64,000 bases of DNA. Source: an uncultured Gemmatimonadales bacterium. GTDB lineage: Bacteria > Gemmatimonadota > Gemmatimonadetes > Gemmatimonadales > GWC2-71-9. Shown piece after piece: positions 1-64,000 of this stretch. The stretch lies in contig CAVSQW010000007.1 of the NCBI GenBank assembly GCA_963730185.1, positions 416,001-480,000 on the forward strand. Direction: 5' to 3'. Numbering within the stretch: position 1 is the first letter of the stretch; each line of letters starts with the position of its first letter. The position numbers and the translations under genes were made by a program. Below the pieces are notes generated by a model, which was not told the DNA's origin, ran no database searches, and saw only the letters and a list, made by a program, of their open reading frames with translations.

Positions 1-2
1 TG

Positions 3-404
3 AGTGGCCGGAGCATCCCCTTCCTGACCCGGCTGCTCGAGGCGCCGCACACCCTGGCGCCCGATCGGCTCGCGCGGGAGCCGCGCGCCCCCCGGTTCGT
101 GGCGGTCGATGGCAAGACGGTGATCGGATCGGGAGCCAATCGGATCGAGCTCTATCCGGTGCGGGGGCCCTACGCCGAGCACATGACCATGGCCTACTTC
201 CCGGGGCATCGGCTGCTCTACGGCGCCGACCTGGTCTTCCAGGACCGCTCCGCCGGCCACGGCTACCTGCTCACCCCGGCGGCCGATCTCGTGGCGGCGG
301 TGGACCGCGAGCAGCTGACGGTCGACTCCGTCTTCTGCGTCCAGGCCACGCCCACGGTTGGATGGAGGGAGTTCGCGGCGTCGGTCCCGGGCCGGTCTCC
401 CTGA
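3..404 (+). CDS. C-terminal part of a probable MBL-fold metallo-hydrolase (5' end outside the window)
   Basis: Frame is open from base 3 (SGRSIPFLTRLLEAPHTLAPDRL...IELYPVRGPYAEHMTMAYFPGHRLLYGADL). The LLYxAD-type C-terminus resembles MBL-fold proteins. Confidence 0.55.
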   Translation, partial: SGRSIPFLTRLLEAPHTLAPDRLAREPRAPRFVAVDGKTVIGSGANRIELYPVRGPYAEHMTMAYFPGHRLLYGADLVFQDRSAGHGYLLTPAADLVAAVDREQLTVDSVFCVQATPTVGWREFAASVPGRSP

Positions 405-507
405 TCGGTCGGGGCGAACCCGCCCGCGCCAGGGGCCGGGGATGGACAGGTCCGGTCCATCGGCTATCCTCGGTGGAGTCGGGAGCGCTCCTCGGAGGAG
501 GTCCGGA

Positions 508-1728
508 GTGGTCGGTTCGGTGCTGCATGCGGTGGGACATGCCCTCGCCATGGCCGCGATGATGGGTTGGGAGATTCTCTGGGCCCTGGTGCTGGGCTTC
601 ACCCTGTCGGGGGTCGTGCAGGCCGTCGTCTCGAAGCGCGAGATGCGGCGTCTCCTCCCCGACGCCTCCTCCCGGTCCCTCGCGTTCGCCGCGGGACTCG
701 GCGCGGCGTCGTCGTCCTGCTCCTACGCCGCGGTGGCGCTGGCCCGATCGCTCTTCCGGAAGGGCGCGGACTTCACGGCCGCCATGGTCTTTCAGTTCGG
801 CTCGACCAATCTGGTCATCGAGCTCGGGATCCTGCTCGCGGTGCTGATGGGTTGGCAGTTCACCCTGGCCGAGTTCGTGGGCGGGACGCTGATGATCGTC
901 CTGCTGGCGCTGTTCTTCCGGGCTTTTCTTGCGCCGGGTTTGGTGGAGGCCGCCCGGCGCCAGGCCGAGCGCGGGCTCGCGGGCCGGATGGAAGGGCACG
1001 CGGCCATGGACATGTCGCTCAGCCAGGGGACGGTCTGGACCCGGCTCCGCTCGGCCCAGGGCCGGACCGCCATCAGCCACTACTTCGTGATGGATTGGGC
1101 CTCGGTCTGGCCCGACATCGTCGGCGGCCTGCTGATCAGCGGCGCCCTCGCCGCCTGGGTGCCGAAGAGCTTCTGGCAGGGCTTCTTCCTGACCGGACAT
1201 CCGGTGCTGGCGGAGGTATGGGGGCCGCTGGTCGGTCCGCTGGTCGCCATCGTGTCGTTCGTCTGCTCGGTCGGCAACGTGCCGCTGGCCGCGGTGCTCT
1301 GGAACGGCGGGATCAGCTTCGGCGGGGTGGTGGCCTTCCTCTTCGCCGACCTCATCATCCTCCCGATCCTCAACATCTACCGGAAGTACTACGGTCCGAA
1401 GATCACAGCCTTTCTGCTCGGGACCTTCTACGCCGCCATGGTCCTGGCGTCGCTGGGCGTCGAGCTCCTGTTCCAGGCCCTTCACCTGGTGCCGGCCCAG
1501 CGCCAGGCCCGGGTGGCGGAGGCGACCCTCTCCTGGAACTACACCACCTGGCTCGACCTCGCTTTTCTGGCGCTGGCCGTGGTGTTGGTGACCCGGTTCG
1601 TCCGGACCGGTGGCCCCGCGATGCTCCGCCGGATGAGTCACCCCGCGCCGGCCGGGGACGACGGCGAGCACGACCATGATCACCGGGCCGGCCCGGGGCA
1701 CGAGGGCCATCACCACCCGCGGGCTTGA
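508..1728 (+). CDS. Permease (UPF0718/DUF318, ArsP-like) with His-rich C-terminal tail
   Basis: Multiple TM helices; SSSCSY and FVCSVGNVP Cys motifs; GGAGG at about 494 before GTG 508; tail GEHDHDHRAGPGHEGHHH. Confidence 0.8.
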   Translation: MVGSVLHAVGHALAMAAMMGWEILWALVLGFTLSGVVQAVVSKREMRRLLPDASSRSLAFAAGLGAASSSCSYAAVALARSLFRKGADFTAAMVFQFGSTNLVIELGILLAVLMGWQFTLAEFVGGTLMIVLLALFFRAFLAPGLVEAARRQAERGLAGRMEGHAAMDMSLSQGTVWTRLRSAQGRTAISHYFVMDWASVWPDIVGGLLISGALAAWVPKSFWQGFFLTGHPVLAEVWGPLVGPLVAIVSFVCSVGNVPLAAVLWNGGISFGGVVAFLFADLIILPILNIYRKYYGPKITAFLLGTFYAAMVLASLGVELLFQALHLVPAQRQARVAEATLSWNYTTWLDLAFLALAVVLVTRFVRTGGPAMLRRMSHPAPAGDDGEHDHDHRAGPGHEGHHHPRA

Positions 1729-1753
1729 TTGACTCAAATGTTGAGGGTATGAT
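1725..1753 (+). promoter_or_regulatory. sigma70 promoter for padR (leaderless) with a palindromic operator in the spacer
   Basis: TTGATT(1725)-17 nt-TATGAT(1748), 6 nt before ATG 1760; CTCAA-atg-TTGAG inverted repeat at 1733-1745. Confidence 0.7.
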
Positions 1754-1759
1754 CGAGCC

Positions 1760-2104
1760 ATGCCCGATCACGCCCTCGACCTCCTCCAAGGCACTCTCGA
1801 CGTCCTCGTCCTTCGCGCCCTCGCCCGGGCGCCGAAGCACGGCTACGCGGTGGCCCGGTTCATCCGCGACGGCTCGCACGGCACCTTCAAGATTCTCGAC
1901 GGCGCCCTCTACACCTCACTCCACCGGATGGAGGCGCGGGGGTGGGTCGCGTCCGAGTGGGGGCTCTCAGACAAGGGCAAGCGGGCCAAGTTCTACGCCA
2001 TCACCGCCGCCGGCCGGCGGGCGCTGGCGACCGAGACCCGGAGCTGGGACCGGTACGTGGCGGCGGTGGCCGGCGTGATGCAGGCCGACCCGGACGCGAG
2101 CTGA
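1760..2104 (+). CDS. PadR family transcriptional regulator (acidobacterial type)
   Basis: LLQGTLDVLVL, HGYAVAR, GALYTSLHRME, WGLSDKGKRAKFY motifs; directly upstream of an ADOP permease. Confidence 0.92.
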   Translation: MPDHALDLLQGTLDVLVLRALARAPKHGYAVARFIRDGSHGTFKILDGALYTSLHRMEARGWVASEWGLSDKGKRAKFYAITAAGRRALATETRSWDRYVAAVAGVMQADPDAS

Positions 2105-2115
2105 CGGAGGCTCCC

Positions 2116-4825
2116 ATGTCGCGCACCCCGCTCTGGCGGCGCTATCTCCGGTTCTTCCGATCCGACGTGACGTCCGACGTCGGCGACGAGGTTCGGTTCC
2201 ACCTGGAGGAGCGGATCGAGGAGCTGGTGGCGTCGGGCGTCTCGCCGGCCGATGCCCGGCGTCAGGCCGTGGAGGAGTTCGGCGACGTCGACGCGGTCAG
2301 CCGGCGTCTCGAGGCCATCGACCAGCGGATCGAGGGCCGGCGGCGGCGGGCCGAGCGGTGGAGCGTGGTCCTGGTCGAGCTCCGGCAGGCGGTCCGCCGG
2401 CTGGCTCGAGCGCCCGCGTTCGCGGCGTCGGCCGTGCTGGCGCTCGGGTTAGGGATCGGCGCCTCGGTGGCCATCTTCCAGGTGCTCGACGCGGTGGTCC
2501 TCCGGCCGCTTCCCTATCCGGCGCCGGAGGAGCTGGTGGCGCTCGACTCGCCGGTGCCCGGGATCGGACCGGACGCCCGCTGGGGCCTGGCCCGCCACGA
2601 GATGTTCTACTTCAAGGCCCACGCGCCGTCCCTGCAGGACCTGGGGGTGTTCCGGGTCTCGCAGCTGACGGTCGGCGGCGACGGCCAGCGCTTCGTCGCC
2701 GAACGGGCCCGGGCCGTCCTCACCAGCTCCACCCTGTTCGGGGTGCTCGGCATCCACCCGCTCTACGGCCGGCTCCTGCTGCCGGAAGACAACCTGGAGC
2801 GGCAACCCCAGGTCGTGGTGCTCGGCAACCGCTACTGGCGCCGCCGCTTCGGCGCCGACCCCTCGATCGTCGGGAAGACCATCCCGTTGGAGGGCTATCC
2901 CCAACAGGTGGTCGGGGTGCTTCCGCCCGAAGCGGACCTGCCCAACGCCAAGGTCGACCTCTGGTCGCCGGCCTACGTCGATCCCGGCGCCCAGGCCGCG
3001 AGCAACCACACCTGGCAGGCCATCGGGCGGCTCCGGCCGGGCGCCACCGCGGGTGATCTCGAGCGCGAGCTGGCGCCGATCACGGCCCGCTTTCCCGAGA
3101 TCTTCCCGACGGCCTACTCCGACAACTTCATGAAGGGGGCCGGGTTCCGGACCGCCGTCCGACCCCTGCGCGACGTCGTGGTGGGCCCGGTAGTGTCGCG
3201 CGCCCTCTGGATCTTGCTGGGCTCGGTCGGCCTCGTCCTGCTGATCGCGGCCGCGAACGTGGCGAATCTCTTCCTGGTCCGGGTGGAGGGGCGGCGCCGG
3301 GAGCTGGCGGTCCGAGCCGCGCTCGGCGCCACCCGGCGTCAGCTGGCTTTGCACCTGTTGGCCGAGGGGCTCGCGGTCGCGATCGCGGCCGGCGGGGTGG
3401 CGCTGGGGTTGGCGGTGGCTGGTGTCCGGCTCCTGTTGGCCCTCGCGCCCAGCACGCTGCCGAGGCTGGACGAAGTCCACCTCGGAGCCGAGGCGGTCGG
3501 GCTCACCGCTGTCCTCGCGCTCCTCGGCGGCGTACTGATCGCCCTGGTTCCGGTCCTTTCGACCGGGATTCGAACGGACGAGCTGGGCGAGAGCGGCCGC
3601 CGGGTCACGGTCGGCCGGCGCCGGCACGCGGCCCGGGGTGCGATGGTGGTGGGCCAGGTGGCCCTGGCGATGGTGCTCCTCGCGGCGGCCGGGCTGATGA
3701 TGCGGAGCTTCCGGAACCTCCGGAGCGTGAGCCCCGGGTTCGACGCCGATCGGGTGTTGGTCGCCTCGCTCGCTCTCCCTCGGGCCCGTTATGGCGACAC
3801 CGCCTTCACCCGGGCGGAAGGGTTCTACCGTCAGGTGCACGATCGGATGTTGGCCCGTCCCGGCGTGGCCGGCGTGGCGTTCGGCGAGATGGTCCCGCTC
3901 GAGATCGAGGACGGCTGCACCGGGGTGATTCCCGAGCGTGAGCCGGGCAAGGTCCGGTCCGAGACGTGCGTGGTGACCATGCAGGTCTCCCCGGGTTACT
4001 TCCGTACCCTGGGCATCGACGTTCGCGGCCGCTGCCCCCGATTGGGCCGAGGTCGAGGCGCGCCCGGGTGAGGTCGTCGTGAGCCGGAGCCTGGCGGATC
4101 AGATCTGGCCCGGCGAGGATCCGATGGGCAAGGGGCTCCGGTGCTGCCGCTATGGAACCGACTACTACCGGGTGGTCGGCGTGACCGGAGATGTTCGGGG
4201 CGGTGGCCTGGACCGGCCGGCGACCGAAGCCGTCTATTTCCCGATCCTGCCCATGCCGGGAGACATCCTCGACGGGGTACCGGGCTACATGCAGGTCGTG
4301 GTCGGTTTGCGGGGCGGCTCGATGGAGGCGACCGGCGCGGAGCTCCGCCGGGTGGTCGCCGCGGTCGATCCCGAGGTCGCGATCGCCAACCTGCGTCCGA
4401 TGACCGAGGTCGTCGCCCGCTCGGTGGCCAACCGGTCGTTCACCCTGGTGCTCCTCGGCGTCGCGTCGCTCATGGCGCTGGCGATCAGCACCATCGGGCT
4501 CTATGGGGTCATCGCCTATCTGGTGGGTGAGCGGCGGCGGGAGATCGGGATCCGGCTGGCGCTGGGGGCCGGGGCCCGCCGGGTGGGCCGCTCGGTACTG
4601 TGGCAGTCGATCCGGCTGGCCGCCCTGGGCGTCGCCATCGGGGTGGTGGCCTCGCTGGGCGCCATGCGGCTCCTCCAGGCGCTCCTGTTCGAGGTGAGCC
4701 CGACCGATCCGGCGACCTTGGCGGCGGTGGCGGCCTTCCTGGTCGGTCTGGCGGCCCTGGCGGGGTCTCTTCCCGCCCGCCGAGCCATGCGGGTGGACCC
4801 GGTCGAGACTCTCAAGGCGGAATAG
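2116..4825 (+). CDS. ADOP-type duplicated ABC permease (MacB/FtsX domains); one +1 frameshift near 4033
   Basis: GGAGG before ATG 2116; permease-prefix domain (DEVRFHLEER), AANVANL, RRRELAVRAALGA. The second half (ERRREIGIRLALGA...RAMRVDP) continues in the 4079 frame. Confidence 0.85.
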
Positions 4826-4900
4826 GGCCCGAGGGTTGCGCCGGGTGGTCCGGGGTGGCTATCGTAATCGCCCGTCCACCAGCTGTTCTCGGTGGGGTAA

Positions 4901-4974
<74 letters not shown>

Positions 4975-4984
4975 TCGAGCAGTC

Positions 4985-5011
4985 AGCCCGTTTCGGCGGG
5001 CTTTCTTTTTT
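4985..5011 (+). terminator. Rho-independent terminator after tRNA-Ile
   Basis: AGCCCGT-TTCG-GCGGGCT hairpin followed by TTCTTTTTT. Confidence 0.85.
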
Positions 5012-5034
5012 GGCCTCCCCCACGTCGGGGCAGG

Positions 5035-6699
5035 TCAGCGTGCCCCCCCGCCCGGGCCGAACGGCCCGACCCGGAACGACGGCGCCTGGTACCCCTTGGG
5101 CAGGTAGTCGTTCGGGATCCCGATCTGGTTGCCGTCCCTCAGGGCGCCGTAGTGGGGCGACAGGATCTCCACGCCGGCCTCGTTGAACGTGTCCTGAATG
5201 TGCTGGTGCAACTCCGAGTAGATCCGGGCCATCTGCCCCGGGTTCTCGGTGTAGACGTTCAATTCGTAGCTCACGTAGAAATCGTCGAGACTGGTCTGCA
5301 GGACGAACGGGGGGGGCTCGGTCATCAGCTGGTCCGTCCGCCCCGCCGCGTCGATCAGCAGCTGGTGCACCTGTTTCCAGGGGGCGTCGTACCCGATGGT
5401 GACGCCGGTGTGGAGAATGACGCCGCCGTCCTTGGCGGTCGAGCTGTAGTTGATGATGTGACTGGCGAGCACCATCGCGTTGGGAATGGTGATGTCGACG
5501 TTCTTGATGGTCCGGACCCGGGTCACCAGGAGGGTCCGCTCGATGACGTCGCCGGTGGTGTCGGCGATCTTGACCCGGTCGCCGATCTTGAATGGACTCA
5601 TGTAGGTGATGACCACACCCGCGATGACGTTGCCGATGGCACCGGCCGAGCCGAACGAGAGTAACACGCCGAAGAAGACCGAGACACCCTTGAATGCGTC
5701 GGACCCCGACCCCGGTAGGTACGGGAAGACCACCACCAGCGCGAACGCCAGCACCAACAGCCGGACGATCTTGTAGGTGGGATCGGCCCACTCGTCGCGA
5801 AATCCGCGGAACTGCAGGGTGCCTTTGGAGAGGCCGTCGAAGAACAGGCGGATGAACCTGAGGAGGTAGTACGTCACCGCCACGATGACGGCGATGTAAA
5901 ACACGTTGGGGATGTAGCCGAGCACGGCGGCCCCGACCTGTCTGATCGGAGCCGCGATGTAGGTGAACAGCGTCGAGGCGAACCCGTGAGTCCAGGGGAA
6001 GAAGCTGAAGACCAGGGGCACGTAGTAGAACAGGAGAATGACCAGGATGGCGATTCGGAGCGCCTTGGCTACCCCGACCAGCACGTCCGCCAGCCGCGCG
6101 GCGGACAGCAGCTCGAGCCGCTGGATCCGCAAGGAGGGAATCCGGGTGCCGCGCCAGGAGTTCAGCTTGGCGTTGAGGGTCGGAAAGAAGCGATTCATCA
6201 GCTTGATCGCGATGACCAGCACTGCCGTGGCGAGCAGCGTGAACAGGGCTCCGAGGAGGAGAGCCTTGACGATCCCCCAGACCGATTGACTCCGGATGGC
6301 GCCCTGAATCGCCCGGGCCCTCGCGGCCACCAGATCGCCCCGGGGCACGCCGGCGGCCGCGGCGTCGGCGTCGGTCACCGTCGTGATGGTCTCGTCGCCG
6401 ATCAGGATATCGGAGGAGGCTTCGCCCGGGACGACGAGGACCGAGTCCTTGGACCGAAGCGGGTCCGCCGCGACGCGGGTCATCCGGGTCACGATCGCCT
6501 GGGCCCGGTCGGCGGGCGCGAACGGGCCGAGCGGTGCCTGGATCCAGAACAGGGTATCGCCCTTCAGGATCACCGGCGCCCCCGGCACCGTCTGGCTGGG
6601 CCCGGTGACGGCGCGGGGCGAGGTCGTGTCGGCCTGCGCGAGCGCGGACGAGTGCGCCGCCGGGCTCAGCAGGGCGATGACGAGAAGGACACGGCGCAT
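5035..6699 (-). CDS. MscS family mechanosensitive channel with periplasmic N-terminal domain
   Basis: Signal peptide, TM helices, GNVIAG...PFKIGDRVKI, ITIPN, IGYDAPW, EILSPHY. Confidence 0.9.
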   Translation of the reverse strand: MRRVLLVIALLSPAAHSSALAQADTTSPRAVTGPSQTVPGAPVILKGDTLFWIQAPLGPFAPADRAQAIVTRMTRVAADPLRSKDSVLVVPGEASSDILIGDETITTVTDADAAAAGVPRGDLVAARARAIQGAIRSQSVWGIVKALLLGALFTLLATAVLVIAIKLMNRFFPTLNAKLNSWRGTRIPSLRIQRLELLSAARLADVLVGVAKALRIAILVILLFYYVPLVFSFFPWTHGFASTLFTYIAAPIRQVGAAVLGYIPNVFYIAVIVAVTYYLLRFIRLFFDGLSKGTLQFRGFRDEWADPTYKIVRLLVLAFALVVVFPYLPGSGSDAFKGVSVFFGVLLSFGSAGAIGNVIAGVVITYMSPFKIGDRVKIADTTGDVIERTLLVTRVRTIKNVDITIPNAMVLASHIINYSSTAKDGGVILHTGVTIGYDAPWKQVHQLLIDAAGRTDQLMTEPPPFVLQTSLDDFYVSYELNVYTENPGQMARIYSELHQHIQDTFNEAGVEILSPHYGALRDGNQIGIPNDYLPKGYQAPSFRVGPFGPGGGAR

Positions 6700-6723
6700 G
6701 ACGGGTTCCTGGGTGAGGGTCGC

Positions 6724-7692
6724 TCAGGTGCCGGACGATGTCGGAGGGGGCACCGGCGCGGGGCGGGGGCCCGCCGGCCGGGCCGTGGGTTGGTCTTCGG
6801 CGAGTCGGACCGTCACCGGCGGGGCTCCGACCAACTCGAACGTCGCCGACGCCAATTGGATGGCACCCTTGCTCGCCGCGATCTCGTCGAGCAGCGAACA
6901 GAAGATATGGTGCTTGGTGATCCGCCGGCGAGTGTAGTCGACGACGTAGCGAGCCGTGAACTCCATCCAGTTGTCGTTGGCGACCAGGGTCACCAACGGC
7001 TCGACCCGGGCATCCTCGATTCGGTACTTCTGCACGATCTCCGCCCACCGGTCCTTGGCCAGCCGCTGGTAGTCGCCGACTTCGGCTCGGACCACCCGCT
7101 CGATCATGGCCAGCACGGCCTGATGATCGGCCCCATAGCGGACCGGGACGATGATCTCGTCCCACAGGAAGGGGAAGTCGCCGGAGTAGTTGAAGACCGG
7201 CTCCTTGAACACGAAACTGTTGGCGATCTTGACGATCCGACCGTTGTAGAGGTCGCCGTTTACCCATTGCCCGCACTCCATCAACGTCGTCCGCAAAATG
7301 CCGACGTCGATCACGTCTCCCTTGATGCCGCCCAGCTGGATCCGGTCGCCGGGCTTGTAGAAGTCACCCAGCGCGACGGCCGCCCATCCCGCGACGCTGG
7401 CGATCACCTCCTGGAGGGCGAAGGCGATGCCGGCCCCGGCGACGCCCAGGGCAACCGTCAGGCCGCCCAGCTGGGCTCGAAAGACGATGGTGAGAAACAC
7501 CACCGCGGCGAGGTACCCGGCGAACGAAACGAACTTCCGCACCCGGTACCGGGTATCGTTGTCCTTGATGTGACGGGCGAGCGACCGACGGGCGACCCGC
7601 ACCAGGGCGACGATCACGATGAGCCCCAGGAGCACCGTCACGATCCGGGCGACGGTGGGGTCGAACAGCAACTGCCGCAAAGACTCACTCAT
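6724..7692 (-). CDS. MscS family small-conductance mechanosensitive channel
   Basis: GVAGAGIAFALQE, YKPGDRIQLGGIKGDVIDVG, IANSFVFKEPVFNYS; ATG 7692 preceded by GAGG. Confidence 0.9.
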   Translation of the reverse strand: MSESLRQLLFDPTVARIVTVLLGLIVIVALVRVARRSLARHIKDNDTRYRVRKFVSFAGYLAAVVFLTIVFRAQLGGLTVALGVAGAGIAFALQEVIASVAGWAAVALGDFYKPGDRIQLGGIKGDVIDVGILRTTLMECGQWVNGDLYNGRIVKIANSFVFKEPVFNYSGDFPFLWDEIIVPVRYGADHQAVLAMIERVVRAEVGDYQRLAKDRWAEIVQKYRIEDARVEPLVTLVANDNWMEFTARYVVDYTRRRITKHHIFCSLLDEIAASKGAIQLASATFELVGAPPVTVRLAEDQPTARPAGPRPAPVPPPTSSGT

Positions 7693-7961
7693 GCCGCCTC
7701 GACCGTACAGGTGGAAGCCTCCGACGGTTGGGAGGCAGGCAGCGGCCAGGATCGTCGGGCTCAATCGCAGGATTCGTCGGGCGCAGTTGTCAGAGATGCC
7801 TTGGGCTCATCCCTACCGAAAGGTACCACGCACGGACCGCCCGCGGGGGTCCTGCACGTTCCAGGTGGGGTGCCTCCCTGAAGGCTTTCTTCACCCTGCA
7901 AGCGGTTGGGACAGGTGAGATAGGTCTCGGGCGCGGAATGTTGAAGCGCCGCCGGTCGCGC

Positions 7962-7990
7962 TCGACACCGGTGCTCCGGGTCCTTATGCT
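7962..7990 (+). promoter_or_regulatory. sigma70 promoter (leaderless) for the SDR gene
   Basis: TCGACA-17 nt-TATGCT, 6 nt before ATG 7997. Confidence 0.55.
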
Positions 7991-7996
7991 CAAGCC

Positions 7997-8965
7997 ATGC
8001 TACCGATCTGTCTTGCTGCCCATCGCGGCAGTCGTCGTTCCGTCCTCGGCCGCGGGGTGGCCCTCACCCTCGGGCTCCTGATCGCCACCGCGCCCCTTTC
8101 CGGGAGCGCCGCGGCACAGGTGCCATCGAAGAGCTTCGCCAAGGCGCCGCCCCTCCCGGATCTGACCGGCAAGGTGGCCCTGGTCACCGGCTCCACCGAC
8201 GGGCTCGGGCGCGACGTGGCGCGGCGTCTGGCCGCCGCCGGGGCGCACGTCTTGGTCCATGGGCGGAACGTCGCCCGCGGGGACTCACTCGTCGACGAGA
8301 TCACCCGGAGTGGTAAGGGAAGCGCGAAATTCTATCGGGCCGACTTCGCCTCGCTCGCCGAGGTGCGGGGCCTCGCCGCCGCCGTGATCCGGGACAACGC
8401 TCGGCTCGACCTGCTCGTGAACAACGCCGGGGTCGGGTTCGTCTTCGACACCACCCGGAAGTTCAGCGCCGACGGATACGAGATCCACTTCGCGGTGAAC
8501 TACCTCGCCCATTATCTGCTGACGAAGCAGCTCCTGCCACTGATCGTCGCCAGCGCTCCCTCCCGGATCATCAACGTCTCGTCCGGGTCCCAGGAGCCGA
8601 TCGACTTCGACGACGTGATGATGACGAAGGGATTCAACGGGGAGCGCGGCTATGCCCAGAGCAAGCTTGCCCAGGTGATGATGACCATCGACATGGCCCC
8701 CGAGTTGGAGAAAGAGGGCGTCCTCACCTACTCCCTCCATCCCGCGACGACGATGAACACTACCATGGCGCGGGCCCTGGGGGTCAAGCCGCGGTCGACC
8801 ATCGCCGAGGGGGTGGAGTCGGTCGTGAACGCGATCGTCACGACCGAGCCGTCGGGCACCTACTTCAACGAGCTCAAGCCTGCCAAGGCGCAGGCGCAGG
8901 CCTACGATCCGGAGGCCCGGCGGAAGCTGCGGGAGCTGAGCGAGCGGTTGATCCGCGAGCACTGA
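7997..8965 (+). CDS. Short-chain dehydrogenase/reductase with a probable Tat signal peptide
   Basis: TGSTDGLG, NNAG, YAQSK; N-terminal SRRSVL plus hydrophobic stretch plus AAA-Q. Confidence 0.88.
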   Translation: MLPICLAAHRGSRRSVLGRGVALTLGLLIATAPLSGSAAAQVPSKSFAKAPPLPDLTGKVALVTGSTDGLGRDVARRLAAAGAHVLVHGRNVARGDSLVDEITRSGKGSAKFYRADFASLAEVRGLAAAVIRDNARLDLLVNNAGVGFVFDTTRKFSADGYEIHFAVNYLAHYLLTKQLLPLIVASAPSRIINVSSGSQEPIDFDDVMMTKGFNGERGYAQSKLAQVMMTIDMAPELEKEGVLTYSLHPATTMNTTMARALGVKPRSTIAEGVESVVNAIVTTEPSGTYFNELKPAKAQAQAYDPEARRKLRELSERLIREH

Positions 8966-8990
8966 GGCTCGCGAGCCGAGCCGGCCTCGC

Positions 8991-9267
8991 TCAGGGTGCG
9001 AGGGCCGGGCTCAGCGCCCGGCCAAGATCGTCCGCCAGGCGGGCGGCGAAGGCGGCCGTGAGGTGGTTGGTGTCACGGTAGACGACCTGGCCGTCCTCGA
9101 CCGGCGGACATTGCTGGCGTCGAGCGCGGCGTAGAAGCCGGTGGTCGCCAGCCGCTGGTACGCGATCGGCGACTCGATCAGCAGGGTCGCCACCAGGACC
9201 AGGGTCGCCGCCGGAAGTAGGCGCCGGGCTCGCCGGGAGTTGAAGCGGAGGAAGTCGACCCGTCCGG
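8991..9267 (-). pseudogene. Internally deleted acyltransferase-3/SGNH (OafA/OatA-like) relic
   Basis: Minus strand reads GRVDFLRFNSRRARRLLPAATLVLVATL...AALDASN (AT3 N-terminal region). After a frame change at about 9110 it reads CPPVEDGQVVYRDTNHLTAAFAARLA...stop (SGNH DxxH C-terminus). No start codon. Confidence 0.7.
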
Positions 9268-9303
9268 CCCGGGATCAGGCCATTCCCACTGCCTGATCCC
9301 GGG
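9268..9303. terminator. 13-bp perfect hairpin, likely terminator for the 9311-9532 gene
   Basis: CCCGGGATCAGGC-10 nt-GCCTGATCCCGGG; no clear U-tract. Confidence 0.5.
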
Positions 9304-9310
9304 GACCGAG

Positions 9311-9532
9311 CTATGGGGTCACGGACCCCGGGTGGGCCGCTCGCTTCAGCGCTTCGGCCGTATCCCCGGCGTCCCCGTCATGATCGCGGGCCGAAAGGGC
9401 GCGGGCTGCCGAGCTGATCTGCACCTGATCGGCAGGGGGAGTGGATGACGCCTGCGGGGCCGTTCGGCGGGCGGCAGGAGCGGGCGAGGCGGGGCGAACG
9501 GCTGTATGTGGAGGCGTCGGTTGGATCCGCAT
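9311..9532 (-). CDS. Small FlgM-like protein (DxVxIS motif), sigma28-controlled
   Basis: 73 aa; Pro/Ala-rich N-terminus followed by ADQVQISSAARAL; sigma28-type promoter upstream and hairpin downstream. Confidence 0.6.
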   Translation of the reverse strand: MRIQPTPPHTAVRPASPAPAARRTAPQASSTPPADQVQISSAARALSARDHDGDAGDTAEALKRAAHPGSVTP

Positions 9533-9587
9533 TGGATTTCCGGGGTAGAGGCGAGCAAAGATGGCACGACCACAACTGCACCCATGG

Positions 9588-9615
9588 GTATCGGCGCGAG
9601 GCGCCTTCGGCTTGA
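9588..9615 (-). promoter_or_regulatory. sigma28 (FliA)-type promoter
   Basis: Minus strand TCAAG-15 nt-GCCGATAC; same boxes and spacing recur at 44823-44850. Confidence 0.75.
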
Positions 9616-9643
9616 GGCGCCATGGGGGTGCCTGCCGCTCGGG

Positions 9644-10411
9644 TCAGAAGAGCCAGCCGAGCCTCATCTTCCAGACCTGCTGGTCGCCGGCCTTCGTGCC
9701 GGCGAGGCCAAGCCCGAAATTCCAGACCAGGTTGGGACGGATCTGATAGTCGCCGCCGAGGAAGAACAGGTGAGTCTGGTCGGCGGCGGGGAGCACGTTG
9801 CTGGCCGGGCCGAGGCCGCCGTAGTACTCGACGCTCAGGTCGAGCTGGTTCGAGGTCGACACGGCCACCCGCGCACCCGGTTCGAGATCCCAGCCTTCGG
9901 AGGTCCCCGGCCCGTGGAGCGCCCTCCCCACGGTGGGGTTGAGGTCGACCTGGAGGCGACCGAACCGCTTCTCGATGATCGGACGGAGCTCGAGGGTGAC
10001 CGAGTTCTCCTCGTACTGCTTCTTCGGAAAGCCCGCCTCGACGGACAGGCTCAGCCCAACCGGCAGGTGCCAGCGCTCCGGCGCGCGGATCCGGGGCCGG
10101 ATCCGGTAGCCGACGAACTCCGGACCGGCGCCGGGCCGGTCGGCGAGCACCAGGTACGCGCCGAACTCGAACTCGGGGGTGATCCCTCGGGTGAGCTCGA
10201 AGGTGAGGTGGGTCTGGTGATTGGTGGCCGCGACCGTGCCCTCGGCTTCGTGAGTGCCGCGGGCGATGTAGTTGAGGTGCGTTTCCAGGTTCCACATCCC
10301 CCGGGGGACGGTCTCGTACTCGTAGACCTGGATCTCGAAGGGGTCCTGGGCGTGGGCCACGCCGGTGAGAGCGACGACCGCCGCCAGGAGCGGACCGAGA
10401 CGAGGGATCAT
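9644..10411 (-). CDS. Putative outer-membrane beta-barrel protein
   Basis: Signal peptide ending AHA-Q, FEIQVY start, alternating beta-strand pattern, C-terminal LGWLF. Confidence 0.7.
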   Translation of the reverse strand: MIPRLGPLLAAVVALTGVAHAQDPFEIQVYEYETVPRGMWNLETHLNYIARGTHEAEGTVAATNHQTHLTFELTRGITPEFEFGAYLVLADRPGAGPEFVGYRIRPRIRAPERWHLPVGLSLSVEAGFPKKQYEENSVTLELRPIIEKRFGRLQVDLNPTVGRALHGPGTSEGWDLEPGARVAVSTSNQLDLSVEYYGGLGPASNVLPAADQTHLFFLGGDYQIRPNLVWNFGLGLAGTKAGDQQVWKMRLGWLF

Positions 10412-10548
10412 GGGCAAGAGTCTAGGGGTCGGAGCAAGGAAGGGCGATCGCAAAACGACCCGCCGGCGAGCGCCGGCGGATCATGATCGGCAAGTTGTTC
10501 GGGCGGCCCTGAGCCAGGCTCACGGCCACCCGAGTCGATCGTTCGAGG

Positions 10549-11154
10549 TCAACGAATCCCGCCCCGGATCCGACCGCCGATCGGCGGAGCCAGCCGATTG
10601 ACGGCCATCGGGCCGTGGTGGATGCCAGGCCGAGTCAGGTCGCAATCGTCGTCGGGGCCGCCCCGGCCGCCCCGGATGATCACGGTCGGCCCGCCGCGGG
10701 CCATGCCCCAGGGTTGGTGGCCGGCCATGGCGCCAACGTCGTCGCCGTCGCCGGGACGCCAGGTCGGCATCGCCGGCGCCCGCACGATGTCGGTGGCTTC
10801 GACCGCTTCGGCGGGCGCCGCCGCAGGGATCGCGGTCGGGGCCAGGAGCTCGCCGGTCGTGACCGCCGCGGTGGCCGGGCGGGTCTTGATCGCCGTCTCC
10901 AGTGAGGGGGCTGGCCGGGCGGCTTCGATCCGCTGGTCGGGGAGCCGGACCCGCGGGTACTTTGCGATGCGACCGGCCTCGAGATCGGAAACGCTCGACG
11001 GCTGGGTGACGGCCGGCTCGACCAGGCGGATGTCGCGGCCGGCGGCGTTCGGGTCGAGGTCGGGATCGTTGGCGCTGTGGGATGGGGCACTGGAACACGC
11101 CGACAGCCAGGCGGCTGTGACGACGGCGGTGGCGACGAAGAACGATGCGCGCAC
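10549..11154 (-). CDS. Hypothetical lipoprotein, low complexity
   Basis: AGGAGG before GTG 11154; lipobox LSAC; C-terminal VIIRGGRGGPDDDCD. Confidence 0.6.
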   Translation of the reverse strand: MRASFFVATAVVTAAWLSACSSAPSHSANDPDLDPNAAGRDIRLVEPAVTQPSSVSDLEAGRIAKYPRVRLPDQRIEAARPAPSLETAIKTRPATAAVTTGELLAPTAIPAAAPAEAVEATDIVRAPAMPTWRPGDGDDVGAMAGHQPWGMARGGPTVIIRGGRGGPDDDCDLTRPGIHHGPMAVNRLAPPIGGRIRGGIR

Positions 11155-11218
11155 GGAGGGCCTCCTGCGGAACCTATGCCTGACCAATCTACACCGGGCA
11201 AGAATAAAGAACAGCGCA

Positions 11219-11261
11219 GCATTTGTCACGCCACGGCGGTTCGCCTCGCAAGTCGTTGGTA
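11219..11261 (-). promoter_or_regulatory. Candidate sigma54 promoter with IHF-like site
   Basis: Minus strand TGGCGT-GACAA-ATGC (GG-N10-GC) at 11219-11233; CAA-N4-TTG at 11249-11258. Confidence 0.5.
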
Positions 11262-11335
11262 GCAAACGAAGTTGTCCGGTCGCCCCAGCCGATCGGGTGT
11301 CCTCACGGGAGTACAACCGTCATCCGGGGTGGACA

Positions 11336-11849
11336 ATGGGCAAGACTCGGCGATGGATCTGGGCGGTCTCGGGGGCGGCGGTGGTGGTGCTGGCCGGGTG
11401 CGGCTCGGCGGAGCAGGGGGCGCCGGCTCTGGGCTCCGCCGCCAACGCCGCCCTGACCGATACCCTCAAGGCCCGGATCGCCGCGGCCTACGACTTCAGC
11501 CGGCCGGGAGTGGCCGAGCGGATCGAGCTCCCTCTACCCCGACACCGGGCGGGTGATCTCGGTCAGCGGGGGCAACGTGATCACGTCGCCCGACTCGCTC
11601 CGGGCTGGGATCGCGGCCTTTTGGCGGAACACCGGGCAGAACATGCGCGAGGCCAAGTGGGTCTGGGGCGACGTCTACCTCGACCGACTCGGGCCCGACG
11701 CCGCGGTGCTCACCGGCACCTGGACCATTCCGCACATCGCCCCCACCGGGCGGCCGCACGTGCTGCGGGGTGCCTGGACCGCTCTCTTCCGCCGGATCGG
11801 CGGTCGGTGGATGATCGTTACCGAGCATCTCTCCTCTCCCCCGAGCTGA
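11336..11849 (+). CDS. NTF2-like (DUF4440/SnoaL) lipoprotein; +1 frameshift near 11524
   Basis: Lipobox LAGC; C-terminus LGPDAAVLTGTW...GAWTALFRRIGGRWMIVTEHLS in the next frame. Confidence 0.75.
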
Positions 11850-11851
11850 CG

Positions 11852-13303
11852 ATGAAACGACTCCGGGTTCTCCTGCTCGCGCTCGCCGCGCTCGCCCCCA
11901 CCCTCGCCTCGGCTCAGCAGCGCGAATCGTTCGACTACTGGCGCTTCGACCGGGAGCTGATCCAGCGCGGCGTTCAGGCCGTGCTGATGTGCAACGGCCT
12001 CTTCACCTCGCATCGGACGCTGGCGCAGGTCTTCGGGCAGGAGCTGGCCTATCTCCGGGACCCGATCGGCACCGCGGCCGGTGGCGACTACGTCGTGGAC
12101 CGGGCTCGCCGAGCGGTGGCGATCGGCGCGCCCGGCGGGCCGGTGCCGGTGATGCGGGCCGCGTTCCGGGAGGGCGTGGGGTGCGTGGTGATGGCGCCCG
12201 ACCAGACCTTCGCCGACATCGCGAGCCTTCCCGAGATCCGGATGCCGCCGCCGCCGGGCGATCCGGCCACCACCCCCTGGCCCGACGGCGACCTGATCGA
12301 GGACCGCTCGCTCCCGCCGGGGGTGGATGCAAAGGCGCTCGACGCGGCCGCGGACTGGGCCTTCCATCGCGAATCGAAGGAGCAGGTCACCCTGAGCCTG
12401 CTGGTGGTCTACCGCGGCCAGTCGATCCTGGAACGATACGCCCCGGGCGTCGACCGAGACCACCCGCACCCGGACCTGGTCCACCGCCAAGAGCATCGCG
12501 GGGACGCTGATCGGGATGCAGGTGGACGCAGGGGCGGATGGCGCTCGATCGGCCGCTCGACGTGGACTGGTTGCCCGAGGCGCCGTCGTCCGAGACCGAT
12601 CCGCGGCGGGCGGTCACCCTGCGGAGCGTGCTCAACATGTCGAGCGGCCTCTACCCGGTGGACAGCTGGGGGCTGGAGTACGCCAACGGGTCGGGGCTCT
12701 CGTACTGGGCCGGTGCCAGCTCGGCCCGAGGCGCTCGAAGCCGGGCGCTCTTTCGCGAGCCGGGCACCTACTGGGATTACGAGAACTACGAGACCCTGCT
12801 CGCGGTCTACGCGATGAAGCGGGTCCTGGGCAGCGAGCAGACCTATCACGAATATCCCCCGCCGGGCGCTCCTCGACCGGATCGGGATGCGCAACACTCT
12901 GCTGGGGATGGACCGGTTCGGCGACTTCATCCTGAGCAGCCAGGTCTACACCAACGCCCGCGACCTGGCCCGCTTCGGGCTCCTCTACCAGCAGAACGGC
13001 CTCTGGCACGGGAAGCGGCTCCTGTCGCAGGCCTGGATCGACTTCGAGCGGACGCCGGCCCCCGCCACCGCCAAGACCGGGAACTTCTACGGCGGCCAGT
13101 GGTGGTTGGTGCCCGACGACCGGACCGATCTCCCGCACGATGCCTACTCCACCGCCGGGAACCGGGGGCAGTACGTGGTGGTGGTGCCGTCGAAGGACCT
13201 GGTGATCGTCCGCCGGGGGCTCGATTACGGCCGCCAGGGCTTCGACCAGTGGGACTTGACCCGGGAGGTCGTGAAGGCCGTGTCGGGCGGACCGGAGCGC
13301 TAA
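11852..13303 (+). CDS. Secreted serine hydrolase (beta-lactamase class C family); three +1 frameshifts (about 12455, 12531, 12860)
   Basis: Signal peptide; TWSTAKS (SxxK), VLNMSSGL, WDYEN, ARDLARFG and GNRGQY are recovered across three frame changes. Confidence 0.8.
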
Positions 13304-13340
13304 GCTCCCGCCGTAACCTGGTGCCCGGTCGAACCGCCGG

Positions 13341-14585
13341 TCAGCGGGCTTCGAGTCGGCGCCAGGTAAAGCCGAACCGGTCGGCGTCGGGGTTCTGGAT
13401 CGGGCTCACCACCCCGACGTCACCGTTCGGGAGAAACAGGGCGGCAAGATACTCGCCGTCGGAGTCGCGGGTCGGATGGGGGTCGCCCGCCGCCCAGGCG
13501 TGCCAGCTTTCCGGGCGGAACGTTGGTGAGCGAAGCAGCCGGGGCTCGCCGTTGGGCGGCACCTCGATCCGGGCGGCATGGGCCACCAGGCTGTCGCCCG
13601 CCCCGGAGAACCAGGTCGCGGCCAACTCCCCCGGGCCCCCACCGATCAGGTAGGGGAAGTAGCGGGGCGCCGTTCCCTGGTCGATGGTCCACGTGGTCCA
13701 GGTCGCGCCCCGGTCGAGCGAGCGCCCAAGCTTCAGGGTCAGCCCTTCGCTCCAGAGGTAGAAAAGGGCACCGGTGCTGTCGAACGCGATCGGCTCCACC
13801 CAACGGGGGAGGTCGTCCGGGTTGCCGAGGGGATAGCCCCAGGCCCGTTGGCCGGGCGGGGTGTGCTTTTCCCAGGTCTGTCCGCCGTCGGCGCTCACCG
13901 CGATCAAGTCCACGTCGCGGTCGATCTTGTTCCCCGAGGCGGATAGGGGCACGATCCGGACGGCGATCTCGCCATGGGGGCCGACGGCCAGGTGGCTCGA
14001 GCCGCCCGCCGAGTGGATGCGGGCACCTTCCGTCCAGGTCCGGCCCCCGTCGCCGCTGGTGGCGTGCCGGGCCCCTTGGCCGTCGTTCCAGATGGCATGG
14101 GCCACCCCGTCCGAGGCGACCTCGATCCAGGGCCGGTCGTCGAAGCGGGTGGTGGAGAGCCGGGTCCAGGTCCAGCTCGCGCCGGTATCGTGGCTCACGC
14201 CGACGGCGATGTGGGTGCCTTCCAGCGTCTTCCGATCGAACCCCATGGTGATGAAGTAGAGAGTGCCGTCCGGGCCCACGGCCAAATCGACGTCGGAGTT
14301 CCCGACGGCGCCGTCCGATTCGCTGCCCACCGAGACTCGCTGCCAGGTGGCGCCCTGATCGTCGCTGCGCCAGAGCTTGGGTCCGGGTTGGCCGTAGCCG
14401 CTCACGAAGAGGGCGCCGCTCGGGTGGCGGGCCACCATGGGCTCCCGCGCGAGGGCGTCGACGTGATCGACCGAATCGACGATGGCGAGGGCGGTTGCCC
14501 CGGGTGCGGGGGTCGGGCCGCCGCAGGCGAGCAGAGCGCCGAGGCCGGCGGCCAGGAGCGCGGGCCGGATCTGGTTGGTAGGCAT
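13341..14585 (-). CDS. BNR/Asp-box repeat (sialidase-like beta-propeller) lipoprotein
   Basis: Lipobox LLAC; five SxDxGxT/SW boxes (SDDQGATW, SHDTGASW, SGDGGRTW, SADGGQTW, SLDRGATW). Confidence 0.8.
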   Translation of the reverse strand: MPTNQIRPALLAAGLGALLACGGPTPAPGATALAIVDSVDHVDALAREPMVARHPSGALFVSGYGQPGPKLWRSDDQGATWQRVSVGSESDGAVGNSDVDLAVGPDGTLYFITMGFDRKTLEGTHIAVGVSHDTGASWTWTRLSTTRFDDRPWIEVASDGVAHAIWNDGQGARHATSGDGGRTWTEGARIHSAGGSSHLAVGPHGEIAVRIVPLSASGNKIDRDVDLIAVSADGGQTWEKHTPPGQRAWGYPLGNPDDLPRWVEPIAFDSTGALFYLWSEGLTLKLGRSLDRGATWTTWTIDQGTAPRYFPYLIGGGPGELAATWFSGAGDSLVAHAARIEVPPNGEPRLLRSPTFRPESWHAWAAGDPHPTRDSDGEYLAALFLPNGDVGVVSPIQNPDADRFGFTWRRLEAR

Positions 14586-14679
14586 AGCGCGAATATACGG
14601 CCGCTCGACGGCCGCGGTATGTTTACTCCATGCTTCGCCTGGTTCCTCCCTTCCTTTCTCCCCTCTCGAACTGCGTCTC

Positions 14680-16827
14680 ATGACTCGATTCTTCTCGCGC
14701 GCGGCGCTCGGGGTCGGCGTGGCGCTCTCGCTCCTCGTTTCGTCCCCCGCCTTCGCACAGCAGTCGTTCTCCATCGGGCAGGTCACCACCTTCCCCTTTC
14801 CCACCGAGCTGGTCACCGCCCGAACCGGCCAGCGGATGGCCTGGGTCCTCGAGGACCACGGCGTCCGGAACGTGTGGGGCGCCGAGGGCCCGACCTGGCA
14901 GCCTCGGAAGCTCACCGCGTTTACCCAGGACGATGGCCAGGACCTGACCCAGCTGGCCTTCACGGCGGACGGCAACCGCCTGGTGTTCGTCCGGGGCGGC
15001 GACCACGGCTCGAACTGGCCGTCGCCGGGCGGGATCGAACCGAATCCGACCAGCGGCACGACCCGGACCCGGATCGAGGTCTGGACCGTCGCCTGGACCG
15101 GCGGAGGCAGCCGGATGCTCGCTCCGGGCGATCAGCCGGCGATCAGTCCGGGCGGCGATCGGGTGGCCTTCATCCAGGGCGGCCAGGTGTCGGTGGTACC
15201 GCTCGCGCCGGGCGGCAAGGCCAACCAGCTCTTCTTCGCCCGCGGCACCAGCGACGATCTGGCGTGGTCGCCGGACGGCAAGACGCTGGCCTTCGTGTCC
15301 CGGCGACCCGGCGGCTACAGCCTGCTCGGTCTCTACACCGGTCCCAAGGTGCCGATCCGCTGGCTGGCGCCCTTCACGGACCGGGTCAGCTCGCCGGTCT
15401 GGTCGCCGGACGGGCGGGAGATCGCCTATGTGAGCCAGCCGGGTCAGGGCGGGCCGCCCGAGACTCTGCTGGAGCAACACCCCAATCCGTGGTCGCTCGA
15501 GGTGGTGAACGTGGCGTCGGGCGAGGCCCGGACCGTGTGGTCGAGCCCGAATACCCTGCTGGGCTCGCGCCCCTACACCCAAGGCGGGGTCAACCTGGCC
15601 TGGGGTGCCGGCGGGCGGCTGGTGTTCGTCGCCAATCTCGACGGCTGGCCGCACCTCTACTCGATCGCTTCGGCCGGCGGCGATCCGTTGCTCCTGACTC
15701 CCGGCGACTTCATGGTCGAGTTCGTGACCATGTCCCCCGATGGCCGGTCCATCGTCTACAACGCCAACACCGGCCCGGACGCCTCCGACGACGATCGCCG
15801 TCACCTCTTCCGGGTGCCGGTCGACCAGGCCCATCCGGTGGAGCTGACCCGAGGCACCGATCTCGAGTGGGGGCCGAGGGTGACCGGCGACGGCCGCTTC
15901 GTGGCGCTGTTCACCAGCGGCCCGACCCGGCCGCCGTTCCCCGCCGTGCTGCCCATCGACGGGGGAACACCGAAGCTGCTCGGCCAGGACCGGCTGCCGG
16001 CCGACTTCCCGTCGACCGGTTTGGTGGTGCCCGAGAAGGTCGTGATCCCCTCGATCGACGGGACGCCGATCCACATGCAGCTCTTCCGGTCGGCCCAGGG
16101 ACCGGCCAAGCGGCCGGCGCTGGTGTACGTCCACGGTGGGCCGCCGCGCCAGATGCTCTTGGGCTTCCACTACTGGCACTACTACGCCTCCGACTACGCC
16201 GTCAATCAGTACCTCGCGAGCCGGGGCTTCGTGGTGGTCTCGGTGAACTACCGGTTGGGGATCGGCTACGGCGACCACTTCATGCAGCCGGAGCACGCGG
16301 GACCTGCCGGGGCGTCGGAATACCAGGACGTGTTGGCGGCGGAGCACTACCTGGCCGGCCGGCCCGACGTCGACGCGAGCCGGATCGGGATCTGGGGCGG
16401 CTCCTACGGCGGCTACCTGACGGCGCTCGCGCTGGCCCGGAATTCCGATCTCTTCCGGGCCGGGGTGGACCTCCACGGGGTGCACGATTGGATCGCCGAC
16501 TACGGCGACTACCTCAAGAACATGCAGCTCCGCTACGAGAAGCCGTCGGACCTGAAGCAGGCGCTCGACGTGGCGTGGCAGTCGTCGCCGGTGGCCGACA
16601 TCGGCACGTGGCGCTCGCCGGTGCTGCTGATCCACGGCGACGACGACCGGAACGTCGAGGTGAGTCAGACGGTGGACCTGGTCCAGCGGCTCCGGGCCCA
16701 GGGGGTTCAGTTCGAGGAGCTCTTGATCCCGGACGAGATCCACGACTTCCTGCGGTACGCGACCTGGCAGAAGGTCGGTCGGGCGGTGACGTCCTATCTG
16801 GAGCGGGAGCTGGGCTCGCCGAAGTGA
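14680..16827 (+). CDS. S9 family peptidase (prolyl oligopeptidase/DPP-IV-like)
   Basis: Signal peptide, WSPDG propeller repeats, VHGGP, GGSYGG nucleophile, HGDDDRNV, DEIH. Confidence 0.92.
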   Translation: MTRFFSRAALGVGVALSLLVSSPAFAQQSFSIGQVTTFPFPTELVTARTGQRMAWVLEDHGVRNVWGAEGPTWQPRKLTAFTQDDGQDLTQLAFTADGNRLVFVRGGDHGSNWPSPGGIEPNPTSGTTRTRIEVWTVAWTGGGSRMLAPGDQPAISPGGDRVAFIQGGQVSVVPLAPGGKANQLFFARGTSDDLAWSPDGKTLAFVSRRPGGYSLLGLYTGPKVPIRWLAPFTDRVSSPVWSPDGREIAYVSQPGQGGPPETLLEQHPNPWSLEVVNVASGEARTVWSSPNTLLGSRPYTQGGVNLAWGAGGRLVFVANLDGWPHLYSIASAGGDPLLLTPGDFMVEFVTMSPDGRSIVYNANTGPDASDDDRRHLFRVPVDQAHPVELTRGTDLEWGPRVTGDGRFVALFTSGPTRPPFPAVLPIDGGTPKLLGQDRLPADFPSTGLVVPEKVVIPSIDGTPIHMQLFRSAQGPAKRPALVYVHGGPPRQMLLGFHYWHYYASDYAVNQYLASRGFVVVSVNYRLGIGYGDHFMQPEHAGPAGASEYQDVLAAEHYLAGRPDVDASRIGIWGGSYGGYLTALALARNSDLFRAGVDLHGVHDWIADYGDYLKNMQLRYEKPSDLKQALDVAWQSSPVADIGTWRSPVLLIHGDDDRNVEVSQTVDLVQRLRAQGVQFEELLIPDEIHDFLRYATWQKVGRAVTSYLERELGSPK

Positions 16828-16873
16828 GGCGGATCGGGGGTGGGGCCGGCCGGCGGCCGGGCCCCACTCCGGG

Positions 16874-17584
16874 TCAGTCGAGAAGGGCCGTCAGCGGGCG
16901 AAAGCGATACCCCGCCTCCCGGGCGTCGCGAATGATGTCGGGCAGGGCCCGAGCGGTCGGGGTCCGGTCTCCGTCGGGGTCGTAGCCGTCGCCGTCGTGC
17001 AGCAGGATGATGGCGCCGGGCCGGAGCCGGTGGCGTACCCGCTGGCGGATCTCGGCGGCGTCGATCGGGTCGGAGTCCCAGACCCCGAAGGTCCAGCCGA
17101 AGGTGCGATAACCCAGCCGGCGGGTGGCTCGGCTCACGAACGGGTTCCGATATCCGTGGGGAGCCCGGAACGCCCGGGGGGCCCGACCGGTCACGTCCGC
17201 GATCGTGGCGTGGGCCCGGTCCAGCTCGCTCGCGATTCGCCGGGGCCCGCTCCAGTGCAGCTTGACGTGGGTGGTGGTGTGGTTGCCGATCAGGTGGCCC
17301 GCCTCCGTTGCCCGCCGGGCCAGGGCGGGGTGCCGCTGCACGAAGTTGCCCACCATGAAGAAGGCCGCCGGCACGCCGGCCTCCTCGAGGGCATCGAGCA
17401 CGGCCGGCGTGGCTCGTCCGTTCGGCCCGTCGTCGAACGTGAGATAGAGCTCCCGGCGGCGCGGTCCCCGTCCCACCACTGGTCCCACCAGCGAGGCGTT
17501 GGGGTAGTAGATCCCGAGCGCGGCCGCCCCGGCCGCGGTGGCCGCCCCGGCCGCGGTGGCCGCCCCCACCAACGTTCCAATCAT
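16874..17584 (-). CDS. Polysaccharide deacetylase (CE4/NodB family)
   Basis: YLTFDDGP, GNHTTTH, FRAPHG, IILLHDG; ATG overlaps the upstream stop (ATGA). Confidence 0.9.
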   Translation of the reverse strand: MIGTLVGAATAAGAATAAGAAALGIYYPNASLVGPVVGRGPRRRELYLTFDDGPNGRATPAVLDALEEAGVPAAFFMVGNFVQRHPALARRATEAGHLIGNHTTTHVKLHWSGPRRIASELDRAHATIADVTGRAPRAFRAPHGYRNPFVSRATRRLGYRTFGWTFGVWDSDPIDAAEIRQRVRHRLRPGAIILLHDGDGYDPDGDRTPTARALPDIIRDAREAGYRFRPLTALLD

Positions 17585-18702
17585 GCCGCGATCGCGGGGC
17601 GGTGGTGGGGCGAGAGGATCCGCTCGTAGACCGCGACGAGGCGGTCGGTCACCCGCGGCCAGGCATAGGGCAGGGCCGCGGCCCGGGCGGCGGTGCTCCG
17701 GGCGGACCACTGGAGCGGTTCCGCCGCCAACCGGGTGACGGCGTCCGCCCAGGCCCCGGCATCGAGCGCCGGGACGTAGCTGGCGTTCGGGCCGGCCACC
17801 TCCCGGAAGGCGGGGAGGTCGGAGACTACCGCCGGGGTCGCCGACGCGAGCGCCTCGAGCAGGGTGACTCCGAACGAGGCCCGGCGCGTGGGGCAGAGAT
17901 AGAGGTGCGCCCCCCGATAGAGCGCCGGGCGTTCCTCGCGCACGGCCCCGAGAAAGCGGACCGGCAGGCCGCGGGCCTGCCCTTCGTAGCGGCGCCGCCA
18001 GGGGCCGTCGCCGGCCACGGTCAGCTCGACCCGGGGCCATCGCGCCGCGATGGCGGGCATCGCCTCCAGGATCGTGTCCAGGCCGTTCCGTGGCTCGAGC
18101 CGACCCAGGAAGAGCAGCCGCAATGCGGCGCCGGGTTGGGGAGGGCGCCGCCGCCTGCCGGGATGGAACGCCGTGACGTCGATCCCGTTCGGGATGATCT
18201 CCCAGGGCGCCCGGAAGTAGCGGCTCATCGCCTCGATCGCGGCGCTGCTCACGGCGACCGTGGCGGCCAGGCGGTCCAGCCGGGCCTGCAACGGCCGACG
18301 GAACACCGCATAGCCGACCGACTGCGGGAACCAGGTATGGAAGGTGGCCATCGCCGGCAGGCCCAGTCGCTCGGCCACGGTGGGGGCGGCCAGGCCGAGC
18401 ACCGGGCTCAAGCCGCCGTGCACGTGCACCAGCTCGGTCCGGGTCTCGCGGAAGACCTGCGCTAGCTGATCGCCGAGGCGCCAGCCGGTGGTGATCCGGG
18501 CAACGCCGCCGTTGGCGTAGATCACCAGGCTGGTGCCCACCCGCCGCACATGGGGTGGATCGGCGCGGACGTGCCGCATCTTCGCGGTCACGATGGTCGG
18601 CTGGTGTCCCCGGGCGGCGAGCTCGAGGGCCAGGTGATGAACGTGTTCGGGCACGCCTCCCAGCTGCGGGTAGTAGTCCTCAGCGACGAGGGCGATGCGC
18701 AT
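17581..18702 (-). CDS. GT4 glycosyltransferase, PimA-like
   Basis: YYPQLGGVPEHV, ATFHT, IIPNGID, FLGRLEPRNG, SFGVTLLEALA. Confidence 0.9.
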   Translation of the reverse strand: MRIALVAEDYYPQLGGVPEHVHHLALELAARGHQPTIVTAKMRHVRADPPHVRRVGTSLVIYANGGVARITTGWRLGDQLAQVFRETRTELVHVHGGLSPVLGLAAPTVAERLGLPAMATFHTWFPQSVGYAVFRRPLQARLDRLAATVAVSSAAIEAMSRYFRAPWEIIPNGIDVTAFHPGRRRRPPQPGAALRLLFLGRLEPRNGLDTILEAMPAIAARWPRVELTVAGDGPWRRRYEGQARGLPVRFLGAVREERPALYRGAHLYLCPTRRASFGVTLLEALASATPAVVSDLPAFREVAGPNASYVPALDAGAWADAVTRLAAEPLQWSARSTAARAAALPYAWPRVTDRLVAVYERILSPHHRPAIAA

Positions 18703-19609
18703 CGGCCCCTCCAGGGTGAGCAGGGTCGTTCCCGGCCAGGGGGAGCGACGCGATCAGTCGTTCGACGGAGGCGACCACGGCGTCGGGTCGCTCCTCATGG
18801 ATGTAGTGGCCCACGCCTGGCAGCGAGTCGACGGCGAACGAGGGAAGCTCCCGGTCCATCAGGGCGACCTCGCTCGAGTCGACGCCGCCGTCGTGCGGCG
18901 CCTCGCCGACGATCAGCCGGACCGGGCAGTGGATTCGAGGGAGCTCCGGCGCCAGTGAGTCCGGCTCGTGGGAGTGACCCATGGCCTTGAAGGCGCGGAT
19001 GGTCGCGCCCAGGTCACGGGTGGCGCCGTCGGTGTAGCCCGCGACCACCGAGTCGGTGACCCAGGTCGGGTTCCCGGACGATGCCTGGAGCATGCCGCGG
19101 ATCCGGGACCGGACGAAGCCGCGCCCCAGGAGCCGGATCACCGGGGCGAGCTTCATCGCCCGGCGGAAGCCGGCCGTGGTGGCCTGCTCGGTGGGCCCGC
19201 CCTCGAGGCTCACCACCCCACGGACCAGGTTAGGATGCCGGACCGCCAGCCGGAGGGCGATCGCCCCGCCCAAGGAGTGCGCGATGACGACGGCCGGGCC
19301 GAGGCCGAGAGTGTCGAGCACGGCGGCGATCAGGTCGCTCTGGGTCGCGAGCGAGTAGTCGCCGTGGCTCGGTCGCGAGGAATAGCCGACGCCCAGGGGC
19401 TCGATGATCACCGCCCGGAACCCGGCGGCCTGAAGCAGCGGGACCACCCGGCGAAAGCCGAACGCGGAGCCGAAGAGACCCGGGATCAGCACCACGGCGG
19501 GGCCGGTGCCGACGCTCACCACGTGCAGGGTGTCGGGTGGGTCGGGCGCGGTCGACGACGCCAGGGTCGGCTGGATCAGGGCCAGCGCCAGCAGCGCGGC
19601 CCGAATCAT
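18680..19609 (-). CDS. Exported alpha/beta hydrolase
   Basis: Signal peptide, AHSLGG nucleophile, [15 protein letters not shown] overlap with the upstream gene. Confidence 0.85.
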
Positions 19610-20235
19610 CGCGCCACCTCGGCCCGGCGCTCGGCTGCCTCGAGCGCGGCCGCTCGCGAGGCGACGGTGTCGAAGTCGCCGTCCAGTCCGTCCATCCGGT
19701 GCTGGAACTGGATGTCGGCCCGGAGCAGGCCGAGCACGTAGGCGGTGAGGTTGACCCAGAAGACGATGGCAAAGAGCGTGGCGAAGGGCCACCAGAGTCC
19801 GAAGTAGAGGACCACCCGCTTGGCGCCGAGGTCGATCCGGGAGCGGTCCACCACGGTGGTGAGGAGGAGGATCGCAACCAGGGCCAGGGCGATGAGCTTG
19901 ACCGGCGCGAGCCCGGCGACGGCGCAGCCGGCGAAGATCACCGCCTCGCTGGCCCGGTCCAGGCGGGTGTCGAGCCGGTGACCCTCCGGACTCGCCAGCC
20001 CGAACTCCCGGGCAATGCCGCCGTCGAGCCCGTCCAGTAGCTGGCCGAGCGCCATCAATCCGAGGCCGAGGTCGAGGCGGCCGAGCGCGATCGCGCCGCC
20101 GGCCAGGACACTGGCCCCGAACGCCGCCCAGGACACCTGGCCGGGCGAGAGCCCGAGCCGGACATGGAGGAGGTTGAAGAGCGGGCGTTGGGCCCGGTCT
20201 ACGACCGACTGAAGAACAGGAAGAGATTCGAGCAT
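19606..20235 (-). CDS. CDP-alcohol phosphatidyltransferase (short)
   Basis: DGLDGGIAR...GHRLDTRLD signature; TM helices. Confidence 0.88.
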
Positions 20236-20636
20236 AGGAGGATCGCCGCGAGGACGCCTTCCTTGGCCCCGTCAGGCAGGACACTGATCCAGCCGCGGGT
20301 CACGTGAGTGGAGTATGGGTACCAGGGCATCTTCTCATAGCGGACGGCGTAGTCCATCGCGAGGTGGATTGCGAAGAAGATGGCCGGCACCAGGGTGCCG
20401 ATCATGAGGCAGATCGGGAGGATCCAGAGCAAGGCCACCGGCTCCTGCAAGGAGGAGCGCCAGTAGTAGCCGCGCTTGTCGCGGAGTCCCACGGCCTTGA
20501 GGTAGAACGGTGCCTTGATGACGTGATCGATGTCGACCCCGACCCCGAACCCATAGGCGAGCACGGCGTCGGTGCCGTGGAGGCCGAGGATCTTGACGCC
20601 GAGGGTGGTGGCCAGGACGTGAGTGAAGATCGTCAT
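20199..20636 (-). CDS. Membrane-bound metal-dependent hydrolase-like protein (YdjM/DUF457-like)
   Basis: TH near the N-terminus, GVDIDH, HLAMD; hydrophobic; ATGA-coupled. Confidence 0.6.
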
Positions 20637-21646
20637 GGGGTCGTGCTCTCGAGGGGGACGGAGGCCGGGACCGGGCGACGGCCGCCGACCCAGATCAGGA
20701 GGAGCCCGGCGGCGATCCAGAGGAGATCGCGCGCCCGCCCGACCACCGCGGCGTAGAGCCCGAGGCTCGTCGGGTAGCCGAGCTGCTGGAAAAGGAGCAG
20801 GGTGGCCCCCTCGCGGGTGCCGAGCTCGAAGGGCACGATGAAGAGCAGGTTGCCGACCAGTCCTTCGAGTCCCGAGACGACAAAGGCGTCGAGGTAGCCG
20901 ACGGCGTGGCCGGCGCTCGCCCCGATCAGGCAGAACTCGAGCGCGATGACGCACCGGCTGAGGAATTCGTACGCCACGGCCGCCCGGAAGCGCCCCGGCC
21001 GCTCGTGATAGAACGCGACGATCTGGCGGTCCATCGCGAGGATGGCGTCCTGATGCGGGTCGAGCCGGCGGGCCAGCCGGCGGAGCCCCGGCACCCGGCC
21101 GGCCCAGCCGATCACCCGGGCCACCACGCCGTCCCGGTGGGCGGCGAGGAGCAGGATGATGAGGGCCGAGACCAGGAACAGCGCCGCGGTGAGCAGCAGG
21201 AGCCAGGTGACGGTGTAGGGCAGCAGCACGAACCCGAGCCCGACCGCGAAGAGCCAGAGGAGCAGCAGGCCCAGGGTCCGTACCATGGTGTGGAGCACCA
21301 CCGAGGCGGTCGCCCGCGACGTGCCGGTCCAGGGAGCGAGCGCCGCGATCTTGTAGGGCTCGCCGCCGGCGTTGACCATCGGCGTGATGTAGTTGATCGC
21401 GGTTCCGGCGACGACCGTCGCCAGGGTCCGTCGAAAGGCCGGTCGGGCCGGCTCGTCGGCCAGGATCGTGTGCCACGCCGCGGCGTCCAGGACGTGGACC
21501 AGTCCGTACAGGGCCAGGATGGGAACGATCATCCAGCCCGTCCGCCGGGCGTCGACCAAGAGGTCGCCTCCGCCGGCGGCTCGGACCACCAGCAGGAAGA
21601 GCGCGAGGCCTCCCAGAAAGAGCGCCAGCCGGACCCGGCGGCTCAC
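20633..21646 (-). CDS. Lysylphosphatidylglycerol-synthase TM / flippase-like membrane protein (UPF0104)
   Basis: INYITPMVNAGGEPYK, FIVPFELGTREG; about 8 TM helices. Confidence 0.85.
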   Translation of the reverse strand: MSRRVRLALFLGGLALFLLVVRAAGGGDLLVDARRTGWMIVPILALYGLVHVLDAAAWHTILADEPARPAFRRTLATVVAGTAINYITPMVNAGGEPYKIAALAPWTGTSRATASVVLHTMVRTLGLLLLWLFAVGLGFVLLPYTVTWLLLLTAALFLVSALIILLLAAHRDGVVARVIGWAGRVPGLRRLARRLDPHQDAILAMDRQIVAFYHERPGRFRAAVAYEFLSRCVIALEFCLIGASAGHAVGYLDAFVVSGLEGLVGNLLFIVPFELGTREGATLLLFQQLGYPTSLGLYAAVVGRARDLLWIAAGLLLIWVGGRRPVPASVPLESTTP

Positions 21647-22680
21647 GCGGCTGCGCCTCGGGCGCGGGCCCGAACCCGGCGCCGCGGGCGGGACCGTCCG
21701 TATCCCCCTTCGAGCACCGTGGCGACCCGCTCGATGTCCTCCAGCGGGCCGTCGGCGTCGCCGGTGTCGAGCCGGCGGACGAAGTCGGTGAACAGGTCGG
21801 CGAACCAGTGCCGGTACGATGCCTTGTCGAGCTGCGCCGTGAAGTCGAGGGACTCGACGGCGCCGTCGGCCGCGAGCTGGAGCCGGCCGCCCTCCCAGGA
21901 GATGGTGCCCCGGTCGCCGACGAAGCGAATCCGGGTCTCCCGATGATGGGCCGCCCAGGTGAGAAAGAGCACGGCCAACCGGTCCGGGTAACGCATCACC
22001 AGATGGGCGGTGTCCTCCACGTCATAGTCGGCATGGCGAAGGCGGGTGGTCCATCCGTGGATCGCGCCGGGGGGGCCGGCGACGTCGAGCACCTCGTAGA
22101 TCAGATGGGTCCCGTGGTCGAGCAGCACCCCGCCGAGACCGCCCGCCCGGGTGGCCCGCCAGGGGACCGGGGTCGGATCGGCCCCGCGGTCGGCGTGCAG
22201 GCGGTACACCGTGAACTCGGCCAGCGACCAGTGGCCGATCGCGCCACCGTCGAGCCAGGCCCGCACCTGCCGCCAGGCCGGGTTGAACCGGTACTGGTGG
22301 CACGGCATCACCACCCGCCCGGCTCGGCGGGCCGCCTCGGCGATGGTCCGGGCGTCGTCGGCCGCGATGGCGACCGGCTTCTCGCAGAGCACGTGATAGC
22401 CCTGGTCCAGCGCCCAGAGCGTAAGCTCGAGGTGGGTGGCCGTGGGGGTGCAGATGTCGACGAAGTCGATTGGACCGAACCGGTCGATCGCCGTCCGGGT
22501 CGGGACGACCTCGAGGCCGTCGACCACCTGGCCCGCCGGCAGAGAGGCATCGACCGCTCCGACGATGTCGATCCGGTCGTGGGGTGACGGGCCCCGCCGG
22601 AAGCCCGGCAGGTGGGCGGTCCGCGCCACGTTGCCCAGACCGATGATGAGGCCGCGATAGCGACGAGGTTCAGCCGGCAT
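21643..22680 (-). CDS. Gfo/Idh/MocA family oxidoreductase
   Basis: IIGLGNVA, HVLCEKP, GGVLLDHGTH, EDTA. Confidence 0.9.
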   Translation of the reverse strand: MPAEPRRYRGLIIGLGNVARTAHLPGFRRGPSPHDRIDIVGAVDASLPAGQVVDGLEVVPTRTAIDRFGPIDFVDICTPTATHLELTLWALDQGYHVLCEKPVAIAADDARTIAEAARRAGRVVMPCHQYRFNPAWRQVRAWLDGGAIGHWSLAEFTVYRLHADRGADPTPVPWRATRAGGLGGVLLDHGTHLIYEVLDVAGPPGAIHGWTTRLRHADYDVEDTAHLVMRYPDRLAVLFLTWAAHHRETRIRFVGDRGTISWEGGRLQLAADGAVESLDFTAQLDKASYRHWFADLFTDFVRRLDTGDADGPLEDIERVATVLEGGYGRSRPRRRVRARARGAAA

Positions 22681-23560
22681 AGGCCGCGCTTTCGCTGGGC
22701 TCGGTGTCGAGCAGCAGGCGGACGCCGCGCTCCTGCCGAACGATGAGCATGAGGAGAACCAGGTTGAGCGGCCCGATCGCCACCCAGAAGTAGGAGGCCG
22801 GCCAGCCCGGCACGGCCGTCACGGCCAGGAGCGCGAACCGCACGTTCTGCGCGATCAGCGCCCCGGCGACGACGACCGGCCGGGCCAGCGCGCGGTACCC
22901 GTCGTTCGGGAGGCTCGACCCCGGTTGGGTTCGCCAGCGCCGGACCAGCTCCGTCGTGGCGGGGAGGAGTCGAACTTGACGCTGCACGTACCCGGCGTAG
23001 CTGCGGTAGGCCAGGCCGGCCCAGAAGCCGGTCGGCCCGGTCCCGAGATCCTCGGGCAGGTCGAGCTCGCCGGTCCCGGCGCCGCCGAAGCGGAGGTAGA
23101 CCTGGCGGAGGAAGTCGATCGCGCTGGCCTGAAGGGAATGACTGATGCCGGCCGCGATCACCAAGACCACCGCGGGCCACCCGGCCCCGGCCAGCAGCAG
23201 CCGAACCAGGAGGTGCAGGTAGAGGTTGAGGAACCGAAGGTTGTCGGAGAGCCCGTCCAGCACCCGGCCGAACCGGGTGCCCCCGCCCCGGATCCGGGCG
23301 ACCTGGCCGTCGGCGCTGTCGAGGACGTCGGACACCACGAAGAGGGCCAGGCCGAGCGCGCCGAGCCGCCAGTCGTCGTAAAGGAAGAGGTGGCCGGCCA
23401 CCAGGCCCACGGCCAGGGATGCCAGCGTCACCTGGTCCGCCGTCACCCGGGTGGCGGCGAGGCCCCGCGCGAGCCGGTAGCCGACCGGGCGGAAGAAGTG
23501 GAGGTCGATCCAGTCCTCCACCGCGTCGCCCTTAGCCGCGAGCGCGTTCGGCGGCTTCAA
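22670..23560 (-). CDS. CDP-alcohol phosphatidyltransferase (long)
   Basis: AAGGAGG before TTG; EDWIDLHFFRP; DSADGQVAR...GRVLDGLSD. Confidence 0.9.
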   Translation of the reverse strand: MKPPNALAAKGDAVEDWIDLHFFRPVGYRLARGLAATRVTADQVTLASLAVGLVAGHLFLYDDWRLGALGLALFVVSDVLDSADGQVARIRGGGTRFGRVLDGLSDNLRFLNLYLHLLVRLLLAGAGWPAVVLVIAAGISHSLQASAIDFLRQVYLRFGGAGTGELDLPEDLGTGPTGFWAGLAYRSYAGYVQRQVRLLPATTELVRRWRTQPGSSLPNDGYRALARPVVVAGALIAQNVRFALLAVTAVPGWPASYFWVAIGPLNLVLLMLIVRQERGVRLLLDTEPSESAAYAG

Positions 23561-24866
23561 GGAGCACCTCCTTCATGATCCCCAGCGCCTCCATCGCCTC
23601 GGCTTCCCGGATCACCAGGGGCGGATTGAGGCGCACTTCGGGATTGTAGATCATCGCCAGCACGCCCCGGCGGAGCAGGGTGTCGAAGATCCAGCGGGTC
23701 TCGGGCTTGGCCAGGGGCGCGCCGGTGTCCGGATGGACCAGGCTCATCCCGAGCAGGAGGCCCCGGCCGCGAGCCCGGCGGACGATCGGGATCTCCCGCT
23801 CCCACCGGGTCAGCTCGTCGAGCATCAGGCCGCCCAGCCGGCGGCTGTGCTCCACCAGACCCTCGTCGAGGATGGTCTCGATCGTGACCCGGGCGGCCGC
23901 GGCGGCCATCGGGTTGCCACCGTAGCTCGACGAGCTGCCGCTCGGGTTGGCCCACGGCTTGGCGAAGGCAACCGACTCGCGGATGATGATGCCGCTCATC
24001 GGGAAGCCGCCGCCGAAGCCCTTGCCGACCAGGATCATGTCCGGGACGATGCCCTCGTGCTCGACCGCGAACATCCGGCCGGTCCGGCCGAACCCGGTGA
24101 TCATCTCGTCGCAGATCAGGACCGCGCCGAGCTCGTCGGCCAAGGCGCGGAGCTGGGCCAGGTAGCCGGGGGGCGGCACGATGTTGCCGGCCGTGCCCTG
24201 AATCGGCTCGACCAGAATGGCCGCCAGGTCGGCGGTGGTTTCGAGCGCCAGCTTCTTCCGCAGAAAGTCCACGCAGTGCCAGGCGCAGGAGGTCGGCTCC
24301 TTGTCGAAGGCGCAGCTGGCGCACGACGCGTAGGGCGACGAATAGGTGCCCGGCATCAGGGGACCGAGGGCGTGCTTGAAGTCGCCGCTCAGGAGGGGCA
24401 GGACGCCGCCGGTCTTGCCGTGGAAGCCGCCCCAGAAGCCGACCACTTCCGTCTTGCCGGTGTAGGCCTTGGCCAGCCGGATGGCCGCCTCGACCGCTTC
24501 GGCGCCGCTGGAGTAGAGCTGGGTCCGGTTCAGGTCGCCGGGCGCGAGCTCGGCCAGGAGACGGACCAGCCGGGCTCGGTTCTCGGTGGTGAAGCTCCCA
24601 ACGTGGACCCGCCCCAGCTGGCGGGCCATGGCCTCCACGTACCGCGGGTGGGCGTAGCCCAGACTGGCGACCCCCACGCCGGCCAGGAGGTCGATGTATC
24701 GGTTCCCGTCCACGTCCCAGAGCAGGGCGCCTTCGCCCCGGTCGATGCTGAGCTGGCTGTAGAGCGCCACGCTCTGCGTCCCGGGGGCGAGGTGCCTGGC
24801 CTCGTCGGCAAAATCGCGGGCCGAACGGGGGCCGGGGAGCTGAAGATCGAGCAACGGTTGAGCCAC
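23532..24866 (-). CDS. Class III PLP-dependent aminotransferase
   Basis: DVDGNRYIDL, SGAEAVE, GGFHGKT, EPIQG, DEMITGFGRTG, VGKGFGGG. Confidence 0.92.
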   Translation of the reverse strand: MAQPLLDLQLPGPRSARDFADEARHLAPGTQSVALYSQLSIDRGEGALLWDVDGNRYIDLLAGVGVASLGYAHPRYVEAMARQLGRVHVGSFTTENRARLVRLLAELAPGDLNRTQLYSSGAEAVEAAIRLAKAYTGKTEVVGFWGGFHGKTGGVLPLLSGDFKHALGPLMPGTYSSPYASCASCAFDKEPTSCAWHCVDFLRKKLALETTADLAAILVEPIQGTAGNIVPPPGYLAQLRALADELGAVLICDEMITGFGRTGRMFAVEHEGIVPDMILVGKGFGGGFPMSGIIIRESVAFAKPWANPSGSSSSYGGNPMAAAAARVTIETILDEGLVEHSRRLGGLMLDELTRWEREIPIVRRARGRGLLLGMSLVHPDTGAPLAKPETRWIFDTLLRRGVLAMIYNPEVRLNPPLVIREAEAMEALGIMKEVLLEAAERARG

Positions 24867-24871
24867 CGGAG

Positions 24872-25696
24872 TTACTCCTGCGCGAAGAGACGGAGAAAGC
24901 GGTGCGCGATGGCGTCGGCTGCGGCCTCGCGCACGGGGGCATAGCTGGGCCAGTCGTTCATGTCGATCAGGATCGGATCGTCGAACGATGGAAACGCGGC
25001 GTCGCCGCCGAAGGCCTCGAGTCCCAGCACCTCGGCGGCGCGGAACGCGACCCGGGCCAGCGACGCGATGTCGGGCCGCGGCTGATCGTCGGGGATCGGG
25101 GCGGCCGGGTAGGCATGGAAAAAGGGCGTGCCCCGGACGCCATAAAACTTGAGCACCGGACCACCGACGTGGGCCTGCAACGCGACCGTCGCGATCCCGC
25201 GATGGGCAAACCCGGCGACGGCCGGCGCGAGCCCCGCCAGCGGCACCGAGACGACGTCCTCGGCCGACTGGGCGTGCACGTCGCCTCGCTTGACCCAGAC
25301 CGGCGCCCCGTCGCGCGCCAGCTCGAACGGGAAGCGAGTGTGGTCATGGCCCGGGCCGATGAGGATGGTCTCGGGAAACGGGAGGCCGGCCCCGGTCAGG
25401 AGCTCGACCAGACGGGCCCGATGACAGTTGAGCACCCCGTCGGCCGGGTTCAGCACCGGGGTACGGTTGGGGTCGAGGTCGGCTAACCGCCGACTGGCGA
25501 GCGGTCCCTGGCACATGTTGAGATAGCCGTCGGCCTTGGGCAGCCGGCCGGCCTCGATCTCGATCTCGGAGCTCCGCTGGACCTCGTGGCCGTCGGCTTC
25601 GACCCGGGTCACGACCGCGTCGAGGATGGCGGCATCGTTGTCTCGGTGGCGGCCGGGGGAGAAGGACGGGTTCCGGTACAAGGCGGCGAGTCGCAT
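24872..25696 (-). CDS. ATP-grasp fold protein, ITPK1-like motifs
   Basis: VWVKRGD, LQAHVGGPVLKFYGV, LGLEAFGGD, IDMNDWPSY. Confidence 0.7.
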   Translation of the reverse strand: MRLAALYRNPSFSPGRHRDNDAAILDAVVTRVEADGHEVQRSSEIEIEAGRLPKADGYLNMCQGPLASRRLADLDPNRTPVLNPADGVLNCHRARLVELLTGAGLPFPETILIGPGHDHTRFPFELARDGAPVWVKRGDVHAQSAEDVVSVPLAGLAPAVAGFAHRGIATVALQAHVGGPVLKFYGVRGTPFFHAYPAAPIPDDQPRPDIASLARVAFRAAEVLGLEAFGGDAAFPSFDDPILIDMNDWPSYAPVREAAADAIAHRFLRLFAQE

Positions 25697-25699
25697 GGC

Positions 25700-26401
25700 T
25701 CAGCCCCGGGGCTCGGAGGCGACGAGCGCCTCGGCGACGATCAAATTGCGGCGCCGATCGAGATCGACCATCTGGGCGACGTCGACGGTCTCGACCCGGG
25801 CGCCGAGGGAGAGGAGGCGGCGGAGGAACTCGCGCATCCGCGTCGCGCCGGCCGCGACGGCCACGGCCGCCTCGGCGCGGATGGTCGGACTGAAGGCGTA
25901 GACGCCGCCGGTGACCCAGGCGCCGGCGTCGGCATGGTCTTCGAGCGCCGCCACCCGGCCGGCCTTGCCGAACCGAACCGCCAGCGGCGACTCGTCGGTG
26001 CCCGAGGGCGTGATGGCCAGGACCACGTCGGCGCCGGCCGTCACGGCCCGGTCGGCGACGCCATAGACCCGCTCCCAATCGGCCCGCGCCATCACGGTAT
26101 CCACCATCGAGCAGAAGACCGGCCCGGCGCCCACCGCCTCGATCCCGAGGGCGAGCGTGTGGAGCGAGCCGGGCGTGTCGCAGGGAATGACGTGGACTCC
26201 GGCCCGACTCCGGAGGACGGCTGGAATCGGGACTCTCGCGCGGAGCAGGCAGGTGACGTCGCTGCAGCCGAGCGCCAGGAACTGGGCGGCGAGTCGGACC
26301 AGCTGAGGCTCGCCGCCGATGGGAACCAGCGCTTTCGGGGTCGCGATCCCGTCGTCGGCCAGACGCCGGCCTTCGCCGCCGGCCAGGATCAGACCGCGCA
26401 T
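25700..26401 (-). CDS. Nucleotidyltransferase (NTP_transf; sugar/inositol-phosphate cytidylyltransferase-like)
   Basis: LILAGGEGRRL...PKALV, MVDT, VDLD. Confidence 0.88.
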   Translation of the reverse strand: MRGLILAGGEGRRLADDGIATPKALVPIGGEPQLVRLAAQFLALGCSDVTCLLRARVPIPAVLRSRAGVHVIPCDTPGSLHTLALGIEAVGAGPVFCSMVDTVMARADWERVYGVADRAVTAGADVVLAITPSGTDESPLAVRFGKAGRVAALEDHADAGAWVTGGVYAFSPTIRAEAAVAVAAGATRMREFLRRLLSLGARVETVDVAQMVDLDRRRNLIVAEALVASEPRG

Positions 26402-27081
26402 CGGGCCTCGATCATTCGGGGCAGCTCCGTCAGGCTCGCGATCCGGAGGTCGGTTACCCCGAGGGCGGGCCAGGGACGGGCGTCGGGGGCAAGCCAACAG
26501 GCGGTGAGGCCGAGCGCGGCGGCCGGCCGGACGTCGGCGTCGAAGTTGTCGCCGATCATCCAGGTGCGGTCGGGGGCGGCGTCCAGCTGGCCGATGGCCC
26601 ACTCGAAGATCCCGAGCGAGGGCTTGGCGATGCCCAGGCGCCCGGAGTCGGCCGCCACCTCGAAGAGAGAAGCCAACCCGAGCTCGGCCAGACAGGGGCT
26701 CAGATTCCCGCTGAAGTTGGAGATCACGCCGAGCCGGTGGGTGTCCCGAAGCCGGGTCAGGATGTCCCGGTTGCGGCGAGCGTGCCGGCGGGCGCCGTCC
26801 ACGACCCGCCGGGCCACCCGGTCGGCCAGGGCGGGCGGGGTGGTCTCGAGGTCGGCGGCCAGCCAGGCGGCTTCCCGGAACACCATGCTGGAGAAATCGG
26901 CCTCATGAATGCCGGCCCACTCGAGCAGAGCGCGATCGGCGGCCCGGAAGCGGGCCGCGAAGTGCTCGGGCGGGACGACGATGCCTTCGGCGCTGAAGGC
27001 GCGATGGAACTGGACGCTCGAGGGAACGCCGTCGGCGTCGAGCGTGCCGCCGAAGTCGAAGAGAAGAACGCCACGGGTCAT
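26389..27081 (-). CDS. HAD family hydrolase
   Basis: FDFGGTLD, VISNF, KP, MIGDNFDADV. Confidence 0.9.
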   Translation of the reverse strand: MTRGVLLFDFGGTLDADGVPSSVQFHRAFSAEGIVVPPEHFAARFRAADRALLEWAGIHEADFSSMVFREAAWLAADLETTPPALADRVARRVVDGARRHARRNRDILTRLRDTHRLGVISNFSGNLSPCLAELGLASLFEVAADSGRLGIAKPSLGIFEWAIGQLDAAPDRTWMIGDNFDADVRPAAALGLTACWLAPDARPWPALGVTDLRIASLTELPRMIEARCAV

Positions 27082-27095
27082 GGTGGCGCGGGAGG

Positions 27096-27244
27096 GCAAT
27101 CGCTATGCCCTGGGCGTCCGGGGCCGCCGGCGGCGGCTTAACTCGTTGCGGAGTACGACGAAGGCTCACATGACCGGGGCATGAAGGCCTGGGAGCGATC
27201 ACCCGGTGGGGCAGGGAGCCCCGGCCGATGTCCGTTTTTGCCCC
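27096..27244 (-). promoter_or_regulatory. sigma54 promoter with IHF-like site and three enhancer-like sites
   Basis: Minus strand GGGCAT-AGCGA-TTGC at 27096-27110; TAA-N4-TTG at 27139-27148; GGGGC-N5-GCCCC-like sites at 27176, 27208 and 27230. Confidence 0.7.
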
Positions 27245-27251
27245 GGTGCCT

Positions 27252-28619
27252 TCAGGTGGACCCGCCAGGCCAGTCGCGATACTCCTCCATCTTCCGATAG
27301 AGGGTCTTACGATCCAGGCCCAGCAGCTCGGCCGCCCGGGTCTTGTTCCCACCAGTCTCCCGGAGGATCTCCAGGATGTAGAGGCGCTCCACTTCCTCGA
27401 GCGGCAGGTGGCGCCGCGCCGCACCGGTGAGCATGGTGCCCACGTTGCCGGATTGGCGGATCCGCTCCGGCAGGTGCTCGGCGCCGATCGGCTGCCCCTG
27501 GGCGAGCCAGGCGGCCCGGATGATGGTGTTCCGGAGCTCCCGGACGTTGCCCGGCCACGGGTAGCCGACCAGCAGATCCATCGCGTCGGCGGTGACGGTC
27601 TGGGGTGGGGCGTGGCCGGGATCGATGGCCGCCCGCTCCAGAAAGTGGGCCGCCAGCACTGGGATCTCGGTCGGTCGCTCTCGGAGGGGAGGCAGCTGGA
27701 GGGTGAGGACGTTGAGCCGCCAGTAGAGGTCGTCCCGGAATCGGCCCGCCTCCACCTCGGCCTCGAGGTTCCGGTTGGTGGCGGCCAGCAGCCGGACGTC
27801 GATGGGATGCTCGTGGGTGGCGCCCAGTGGCCGGATCTCGCCCTGCTCGAGCACCCGGAGCAGCTTGGGCTGCAGGGCGAGGGGCAGCTCGGCGATCTCG
27901 TCGAGCAGCAGCGTGCCTCCGTGGGCCACCTGGAAGAGCCCTTCTTTGGCGCGGTCGGCGCCGGTGAAGGCCCCTCGCTCGTGCCCGAAGAGCTCCGATT
28001 CCAGCAACGTCTCGGGCAGGGCACCGCAGTTGACGGTGACGAACGCCGCCCGACCCGAAAGGCGGTGCAAGGCGCGCGCGACCAGCTCTTTCCCGGTGCC
28101 GCTCTCACCGGTGATCAACACGGCGTGGGGCAGGCCCGCGCTTCGTCGGACCAGCTCGTAGAGCCCCAGCATCGGGGGACTGGTCCCGATGAACTCGATC
28201 GGCACCGCGGTCTGCTGGCTTCGGGCCGCGCGGGCGGCCTCGCGGCGGGGACGGCTTTCCGCCAGGGCGCGGGCCACCGTGGCGAGCAACTCGTCCGTCC
28301 CGAGCGGCTTGGTCAGGTAGTCGTACCCGCCGGAGCGGACCAGGTCGATCGCGGATTCGATCGACCCGAACGCGGTCATCACGATGACGTTGATCTCGGG
28401 GCAGCGGGTCCGGACGATCCGGAGGAGGTCGCGCCCGCTGCCGCCCGGCATGATCAGGTCGGTCAGCACCAGGTCCACCCCATCGCCCCGGGTCAGGGCC
28501 GCCTCGGCCGCGTCCGCTCCCGGGAAGGGGAGCACGGTGTGGCCGGCGTGGGCCAGTACCTCGACCAGTAGCTCGCGCAGCTCGCGGTCGTCCTCCACCA
28601 CCATGATCCGGTCAGGCAT
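27252..28619 (-). CDS. sigma54-dependent response regulator (NtrC/AtoC family)
   Basis: REC domain, [28 protein letters not shown], Fis-type HTH. Confidence 0.95.
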   Translation of the reverse strand: MPDRIMVVEDDRELRELLVEVLAHAGHTVLPFPGADAAEAALTRGDGVDLVLTDLIMPGGSGRDLLRIVRTRCPEINVIVMTAFGSIESAIDLVRSGGYDYLTKPLGTDELLATVARALAESRPRREAARAARSQQTAVPIEFIGTSPPMLGLYELVRRSAGLPHAVLITGESGTGKELVARALHRLSGRAAFVTVNCGALPETLLESELFGHERGAFTGADRAKEGLFQVAHGGTLLLDEIAELPLALQPKLLRVLEQGEIRPLGATHEHPIDVRLLAATNRNLEAEVEAGRFRDDLYWRLNVLTLQLPPLRERPTEIPVLAAHFLERAAIDPGHAPPQTVTADAMDLLVGYPWPGNVRELRNTIIRAAWLAQGQPIGAEHLPERIRQSGNVGTMLTGAARRHLPLEEVERLYILEILRETGGNKTRAAELLGLDRKTLYRKMEEYRDWPGGST

Positions 28620-30081
28620 CGGCAGGCGGGGCCGAAGCCCCCTCCGCCATCGGGAACTCGAGTCGGAAGCAGGCGCCGGCCTGCTCCTCCGGCTCGAGGG
28701 TCAGCCGGCCGCCGTGCTCTTCGGCCACCCGACGGGCCACCGCGAGTCCCAACCCGGTCCCCTGCGGCTTGGTCGTGTAGAACGGGCTGAACACCTGGGC
28801 GGCCGAGTCGGCGGGGACGCCCGGTCCGCTGTCGACCACTTCCACCTCGACCCGCCGGTCCCTCGCCCGGCCCCGAATCAGGATGGTCCGCTGCTCGGAG
28901 CTGGCCAGCTCCATCGCCTGGCTCGCGTTCATGAGCAGGTTCACGAACAGTTGATGGAGGAGGTCGGGATCGCCCCGGATCAGGAGCGGGCCTTCCAAGT
29001 CGCGGTGCACGGTGACGCCGGTTCGCTCCAGTTCGGTGTCGAGCAGGGCCATGGCTCCGTCGACGACCTCGGTGACGTCGATCTCTCGCAGCTTGGGCTC
29101 CCGCCGCTTGGCGAAGTCCAGGAGGTTCCTGACGGTCCTGGTGATCCGGCTGATCTGGCGGATGATGATCTGGAGGTGGCGCTCCTGAACCTCGGGTCCC
29201 GAGGGAGTGCGAAGCATCATCTCGGCCCGGCCGGAGATCACGTTGAGCGGCGCGGCGACCTCGTGGGCCAGGCCCGCGGCCAGGTTGCCGATCTCGGCCA
29301 TCTTCTCCGCTTCTCGCAGCCGTCGCTCGAGCGCGATCCGATCCTCCACCTGATGAGCCGCCTCGGCCCGCGCCACCTCGAGCCGCTGGGCCATCCCGTT
29401 GAACTCCCGGGCGATCTCCTCCATCTCGGCCCCGCTCGGGCCCTCCGGAATCCGATACGAAAGGTCGCCACCGCCGACCGTCCGGGCCGCCACCGCCAAC
29501 CGCGCCATGGGTCGAGAGACCACCCGGCGGACCAGCCAGAGGGTGACCAGCGTCACGGCCACCAAGAGCGAGACGGTGTTGAGGAGGAAGCGCAGTCGGA
29601 GCGCGTCGAGCTGATCGCCGATGAACGAGATCCGTTGGGCGACCTCCAGCACGCCGACCGGATGACCGGCCCGGCCCCGGAGCGGGCGGAGGACACTCAG
29701 CACCAGCTCGTCGCCGAGCTCGCGGGTGACGGTGCGCTGGCGTCCGGTGGTCAGCACCCGCTGAAGCACGGCGAGGGGCGCCGAGCCGGCCGACCGCTGA
29801 GGGTCGGCAGCGTAGGCCTGACGCCCGGTGCTGTCGTAGACGATGACCGCGTACACGCTCGGCTCCCGCTTGAGCGCGTCGACGATCGGGCCGATGTCGC
29901 TCGGCGTGGCCGCCGTCCGGTCGACCACCAGCCCGAGCACGGTGGCGTAGGCCGCGAGCCCCTGCTCGACCTGCGGTTGGAGCGTCCCCTCGCTCTCGAG
30001 CAGGGCCCAGACGGCGTACGCCACCATGATCAGGGTCACGGTCGGCAGCAGCGAGAGCAGGAGGCGCGTGCTGAGCTTCAT
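28612..30081 (-). CDS. Membrane sensor histidine kinase with HAMP domain
   Basis: Two TM helices flanking a periplasmic domain, [30 protein letters not shown]. Confidence 0.93.
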
Positions 30082-30212
30082 GGCGTGCGCGGGATCATCT
30101 CCGGTGGCGGTCGGCTCCGCAAGGGTCGGCCCGGAGGGCCGCCCGCTTGTTCCGGCCGGCCGCCCCCCTGTCGACCCTGCGGCCGGCCGGTGCCCTGACC
30201 ATATTCCGGGCC

Positions 30213-34517
<4,305 letters not shown>

Positions 34518-34551
34518 CCCCTCGCCTGTCCGCGCGTCGTCCGGAGGCTGC

Positions 34552-37203
34552 CTAACGTTTGGTCGTGTCGGCCAGCGCGGCCCGAAGCGCGGCCGCCTGC
34601 TCGGGCTTGCCCAGGGCCTCGGCCTCGTCGGCCAGGTCCCGGCGGGCCGCCCGGAGCCAACTCACTGCGGGATCGGTCTGCTTGCTCAGAATGTCGAACC
34701 CCGCTTGCGTCTCCACCTCGGCCGAGTCGTAGAGATGCCGGCGGAGGAGGGCCCGTCCCAGCTTGATCCGCGCGATGCCCACGTTCAGGTGGCCGGGCGG
34801 CAGCGTCTTCGCGTACATCGCCAGGGCCTCGCGGAAGAGCGGCTCGGCCCGGGCGTACTCGCGCCGGGCCAGGTACACGCTGGCGAGGTTGGAGAGCGCG
34901 ATGCCGATCAGGTAGTGCTTGCCATCGTAGATCTTCTGGTAGGTGGCCACCAGGCGTTTGAAGTACCGCTCCGCCTGGTCGTAGTGATCCTCCATCAGGG
35001 CGGTGCTCCCCAGCTCGTTCAGCGCGGAGGCCACCTTCGGGTGGGTCGGTCCGTAGACCGACTCCTGGATGGCGAGGGCGCGGCGGAGCAGGGAGTCGGC
35101 TTCCGCGAAACGACTCTCGAAGATCAAGGTGCGTCCCAGCACGGTCAGATTGCTGGCCGTCTTCGGGTGGTTGGGCCCGTACCACGCCTCGGTCAGCTGG
35201 AGCGCCTGCCGATAGTAGCGCTCGGCCTCGGCGTAGTGACCCTCCTCGTGTTGGATGGCGCCGAGGTTGATCAGGTCCTCGGCCACCAGAGGGTGCCGGT
35301 CGCCGTGGAGCGCCCGGGTCATGGCGAGCACCTCCCGGGTCAGCGAGTCGGCCTCTTTCATCCGGCCGGCGTAGAAGTTGACGTTGGCCAGCTCGTAGAT
35401 CGCGTCGGCCAGGCCTGACTGCTGTTGCCTGCCGCGACCTGGAGGCGAACCGCCTCGGTGAGCACCACGGTGGCCGAATCGTACTCGCCGCGTTCCTCGA
35501 GTACCCGGCCCAGCACCTCCGTCGCGTCGGCCACGTCGGGATGGTTGGCGGGGAGCGTCCGCCGGGCCAGGTCCAGTCCCCGGCGGACCAGCCGTTCGGC
35601 GTCGTCGAAGCGGGCCTGATCGATCCGAAGCTCACCGAGGGCCACCAGAGTGCGCGCCACCTCGGGGCTCTCGGGACCGGTCAGTCGCCGCTGCTCTTCC
35701 AGGCTGGCCTGGAGCAAGGAATCGGCGCGGGGCAGCTTACCGAGCTGGGTGTAGAGGCCGCCGAGGGTGTGGTAGAGCTCCGCTTGAACGGCCGGCTCCC
35801 GGTCCAGTGTCCTGGCTTCCTGGAGGCCGCGGTCGAGGAGGGTCACCACCCGGAGGCTGTCCGCGGGGCCCACCTCGTCCTCGCCGCCTTGGAAGAGGTT
35901 GAGCATGAACTTCTGGATCCGCCCGGTGCGGGTGGCTTCGGCCAGGGCGGCGTTCCGGGCCCGGGTCAGGCGGACCGTATAGAAGGCGGTGAGGCTGATC
36001 ACCGCCACCAGGGCGAGCGCGGCGGCCGCGACCGGCTGTCGGTTCCTCCGAACGAACTTGCCGACCCGATACCCCAGGGTGTCGGGCCGGGCGTCGAGCG
36101 GCTCGCCGTCGAGGTAGCGATCGATGTCCTGGATCAGCGCGTCCACCGTCCGGTAGCGACGGTCGCGGTCGGGATGCATCGCGGTGAGGCAGAGCACGTC
36201 GAGGTCGGCCCACTCCGCCCGGCTCGAGGGACGGCGGTCGGCGATCCCCCTCGGCGGCCGCGCTCCGGACCGCGACCGACGGCCGCTCCGGTTCATGGCC
36301 GAGCAGCATCGCTCGGCCTCGCCGGGGGAGCGCCCGGTCAGGTCGAACGGGAGCCGGCCGGCGAAGAGCTCGTAGAGGATCACCCCCAGGGCGTAGACGT
36401 CGGTGTAGGTGCCCACCCGCTCGCCCCGGATCTGTTCCGGCGCCGCGTAGGCCGGCGTCATCAGCCGGAGCCCGGTCCGGTGTGGTCGCCGGGCAGGTCG
36501 AGGCTGTCGACGTGCTTGGCGATTCCGAAGTCCAGCAGCTTCACCGTGCCGTCGTCCTTGACCAGAATGTTCGAGGGCTTGAGGTCCCGGTGCACGACCG
36601 CCAACCGGTGGGCGTGGAGGACGGCTTCGCACACGGCCCGGAAGAGCAGGAGCCGGCCTCGGAGGGAGGTCGCCCGGCGGAGACAGTAGGTCGTCGATCG
36701 GCACGCCCTCGACGTACTCCATCACGAACCACGGCGTCCCGTCGGCCAGGGTGTCGGCGTCGTAGAGCGGCGCGATGGCGGGATGGTGGAGCTGGGCCAG
36801 GGTCCGCTGCTCGGTGGCGAAGCGCTCCCGCCGGGAGGGGGAAAGCGAGGCGTCGCGGAGGATCTTGATCGCCGCCAGGCTCCCGAGGTCGCTCCGTTCC
36901 GCCAGGTAGACCACCCCCATGCCGCCTTCGCCCAGGACCCGCTGGATCCGGTAGGGACCGAAGGCCTGCTCGCGGAGCCCGGGGGACCGGGTCGCGGTCG
37001 AGCACGGCGTCGGCCACGGGGCCAGGTCGCCGTCGAGCAGCGAGGCGCCGCGCTCGTCCTCCGCCAGCATCGCCATCACCTCGGCCCCGAGCCCAGGGTC
37101 GTCGGCGGTGCGACCGGCCACGAAGGCGGCCCGCTCCGGGAGGGGGCAGCTCCGTCGCCTCGTGGAAGAGGTCCTGGATCCGTCGCCAGCGTTCCGCGTC
37201 CAC
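34552..37203 (-). CDS. Ser/Thr protein kinase with TM helix and TPR repeats; several frameshifts (probably consensus errors)
   Basis: [13 protein letters not shown] start; [23 protein letters not shown] and YAAPEQ recovered across frames; TPR C-terminus ([15 protein letters not shown]). Confidence 0.8.
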
Positions 37204-37205
37204 GG

Positions 37206-37727
37206 TCAGGAGGCCCGGTTGAGCTCGTGCGCCAGCCAGGCCTTGGCGGCGCGCCAGTCACGGAGCACCGTGGCCTCGGAGATCTCCAGCAGCTCGGCCG
37301 TTTCCCGCACGTCGAGTCCGCCGAAGAACCGGCATTCCACCATCGTGGCTTGACGGGGGCTCACACCCGCGAGGGTTTCGAGCGCGCCGTCGAGGGCCAG
37401 GAGGTCGTTGGCCGAGGCTGCCGGAGTCTGGAGCGCTTCGTCGAAGGTCACCATCGCGGCCCCGGCGCCGCGCTTCTGCGCCTTGCGCCGGCGAGCCGCG
37501 TCGACCAGCACCTGGCGCATGGCCCGGGCGGCAATCCGCTTGAAGTGGAGCGGCGAGGTCTGGGCCACGGTTGGGGTGGCGGCCAGCTTGAGCCACGCTT
37601 CGTGAACCAGGGCGGTGGGGCTCATGCTGGCCGACGGATCGTCGCCCCGCACCGTCGTCGCCAGGCGACGAAGCTCCTCGTAGGCCAGGCTGAACAGCTC
37701 ATCGAGTGCGCGACGATCCTCGTCCAT
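37206..37727 (-). CDS. ECF sigma factor, kinase-associated (TIGR02999-like)
   Basis: YEELRRLA, PTALVHEAWLKL, AMRQVLVDAAR, VECRFFGGL, RDWRAAKAWL; adjacent to the kinase gene. Confidence 0.9.
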   Translation of the reverse strand: MDEDRRALDELFSLAYEELRRLATTVRGDDPSASMSPTALVHEAWLKLAATPTVAQTSPLHFKRIAARAMRQVLVDAARRRKAQKRGAGAAMVTFDEALQTPAASANDLLALDGALETLAGVSPRQATMVECRFFGGLDVRETAELLEISEATVLRDWRAAKAWLAHELNRAS

Positions 37728-37924
37728 CTCTTCTCCCGTGTCCGGGGGGCCCCGGGCCTTACGCGACTGGATGGACATCCGAATGACGGATCCCGGCCGT
37801 TCTCTCCGCAATGAAAGCCGGAGCGTGCCACACGGTCGGACGGGTAAGGCTATCACTCGGGCTGGACCCGAGCAACGGTCACGGGGCCGGGGCCGGGGCT
37901 GCGGCTCCTTCTCGAGGTGCGTCG

Positions 37925-38233
37925 ATGGCGCTGGTGGGTCCGCTTTCCCGATTGGCGCGGGAAGATGTCATCGAACGATTGCGAAGCACGGGGTCCTACG
38001 ATCCCGACGTCCTCTATGCCGAGAAGCTGGTCCTGCTCCGGCGAATCAGGACGCCGCGGATCGCGGGACTCTGCCTCGTCGCGGCTGGGATGCTCAGCCT
38101 CCGGCGTCTGGTCCTCGGATGGATCGGCGTGCCGATGGTCCTGGTGGGCTGGTGGCTGCATCGCCGCGGCGCGCGCAACGCCGCCACCGTCGAGTCCGCC
38201 TACGCCGAGTTCATCCGGATGCCCGGCGGCTGA
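37925..38233 (+). CDS. Small hypothetical membrane protein
   Basis: GAGG before ATG; 102 aa with a central hydrophobic hairpin. Confidence 0.6.
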   Translation: MALVGPLSRLAREDVIERLRSTGSYDPDVLYAEKLVLLRRIRTPRIAGLCLVAAGMLSLRRLVLGWIGVPMVLVGWWLHRRGARNAATVESAYAEFIRMPGG

Positions 38234-38278
38234 GACGGCTCGATCGGGTTCCTCACCCCGTGCTCCGGACTCGACCCT

Positions 38279-39631
<1,353 letters not shown>

Positions 39632-39632
39632 C

Positions 39633-40898
39633 TTACTCGGCTAGTCGACTCGGGACCGCGGAGTCGATCTCCGCGAGCGCCAGGTCGAGGGTGGAAAATC
39701 GGTCGGTCGGGCTCTTGGCCAGCATCCGCGATACCGCCGTCACCAGACCGGGCGGCAGGCCGGGCCGACGCGCCCCGAGGTCGGGCGCCGGCGTGTGGAC
39801 GTGAGCCCAGAGCAGCGCCATCGGGTTGCCGACCTCGAACGGGGGTCGACCCGCCAGCATTTCGAACAGCACCACCCCGAGGGAGTACTGGTCCGAGGCG
39901 CCGGTGATCGGCTCCCCCACGCACTGCTCCGGACTCATGTAGGTCGGCGTGCCCAGCGCGGCGCCGCTGACGGTCAGGCCCCGCTGCTCCGTCAGCTTGG
40001 CGATCCCGAAGTCGGTCACCACCACCCAGCCGTTCCGTTCCAGGAGGACGTTGTCCGGCTTCACGTCGCGGTGCACGACCCCGTGTCGGTGGGCGTAGCT
40101 CAGCGCGCCGCCCGCCTGGACGGTGACGGCGACGGCCCGATCCACGTCGAAGCGGCCGGCCTCCCGGAGCGCCGCGCCCAGCCCCGGTCCCTCCACCCGT
40201 TTCATGGTGAAGAAGCAGAAGGTCGGGGTTTGCCGCACCGCATAGATCGGGACGATATGCGGGTGGGTCAACGACGCCGCGATCCGCGCCTCACGCCGGA
40301 ACCGCTCCACCATGCCGACCCCCTCGGTCAGATCCGGGGCCATCACCTTGAGCGCGACCTCGCGGTCGAGCGCGAGATCGCGGGCCCGGAACACGGTCGC
40401 GGTGGCGCCGACGCCGATCTCCTCGAAGATCTCGTATTCGTCCGCGGTCTCGCGGCAGAGCGTCTGGAGCAGGTCGGATCGGATGGGCACCCAGCGCCCG
40501 TGTGCCTGAGTGTTCGAACTCGGGGACGCCTTGCGCGGACGATCCAGCGCCCGCCGGACCAGGCTCCGGAGCTCGCGCGGACTCTGGATCGGCTTCTGGA
40601 GGTAGTCGACCGCGCCCAGCTTCATGGCCTCCACCGCCGAGTCGACCGAGCCGTACGCGGTCAGCACCAGGACGGGCATCGTCGGGCAGGCGGCCCGGGC
40701 GAACCGGACCAGCGACAGCCCGTCGTACCGCGGCATCCGGAGATCGGTCATCATCAGATCGTACCCGTCGTGTCCCAGTCGCTCCACCGCCTCGGCCCCG
40801 TCGCCCGCGACCTCCACCGTGTGGCCGTCGTCCCGAAGGGCCTCGGCCAGGAACTCGCGGACCCCCTCTTCGTCGTCGACCACCAGAATCCGGGACAC
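39633..40898 (-). CDS. Receiver domain fused to a Ser/Thr protein kinase
   Basis: REC (VVDD, TDLRMP, LTA, QKP) plus kinase ([36 protein letters not shown]). Confidence 0.92.
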
Positions 40899-40908
40899 CG
40901 TCAGGGCC

Positions 40909-42228
40909 TCACGACCGGGGGATCACGATGCGGAACACCGCACCCCCGTGGGGATGGTTGTCGGCGGTGATGGTGCCGCCGTGAAGCTCGGCGATTCGCT
41001 TGGCGACGGTCAGGCCAAGCCCGGTGCCCGTGGTTCGGGTGGTGTAGAACGGGACGAAGATCCGAGCCCGGTCGCCCCCGCTCAACCCCGGTCCGAAGTC
41101 GCGGACCGCGAATACGAGCGACGACCCGTCGCGGCTGATCGTCGCCTCCGGCCGGGTACCCTCGGCGGTGACCTGACGCGCGTTCCGAAGCACGTTCGTC
41201 AACACCTGGCGAAGCCGCTTGGCGTCGACCGACCAGGTCGCCGGGGCATCGGTCACGACCGTCGCGAAACCGTCGGGCGCAACCTCCTCGGCCGCGGCGG
41301 CCAGCAGGGCCGCCGGGTCGACCTCCTCGCGCTCGATCGGCCCGGTGCGAGCGAAATCGAGGAGATCGGAGGTGAGCGCTTCCAGCCGGACCGCTTCCTG
41401 GACGATCCGATCGGCCTTGCGACGCTCCGGTGCCTGGTCCGGCAGCCGTTCCGCCAGGAGCTGCGCGTGCCCCTTGAGCGACGCGAGCGGGTTCCGAATC
41501 TCGTGCGCCAGCACAGCCGACATCTCGCCCAGCATCCCGAGGCGCCGCTGCTGCTCCACGACCTGCTGGGCCCGGTCGTGCTTCACCGAGACCCACCAGA
41601 AGAGCAGCGAGGCGCCGAACAGGGCAGCGGCAACGATCGCCGAGACGATCATGCTCCGCTCCGCCTGGGTGACGAGATGGCGGGCGAACGAGGGCTCGAA
41701 CTCCACCATGACCATGGACGGCCGGGGCCGGGGGCCCTGGTCCATTCGATCGGGGTTGAATCGGTCCCAGGTGAGCCGGCCGGTCGAATCGGCCGCGACG
41801 GTGGGCGGCAGATAGGCCACCGCTTGGAGTCGCGCCCTCGGGCCCGCCGAGAGCGTGAGCAGGTCACGCGGTCCGCCACCCCGCGCCTCCAGCGTCGCGG
41901 AGTCGGGGGTCGGCCGGATCGAGGTCCCGGCCCAAGCAACCAGACGGCGGTCGGAATCGTAGAACGCGATGTAGCGGGCGCCCGAGGTCTCCTGCTGCGC
42001 CAGCAACGAGTCCATGAGGATCGTCCCGGGTGGCCCGTCCCGGTCTCGGAGCGTGCGGCGGAGCCCGCTGGTGAGGAGCTCGCCCTGGCCGCGGTCCAGC
42101 GCGGTGGTCGCCTCCTTCGCCTCCCGAAGTCCGAGCCACGACGTCACCAGCAGCGCGGCCGCCATGGCGAAGGTGGTGCCCAGCAGACCCCAACGTCCCA
42201 ACCGTCCGCTCTGCAGCCGTGGTGTCAT
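40909..42228 (-). CDS. Membrane sensor histidine kinase
   Basis: Two TM helices, LAHEIRNPL, NVLRNA, DFGPG, GTGLGL; GAGG before ATG 42228. Confidence 0.92.
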   Translation of the reverse strand: MTPRLQSGRLGRWGLLGTTFAMAAALLVTSWLGLREAKEATTALDRGQGELLTSGLRRTLRDRDGPPGTILMDSLLAQQETSGARYIAFYDSDRRLVAWAGTSIRPTPDSATLEARGGGPRDLLTLSAGPRARLQAVAYLPPTVAADSTGRLTWDRFNPDRMDQGPRPRPSMVMVEFEPSFARHLVTQAERSMIVSAIVAAALFGASLLFWWVSVKHDRAQQVVEQQRRLGMLGEMSAVLAHEIRNPLASLKGHAQLLAERLPDQAPERRKADRIVQEAVRLEALTSDLLDFARTGPIEREEVDPAALLAAAAEEVAPDGFATVVTDAPATWSVDAKRLRQVLTNVLRNARQVTAEGTRPEATISRDGSSLVFAVRDFGPGLSGGDRARIFVPFYTTRTTGTGLGLTVAKRIAELHGGTITADNHPHGGAVFRIVIPRS

Positions 42229-42333
42229 GGCGCCAACCTCGTCGGGGACCGTTCCAACATGTTGTTCATGATAAGGATGACGCTTACCTCTCCCCATCCA
42301 TCGTGGGCCCGGGCGCTGGGCGATGACATTCTC

Positions 42334-42436
42334 GCATCAGACGCGCCACGGCTAACAGATGTCAGAACAACAACTTAGCATGGCTCAACCTGGCGAGAAG
42401 TGCAGTTACCGCACGGGTTGGTGTGCGACTTCCGCC
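42334..42436 (-). promoter_or_regulatory. sigma54 promoter with IHF-like and enhancer-like sites for the kinase operon
   Basis: Minus strand TGGCGC-GTCTG-ATGC at 42334-42348; CAA-N4-TTA at about 42368-42377; TGCAGTTACCGCA (42401) and TGCGACTTCCGCC (42424). Confidence 0.65.
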
Positions 42437-42523
42437 GATCGGCCGCCTCGTTGATGCGGTGCCGGGCCGGCGGTATGCTTCGCCCGTTCCCGACCGAATC
42501 GCCACCGTCACTCCCCGGGGCCC

Positions 42524-43348
42524 ATGAAGCTCGCTCAAAAGGTCGCGCTCGTCTCCGGCTCCGGTCGTGGCATCGGCCGGGCCATCGCTCGGAAACTCGC
42601 GGCGGAGGGAGCCCGCGTCGTGGTCAACGATCTCGACGAGGCCCCCGCGCTCGAGACGGTTGGGCTGATCGAGGCCGCGGGCGGCGAGGCGATCGCCGAG
42701 GTGGGGAGTGTGACGGACCCGGGATTCGCGGAGCGGTTCGTCGGAGCGGCGGTCGGTCGCTGGAACGCGCTCGACCTGATCGTGAACAACGCCGGTTACA
42801 CCTGGGACAACGTCATTCAGAAGATGAGCGACGAGCAGTGGGATGCGATCCTCGACGTGCATCTCAAGGCGCCGTTCCGGATCCTCCGGGCCGCGAGCGA
42901 GTTCATTCGCGCCGCGGCCAAACGGGAGGCGGCCGCCGGCACGGAGGTGTTTCGCAAGGTCGTGAACATCTCGTCGGTCTCGGGGCTGAGCGGGAACGCC
43001 GGACAGGCCAACTACTCGTCGGCCAAGGCCGGGATCGTCGGTCTGACCAAGGCGCTGGCCAAGGAGTGGGGCCGCTACCGGGTCAACGTCAACGCCGTCG
43101 CCTTCGGGCTCATCACCACGCGTCTTACGGCGGCACCGGCCGATGGCGGCGCGACGATCGAGGTGGGCGGGCGGGAGATCCGGATCGGTCTCAATCCGCG
43201 GATCTACGACTTGACCGAGACGTTGATCCCCCTGGGCCGGGCGGGGACCGTCGAGGAGGCGGCGGGGGCCGTGTCGCTGTTCTGCCTGCCGGAGTCGAAC
43301 TACATCTCCGGCGAAGTCGTGATTTGCGGGGGCGGCTACACCATGTAG
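42524..43348 (+). CDS. SDR oxidoreductase (3-oxoacyl-ACP reductase-like)
   Basis: SGSGRGIG, NNAG, GQANYSSAK. Confidence 0.9.
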   Translation: MKLAQKVALVSGSGRGIGRAIARKLAAEGARVVVNDLDEAPALETVGLIEAAGGEAIAEVGSVTDPGFAERFVGAAVGRWNALDLIVNNAGYTWDNVIQKMSDEQWDAILDVHLKAPFRILRAASEFIRAAAKREAAAGTEVFRKVVNISSVSGLSGNAGQANYSSAKAGIVGLTKALAKEWGRYRVNVNAVAFGLITTRLTAAPADGGATIEVGGREIRIGLNPRIYDLTETLIPLGRAGTVEEAAGAVSLFCLPESNYISGEVVICGGGYTM

Positions 43349-43357
43349 CCGCTGGCG

Positions 43358-44755
43358 TCAGGCCGAGGGTTGCTCGGGCTCGCCCGGAGCCGGGGCGGGC
43401 TCCGGGCCACCGGTCGGCGCGGTCGCCAGCGCATCGGGTGGGCTCGCGGGGTCGGCCTCCGGCTGGTTCGAGGCCTCGGCCTTGGGCTTCGCCGTCGGCG
43501 TTTCGCTGAAGACCCGACATCCGATCAGGAGCCGCTCGCCGCTGGCGCACTTGAGGGCCCAGGCGTGAGGCCATCCGTCGGCCGAGGCCGGGGGCTCCTC
43601 CTTGATCTGTTCCGGCAGACCCATCTCGAGGTCGATCGAACGAATCAGCAGCGAGGCCCGGATCCGGCCCGCGAGGGTATTGGCCAGCTCTCCGAGCACC
43701 TCGGGCGCGCCATCCTCGATCGACGTCTCCACCTGGAGCATCTTGGAGGCGATCCCGACCGTCGACGCCTCGTCACCCAGCAGCGAGACCTCGATCCCGG
43801 CGCCGGTCGAGCCCTCGGTCAGCTTGATCGTGGACCGGTAGGTCCAGACCACGTCGTTGGCCGGGGAGTCGACCTGGCCGACGTCCTGACCGGCCAGGAC
43901 GCCGATCGTTTGCCGCGCCGCGGTGATGATCTCGGGAGCCAGCTCGCCGCCGAGAAGCTCGGCCAAGCGGTCCGTGGGACCGAGCTGGTGCAAGACCGAC
44001 CTGAGCTGCTCCACGAAGTCGATCGGAATGAAGCTCTTCTTGAGCACGCCGTCGAAGTGTCCCGCCCGCTCCGCATCGACCGGGTCGTCGCCGGCGAGGA
44101 GGTACACCCGGGGTGCGGACACCCCGAGACTCGAGGCCACCCGTTGAAGGGTCCCTACCAGTTGTTCGCCGCTCATCAGGTGGAGCCGGTCGGCGACCAG
44201 CACCACCGATGGGGGCGGCGTGCGGCCGCGGTACAGGGCCACCGCCTCGGTCCCCGACGCCGCCTCGACCACCTCGCCGGCCGGCCCGAGGAGGGGCTTG
44301 GCGAAGGCGCGAAAGTTGGGGTCGCTGTCGACCAGCATCAGGCCCTGGATCGACGTCGCGGTCTCCCGAATCCTCAGGCGACGAGTGGCCTCGATCGTGG
44401 GGCGAAGCCGGTCCAGCGCCTGCTCGGGGTTGATGGGCTTGACCAGGTAATCGGTCAGCCCAAGGTCGATCATTTCCCGGACCAGGCTCTCTTCGCTGTG
44501 CGACGAGACGCAGATCACGGGCAGGTGCTTGTACCGCTCGGTGGACCGGATGGCTTGCAGGGTCTCGAAACCGTTGAGAAACGGCATCTCGAAGTCGAGC
44601 AGGATCAGATTCGGCTCGTGCTTCTCGAGAAGCGCCAGTAGCTCGAGCCCGTTCTCGGCAGCCAGGCTCGTGACGTCGAGCTTCTGGAGCAACCGGGTCA
44701 GCAACTTCCGAGTGTTGCGGTCGTCTTCGGCGATCAGAGCCAGCACCGGTCGCAC
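43358..44755 (-). CDS. Response regulator: REC, degenerate REC and CheX/CheC-like phosphatase domain
   Basis: Canonical first REC (EDD, LLDFEMP, VKP); second REC degenerate; C-terminal VLGELANTLAG (ExxN) and MGLP. Confidence 0.8.
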   Translation of the reverse strand: MRPVLALIAEDDRNTRKLLTRLLQKLDVTSLAAENGLELLALLEKHEPNLILLDFEMPFLNGFETLQAIRSTERYKHLPVICVSSHSEESLVREMIDLGLTDYLVKPINPEQALDRLRPTIEATRRLRIRETATSIQGLMLVDSDPNFRAFAKPLLGPAGEVVEAASGTEAVALYRGRTPPPSVVLVADRLHLMSGEQLVGTLQRVASSLGVSAPRVYLLAGDDPVDAERAGHFDGVLKKSFIPIDFVEQLRSVLHQLGPTDRLAELLGGELAPEIITAARQTIGVLAGQDVGQVDSPANDVVWTYRSTIKLTEGSTGAGIEVSLLGDEASTVGIASKMLQVETSIEDGAPEVLGELANTLAGRIRASLLIRSIDLEMGLPEQIKEEPPASADGWPHAWALKCASGERLLIGCRVFSETPTAKPKAEASNQPEADPASPPDALATAPTGGPEPAPAPGEPEQPSA

Positions 44756-44822
44756 ACCTCGCTTCCCGATCTCTCAGAGGTTCCTCGGCGATGCCGAGGC
44801 CTGGCCTTCCTGCGACCTAGGA

Positions 44823-44850
44823 GTATCGGCATCGGCCGGGAGCGACTTGA
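44823..44850 (-). promoter_or_regulatory. sigma28 (FliA)-type promoter
   Basis: Minus strand TCAAG-15 nt-GCCGATAC upstream of a chemotaxis-type gene. Confidence 0.78.
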
Positions 44851-44917
44851 GATGCCTCAAGATCCATTCCGACAAGGGGTTGGCCGCGATCGAACCCCTC
44901 GGCGTAAGCCGATCTGG

Positions 44918-45658
44918 CTAGTCGGCGAAGTCGGGCGACTCCCGGGTCAGAATCCGCTTCACGGCTTCGAGGTGCTTCCTCGGCTGATCGGCGGCGTCGG
45001 GATTGTCGGCTATCGCGGCGACGAAGGCTCGCTGGACCCGGTCGGGAATCGGGCGGAGCGGCCGGCCGGTCGACATTGCCAGCACCTGGACCTGGCAGGC
45101 CCGCTCCAGGAAATAGAGGTCGTTGAACGCCTCGTGGATGGTCGGTCCGGTGACCATGACGCCGTGGTGGCCGAGGAAGAGCACGCTCTTCTCGCCCATG
45201 GCCTCGGCCATCCGGTCTCCCTCGGTGGGATCGAGAGCCAGACCCTCGTAGGCGTCGAGGTACGCGATCCGGCCGGCGAACTGCAGCGCGTTCTGCGACA
45301 CCATCTCCACCCGTCCGCCGTCGATCACCGTCAACGCCGTCGCGTACGGCATGTGGGTGTGCAGGACGGCCCGGGCCCGGGGATGGCGGCGGTGGAGTCG
45401 GGAGTGGATGAAGAAGGCCGTATCTTCGACCGCGCCCGAGCCGTCCAGGACGTTCCGGTCGGCATCGGCCAGCACCAGATCGCGGGCTCGGAGCTCACGC
45501 CAGTGGAGCCCGATCGGATTCACCAGAAACCGGCGCCCGTCGTCGTCCACGGCGTAGCTGAAGTGGTTGTCGATGCCCTCGTTGAGGCCGAGCCGCTCGG
45601 ACCACCGGAACGCGGCCGCCAGGTCGATCCGGGCCTGGCGGATGGACTCGGCGCTCAT
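44918..45658 (-). CDS. Class II aldolase/adducin family protein
   Basis: EGIDNHFS, FFIHSRLH, VLHTH, LGHHG; ATGA overlap with the VOC gene. Confidence 0.9.
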   Translation of the reverse strand: MSAESIRQARIDLAAAFRWSERLGLNEGIDNHFSYAVDDDGRRFLVNPIGLHWRELRARDLVLADADRNVLDGSGAVEDTAFFIHSRLHRRHPRARAVLHTHMPYATALTVIDGGRVEMVSQNALQFAGRIAYLDAYEGLALDPTEGDRMAEAMGEKSVLFLGHHGVMVTGPTIHEAFNDLYFLERACQVQVLAMSTGRPLRPIPDRVQRAFVAAIADNPDAADQPRKHLEAVKRILTRESPDFAD

Positions 45659-46044
45659 GCCGCCACCGCCTTCTCCTCCATGACGGCCAGCACGTTGTCC
45701 TCGGTGTCCTCGAAGAACGCCATCCAGAGCTCGTGGGTCGGCGCCCGATGCACGAGGTGGGGCTCGTCCTTGAACCGCACCCCGCGCTCCCGAAGCGTCG
45801 CGCACACGGTCTCGATTCCAGCGACCTTGAAGTAGAGGATCGAGCCGGGGTGGTCGTGCTCCTTGCCCTCGGGCTTCGAGAGCATCAGCCGGACCTCGCC
45901 GGCGCGGACGAACGCCAGCCCCGGGAACTGGAACAGGAACGGCAGCCCGAGCCGGTCACGATAGAAGCTCAGGGCGCGCTCGACGTCGTGGACCACGACG
46001 GCGATCTGGCCGATCGACGAGGTGGCGAGATCGGATCCGGGCAT
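45655..46044 (-). CDS. VOC/glyoxalase family protein
   Basis: IGQIAVVVHDVERALSFY, WMAFFEDTEDN. Confidence 0.9.
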   Translation of the reverse strand: MPGSDLATSSIGQIAVVVHDVERALSFYRDRLGLPFLFQFPGLAFVRAGEVRLMLSKPEGKEHDHPGSILYFKVAGIETVCATLRERGVRFKDEPHLVHRAPTHELWMAFFEDTEDNVLAVMEEKAVAA

Positions 46045-46111
46045 GGCTTCCTCCGGCTTTGACGTAGCGGGGACCGCGGTGTAGCGTTGAGCGATTCGAC
46101 GACCATGATAC

Positions 46112-46124
46112 TTAGCTTGGCTAA
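46112..46124. promoter_or_regulatory. Probable MarR operator
   Basis: AT-rich inverted repeat TTAGC-TTG-GCTAA between the divergent VOC and marR genes. Confidence 0.55.
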
Positions 46125-46133
46125 CTAAATACG

Positions 46134-46592
46134 ATGCCCAGGGCGACCCGTCAAGCCGGCTCCCGAGCGGGGCCGGGCGAGGTGGCCAACCGGCTCCATT
46201 CGGCCGCGATCCACCTCCTCCGTCGTCTCCGGGTGGAGGATACCGCGGCCGGCCTGAGCGGTCCCCGTCTGTCCGCCCTGTCGGTGGTGGTGTTCGGCGG
46301 TCCGCTGGCGCTGGGCCAGTTGGCGAAGGCGGAGCAGGTCCGCCCGCCGACCATGTCGCGTCTGGTGGCCGGCCTGGCCCGGGCGGGGCTGGTGTCGGTC
46401 GAGCGGGACCCGGACGATCGTCGGGTCCAGCGGATCGAGGCGACGGCCCGAGGACGGAGTCTGCTCGAGGCGGGACGGGCCCGGCGGGTCCGGCGTCTGA
46501 CCCGTGACCTGGCCGCGCTGTCGCGCGACGAATACGGCAACCTGGTCCGCGCGCTCGACGTGCTGGAGCGTCTCGCCCGCGGGCAGCGCTGA
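46134..46592 (+). CDS. MarR family transcriptional regulator
   Basis: LSALSVV, LAKAEQVRPPTMSRLV, DPDDRR, TARG. Confidence 0.9.
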   Translation: MPRATRQAGSRAGPGEVANRLHSAAIHLLRRLRVEDTAAGLSGPRLSALSVVVFGGPLALGQLAKAEQVRPPTMSRLVAGLARAGLVSVERDPDDRRVQRIEATARGRSLLEAGRARRVRRLTRDLAALSRDEYGNLVRALDVLERLARGQR

Positions 46593-46637
46593 CCCGTCGG
46601 CGCGCCCGTCCACCCCTCCACCCCTCACTCCCGACTC

Positions 46638-47855
46638 ATGTCCAATCGACGCGCCGTCAACCTCGCCATCCTGGTCGCCGCGCTGGGCTACTTCGTCGAC
46701 ATCTACGACCTGATCCTCTTCAGCGTGGTCCGGGTCAACAGCCTCCACGGGATCGGGATCGTCGGCGAGACGGCGGTGCTGAACGCCGGGGTGCTGCTCC
46801 TCAATCGGCAGATGTGGGGGATGCTGGTCGGCGGCGTGATCTGGGGGATCCTGGGCGACGTTCGGGGACGTCTCTCGGTCCTGTTCGGATCCATCCTGCT
46901 GTACTCGGTGGCCAACCTGGCCAACGCCATGGTCACCTCGCTGGGCGCCTACGAGGTCCTTCGTTTCCTGGCCGGGGTCGGCCTGGCCGGCGAGTTGGGC
47001 GCGGGCATTACCCTGGTGAGCGAGATGATGCGGAAGGAGTCGCGAGGATACGGAACCTCGCTGGTGGCCGCCATCGGCATCCTCGGCGCGATCGTGGCCG
47101 AGCTGGTGTCGGAGGCGTTCCACTGGAGGATGGCGTACGTCGTGGGAGGCGTCCTCGGTCTCCTGCTCCTGATTCTCCGGGTCAGCGTCCGGGAGTCGCC
47201 CATGTTCCAGATGGCCAAGACCACCTCGGCGCGCCGGGGCAACTTCTTCATGCTGTTCCAGCGCCGGGATCGCCTGATCCGCTACGTGTCGGTCATCCTG
47301 GTCGGCGTGCCGATCTGGTACGTCATCGGGATCCTGGTGACCTTCTCGCCCGAGTTCGCCAAGGAAATGGGGCTCCCGTTCGTGCCCAGCGCGGGGCGGG
47401 CGATTCTCTGGCTCTACGCGGGTCTGGTCGTCGGCGACCTGGCCAGCGGGTTTCTGAGTCAGTATCTGAAGAGCCGGCGCCGGGCCATGGCCATCTTTCT
47501 CGGGCTCACCGTGCTGGCCTGTCTGGCCTATTTCCTCGAGGTATCCCGATCGCTCACGTCGTTCTACGGGCTCTGCGTCGGGATGGGCTTCGCGACCGGC
47601 TATTGGGCCGTATTCGTGACGATGTCGGCGGAGCAGTTCGGGACCAATCTCCGGGCCACGGCGGCGACCACCACCCCCAACTTCGTTCGGGGGGCGATGG
47701 TTCCGATGACCGCGCTCTTCCAGATGGGGCGGGAGGCGTTCGGGATCGTCGGGTCGGGGATCGCCCTGGGGCTGTTGGTGTTGGGCCTTGCCGTAGCATC
47801 ATTGGCGGGGTTGCAGGAGACGTTCGGCAAGGACCTGGACTACCTGGAGGAATAG
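46638..47855 (+). CDS. MFS transporter
   Basis: About 12 TM helices; LGDVRGR motif A, RFLAGVGLAGE, EQFGTNLRATA. Confidence 0.9.
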   Translation: MSNRRAVNLAILVAALGYFVDIYDLILFSVVRVNSLHGIGIVGETAVLNAGVLLLNRQMWGMLVGGVIWGILGDVRGRLSVLFGSILLYSVANLANAMVTSLGAYEVLRFLAGVGLAGELGAGITLVSEMMRKESRGYGTSLVAAIGILGAIVAELVSEAFHWRMAYVVGGVLGLLLLILRVSVRESPMFQMAKTTSARRGNFFMLFQRRDRLIRYVSVILVGVPIWYVIGILVTFSPEFAKEMGLPFVPSAGRAILWLYAGLVVGDLASGFLSQYLKSRRRAMAIFLGLTVLACLAYFLEVSRSLTSFYGLCVGMGFATGYWAVFVTMSAEQFGTNLRATAATTTPNFVRGAMVPMTALFQMGREAFGIVGSGIALGLLVLGLAVASLAGLQETFGKDLDYLEE

Positions 47856-47857
47856 CG

Positions 47858-48283
47858 GTGCGCGTCACCCAGTCGATCGTGATCGCCCTGGCTGCGACGG
47901 CCGCGGTCACGGCGTGTATCAGCAGCACGGCGGTGGATCCGGCCAAGCAGGTCCATACGGCCATCCGCGGTTTCATCGTGGACCAGAACGGCGACGGCGT
48001 AGGCGCGCCGCTGGTCTCCATCACCATCGTCGGGGCGCCCAGCGGCGGCAGCGCCAAGCTGCTGGCCTCGACCCAGCTCGTGCCCGACGATGCCGGGCGA
48101 TTCGTCGTGACGTTCAGCGTCAACGACGAGGTCCCGCAGACCGGCTACGCCGCATTGAGCGTCATGCCGGCCCCCGGGACGGCGTTGGCCGGGCGGGACA
48201 CCTCCGGGATCCCGGTCCAGCTCCAGCGCGGCTTTCCCCCGGTCGACACCACCGTCGTGAGGATCGCGCTCCCGCCCCGCTGA
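47858..48283 (+). CDS. Hypothetical lipoprotein (beta-rich)
   Basis: GGAGG before GTG 47858; lipobox VTAC. Confidence 0.65.
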   Translation: MRVTQSIVIALAATAAVTACISSTAVDPAKQVHTAIRGFIVDQNGDGVGAPLVSITIVGAPSGGSAKLLASTQLVPDDAGRFVVTFSVNDEVPQTGYAALSVMPAPGTALAGRDTSGIPVQLQRGFPPVDTTVVRIALPPR

Positions 48284-48572
48284 CCCCGCGGCCCGACGCC
48301 GGGGGCCGGATCCCGCGGCCGATTGCGGCCCCGGCTTCGTCGCGGCGCCCTGCAACGTGGTGCAGGGTCGGCCCCGCCTCCGGCCGGATTCGCCGCCGCG
48401 TTCCGCGAGAGGCCTCCCCCGGCGAGATCGCGGGTCGTCGTGCAGCCGCTTGCGCGATCGGGCTCGGTCGGGCCTGAAGCGCTGGCAAAAAGGCGTGAAA
48501 GCCGCCGGTCAGGTAACGCCGGCGTGGGCTGATCGCGCACGACCTTTCACCTCGTCCCCCCCATCGGGTTCC

Positions 48573-48587
48573 GGGCACACAACCTGC
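48573..48587 (+). promoter_or_regulatory. Candidate sigma54 promoter
   Basis: GGGCAC-ACAAC-CTGC (GG-N10-GC) about 90 nt upstream of ATG 48676. Confidence 0.45.
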
Positions 48588-48675
48588 CCCCGACCAATTC
48601 CGGCAACGAATTCGCGGCGTCTCGTTCCTGCACTGGCGTGCAGACACGGGGGTCGCCTTGGCTCGGGGGGGCCCG

Positions 48676-49368
48676 ATGGATCATCCGATCTCGTTCGCGA
48701 GCCGACTCGTCGGCGTCCTGGGCCTGGTCGTCGCGCTCGGCGCGACGCCGGTCCAGGGACAGGCGGCCCGGACCACCGAGGCCAAGCCGGCCAGGACGAA
48801 GTCCACCCCGCCGCCCGGCTCCCCGGCGGCCGTCCGGCAAGGGATGTGGTTCGGTGCCGGCCTGGGGGCCGGGTCCGCCTCGCTCCATTGTCAGATCTGC
48901 TCGGGCGACCTGGGGAGCCGCGGGACCGCCGGCTACCTCCGCGCCGGTACCACGGTCAACGAGTTCTTCCTGCTTGGGGCCGAGCTGGATGCCTGGATGC
49001 GGTCGGATCAAGGGGGACACCAGCGGGTCTTCGCCCTCACCGGCGACGCGTACTGGTATCCAGACCCTCGCCACGGCTACTACGTGAAGGGCGGTTTCGG
49101 CTTCTCGAACTACCGGCAGTCCGCGGACGGTAACAACGGCGGCACCACCGCGGTCACCGCCGGGGCGTTCACGGGGCAGGTGGGGTTGGGGTACGAAGTC
49201 CGAATGAACCCGCGGATGTCGATCGTGCCCTATGCCAACCTGATCGGGTCCGCCAAGGGGCGGCTCTCGACCGAGCAGGACAACGGGACCCACTTCGAGC
49301 GAAACCGGCTCGACACCAGCGGCAACGTCATCCTGCTCCAGATCGGCCTCGGCCTGACCTGGCACTGA
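48676..49368 (+). CDS. Small outer-membrane beta-barrel protein
   Basis: Signal peptide, Gly/aromatic alternating strands, CQIC loop, C-terminal LGLTWH. Confidence 0.75.
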   Translation: MDHPISFASRLVGVLGLVVALGATPVQGQAARTTEAKPARTKSTPPPGSPAAVRQGMWFGAGLGAGSASLHCQICSGDLGSRGTAGYLRAGTTVNEFFLLGAELDAWMRSDQGGHQRVFALTGDAYWYPDPRHGYYVKGGFGFSNYRQSADGNNGGTTAVTAGAFTGQVGLGYEVRMNPRMSIVPYANLIGSAKGRLSTEQDNGTHFERNRLDTSGNVILLQIGLGLTWH

Positions 49369-49412
49369 GCGCCACGCGACCACGTCCGACGCCTTTCAGG
49401 GGGAATCGTCGT

Positions 49413-50669
49413 ATGCAGCGGAAGCCGAACATCGTCACCCGGGGCGCCGCCATCGTCTGGTTGGCCGCCTGGACCGGGGCGCTGGGCTGCGGCTCGGCCT
49501 CGATCGCCGGGCTGGACCCGGACACCCACCCGCACAGCGTCGCCTTCGATGCCTGGCAGCCTGGTCCCGGTGATACCTGCCCGATCTCGATCCACCAGAA
49601 GTACGCCGCGCTCGGGCCCGACGGGAAGCTCTACCCGACCTGGCATCCGCCGGTCGATCCCGAGACCGGATGCACCTTCGGCCACGAGCACGGGCGTGAC
49701 CCGCACGGCTCGAACCTCTATGCCTCGGTGGGCGACATCCCGCTGGGCTACGCCAACGAGCAGCTCGACGCCTACGATCCCGGCGGGAAGCGGCACGAGG
49801 ATCATTTCGGCCACAAGTACGAGTGGGAGAACGACGTCCAGATGCGGGTCGGCAATGGCGGTGGCGTGCTCTCGGTCAAGTGCGACATCATGTACAAGCT
49901 GCACCAGGGCACCCACTCCAAGGACGCCTTCACCAACAACCTCCACGAGGTCGTGTACCACGCTCGCTGTACCGACGGCACCGAGGTCCACATGACCATC
50001 ATGGCGGCCATCGGAACCCCGGGCGAGTTCACCCGGACCTGCGACGGCGCTCACATCCACGTGGGCGACCCGACGCCGCTCAACTCGCCCAACGGCGGCG
50101 GCCAGCGGGTCATCCCCGACATCAGCTGCGTGGACCAGTTCATGTTGGTGGCCGACGGCCAGAACTCCAACGTCGACAAGGCGCTCCACGAGAGCTGGCA
50201 GCAGTCGCTCTCGATCCGGACCGACGACGGTCGAACGCTGGCCAGCATGAATCCGTATTTCCAGGTGTTCCTCCCGAGCCGGTTCTACGATCCCGCCAAG
50301 GGAGACGTGACCGGGCGGCCGATCGACGTCTGCTATCTGACGGCGGCCAACGGCGACCGGGCGCACACCGGCCTCTGCAACGACGCCACCCAGAACGGGA
50401 CCGTCGCCGGCATCGGGTACAACGATCCGCGATCGCCGTTCAACGGCGTGCGCCGGGTCCTGGACGTCAACTCGCTCGACATCAACAACTCCGACGGGCC
50501 GACGGTGTGGTATACCGATCCGTTCGGACGCCACGCGGCGACCAGCCCCTTCCCGGGCTCGATCCGTCAGTACGTCGCCCGAATCAACAACACCGGCCTC
50601 GATCTCTCGGGCCCGGGCATCGGATCGAACCGGAACTACGGGGGGCCGGGGGTCCACCCGCCGAACTGA
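49413..50669 (+). CDS. Hypothetical His/Cys-rich lipoprotein
   Basis: Lipobox ALGC; GHEHG, HEDHFGH, HQGTH motifs; strong GC3 codon bias. Confidence 0.75.
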   Translation: MQRKPNIVTRGAAIVWLAAWTGALGCGSASIAGLDPDTHPHSVAFDAWQPGPGDTCPISIHQKYAALGPDGKLYPTWHPPVDPETGCTFGHEHGRDPHGSNLYASVGDIPLGYANEQLDAYDPGGKRHEDHFGHKYEWENDVQMRVGNGGGVLSVKCDIMYKLHQGTHSKDAFTNNLHEVVYHARCTDGTEVHMTIMAAIGTPGEFTRTCDGAHIHVGDPTPLNSPNGGGQRVIPDISCVDQFMLVADGQNSNVDKALHESWQQSLSIRTDDGRTLASMNPYFQVFLPSRFYDPAKGDVTGRPIDVCYLTAANGDRAHTGLCNDATQNGTVAGIGYNDPRSPFNGVRRVLDVNSLDINNSDGPTVWYTDPFGRHAATSPFPGSIRQYVARINNTGLDLSGPGIGSNRNYGGPGVHPPN

Positions 50670-50702
50670 GCCAACGGACCGCGGGCTCGAGTTCCCGCGG
50701 CG

Positions 50703-50758
50703 AGAGGGTAGGGGGTGCGGTCCGGTTTGGGGGAACCGGGTCGTGCCCTCTACCCTCT
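50703..50758 (+). other. 26-bp RNA hairpin (six G-U pairs, no mismatches on the + strand)
   Basis: AGAGGGTAGGGGGTGCGGTCCGGTTT-GGGG-GAACCGGGTCGTGCCCTCTACCCTCT. Confidence 0.7.
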
Positions 50759-50837
50759 TCGGCGTCTTCGGCTTACCCTCAGGACGTCGGTTCCGACGGG
50801 CCGGCGCTTCATCCTCACACCTCAGAGCGTTACTGCG

Positions 50838-52235
50838 ATGACCAGATTCCTGGCCGTTCTGCTGCTCGGCACGCTGGCCGCCGGCGACCTCGCCGCCCAG
50901 GTTCCCCGAACCGAACGGCAACGCTGGCTCGATTCCACCACGGTTACCACGGACGACCCACGCCGGATTCCGATGCCGCCCTGGTACAATGCCCCCGAGG
51001 GCAGTCTCGTCCTCCGCGGCGGTCGGGTCTGGGACGGCACCGGCGCGGGCGCCCGCCCGGCGACCGTGGTCGTGGTCAGGAACCGGATCGCGGCGATCCT
51101 CCCGCCCAACGCCAGCGAGTGGCCCAAGGACGCCCGAGTGATCGACGTGAGCGGGCGGACCGTCATGCCCGGCCTGATCGACCTCCATACCCATCTCGAC
51201 TACTCCGAGCCCGGGATGTCCGAGGAGCGTGCCTGGAGCACGGCGGACGGCGCGCTGCGGGGCATGGAGCGGCTCCGGTTCTATCTCGAGAGCGGCATCA
51301 CGGCGGTGCGGGACGTCGCCTCGCAGGGCGACACGCCGTTCCTCCTCAAGGGCTGGGTGGCGCAGGGGCGGATTCCCGGTCCCCGGATCTTCGCGGCCGG
51401 GTCGTTGATCACCGGGGTTGGTGGCCACGGCGCCGAGGTCGAGATGTCCACCGGACGACCGCTGCCGGCGATTCGCGAGGCCACGGGCCCCGACGACTGG
51501 CGCCGAGCGGTGCGGGAGCAGTTTCGGAAGGGCGCCGACCTGATCAAGATCGCCAGCCACTACAGTGAGGAAGAAGTCAAAGCCGCGGTCGAGGAAGCCC
51601 ACGATCTCGGGCTCAAGGTCACCGCCGATGCGGAGACGTTCTACATCGAGCGGGCGGTCCGGGCCGGCGTCGACATGATCGAGCATCCGTTGCCGCGGAC
51701 CGACGAGACGATCCGCCTCATGGCGGAGCGAGGCACCCAGGCCGATCCCACCCTGATTCCCTACATCATCATCTTCGATCAGCTCGGTGGCTACTATGGC
51801 GCCACCAGCCGGCGCTTCACCTTTTCGAAGGAGGCCAACTTCAAGGTCCTCCTCCGGATGAAGGCGGCCGGCATCAAGATGGGGGTCGGCACCGACCTGG
51901 TGGCCAACTGGTTCCGTTACCTGCCCATGCCCTACCTGATGGAGCTCAAGCAGTTCGTGGCCGCCGGATACTCCGTGCCGGAGGTCCTCCAGATCGCCAC
52001 CAAGACGAACGCCGAGCTGCTCGACATGGGCGACAAGCTCGGCACCCTGGAAGCCGGCAAGCTGGCCGACATCCTGGTGGTCGACGGCAAGCCCGACCAG
52101 AACCTCGACGACCTCCTCAAGGTCGACCTGGTCGTCGGGAACGGGCGGGTCGAGCTCGAGCGGGGGCAGGTGGTGATTCCCCGGCACGTGCCGCTGCCGA
52201 TGCCCCAGCGAACCGGCGAGACCAAGGTGCCCTGA
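50838..52235 (+). CDS. Secreted amidohydrolase family protein (Xaa-Pro dipeptidase-like)
   Basis: PGLIDLHTH, ADLIK, IEHP, GTD, GKLAD. Confidence 0.88.
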   Translation: MTRFLAVLLLGTLAAGDLAAQVPRTERQRWLDSTTVTTDDPRRIPMPPWYNAPEGSLVLRGGRVWDGTGAGARPATVVVVRNRIAAILPPNASEWPKDARVIDVSGRTVMPGLIDLHTHLDYSEPGMSEERAWSTADGALRGMERLRFYLESGITAVRDVASQGDTPFLLKGWVAQGRIPGPRIFAAGSLITGVGGHGAEVEMSTGRPLPAIREATGPDDWRRAVREQFRKGADLIKIASHYSEEEVKAAVEEAHDLGLKVTADAETFYIERAVRAGVDMIEHPLPRTDETIRLMAERGTQADPTLIPYIIIFDQLGGYYGATSRRFTFSKEANFKVLLRMKAAGIKMGVGTDLVANWFRYLPMPYLMELKQFVAAGYSVPEVLQIATKTNAELLDMGDKLGTLEAGKLADILVVDGKPDQNLDDLLKVDLVVGNGRVELERGQVVIPRHVPLPMPQRTGETKVP

Positions 52236-52278
52236 GGGCCGGCCGGTTGCGGGTGGCCGGCCCCCGGCGTAGACTTAT

Positions 52279-52288
52279 TTGTATACAA
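52279..52288. promoter_or_regulatory. GntR-type palindromic operator
   Basis: TTGTATACAA in an AT-rich island upstream of the dipeptidase gene. Confidence 0.6.
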
Positions 52289-52374
52289 TTATGAATTCAC
52301 CGGGCTTTGGGGGTGGCCGCCCGCGCCCCCGCCGGCCGGTGGTCCCCTGCCCGGATCCATTTCCTGGAGGTCGT

Positions 52375-53565
52375 ATGTCGTCACCGTCCCGGCGTCTGTC
52401 CCGGCGGGAGCTGCTCCGTGCGGGCGCCGCCGCGTTCGCGGTCGCCCCGATGATCAACCGGGGGCGCTTTCGGCTGTTCCCGTGGAGCGCCACGGAATAC
52501 TCGACCCGGTGCATTCGTTTGGTCGAGAGCTCGTTGGTCATCGACATGTTGAGCCCGCTCACCCTGAACTTCCCGCTGGGGAAGAAGTGGGCCACCAATC
52601 CGGAGACCTTCACGGCGGAGGACTTCCAGCGCTTCCGCTCGTCGTCGATCAACGTGTTCCACACCGCGGTCGGCTTCGGGGGGCCGAACGCCTACGAAGA
52701 CGGGCTCCGCTTCTTCATGGGCCAGAACACGCTCATCGCCGGCCGGGACGATTACTTCATGCGGATCGACAGCCCGGGTGACCTGGACCGGGTCCACGGG
52801 TCCGGCAAGCTCGGGATCCTGCTGGGCGCCCAGAATTCGGATCACTTCGTCAAGCCGGACTACGATCGGAAGGACATGCTGGACACCGTGGACGAGTTCT
52901 ACGGGTACGGGCAGCGGGTCTCCCAGCTCACGTACAACTCCCGGAACTGGTTCGGGAGCGGGTCCACCGAGCGGGCCGACGGCGGCCTCAGCGACATGGG
53001 CGTGGCCGTGATCGAGCGGATGAACAAGGTCGGGATGGCGGTCGACACCGGCCACAGTGGTGACCGGACCACGCTCGACGCATTCGAGGTGTCGACAAAG
53101 CCGGTGCTCGTGACCCACTCGAACGTGCGGGCCCTGAATCCCGGCCACCCCCGCTGCAAGCCCGACGAGGTGATCCGCGCGGTCGGGAAGGCGGGGAGCG
53201 TCATGGGCATCACCGGGGTCCGGAACTTCGTCAAGGGATCGGAGCCCACCACCATCGAAGACCTGCTCAACCACTACGACTACGTCGCCAAGATGATCGG
53301 GGTGGAGCACGTCGGGGTGGGGAGCGACATCGACCTCGACGGGTACGACGACATGCCCGCCGAGGACTACAAGCGCCTCAAGGCCGGCTACAAGGGGAGC
53401 TATGCCTTCCGCGACAAGATCGACATCGACGAGGTGGCCCATCCCAAGCGGATGTACGACCTCACCGACGGCTTGATCCGGCGGAAGTACAACGACCAGG
53501 AGATTGCCGGCATCCTGGGGGGCAACTTCAAGCGAGTGTTGACCGAGATCTGGACCACGAGCTGA
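52375..53565 (+). CDS. Membrane dipeptidase (M19) with Tat signal
   Basis: GGAGG RBS; SRRELL; QLTYN, DTGH, THSN, VGVGSD. Confidence 0.9.
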   Translation: MSSPSRRLSRRELLRAGAAAFAVAPMINRGRFRLFPWSATEYSTRCIRLVESSLVIDMLSPLTLNFPLGKKWATNPETFTAEDFQRFRSSSINVFHTAVGFGGPNAYEDGLRFFMGQNTLIAGRDDYFMRIDSPGDLDRVHGSGKLGILLGAQNSDHFVKPDYDRKDMLDTVDEFYGYGQRVSQLTYNSRNWFGSGSTERADGGLSDMGVAVIERMNKVGMAVDTGHSGDRTTLDAFEVSTKPVLVTHSNVRALNPGHPRCKPDEVIRAVGKAGSVMGITGVRNFVKGSEPTTIEDLLNHYDYVAKMIGVEHVGVGSDIDLDGYDDMPAEDYKRLKAGYKGSYAFRDKIDIDEVAHPKRMYDLTDGLIRRKYNDQEIAGILGGNFKRVLTEIWTTS

Positions 53566-53631
53566 GCCGGCGGTTCCGGCCCTCGGGCCGGACCGTTCGG
53601 GACGCGGCGGGACGACAACGGGAGGGGTTCG

Positions 53632-55140
53632 ATGCAACTCGCGCGGCGCACGACTGGACTGGTGTTGGGCGGCCTGCTGCTCGGTGGGCTGGCGCACGAT
53701 CTCCAGGCCCAGCGGCGGGCCGACCCGCTCGCCGGCCTGGACGCTTACATCGAGAAGGTCCGGACCGACTGGGGCATACCGGGGATCGCGGTGGGGATCG
53801 TCAAGGGCGACTCCCTGATCTACGCCAAGGGCTTCGGCGTGAGGGAGGCCGGGAAGCCGGACCCGGTCGACCCGCGGACCCTGTTCGCGATCGGCTCCAA
53901 CACCAAGTCGTTCACGTCCACCGCGGCCGCGATGCTGGTCGACGAAGGGAAGCTCTCGTGGGACGACAAGGTCATCGACCGGTATCCCGGGTTCCGGCTC
54001 TACGATCCCTACGTGACCCGGGAGATCGCCATCCGCGACATCCTCTCCCATCGCTCGGGGCTGGGCCGGCGAGGTGACGCGCTCTGGTACGGGACCGGGT
54101 ACTCCCGCGACGAGATCATTCACCGGATCCGGTTTCTCAAGCCCAACGCGCCGTTCCGGACCGTGATGGGGTATCAGAACATCATGGTGATGACCGCAGG
54201 CGAGATCGTGGGGAAGGTGAGCGGTCTGGGGTGGGACCGGTTCATCCAGGATCGGATCTTCACGCCGCTCGGGATGACGGCCAGCAGCACCAGCGTGACG
54301 GCCCTCGCCGGCCAGCCCGACGTGGCCAGCCCCCACGCGATCGAGGACGGCAAGGTCCGGGTCATTCCCTACCGCAACGCCGACAACATCGCGCCGGCCG
54401 GCTCGATCAACTCGAACATCGTCGACATGGCCAGGTACGTCCGGATGCAGCTGGGCGACGGCACCTTCGAAGGCAAGAAGCTGGTGTCGGCCGGTAACCT
54501 CGGGGTGACCAAGACCCCGCACATCAACATTGGCGGGGTGGGCGACAGCCTGACCCACTTCACGTCGTACGGGCTGGGGTGGGTGCTGCTCGATTACCGG
54601 GGCCGGAAGATCGCCTGGCACAACGGCGGCATCGACGGCATGCTGTCGGAGATGTGGACCGTCCCCGACGAGAAGCTCGGGGTCGTCGTGCTGACCAACG
54701 CGTCGCCCCACGCCGCCGGCCCGCCGATCGTGCGGGAGATCATCGATCGATTCCTGGTCGGCAAAGGCACCAAGGACTACGAGGCGGAGGCCCTGGCCCA
54801 GGCCGCGCGGCAGCGGTCGTTCCAAGAGGCCCAGGAGAAGAAGTTCGAGACGGAGCGAGTCCCCAACACCACGCCATCGCTTCCCCTGGAACGGTACGTC
54901 GGGACCTATGCCGACTCGCTTTACGGCGACGTGTCGGTCTCGCTCGACCAGGGGAAGCTGGCGCTCCACTACACCAACTTCACCACCCCGCTCGAGCACT
55001 GGCACTTCGACACCTTCCGGGGCGTGCCAGGCGAGGGGAGCCAAGGCAAGGTCTTTGTCACCTTCCAGCTCGACTCCCAGGCCAAAGTGGCAAAGCTGGT
55101 GGTCGACGGCTTGGACGACTTCGAGCGGAAGCAGCCCTAA
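53632..55140 (+). CDS. Secreted serine hydrolase (beta-lactamase family) with C-terminal DUF3471-like domain
   Basis: FAIGSNTK, LSHRSG, YQN, HNGG, YVGTY..SLYG. Confidence 0.9.
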   Translation: MQLARRTTGLVLGGLLLGGLAHDLQAQRRADPLAGLDAYIEKVRTDWGIPGIAVGIVKGDSLIYAKGFGVREAGKPDPVDPRTLFAIGSNTKSFTSTAAAMLVDEGKLSWDDKVIDRYPGFRLYDPYVTREIAIRDILSHRSGLGRRGDALWYGTGYSRDEIIHRIRFLKPNAPFRTVMGYQNIMVMTAGEIVGKVSGLGWDRFIQDRIFTPLGMTASSTSVTALAGQPDVASPHAIEDGKVRVIPYRNADNIAPAGSINSNIVDMARYVRMQLGDGTFEGKKLVSAGNLGVTKTPHINIGGVGDSLTHFTSYGLGWVLLDYRGRKIAWHNGGIDGMLSEMWTVPDEKLGVVVLTNASPHAAGPPIVREIIDRFLVGKGTKDYEAEALAQAARQRSFQEAQEKKFETERVPNTTPSLPLERYVGTYADSLYGDVSVSLDQGKLALHYTNFTTPLEHWHFDTFRGVPGEGSQGKVFVTFQLDSQAKVAKLVVDGLDDFERKQP

Positions 55141-55155
55141 GCGACCGCGCGGGGC

Positions 55156-56421
55156 TCAGCCCCGGGTCGACAGGAACCGCGCGGCCAGGTCGTACACCCC
55201 GTCCAGCTCGGACGGGGTGACGCAGAAGGGCGGTAACAGGTAGGCCACATTGCCGAGCGGCCGGATCAGGACGCCCGCCTCGAGGGCGAAGGCGGCGAGC
55301 TCGCGCCCGATCGGATCGAGGTAGCCGCCGGGGCCGGTCAGGTCGAACGCGGCGATGGTGCCGAGCACCCGGGGGGAGGACACGGCCCGGTGAGTGGCCA
55401 GGCGGGCCAAGCCCCGCCGGTGGGCCGTCCCGATCGCCGCCCGGCGTTCGGCGCACCTCGCGTCGAGCAGTCCGAGGCTGGCCCGAGCCGCCGCGCAGGC
55501 GAGCGGGTTCGCGGTGAAGGAATGGCCGTGGAAGAAGGTGCGCCGGCGGTCGTCGCTGACGAAGGCCTCGAAGATGGTCTCGGTCGCCGCCGTGGCGCCG
55601 AGCGGCAGGAAGCCGGCGGTGAGCCCCTTCGAGAGACACATCAGGTCGGGCGACACGCCGGCCCCGCCACACGCGAAGAGCGGCCCGGTCCGCCCGAACC
55701 CGGTCAGCACTTCGTCGGCGATGAGCAGCACTCCCTGATCCCGGGTCAGCGACCGGATGGCTCGGAGGGTCTCGGTCGGCCACATCCGCATCCCGCCCGC
55801 GCCCTGGAGCAAGGGCTCCACGATCACCGCCGCCAGCTCGTCGCCGCGCCGCTCGATCAGCGCGGTGAGCGCCCCGACCACGTCGCCCTCCACCGGGTCG
55901 GGCAGCCGGGCCACCTCGAAGAGCTGGGGTTCGAAGGCCGCGGTGAACAGTCCCCGGCCGCTGGCACTCATCGCCCCGAAAGTGTCGCCGTGATAGGCGT
56001 TCTCGAGCGCCGCGATCAGCGGGCGGGGGCGGCCCCGGTTGCCCCAGTACTGGAGCGCCATCTTCACGGCCACCTCGACCGCGGTCGAGCCGTCGTCCGA
56101 AAAGAAGACCCGGGTCAGGCCGTCGGGCAGGCGGGGGACCAGCTCGGCCGCGAGGCGGGCGGCGGGCTCGTGGGCGAACCCGGCGAAGATCACCTGCTCG
56201 AGGGTCCGGGCCTGCCGGGCGATGGCGTCGGCGACCACCGGATGGGCGTGGCCGTGGAGGGTGACCCACCAAGAGGAGATCGCGTCGAGGATCCGGCGGC
56301 CGTCCTCCCGGTAGAGGTAGGCGCCATCGGCCCGCACCACGGGTACCGGCGTGGGTCCCAACCCGTGCTGCGTGTACGGGTGCCATCCGTGCGCGCGGTC
56401 CAGGGCCGGCCAGTCGCTCAT
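55156..56421 (-). CDS. bioA: Adenosylmethionine-8-amino-7-oxononanoate aminotransferase
   Basis: WHPYTQ, DAISSWW, GSTAVEVAVKMA, YHGDT, SKGLT, HGHSFTAN. Confidence 0.95.
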   Translation of the reverse strand: MSDWPALDRAHGWHPYTQHGLGPTPVPVVRADGAYLYREDGRRILDAISSWWVTLHGHAHPVVADAIARQARTLEQVIFAGFAHEPAARLAAELVPRLPDGLTRVFFSDDGSTAVEVAVKMALQYWGNRGRPRPLIAALENAYHGDTFGAMSASGRGLFTAAFEPQLFEVARLPDPVEGDVVGALTALIERRGDELAAVIVEPLLQGAGGMRMWPTETLRAIRSLTRDQGVLLIADEVLTGFGRTGPLFACGGAGVSPDLMCLSKGLTAGFLPLGATAATETIFEAFVSDDRRRTFFHGHSFTANPLACAAARASLGLLDARCAERRAAIGTAHRRGLARLATHRAVSSPRVLGTIAAFDLTGPGGYLDPIGRELAAFALEAGVLIRPLGNVAYLLPPFCVTPSELDGVYDLAARFLSTRG

Positions 56422-57617
56422 CCGCCCTCCCGGAGGCTCAGCGCCAACGCCTCGACGAGCCGATGGACGTCTTCGGGCTCGTGCGCCGCCGATACCGTGA
56501 TCCGGAGGCGAGCCGTCGCCGCCGCCACGGTCGGGGGGCGAATCGCGCCCACCAGGAAGCCCCGGCTCCAGAGGGCCCGACCGAGCTGCATGGCCCGATC
56601 GGGGTCGCGGACCTGGACCGGCACGATGTGCCCGGCCAGTCGCGGGCTGATCGCAACCCCCGCCGCCGCCAGCCCGTCGGTGAGGAGCCGGGCGTTGCCC
56701 CAAAGCCGCTCGCGCCGCCACGGCTCCCGGTCGGCAATTGCCATCGCCGCGAGGGCGGCGCGAGCCAGGGCGGGTGAAGGTCCGGTGGTGAACACGAACG
56801 ACCTGGCCCGATTGAGAAGAAGCTGCCGGAGGAGCGGCGAGCCCGCCACGAAGGCGCCGGCGGTGCCGAAGGCCTTGCCGAGGGTGCCCACGGTCGCGGC
56901 GGCCGGGGCGGGAAGCTGCCAGTGGTCACCGCTGCCGCCGCCCGCGGGGCCCAGCACCCCGGTGGCGTGGGCGTCGTCGAGATAGATCGCGGCGTCGTAC
57001 TGCCGGGCCACGGCCACCAGGTCGGGGAGCGGGCAGAGGTCGCCGTCCATCGAGTAGACCCCCTCGACCACGATCAGCCGCCGCCGGAATCGGCCCTGAT
57101 CGGCCCGGAGCCGGGCTTCGAGCGCGTCCAGATCGTTGTGGGCAAAGATCCGCACCTCCGCCCGCGCCAACCGGCAACCGTCGACGATCGAGGCGTGGTT
57201 CAGGGCGTCGGAATAGAGACCGTCGCCGGCCCCGGCGAGGGCCGGCAGCGCGCCGACGTTCGCCGCGTACCCAGACGGAAAGAGGAGTGCCGCCTCGGTG
57301 CCCTTCCGTCGGGCGGCGTCGCGCTCGAGGGCCTCGTGGGCCTGGTGGTTGCCGGCGAGACTCCGCGATGCCGTGGCCCCGGCGCCGTCCTGCCGGAGGG
57401 CCTCGACCAGGGCCTGCCGAACCCGGGGGTCCGACGCCAGACCGAGGTAGTCGTTGGAGGAGAAGTCCACCACCGGTCGGCCGTCGACCGTCAGGTGGGG
57501 GCCGAGTCTCGGGCCGACCTCGCGGAGGGTCCGGAGCAGACCGGCCGAGGCCAGCTCGGTAAGCTCTCGCTCGAGCTCGGCGTCGAGGGCATGACCCGGT
57601 CCGGTCCGATCGGTCAT
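56418..57617 (-). CDS. bioF: 8-amino-7-oxononanoate synthase
   Basis: FSSNDYLGL, NHASIVDG, DDAH, TLGKAFG, IRPPTV; in a bio operon. Confidence 0.93.
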   Translation of the reverse strand: MTDRTGPGHALDAELERELTELASAGLLRTLREVGPRLGPHLTVDGRPVVDFSSNDYLGLASDPRVRQALVEALRQDGAGATASRSLAGNHQAHEALERDAARRKGTEAALLFPSGYAANVGALPALAGAGDGLYSDALNHASIVDGCRLARAEVRIFAHNDLDALEARLRADQGRFRRRLIVVEGVYSMDGDLCPLPDLVAVARQYDAAIYLDDAHATGVLGPAGGGSGDHWQLPAPAAATVGTLGKAFGTAGAFVAGSPLLRQLLLNRARSFVFTTGPSPALARAALAAMAIADREPWRRERLWGNARLLTDGLAAAGVAISPRLAGHIVPVQVRDPDRAMQLGRALWSRGFLVGAIRPPTVAAATARLRITVSAAHEPEDVHRLVEALALSLREGG

Positions 57618-58282
57618 CCGACGACCCATTCCGCCACCGGATCCAGCCGGGCCGTCTCGAGGGCGGCCGACGCGATCCGGTCCAGCCTGGCGATCCGGAG
57701 GTCGGGCGCGGTCCGGGCAATCGTGGCGGCGTTGTGTCCGGTCGAGGCGTCGGGCTCCGCCGGGGCGCTCAACACCAATCCCAGCACGGGGCGGTGGCGT
57801 CGGCCGATCTCGGCCAGGGTCAGCAGGGTGTGATTCACGGTGCCCAACTTGTCGGCGGCCACCAGGAGCAGGGTCGCGTCGAGCGCCGCCGCCAGCTCGA
57901 GGTGGCCCCAGGACCAGCTCAGGGGCGAGAGCAGCCCGCCCGCTCCCTCCACCAAGGTCACGTCGGCACCGTGGCCGAGACCGACGATCCGGCGGACCAA
58001 GGGCGCGAGGTCGACCGGCGCCCCGTCGCGCTCGGCCGCTTCGGCCGGGGCGATCGGATCGCGATAGCGGTGGAGCGCGTGTTGGGGCCCGTCCTGGCCG
58101 GCGGCCCGGGCGAGGACAGCGCCGTCCTCGCCGGCGGTCGGCGCCGGCTCGCAGCCCGACTCGAGCGGCTTGAGGGCGATCACCCGCCGCCCGAGGGCGC
58201 GAAGCGACCGGGTCAGGGCGGCGGTGACGATCGTCTTCCCGACACCCGTGTCGGTGCCGGTCACCAGGATGGTGCGCGACAC
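57614..58282 (-). CDS. bioD: Dethiobiotin synthase
   Basis: TGTDTGVGKT, KPLESG, VEGAGG, LGTVNHT. Confidence 0.95.
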   Translation of the reverse strand: MSRTILVTGTDTGVGKTIVTAALTRSLRALGRRVIALKPLESGCEPAPTAGEDGAVLARAAGQDGPQHALHRYRDPIAPAEAAERDGAPVDLAPLVRRIVGLGHGADVTLVEGAGGLLSPLSWSWGHLELAAALDATLLLVAADKLGTVNHTLLTLAEIGRRHRPVLGLVLSAPAEPDASTGHNAATIARTAPDLRIARLDRIASAALETARLDPVAEWVVG

Positions 58283-58288
58283 GGTCGG

Positions 58289-59281
58289 CTACGCGGCGGA
58301 GAGGGCGGCCACCTCGAACCCGGCGGCTTCGATCATTCGGAGGTCGGCCTCCCAGCCGGCGCCTGGCGTGGTCAGGTAGCCGTTGACGAACATCGAGTTG
58401 GCGGGCAGGAGGGCGAGTGGCTGGGCCCAGCCGAGGGTGACTTCGCGGCCGCCCGCGACTCGGATGTCCCGGGCCGGGTTGACCAGGCGCATCATCGCCA
58501 GGGCTCGTAGCGCGTCGGCCGGGGTCAGCCGCTCGGCGTTCGCCAGCGGGGTCTCGGGCCGGGGGTCGAGGAAGTTCACCGGAATCGACTCGACCTCGAG
58601 CTCCCGGAGCTCGAGTGCGAGCGCCACCCGGTCTTCAAGCGTCTCGCCCATCCCCATGATGCCGCCGCAGCACGCCTCCATGCCGGCCGCCCGGGCCCGG
58701 CGGACCGTGGCCACCCGGTCGTCGAAGTCGTGGGTGGAGCAGATGGCGGGGAAGTGGCGGCGGGACGTTTCCAGGTTGTGATTGAACCGGTCCACGCCGG
58801 CGGCCGCGAGCTCGGCGGCCTGCCCGTCGGTAAGGAGTCCGAGCGACGCGCAGATCTGGATGCCCAGCTCGGCCTTGATCCGCCGGGAAGCGTCGCAGAT
58901 CACTCCGAGGTCGCGATCGGACGGCCCTCGGGTACTGGTGACCATGCAGTACTTCACCGCGCCCCGGGCGTGCGCCTGACGGGCGCCGGCCACCAGCTCG
59001 TCCACCGTCTGCATCCGATAGCGGGGCACCGGCGACTGGTGGACGACCGACTGGCTGCAGAAGGCGCAGTCCTCGGGGCAGAGGCCGCTCTTGGCGTTCT
59101 GGAGGACGTGGATCCGAACCTCACGCCGATAGTGCTGGTAGCGAAGTCGATAGGCGGCCAGGAGCAGCTCGATCAGCTCCGAATCGGGGGCCCGGAGCGC
59201 GGCCAGGGCATCGTCGGCCGTCACCGCGCCACCGTCGAGCACGCGATCGGCCAGAGCATTCCAATGGGACACGGCGGACAT
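58289..59281 (-). CDS. bioB: Biotin synthase (radical SAM)
   Basis: CPEDCAFCSQS, FNHNLET, CGGIMGMGE, RVAGGRE, YLTTPG. Confidence 0.96.
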   Translation of the reverse strand: MSAVSHWNALADRVLDGGAVTADDALAALRAPDSELIELLLAAYRLRYQHYRREVRIHVLQNAKSGLCPEDCAFCSQSVVHQSPVPRYRMQTVDELVAGARQAHARGAVKYCMVTSTRGPSDRDLGVICDASRRIKAELGIQICASLGLLTDGQAAELAAAGVDRFNHNLETSRRHFPAICSTHDFDDRVATVRRARAAGMEACCGGIMGMGETLEDRVALALELRELEVESIPVNFLDPRPETPLANAERLTPADALRALAMMRLVNPARDIRVAGGREVTLGWAQPLALLPANSMFVNGYLTTPGAGWEADLRMIEAAGFEVAALSAA

Positions 59282-59363
59282 GTCGGTGTGTCGCGAAGTA
59301 AGGGGATTCGACTTCCGACAAGGTAATCGGGACCCCGCGATTCGGACGACCGACGCGGCGAGG

Positions 59364-60866
59364 TCAGCCGGCGCCCGCGACCTGAAGGGCCGCGAGGGCC
59401 TGCACCTCGGCCGCGCGCTCCCGATCGGCGCGGACCAGCGTCGGCTCGGCCACCCGGTCCCGGCACGCCTTCGGATCGAGCGGACAGCGCTCGCAGGTGC
59501 TGCTGATCACCGCGTGGGGGATGGCCCGGTCGGCGGCGAAGCGGACGGTGCGTCGAAAGGTATCGTCCACCTTGAAGCCGATCGTCAGGCTGATGTTGCC
59601 CCGGGGGGCGAGCGCCGCCGGCTGCGAGAGACCGAGACAGAAGTAGTCGTCGGTCCCGTCCATGAAGCGGGAGACCTGGACCCCGAGCTTGGGGCCAGCC
59701 GGCCGGCGGGTGGCGCGGGCCTGCGCCTCGGCCAGCTCGGTCAAGAGCCGGGTGGTGAGCCAGCGCCGGCAGTAGTGCTCGCCGCCGCCGTATCCCGGCG
59801 GCACGGGCAGCTCGGAGAGGTTGAGCTGCTTGACGAGCTGATAGTCGCCGTCCCGGTCGACGAACTTGAGGAAGTGCACCTTGAGCCCGAACTCGCCGGG
59901 GGCGAGCTGGCTCAGGCGGTACATCAAGGTCTCCGCCGTCACGTCGTACTTGGCGAGGAGGTCGAGCAGGCTTCGAGGCCGCCAACGGGGCTCCCGAAAC
60001 AGCTTCTTGAGATCGGCGAGCAGCTGCCGGCGGGGAAGGAGGAGCGCGCCGGCGAAGTACGAGGTGCGGAAGTCGTTGAGCACCTGCTCGAACGACTCCT
60101 CCCGGTCGGGCGGTGACGCCAACGATCGCGGCGCGAGCTCGAGCCGCCGGTACCCGGCCTCCCGGGCCAGGATGAAGGCCGTCTGCGACGGCGTGAGAGC
60201 GGGGTTGAGGAGGAGCCGCGGCGGCGAACCCGCCAGGAGCACCGACCGGAGTCGCGCCAGCGGGCCGTGCTCGCCGAGCACCGTGTCGTCGATGGTGATG
60301 CCCAACTCCTGGCCGACCCACCGGCGGAGCGCCGCGAGGAGGCCCGGCCCCGGCACCCGAACGCCCAGCTCGGCCAGAAACGTCTCGGCCGCCACCTCGA
60401 GGTCGGGATAGTAGTTGCCGGTCAGCTCCTGCCAGGAGCGGAGCGACGCGCGGAGCAGGTGCTCCACCCCGATGTTGTACTGGTGGGCGATCTCGCTCAG
60501 GGTGCGGAGCAGGGCGGTGGTTTCGGTCGGGGAGCGGCTCAGCAGGTGGACCAGGTCCTCGCGGGGGAGGCCGAACCGCTCGAACGGGAACTCCCGGACC
60601 CCGGGCGACTCCAGGTAGCCGACCAGCGGCGCCAGCTCGGCGTCGACCTTGGTGGAGACCAGCTCGTCGAAGGAAGTCCCCAGCGCCGCGGCGAGGGCCA
60701 GCATCTTGTCGGCCCGGGGGAACTTCTTGCCCGCCTCGATCTCGGCCAGATACGACACCGATATCCCGGCCCGGGCCGCCAGGGCGCTCAAGGTGAGCCC
60801 CTGGGCCTGCCGGCGCCGGGCGGCCTTGATGCCGAACATGGTCTTGAGGTGGGCGGAGCTGGTCAC
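59364..60866 (-). CDS. XRE-family regulator with ImmA/IrrE-like domain (RamB/PrpR/ScfR type)
   Basis: N-terminal HTH (ISVSYLAEIEAGKK), FILARE, SYFAGALLLP, C-terminal CERC...C; divergent from aceBA. Confidence 0.85.
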   Translation of the reverse strand: MTSSAHLKTMFGIKAARRRQAQGLTLSALAARAGISVSYLAEIEAGKKFPRADKMLALAAALGTSFDELVSTKVDAELAPLVGYLESPGVREFPFERFGLPREDLVHLLSRSPTETTALLRTLSEIAHQYNIGVEHLLRASLRSWQELTGNYYPDLEVAAETFLAELGVRVPGPGLLAALRRWVGQELGITIDDTVLGEHGPLARLRSVLLAGSPPRLLLNPALTPSQTAFILAREAGYRRLELAPRSLASPPDREESFEQVLNDFRTSYFAGALLLPRRQLLADLKKLFREPRWRPRSLLDLLAKYDVTAETLMYRLSQLAPGEFGLKVHFLKFVDRDGDYQLVKQLNLSELPVPPGYGGGEHYCRRWLTTRLLTELAEAQARATRRPAGPKLGVQVSRFMDGTDDYFCLGLSQPAALAPRGNISLTIGFKVDDTFRRTVRFAADRAIPHAVISSTCERCPLDPKACRDRVAEPTLVRADRERAAEVQALAALQVAGAG

Positions 60867-60907
60867 CCGGAGGCCTCCAGTGGGGCGATGGTCATGCCGG
60901 AATCTGC

Positions 60908-60976
60908 TTTCGCCGCCAGCGAAAATCAACGTTTAGCGAAATTTCGCTTGACACCGCCCTCCGGGTCGGCTAGGGT
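60908..60976 (+). promoter_or_regulatory. aceBA sigma70 promoter with palindromic operators
   Basis: TTGACA(60948)-17 nt-TAGGGT(60971); perfect palindrome AGCGAAATTTCGCT at 60935-60948; TTTCGC-N5-GCGAAA at 60908-60924. Confidence 0.75.
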
Positions 60977-61091
60977 TCGAGGGCAGGCGTCGCGGCGGCC
61001 GGGTGGTTCCGACGCGCACGGGGCTTGCACTGGCGCTCGGGAGACCCGCGCGGCGGGCCGAACCTCCTGACTTCTCGACGACAGGCAGACG

Positions 61092-62660
61092 ATGACCAGA
61101 ACCACGCTGAGCCGCTTCGGCGTCGACTCCAACACCGCGCCGGTCGAGCTCGATCCCCGTCGGGATCTGCCGGCCGGGTTCTTCGATCGCTATCTGGAGC
61201 TCCACCGGGAGTTCGCTCCCCGGCAGCGGGCGCTGGTCGAGGCGCGTCGCCGGGTGCTCGCGGCCGCGCATCAGGGGAACCGACCCGATCACCTGCCGCC
61301 GTCGCCGGCCACGACCGGTGACTGGCGGATCACGCTGCCCGAGTGGTGTCAGGACCAGCGCAACCAGATGACCGGCCCGGCCGACGACGGCGAGCTGGTG
61401 GTCAAGATGCTCAACTCGGGTGCTCCCGGGGTCATGATCGACCTCGAGGACTCGATGGCCAACGAGTGGGCCACTCTGATGCGGGGCCACGCCAACGCCG
61501 TCGAGGCGCTCCACGGGACGTTGGGGTACGACGACGCCAAGCGCGGCGGCCGGGTCACCATCAAGCCCAGCTCGACCGTGATCTGGGTGCGGGTCCGCGG
61601 TCTCCACCTCTCCCAGGGCGGGATCGTCCCGGACGATCTCACCTCGGCATCGCTCTTCGACGTGGCGCTGCTGGTGGAAAACATCGATCCTGCCCGCCTC
61701 CGTCACCCGCTGGCGATCTACATCCCCAAGTCCGAGTCGGCCGAGGAGGCCGCCTGGTGGCGGGAGGTGTTCCAGCGGCTGGCCCAGAGCAAGGGACTGC
61801 CCGCCGACTACATCAAGTGCATGGCCCTGGTCGAGGCGCATCCGCTGGCCTACCAGATGGAGGAATTCATCCACGGCCTGCGTGACCACATCCTGGGGCT
61901 CAACCTCGGGCGCTGGGACTACATGGCGAGTCTCATCCACTTCAACCTGCGGGACCCGGAATGGGTGTTGCCGAACCGCAACACGATTCCCCATGACGTG
62001 GCGTTCTTCCAACGGTTGCGGGTCCTGATGCCGGAGCTCTGCCACAAGCGGGGCGTCCTCGCCATCGGGGGGATGACGGCGCTCTACCCGAGCCGGGTTG
62101 ACCCCGAGCTCAACGCCCGAGCGCTCGCCGCGCTGGAGAAGGACAAGAAGAACGAGGCCGACGCGCTGATGGACGGCGCGTGGACGGGCCATCCCGACCA
62201 GAACGAAATCGCCGTGAGTCAGTTCCCGGCTCCCAACCAGGGGTTCAGGCGCCCGGCTGGGATCGAGCGCTATCCGGACCTCCGGCCGGTGCCCCGCGGG
62301 GTGGGCTCGCGGACGGTGGCGGGCTCCCGGGCGGCCGCCCGGGTGACCATTCAGTACCGGGCCGGCGTGTTGAGCGGCCGCGGGGCCAGCCTGATCGAAG
62401 GGTACATGGAGGACCTCGCCACCGATCGGATCTACCGGTTGATGCTGGCACAGAGGGTGCTTCATCGCGATCAGGTCGAGATCCTGGACGACGCGGGTCA
62501 GCCGGCTCCTCACACGCCGGCGTTCCTCACGCATTTGTACGACGAGGAGCTCGCCGGCCTGCTCGAGCACTGTACCGACGAGGCGGAGCGCGAGCTCTAC
62601 CGCACGGCCCGCCGCGAGAGCGAAGCGATGATCATCGACGGACGTCACGATCCGGTTTGA
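61092..62660 (+). CDS. aceB: Malate synthase (type A-like)
   Basis: [43 protein letters not shown]; upstream of aceA. Confidence 0.9.
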
Positions 62661-62674
62661 CGGAGGAGGAACCA

Positions 62675-64000
<1,326 letters not shown>

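Follow-up and report, generated by a model that had tools for sequence, protein, structure and literature searches.

In the IPCT/BEPIS route of Rhodothermus marinus, CDP-inositol serves as the head-group donor (Jorge et al., as cited in PMC4587543). An 'alternative' inositol-lipid gene cluster has been proposed for Bacteroides (Phocaeicola) vulgatus and P. veroralis, both of which make inositol-phosphoceramide (Heaver et al. 2022, PMC9246714); the cluster is itself a proposal in that account, where its inositol-lipid function is likewise putative. In hygromycin A biosynthesis, inositol-3-phosphate synthase (MIPS), a phosphatase, a Gfo dehydrogenase and an aminotransferase lead to an inosamine, with in vitro proof for Hyg17 only (PMC10949010). 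Amino-sugar lipids are made by GpgSDF of Pseudomonas aeruginosa and HexSDF of Clostridioides difficile, the GpgSDF layout being outlined in PMC12713373 as a GT4 glycosyltransferase, a deacetylase and a flippase. For the ITPK inositol-phosphate kinases, the part of review PMC8024741 that deals with the family names eukaryotes and archaea only. The literature yielded no report of a membrane lipid whose head group is an amino-inositol that may also bear glucosamine.

Operon organization

The window, a 64-kb stretch of the Gemmatimonadales genome GCA_963730185.1, contains twelve minus-strand ORFs spanning 16874..27081 (Table 1). Their order is that given by a sequence-only reading of the same DNA, which had described neighbors as overlapping or lying within 6 nt of each other; the junctions are overlaps of 4–37 nt or else gaps of 3 and 5 nt. 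The Pfam family that it had named was matched in 10 of 12 proteins, with no Pfam match for the ATP-grasp and YdjM-like proteins. The twelve genes are real and coupled.

Table 1. Genes of the operon, with positions in the window
Gene (module)	Position	Strand	Basis of assignment
HAD-family hydrolase (core)	26389..27081	-	PF00702; Bacteroidota cluster HAD best-matches it in source genome
Nucleotidyltransferase (core)	25700..26401	-	PF12804/PF00483; orthologue of Bacteroidota cluster NTP transferase
ATP-grasp protein (core)	24872..25696	-	AF2 model, fold search, profile matches, conservation in 80 loci
Class III PLP aminotransferase, AT3 (amination pair)	23532..24866	-	PF00202; always with Gfo gene
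CDP-alcohol phosphotransferase 1, AF2299-like (core)	22670..23560	-	PF01066; best PDB match AF2299
Gfo/Idh/MocA NAD(P) dehydrogenase (amination pair)	21643..22680	-	PF01408/PF22725
LPG-synthase-TM flippase-like membrane protein (core)	20633..21646	-	PF03706; orthologue of Bacteroidota cluster gene
YdjM-like small membrane protein (module 2)	20199..20636	-	ESM-Atlas clusters, weak YdjM match, invariant residues
CDP-alcohol phosphotransferase 2 (CDP2), PIP-synthase-like (module 2)	19606..20235	-	PF01066; PDB match PIP synthase
Alpha/beta hydrolase (module 3)	18680..19609	-	PF00561
PimA-like GT4 glycosyltransferase (module 3)	17581..18702	-	Best PDB match PimA; tree and neighbors
NodB/CE4 deacetylase (module 3)	16874..17584	-	PF01522

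Synteny searches, which the sequence-only reading had proposed, found synteny with the cluster across several phyla. Its treatment of the twelve genes as one conserved pathway did not survive: the full set in the same order was seen at only 7 distinct fetched loci, and the GT4–NodB pair is mostly found by itself, with a flippase of its own, in core-less genomes. The operon is three nested modules rather than one fixed unit. Presence and absence were counted in 301 genomes, the source genome being 82% complete, and the nested pattern is confounded by kinship. On balance, we consider it fairly probable that the operon makes an amino-inositol phospho-head group by a CDP route, on ceramide or diacylglycerol, with optional glucosamine from a separately recruited module.

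Relation of the core to the Bacteroidota cluster

For five proteins each from the Sphingobacterium anhuiense and Bacteroides MAG clusters, the window genes were the best matches in the source genome (E = 2e-14 to 2e-43). Together with the synteny, this upholds the previously suggested link to the Bacteroidota CDP-inositol cluster; as judged by these matches, the 'alternative' cluster and the core (HAD, nucleotidyltransferase, ATP-grasp, CDP-alcohol transferase and flippase-like genes) are orthologous, the counterparts of the NTP transferase, CDP-alcohol transferase and HAD lying together in one cluster. The B. vulgatus/Prevotella type, as described in PMC9246714, has the nucleotidyltransferase, CDP-alcohol transferase, HAD and LPG-synthase-like orthologues in common with the window. 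The ATP-grasp gene, left out of the Bacteroidota route in the sequence-only reading, belongs to that cluster by synteny: its orthologue is present in the fetched Bacteroidota loci, whereas the cluster description in PMC9246714 makes no mention of it. Added in the window are the aminotransferase/dehydrogenase pair, the YdjM–CDP2 pair and the hydrolase–GT4–NodB tail. Compared by description, the R. marinus route shares the CDP-alcohol transferase step in which CDP-inositol and a lipid alcohol are joined, as well as a MIPS-supplied cyclitol, but as outlined in PMC4587543 it needs no kinase, HAD or amination.

Alignment of 72 matches to the core HAD showed motif I to be D-x-G-G-T-L-D, in which DxD lacks its second Asp, and the S-N, K and GD-x4-D motifs to be conserved; the protein is predicted to be an inositol-phosphate phosphatase. 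Of the 12 longer homologues scanned, 8 are natural fusions of the nucleotidyltransferase, a predicted cytidylyltransferase making CDP-(amino)inositol, with the ATP-grasp protein, and one of the eight also carries a HAD. For CDP-alcohol transferase 1, the signature aspartates are conserved across loci and the best PDB match was AF2299 (E = 4e-10), with a weak match to IPCT/DIPPS (E = 0.014); its predicted reaction links CDP-(amino)inositol with ceramide or diacylglycerol.

Inositol supply and lipid context

The sequence-only reading had noted the absence of MIPS. This is true of the operon but not of the genome, where a MIPS gene lies beside a PIP-synthase-like gene on another contig (C15:437756-439093). 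The suggestion that amination takes the place of the synthase could not be sustained, since MIPS occurs at 11 of 49 aminated loci (12 of 15 loci without the pair) as well as elsewhere in the source genome. The adjacency to MIPS seen in the Bacteroidota cluster is missing in the source genome; exceptions to it exist in Bacteroidota clusters according to PMC9246714.

Of 93 distinct loci, 27 have genes resembling bCerS, in most cases accompanied by spt- and cerR-like genes, and MlaE-like genes were found at 13 of 100 fetched loci. In family f2, where only 10 of 69 genomes carry bCerS, the family's three core carriers are among the ten, with the core and bCerS genes adjoining. The source genome has spt–bCerS–cerR–PAP2 on contig C8; its spt-like gene is spread over three reading frames. 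Because MIPS and bCerS are near-universal in the group (280 of 301 genomes and 123 of 125 in the source family, respectively), their presence in core carriers tells little. In the 82% complete source genome, PEP mutase of the phosphonolipid pathway reached 53 bits at best against a cut-off of 320, and there was no PF13243 match for the squalene-hopene cyclase of hopanoid tailoring.

A lipid product, as proposed earlier, is favored by the flippase-like gene and by the MlaEFD and spt/bCerS/cerR-like neighbors. These same genes speak against a core that makes a soluble phosphodiester solute akin to di-myo-inositol phosphate, as does the production of inositol-phosphoceramide by Bacteroidota carriers reported in PMC9246714; we regard such a solute as highly improbable, even with a nucleotidyltransferase and CDP-alcohol transferase in the IPCT/DIPPS layout and the PDB matches of CDP-alcohol transferase 1 given above.

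The ATP-grasp protein

An AlphaFold model (mean pLDDT 89), which matched ATP-grasp enzymes at a Z of about 20, bore out the fold implied by the ATP-grasp label. The protein is predicted to be an ITPK-type cyclitol kinase. Its K183-F-Y185 and D245-x-N247 motifs (K183, D245 and N247 in 80 of 80 loci, Y185 in 79) align with AtITPK4, whereas RimK and PsnB have R and E-x-N at these positions; the K-x-Y pair contacts the substrate phosphate in ZmITPK1, as described in PMC7614388. The ATP-grasp fold and the K-x-Y and D-x-N residues are likewise common to human ITPK1 and AtITPK4, the HAD-like domain fused in AtITPK4 corresponding to a neighboring gene or fusion partner in these clusters. Counting against a kinase, ATP-grasp ligases (Z 19.5–20.5) ranked above ITPK1 and PPIP5K (Z 17.5–17.8) in the fold search, and a wider profile placed the ligase PsnB (E = 3.9e-7) slightly above ITPK4 (E = 1.7e-6). 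Pfam matches of 105 relatives were all weak (ATPgrasp_ST 18, ITPK 12, RimK 12); the ITPK cut-off (PF05770) was not reached, the window protein having no match and the best of the 12 relatives E = 0.002. With about 15% identity to ITPKs, a score below the Pfam cut-off and ligases equal or better by fold, kinase activity is a prediction.

Such rankings would suit an amide ligase that puts an acyl or aminoacyl group on the new amine. We consider this improbable, as the 15 loci without the amination pair all have the gene too and the protein carries K and D-x-N in place of the R and E-x-N of the aligned ligases.

The putative amination pair

The amination enzymes called earlier are present, and AT3 and Gfo form a strict pair: at the 64 loci with 3.5 kb or more of downstream sequence, both genes were present in 49, neither in 15 and one alone in none. 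In AT3, the PLP residues Asp253 and Lys282 are conserved and K151, K164 and R412 are invariant; in Gfo, a predicted inositol-to-inosose dehydrogenase, EKP and D-x3-H are conserved. The best PDB matches were GABA aminotransferases and racemases for AT3 and generic sugar/inositol dehydrogenases or oxidoreductases for Gfo, with no close characterized relative of either among them, and the carriers found of the aminated form include no cultured one. Compared by description, the hygromycin A branch (Hyg18/Hyg25/Hyg17/Hyg8; PMC10949010) has MIPS, a phosphatase, a PF01408 dehydrogenase and an aminotransferase in common with the proposed route, but its product enters an antibiotic rather than a lipid and there is no CDP step.

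Given that racemases, epimerases and lyases also belong to the class III PLP enzymes, several of them being among the top matches, and that the Gfo matches are unspecific, the pair could carry out other chemistry, such as cyclitol epimerization or sugar/polyol amination, leaving a head group other than inosamine. This is quite unlikely: in Ignavibacteria the pair is inserted in an otherwise identical cluster with MIPS adjoining, and its members are never found singly in the 64 loci, an arrangement typical of oxidation with subsequent transamination.

Modules 2 and 3

The YdjM-like gene and CDP2 were found in 28 of 301 genomes, all 28 of them core carriers. The YdjM-like label comes from ESM-Atlas clusters and a weak YdjM match in an orthologue (E = 5e-4, below cut-off). 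Residues H6, D35, D37, H38, E65, H91 and D95 are invariant, and a fold search gave a best Z of 5.1, with three phospholipase C chains at Z 3.9–4.6, within noise; a metal-dependent lipid phosphatase is possible. CDP2 had an NCBIfam archaetidylinositol-phosphate/PIP synthase match below cut-off, and its best PDB match was Mycobacterium tuberculosis PIP synthase (E = 3.5e-5). Where unlinked it adjoins a CdsA-family gene, and its substrate is possibly CDP-diacylglycerol.

In module 3, the 'PimA-like' label of the GT4 proved apt, PimA being the best PDB match (E = 2e-38) ahead of the next PI mannosyltransferase (E = 7e-10). The GT4 is predicted to transfer GlcNAc onto an inositol-type lipid, and NodB, with TFDDGP and H-x3-H motifs, to be a GlcNAc-lipid de-N-acetylase; among core genomes, NodB accompanies the GT4 in 24 of 25 and is absent from all 12 that lack the GT4. 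The alpha/beta hydrolase belongs to a multi-paralogue family (75 of 301 genomes) and is the gene immediately upstream of the GT4 in 21 of the 25 further rows that make up the window subclade. It has a short hydrophobic N-terminus and may be exported, as described earlier.

Outside the window GT4 subclade (26 rows, SH-aLRT 100), all 40 GT4 rows have NodB adjoining and a flippase beside the pair, and the PimA-like GT4 and NodB derive from a free-standing module of the GpgSDF/HexSDF type. A GT4, a deacetylase and an LPG-synthase-TM flippase are common to these systems, but the deacetylase is COG3233 in the PMC12713373 account and NodB/CE4 in the window. Orthology to GpgS was not found (NF053787, 41 bits against a cut-off of 480), PimA being the closest solved relative. 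Module 3 of the window has no flippase of its own; all three types still lie in one operon, with the flippase from the core.

It is a serious possibility, somewhat short of even, that this tail is a passenger that adds glucosamine to ordinary phosphatidylinositol (made through the C15 MIPS/PIP synthase) or to phosphatidylglycerol, sharing only promoter and flippase with the rest. As a self-contained GT4–NodB–flippase unit it occurs in core-less genomes (36 of 40 outside-subclade rows), the GT4 is missing in 12 of 37 core carriers, and MIPS is near-universal. Where NodB is unlinked, 9 of 12 fetched loci keep it next to the original flippase of the module, so that ordinary phosphatidylinositol may still be what the GT4 acts on. 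Against this, the window subclade is found in core carriers only (24 of 24 genomes, 23 also YdjM carriers), within genera too; core-less G062 and G068 have the other GT4 type only, the four core-less genomes of the source genus lack a GT4 match, and G120, G172 and G227 keep both types.

Proposed pathway

From the genes, domains, catalytic motifs, orthology, synteny and co-occurrence observed, we infer the following substrates, step order, lipid anchor and product. MIPS on contig C15 would supply inositol-3-phosphate, from which the HAD would remove the phosphate; the Gfo dehydrogenase and then the aminotransferase would convert inositol via inosose to inosamine. Phosphorylation by the ITPK-like ATP-grasp enzyme and activation by the nucleotidyltransferase would yield CDP-inosamine, whose head group CDP-alcohol transferase 1 would link to a lipid, most likely ceramide, to be flipped by the LPG-synthase-TM protein. 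Module 2 would provide a second version, probably derived from CDP-diacylglycerol, with one phosphate trimmed. In module 3, the GT4 would add GlcNAc and NodB would de-N-acetylate it, giving a GlcN-inositol-type lipid. The product is likely to be an inosamine-phosphoceramide or phospholipid, optionally glucosaminylated.

A different order leading to the same product class, a variant within this explanation rather than an exclusive alternative, is somewhat unlikely. Here the ATP-grasp enzyme would act first, on inositol-3-phosphate, oxidation and amination would take place on the phosphorylated or CDP-bound cyclitol, and the HAD would remove the spare phosphate late. ITPK1 requires phosphorylated inositol and has no activity on free inositol (PMC6900528), which favors kinase-first over HAD-first; the invariant K151, K164 and R412 of AT3 could hold a phosphate, and the natural fusions suggest a hand-over from kinase to nucleotidyltransferase. 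Yet the fusions are compatible with either order, and Hyg17, the tested precedent, oxidizes free inositol (PMC10949010).

Significance

In a broader scenario, unlikely as a whole, soil Gemmatimonadales would employ a bacterial branch of the ITPK-type inositol kinases in building an inosamine-phosphoceramide or phospholipid, to which the PimA-like GT4 and NodB would add glucosamine to give a doubly aminated, GPI-core-like membrane lipid, while many other Gemmatimonadota would use the free-standing tail to make GlcN-phosphatidylinositol. The tail suggests a bacterial route of GlcNAc transfer and de-N-acetylation on an inositol lipid, chemistry that resembles the first steps of GPI anchor synthesis. 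Each pathway step is open to assay with soluble enzymes. If the proposal is true, the ITPK-like kinase would be a candidate for a missing enzyme in the proposed inositol-sphingolipid route of gut Bacteroidota, and the gene set, found in Gemmatimonadota, Ignavibacteria, Verrucomicrobiota and delta- and betaproteobacterial genomes, would specify an undescribed class of cationic or zwitterionic inositol lipids.

Gene organisation of the operon and its surroundings

The sequence-only reading described twelve packed minus-strand genes, and the open reading frames bear this out: HAD, nucleotidyltransferase (NTP), ATP-grasp, class III aminotransferase (AT3), first CDP-alcohol transferase (CDP1), Gfo dehydrogenase, flippase-like, YdjM-like, second CDP-alcohol transferase (CDP2), alpha/beta hydrolase, PimA-like GT4 and NodB follow one another from 27081 to 16874, with nine junctions overlapping by 4–37 nt and two gaps of 3 and 5 nt. 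Pfam backed the family labels of ten of the twelve genes; an NCBIfam equivalog cut-off was reached by none of the proteins. Catalytic motifs are kept across phyla, namely the PLP Asp/Lys of AT3, both CDP-alcohol signatures, the EKP and D-x3-H of Gfo, and the HAD motifs, of which motif I reads D-x-G. The operon (72% G+C) is not distinct from the window (~71% throughout). No sigma-70 promoter was found in a scan, and terminator-like matches fell within genes or at gene starts. In another genome of the genus (G148, locus L032), where cluster pieces lie at the ends of three contigs, a regulator/kinase pair similar to that flanking the operon adjoins HAD but is encoded on the other strand; the pair is inconstant as a neighbour in other loci. 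Two genes listed below, one presumably serine-hydrolase/beta-lactamase-like and the other spt-like, run through several reading frames, which suggests indel errors in the assembly.

Features around the operon and elsewhere in the same genome (contigs C8 and C15)
Feature	Location	Strand	Remark
NtrC-type response regulator and HAMP histidine kinase	window 27252-30228	-	directly upstream of operon, same strand
S9-family peptidase	window 14482-16827	+	converges on operon end, 46 nt from NodB stop; unrelated
Serine-hydrolase/beta-lactamase-like gene (label assumed)	window about 11450-13300	+	apparently split over several reading frames
PIP-synthase-like CDP-alcohol transferase and MIPS, two-gene unit (L001)	C15:437048-439093		MIPS at 437756-439093, directly after PIP-synthase-like gene
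Consecutive spt-, bCerS-, cerR- and PAP2-like genes (L132)	C8:460366-464469		spt-like gene in three reading frames

Conservation of the cluster within and beyond Gemmatimonadota

The ATP-grasp gene, whose named relatives are Gemmatimonadales, was found in 37 of 301 sampled Gemmatimonadota genomes. Synteny was examined in 20 of the 36 relatives, one of them interrupted by a contig end (n = 19). HAD-NTP-ATP-grasp-AT3-CDP1-Gfo stood in this order in all 19 loci; next came the flippase-like gene in 17, YdjM-CDP2 in 11 and hydrolase-GT4-NodB in 2. The expectation that the genes would be conserved together thus holds for the HAD-to-Gfo block but not for the whole set, all twelve being in order in only 9 of 104 loci (7 distinct contigs when those of identical length are counted once). 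Searched against plasmids at E 1e-60, the aminotransferase gave no match.

Across phyla, GTDB was searched with a profile of 105 ATP-grasp relatives, and the best 80 of at least 594 confirmed stretches were compared. Among these, Bacteroidota, some Melioribacter/Ignavibacterium and one Kapabacteria genome carry NTP, ATP-grasp, CDP1, flippase, HAD and inositol-3-phosphate synthase (MIPS) genes. This non-aminated set is the alternative inositol-lipid cluster proposed by Heaver et al. (PMC9246714) plus the ATP-grasp gene, which is unnamed in the section describing that cluster but present in the Bacteroidota loci here. The proposed kinship with Bacteroidota clusters was upheld: five cluster proteins of Sphingobacterium anhuiense and five of a Bacteroides MAG had the window genes as their best matches in the window's own genome. 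Within the same 80 stretches, most Ignavibacteria loci have this set with AT3 after ATP-grasp, Gfo after CDP1 and MIPS adjoining, often with MlaEFD inside, and the verrucomicrobial, delta- and betaproteobacterial loci have the order CDP1-HAD-NTP-ATP-grasp-AT3-Gfo. Sixteen of the 80 loci had less than 3.5 kb downstream; in the other 64, AT3 and Gfo were both present in 49, both missing in 15 and never found singly.

The only named species isolate among the best 80 loci was S. anhuiense, which lacks the AT3/Gfo pair, and the 120 aminotransferase matches listed include no named cultured organism with the aminated form. Lipid transport genes of the MlaE/F/D type (L052:5334-7745, L033, L034 and L157-L159) occur in two settings, inside the Ignavibacteria clusters and, in one genus of Gemmatimonadales, immediately after NodB. 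Four Bacteroidales loci (L113, L116, L121 and L130, mostly Muribaculaceae-type) combine the alternative cluster with PgpA, PIP synthase and PAP2 genes of the B. thetaiotaomicron type, so the two inositol-lipid routes can coexist. In one Myxococcales genome, B12 radical SAM, YdjC and GT21 genes, which we take to be hpnJ/K/I-like, follow the aminated cluster (L093:9295-12713).

The ATP-grasp protein

This family comprises 1200 clusters at 50% identity, and its gene also occurs in loci where no amine is made. Natural fusions link it to the nucleotidyltransferase and HAD, singly or together, or to a CDP-alcohol transferase; examples are P0171 (HAD-NTP-ATP-grasp), P0258 (ATP-grasp-HAD) and P0243 (ATP-grasp-CDP-alcohol transferase). 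The combination of HAD with ATP-grasp is reminiscent of plant ITPK4.

A single-sequence PDB search gave no useful match. The structural model is a confident ATP-grasp fold that matched both ligases (Z 19.5-20.5) and PPIP5K/ITPK1 (Z 17.8/17.5), so that fold does not decide between kinase and ligase. With a narrow profile the best PDB match was AtITPK4 (E 2.8e-4); a wide profile ranked PsnB (3.9e-7), ITPK4 (1.7e-6), RimK (6.6e-5) and ITPK1 (2.8e-4). The active-site residues favour a kinase, since the near-invariant K-F-Y and D-x-N align with ITPK4, whereas R and E-x-N stand at these places in the aligned ligases. In ZmITPK1, Lys198 and Tyr200 coordinate the substrate phosphate (PMC7614388). Free inositol was not phosphorylated by recombinant ITPK1s (PMC6900528), which argues against a HAD-first order. 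Nothing relevant on bacterial ITPKs was found in titles and abstract openings, a search whose coverage leaves out most subscription papers.

Predicted amination and likely lipid anchor

Neither AT3 nor Gfo has a close relative among characterised enzymes. A precedent for the inositol oxidation and amination predicted for them is the hygromycin A branch, in which MIPS, a phosphatase, the PF01408 dehydrogenase Hyg17 and the aminotransferase Hyg8 lead to neo-inosamine; oxidation of myo-inositol has been shown for Hyg17 and the role of Hyg8 is proposed (PMC10949010). At the level of titles and abstract openings, where most subscription papers fall outside coverage, no amino-inositol lipid was found; at the same level, nothing relevant appeared on follow-up of the B. 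vulgatus cluster or on Gemmatimonadota sphingolipids, and the words 'inositol' and 'inosamine' are absent from the main text of a Black Sea sphingolipid paper.

Genes for bCerS-like GNAT proteins were present in 30 of 100 loci examined (27 of 93 without seven duplicates), mostly with spt-like and often with cerR-like genes, labels that rest on Pfam families plus gene layout and not on direct matching to characterised enzymes. We take this layout as a sign of ceramide synthesis genes. In family f2 a bCerS-like gene occurs in 10 of 69 genomes, including all three core carriers, where it adjoins the core (HAD, NTP, ATP-grasp, CDP1 and flippase-like). Because of these neighbours, the f2 adjacency and the genome's own set on C8, ceramide is a likelier acceptor for CDP1 than diacylglycerol. 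The best solved relative of CDP1 is AF2299. Mere co-presence of bCerS-like genes and the core inside Gemmatimonadota was dropped as evidence, the background being too high (178 of 301 genomes; 123 of 125 in the window's own family). Hopanoid and phosphonolipid readings were set aside, squalene-hopene cyclase and PEP mutase, respectively, not being found in this 82%-complete genome.

Accessory modules

The YdjM-like gene was found in 28 of 301 genomes, every one a core carrier, and the YdjM-CDP2 pair also in three Ignavibacteria-type loci among the best 80 of 594 stretches. In two genomes of one genus (G084 and G278), the pair lies away from the core, with a CdsA-family gene next in line. CDP2 is most similar to PIP synthase, and fold searches with the YdjM-like model gave no match above noise. 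Tentatively, CDP2 might perform a CDP-diacylglycerol-dependent transfer with the YdjM-like protein as phosphatase partner. An alternative model is CpgA of Caulobacter, a PgsA-domain enzyme through which a sphingolipid head group gains a second phospho-unit (PMC9393093).

PimA-like GT4 matches at E 1e-70 occurred in 62 of 301 genomes, with at most six candidates scored per genome, so misses are possible; this tally and that of MIPS take in genome G157, left out of all else. In a quick tree, which took in 65 of 66 other GT4 places, the window's clade (26 rows, SH-aLRT 100) is confined to core carriers (24 genomes, 23 with YdjM). Of its 25 other rows, 21 have the hydrolase upstream, 8 have NodB downstream and 2 a flippase. 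The alpha/beta hydrolase was rejected as a core-specific gene on its genome distribution. Outside this clade, 40 rows have NodB directly downstream and a flippase after NodB (39) or before it (1), a layout like that of the GpgSDF/HexSDF modules, whose products are lipids bearing GlcN (PMC12713373). Of these rows, 36 come from genomes without a core match, and such free-standing units (L135:5649-8523, L141, L142, L145, L146 and others; 36 Gemmatimonadota genomes) are a candidate route to glucosaminyl-phosphatidylinositol.

Among core carriers, NodB was found in 24 of 25 genomes with GT4 and in none of 12 without; as NodB tracks GT4, the two enzymes likely transfer GlcNAc and then de-N-acetylate it. 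Within-genus contrasts favour the core's lipid as acceptor, but action on ordinary PI is a plausible alternative, given the kinship of core carriers and the 9 of 12 loci examined in which NodB-flippase stays apart from the core. We put the chance that this glucosamine tail acts on an amino-inositol lipid at about even.

Inositol supply and overall reading

The synthase reported as absent is indeed missing from the operon, but not from the genome, where a MIPS gene lies on contig C15. MIPS is present in 34 of 36 core-carrying relatives; since 280 of the 301 sampled Gemmatimonadota genomes have it, co-presence with the core is uninformative alone and was dropped as evidence. Physical linkage in other phyla is real evidence for inositol supply, MIPS lying within 11 of 49 aminated loci versus 12 of 15 loci without AT3/Gfo. 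The operon is real and is a variant of a proposed, predicted inositol-lipid pathway; that it makes an amino-inositol lipid we hold with moderate confidence. The frequency of MIPS in the sample also means that Gemmatimonadota may be near-universal makers of inositol lipids.
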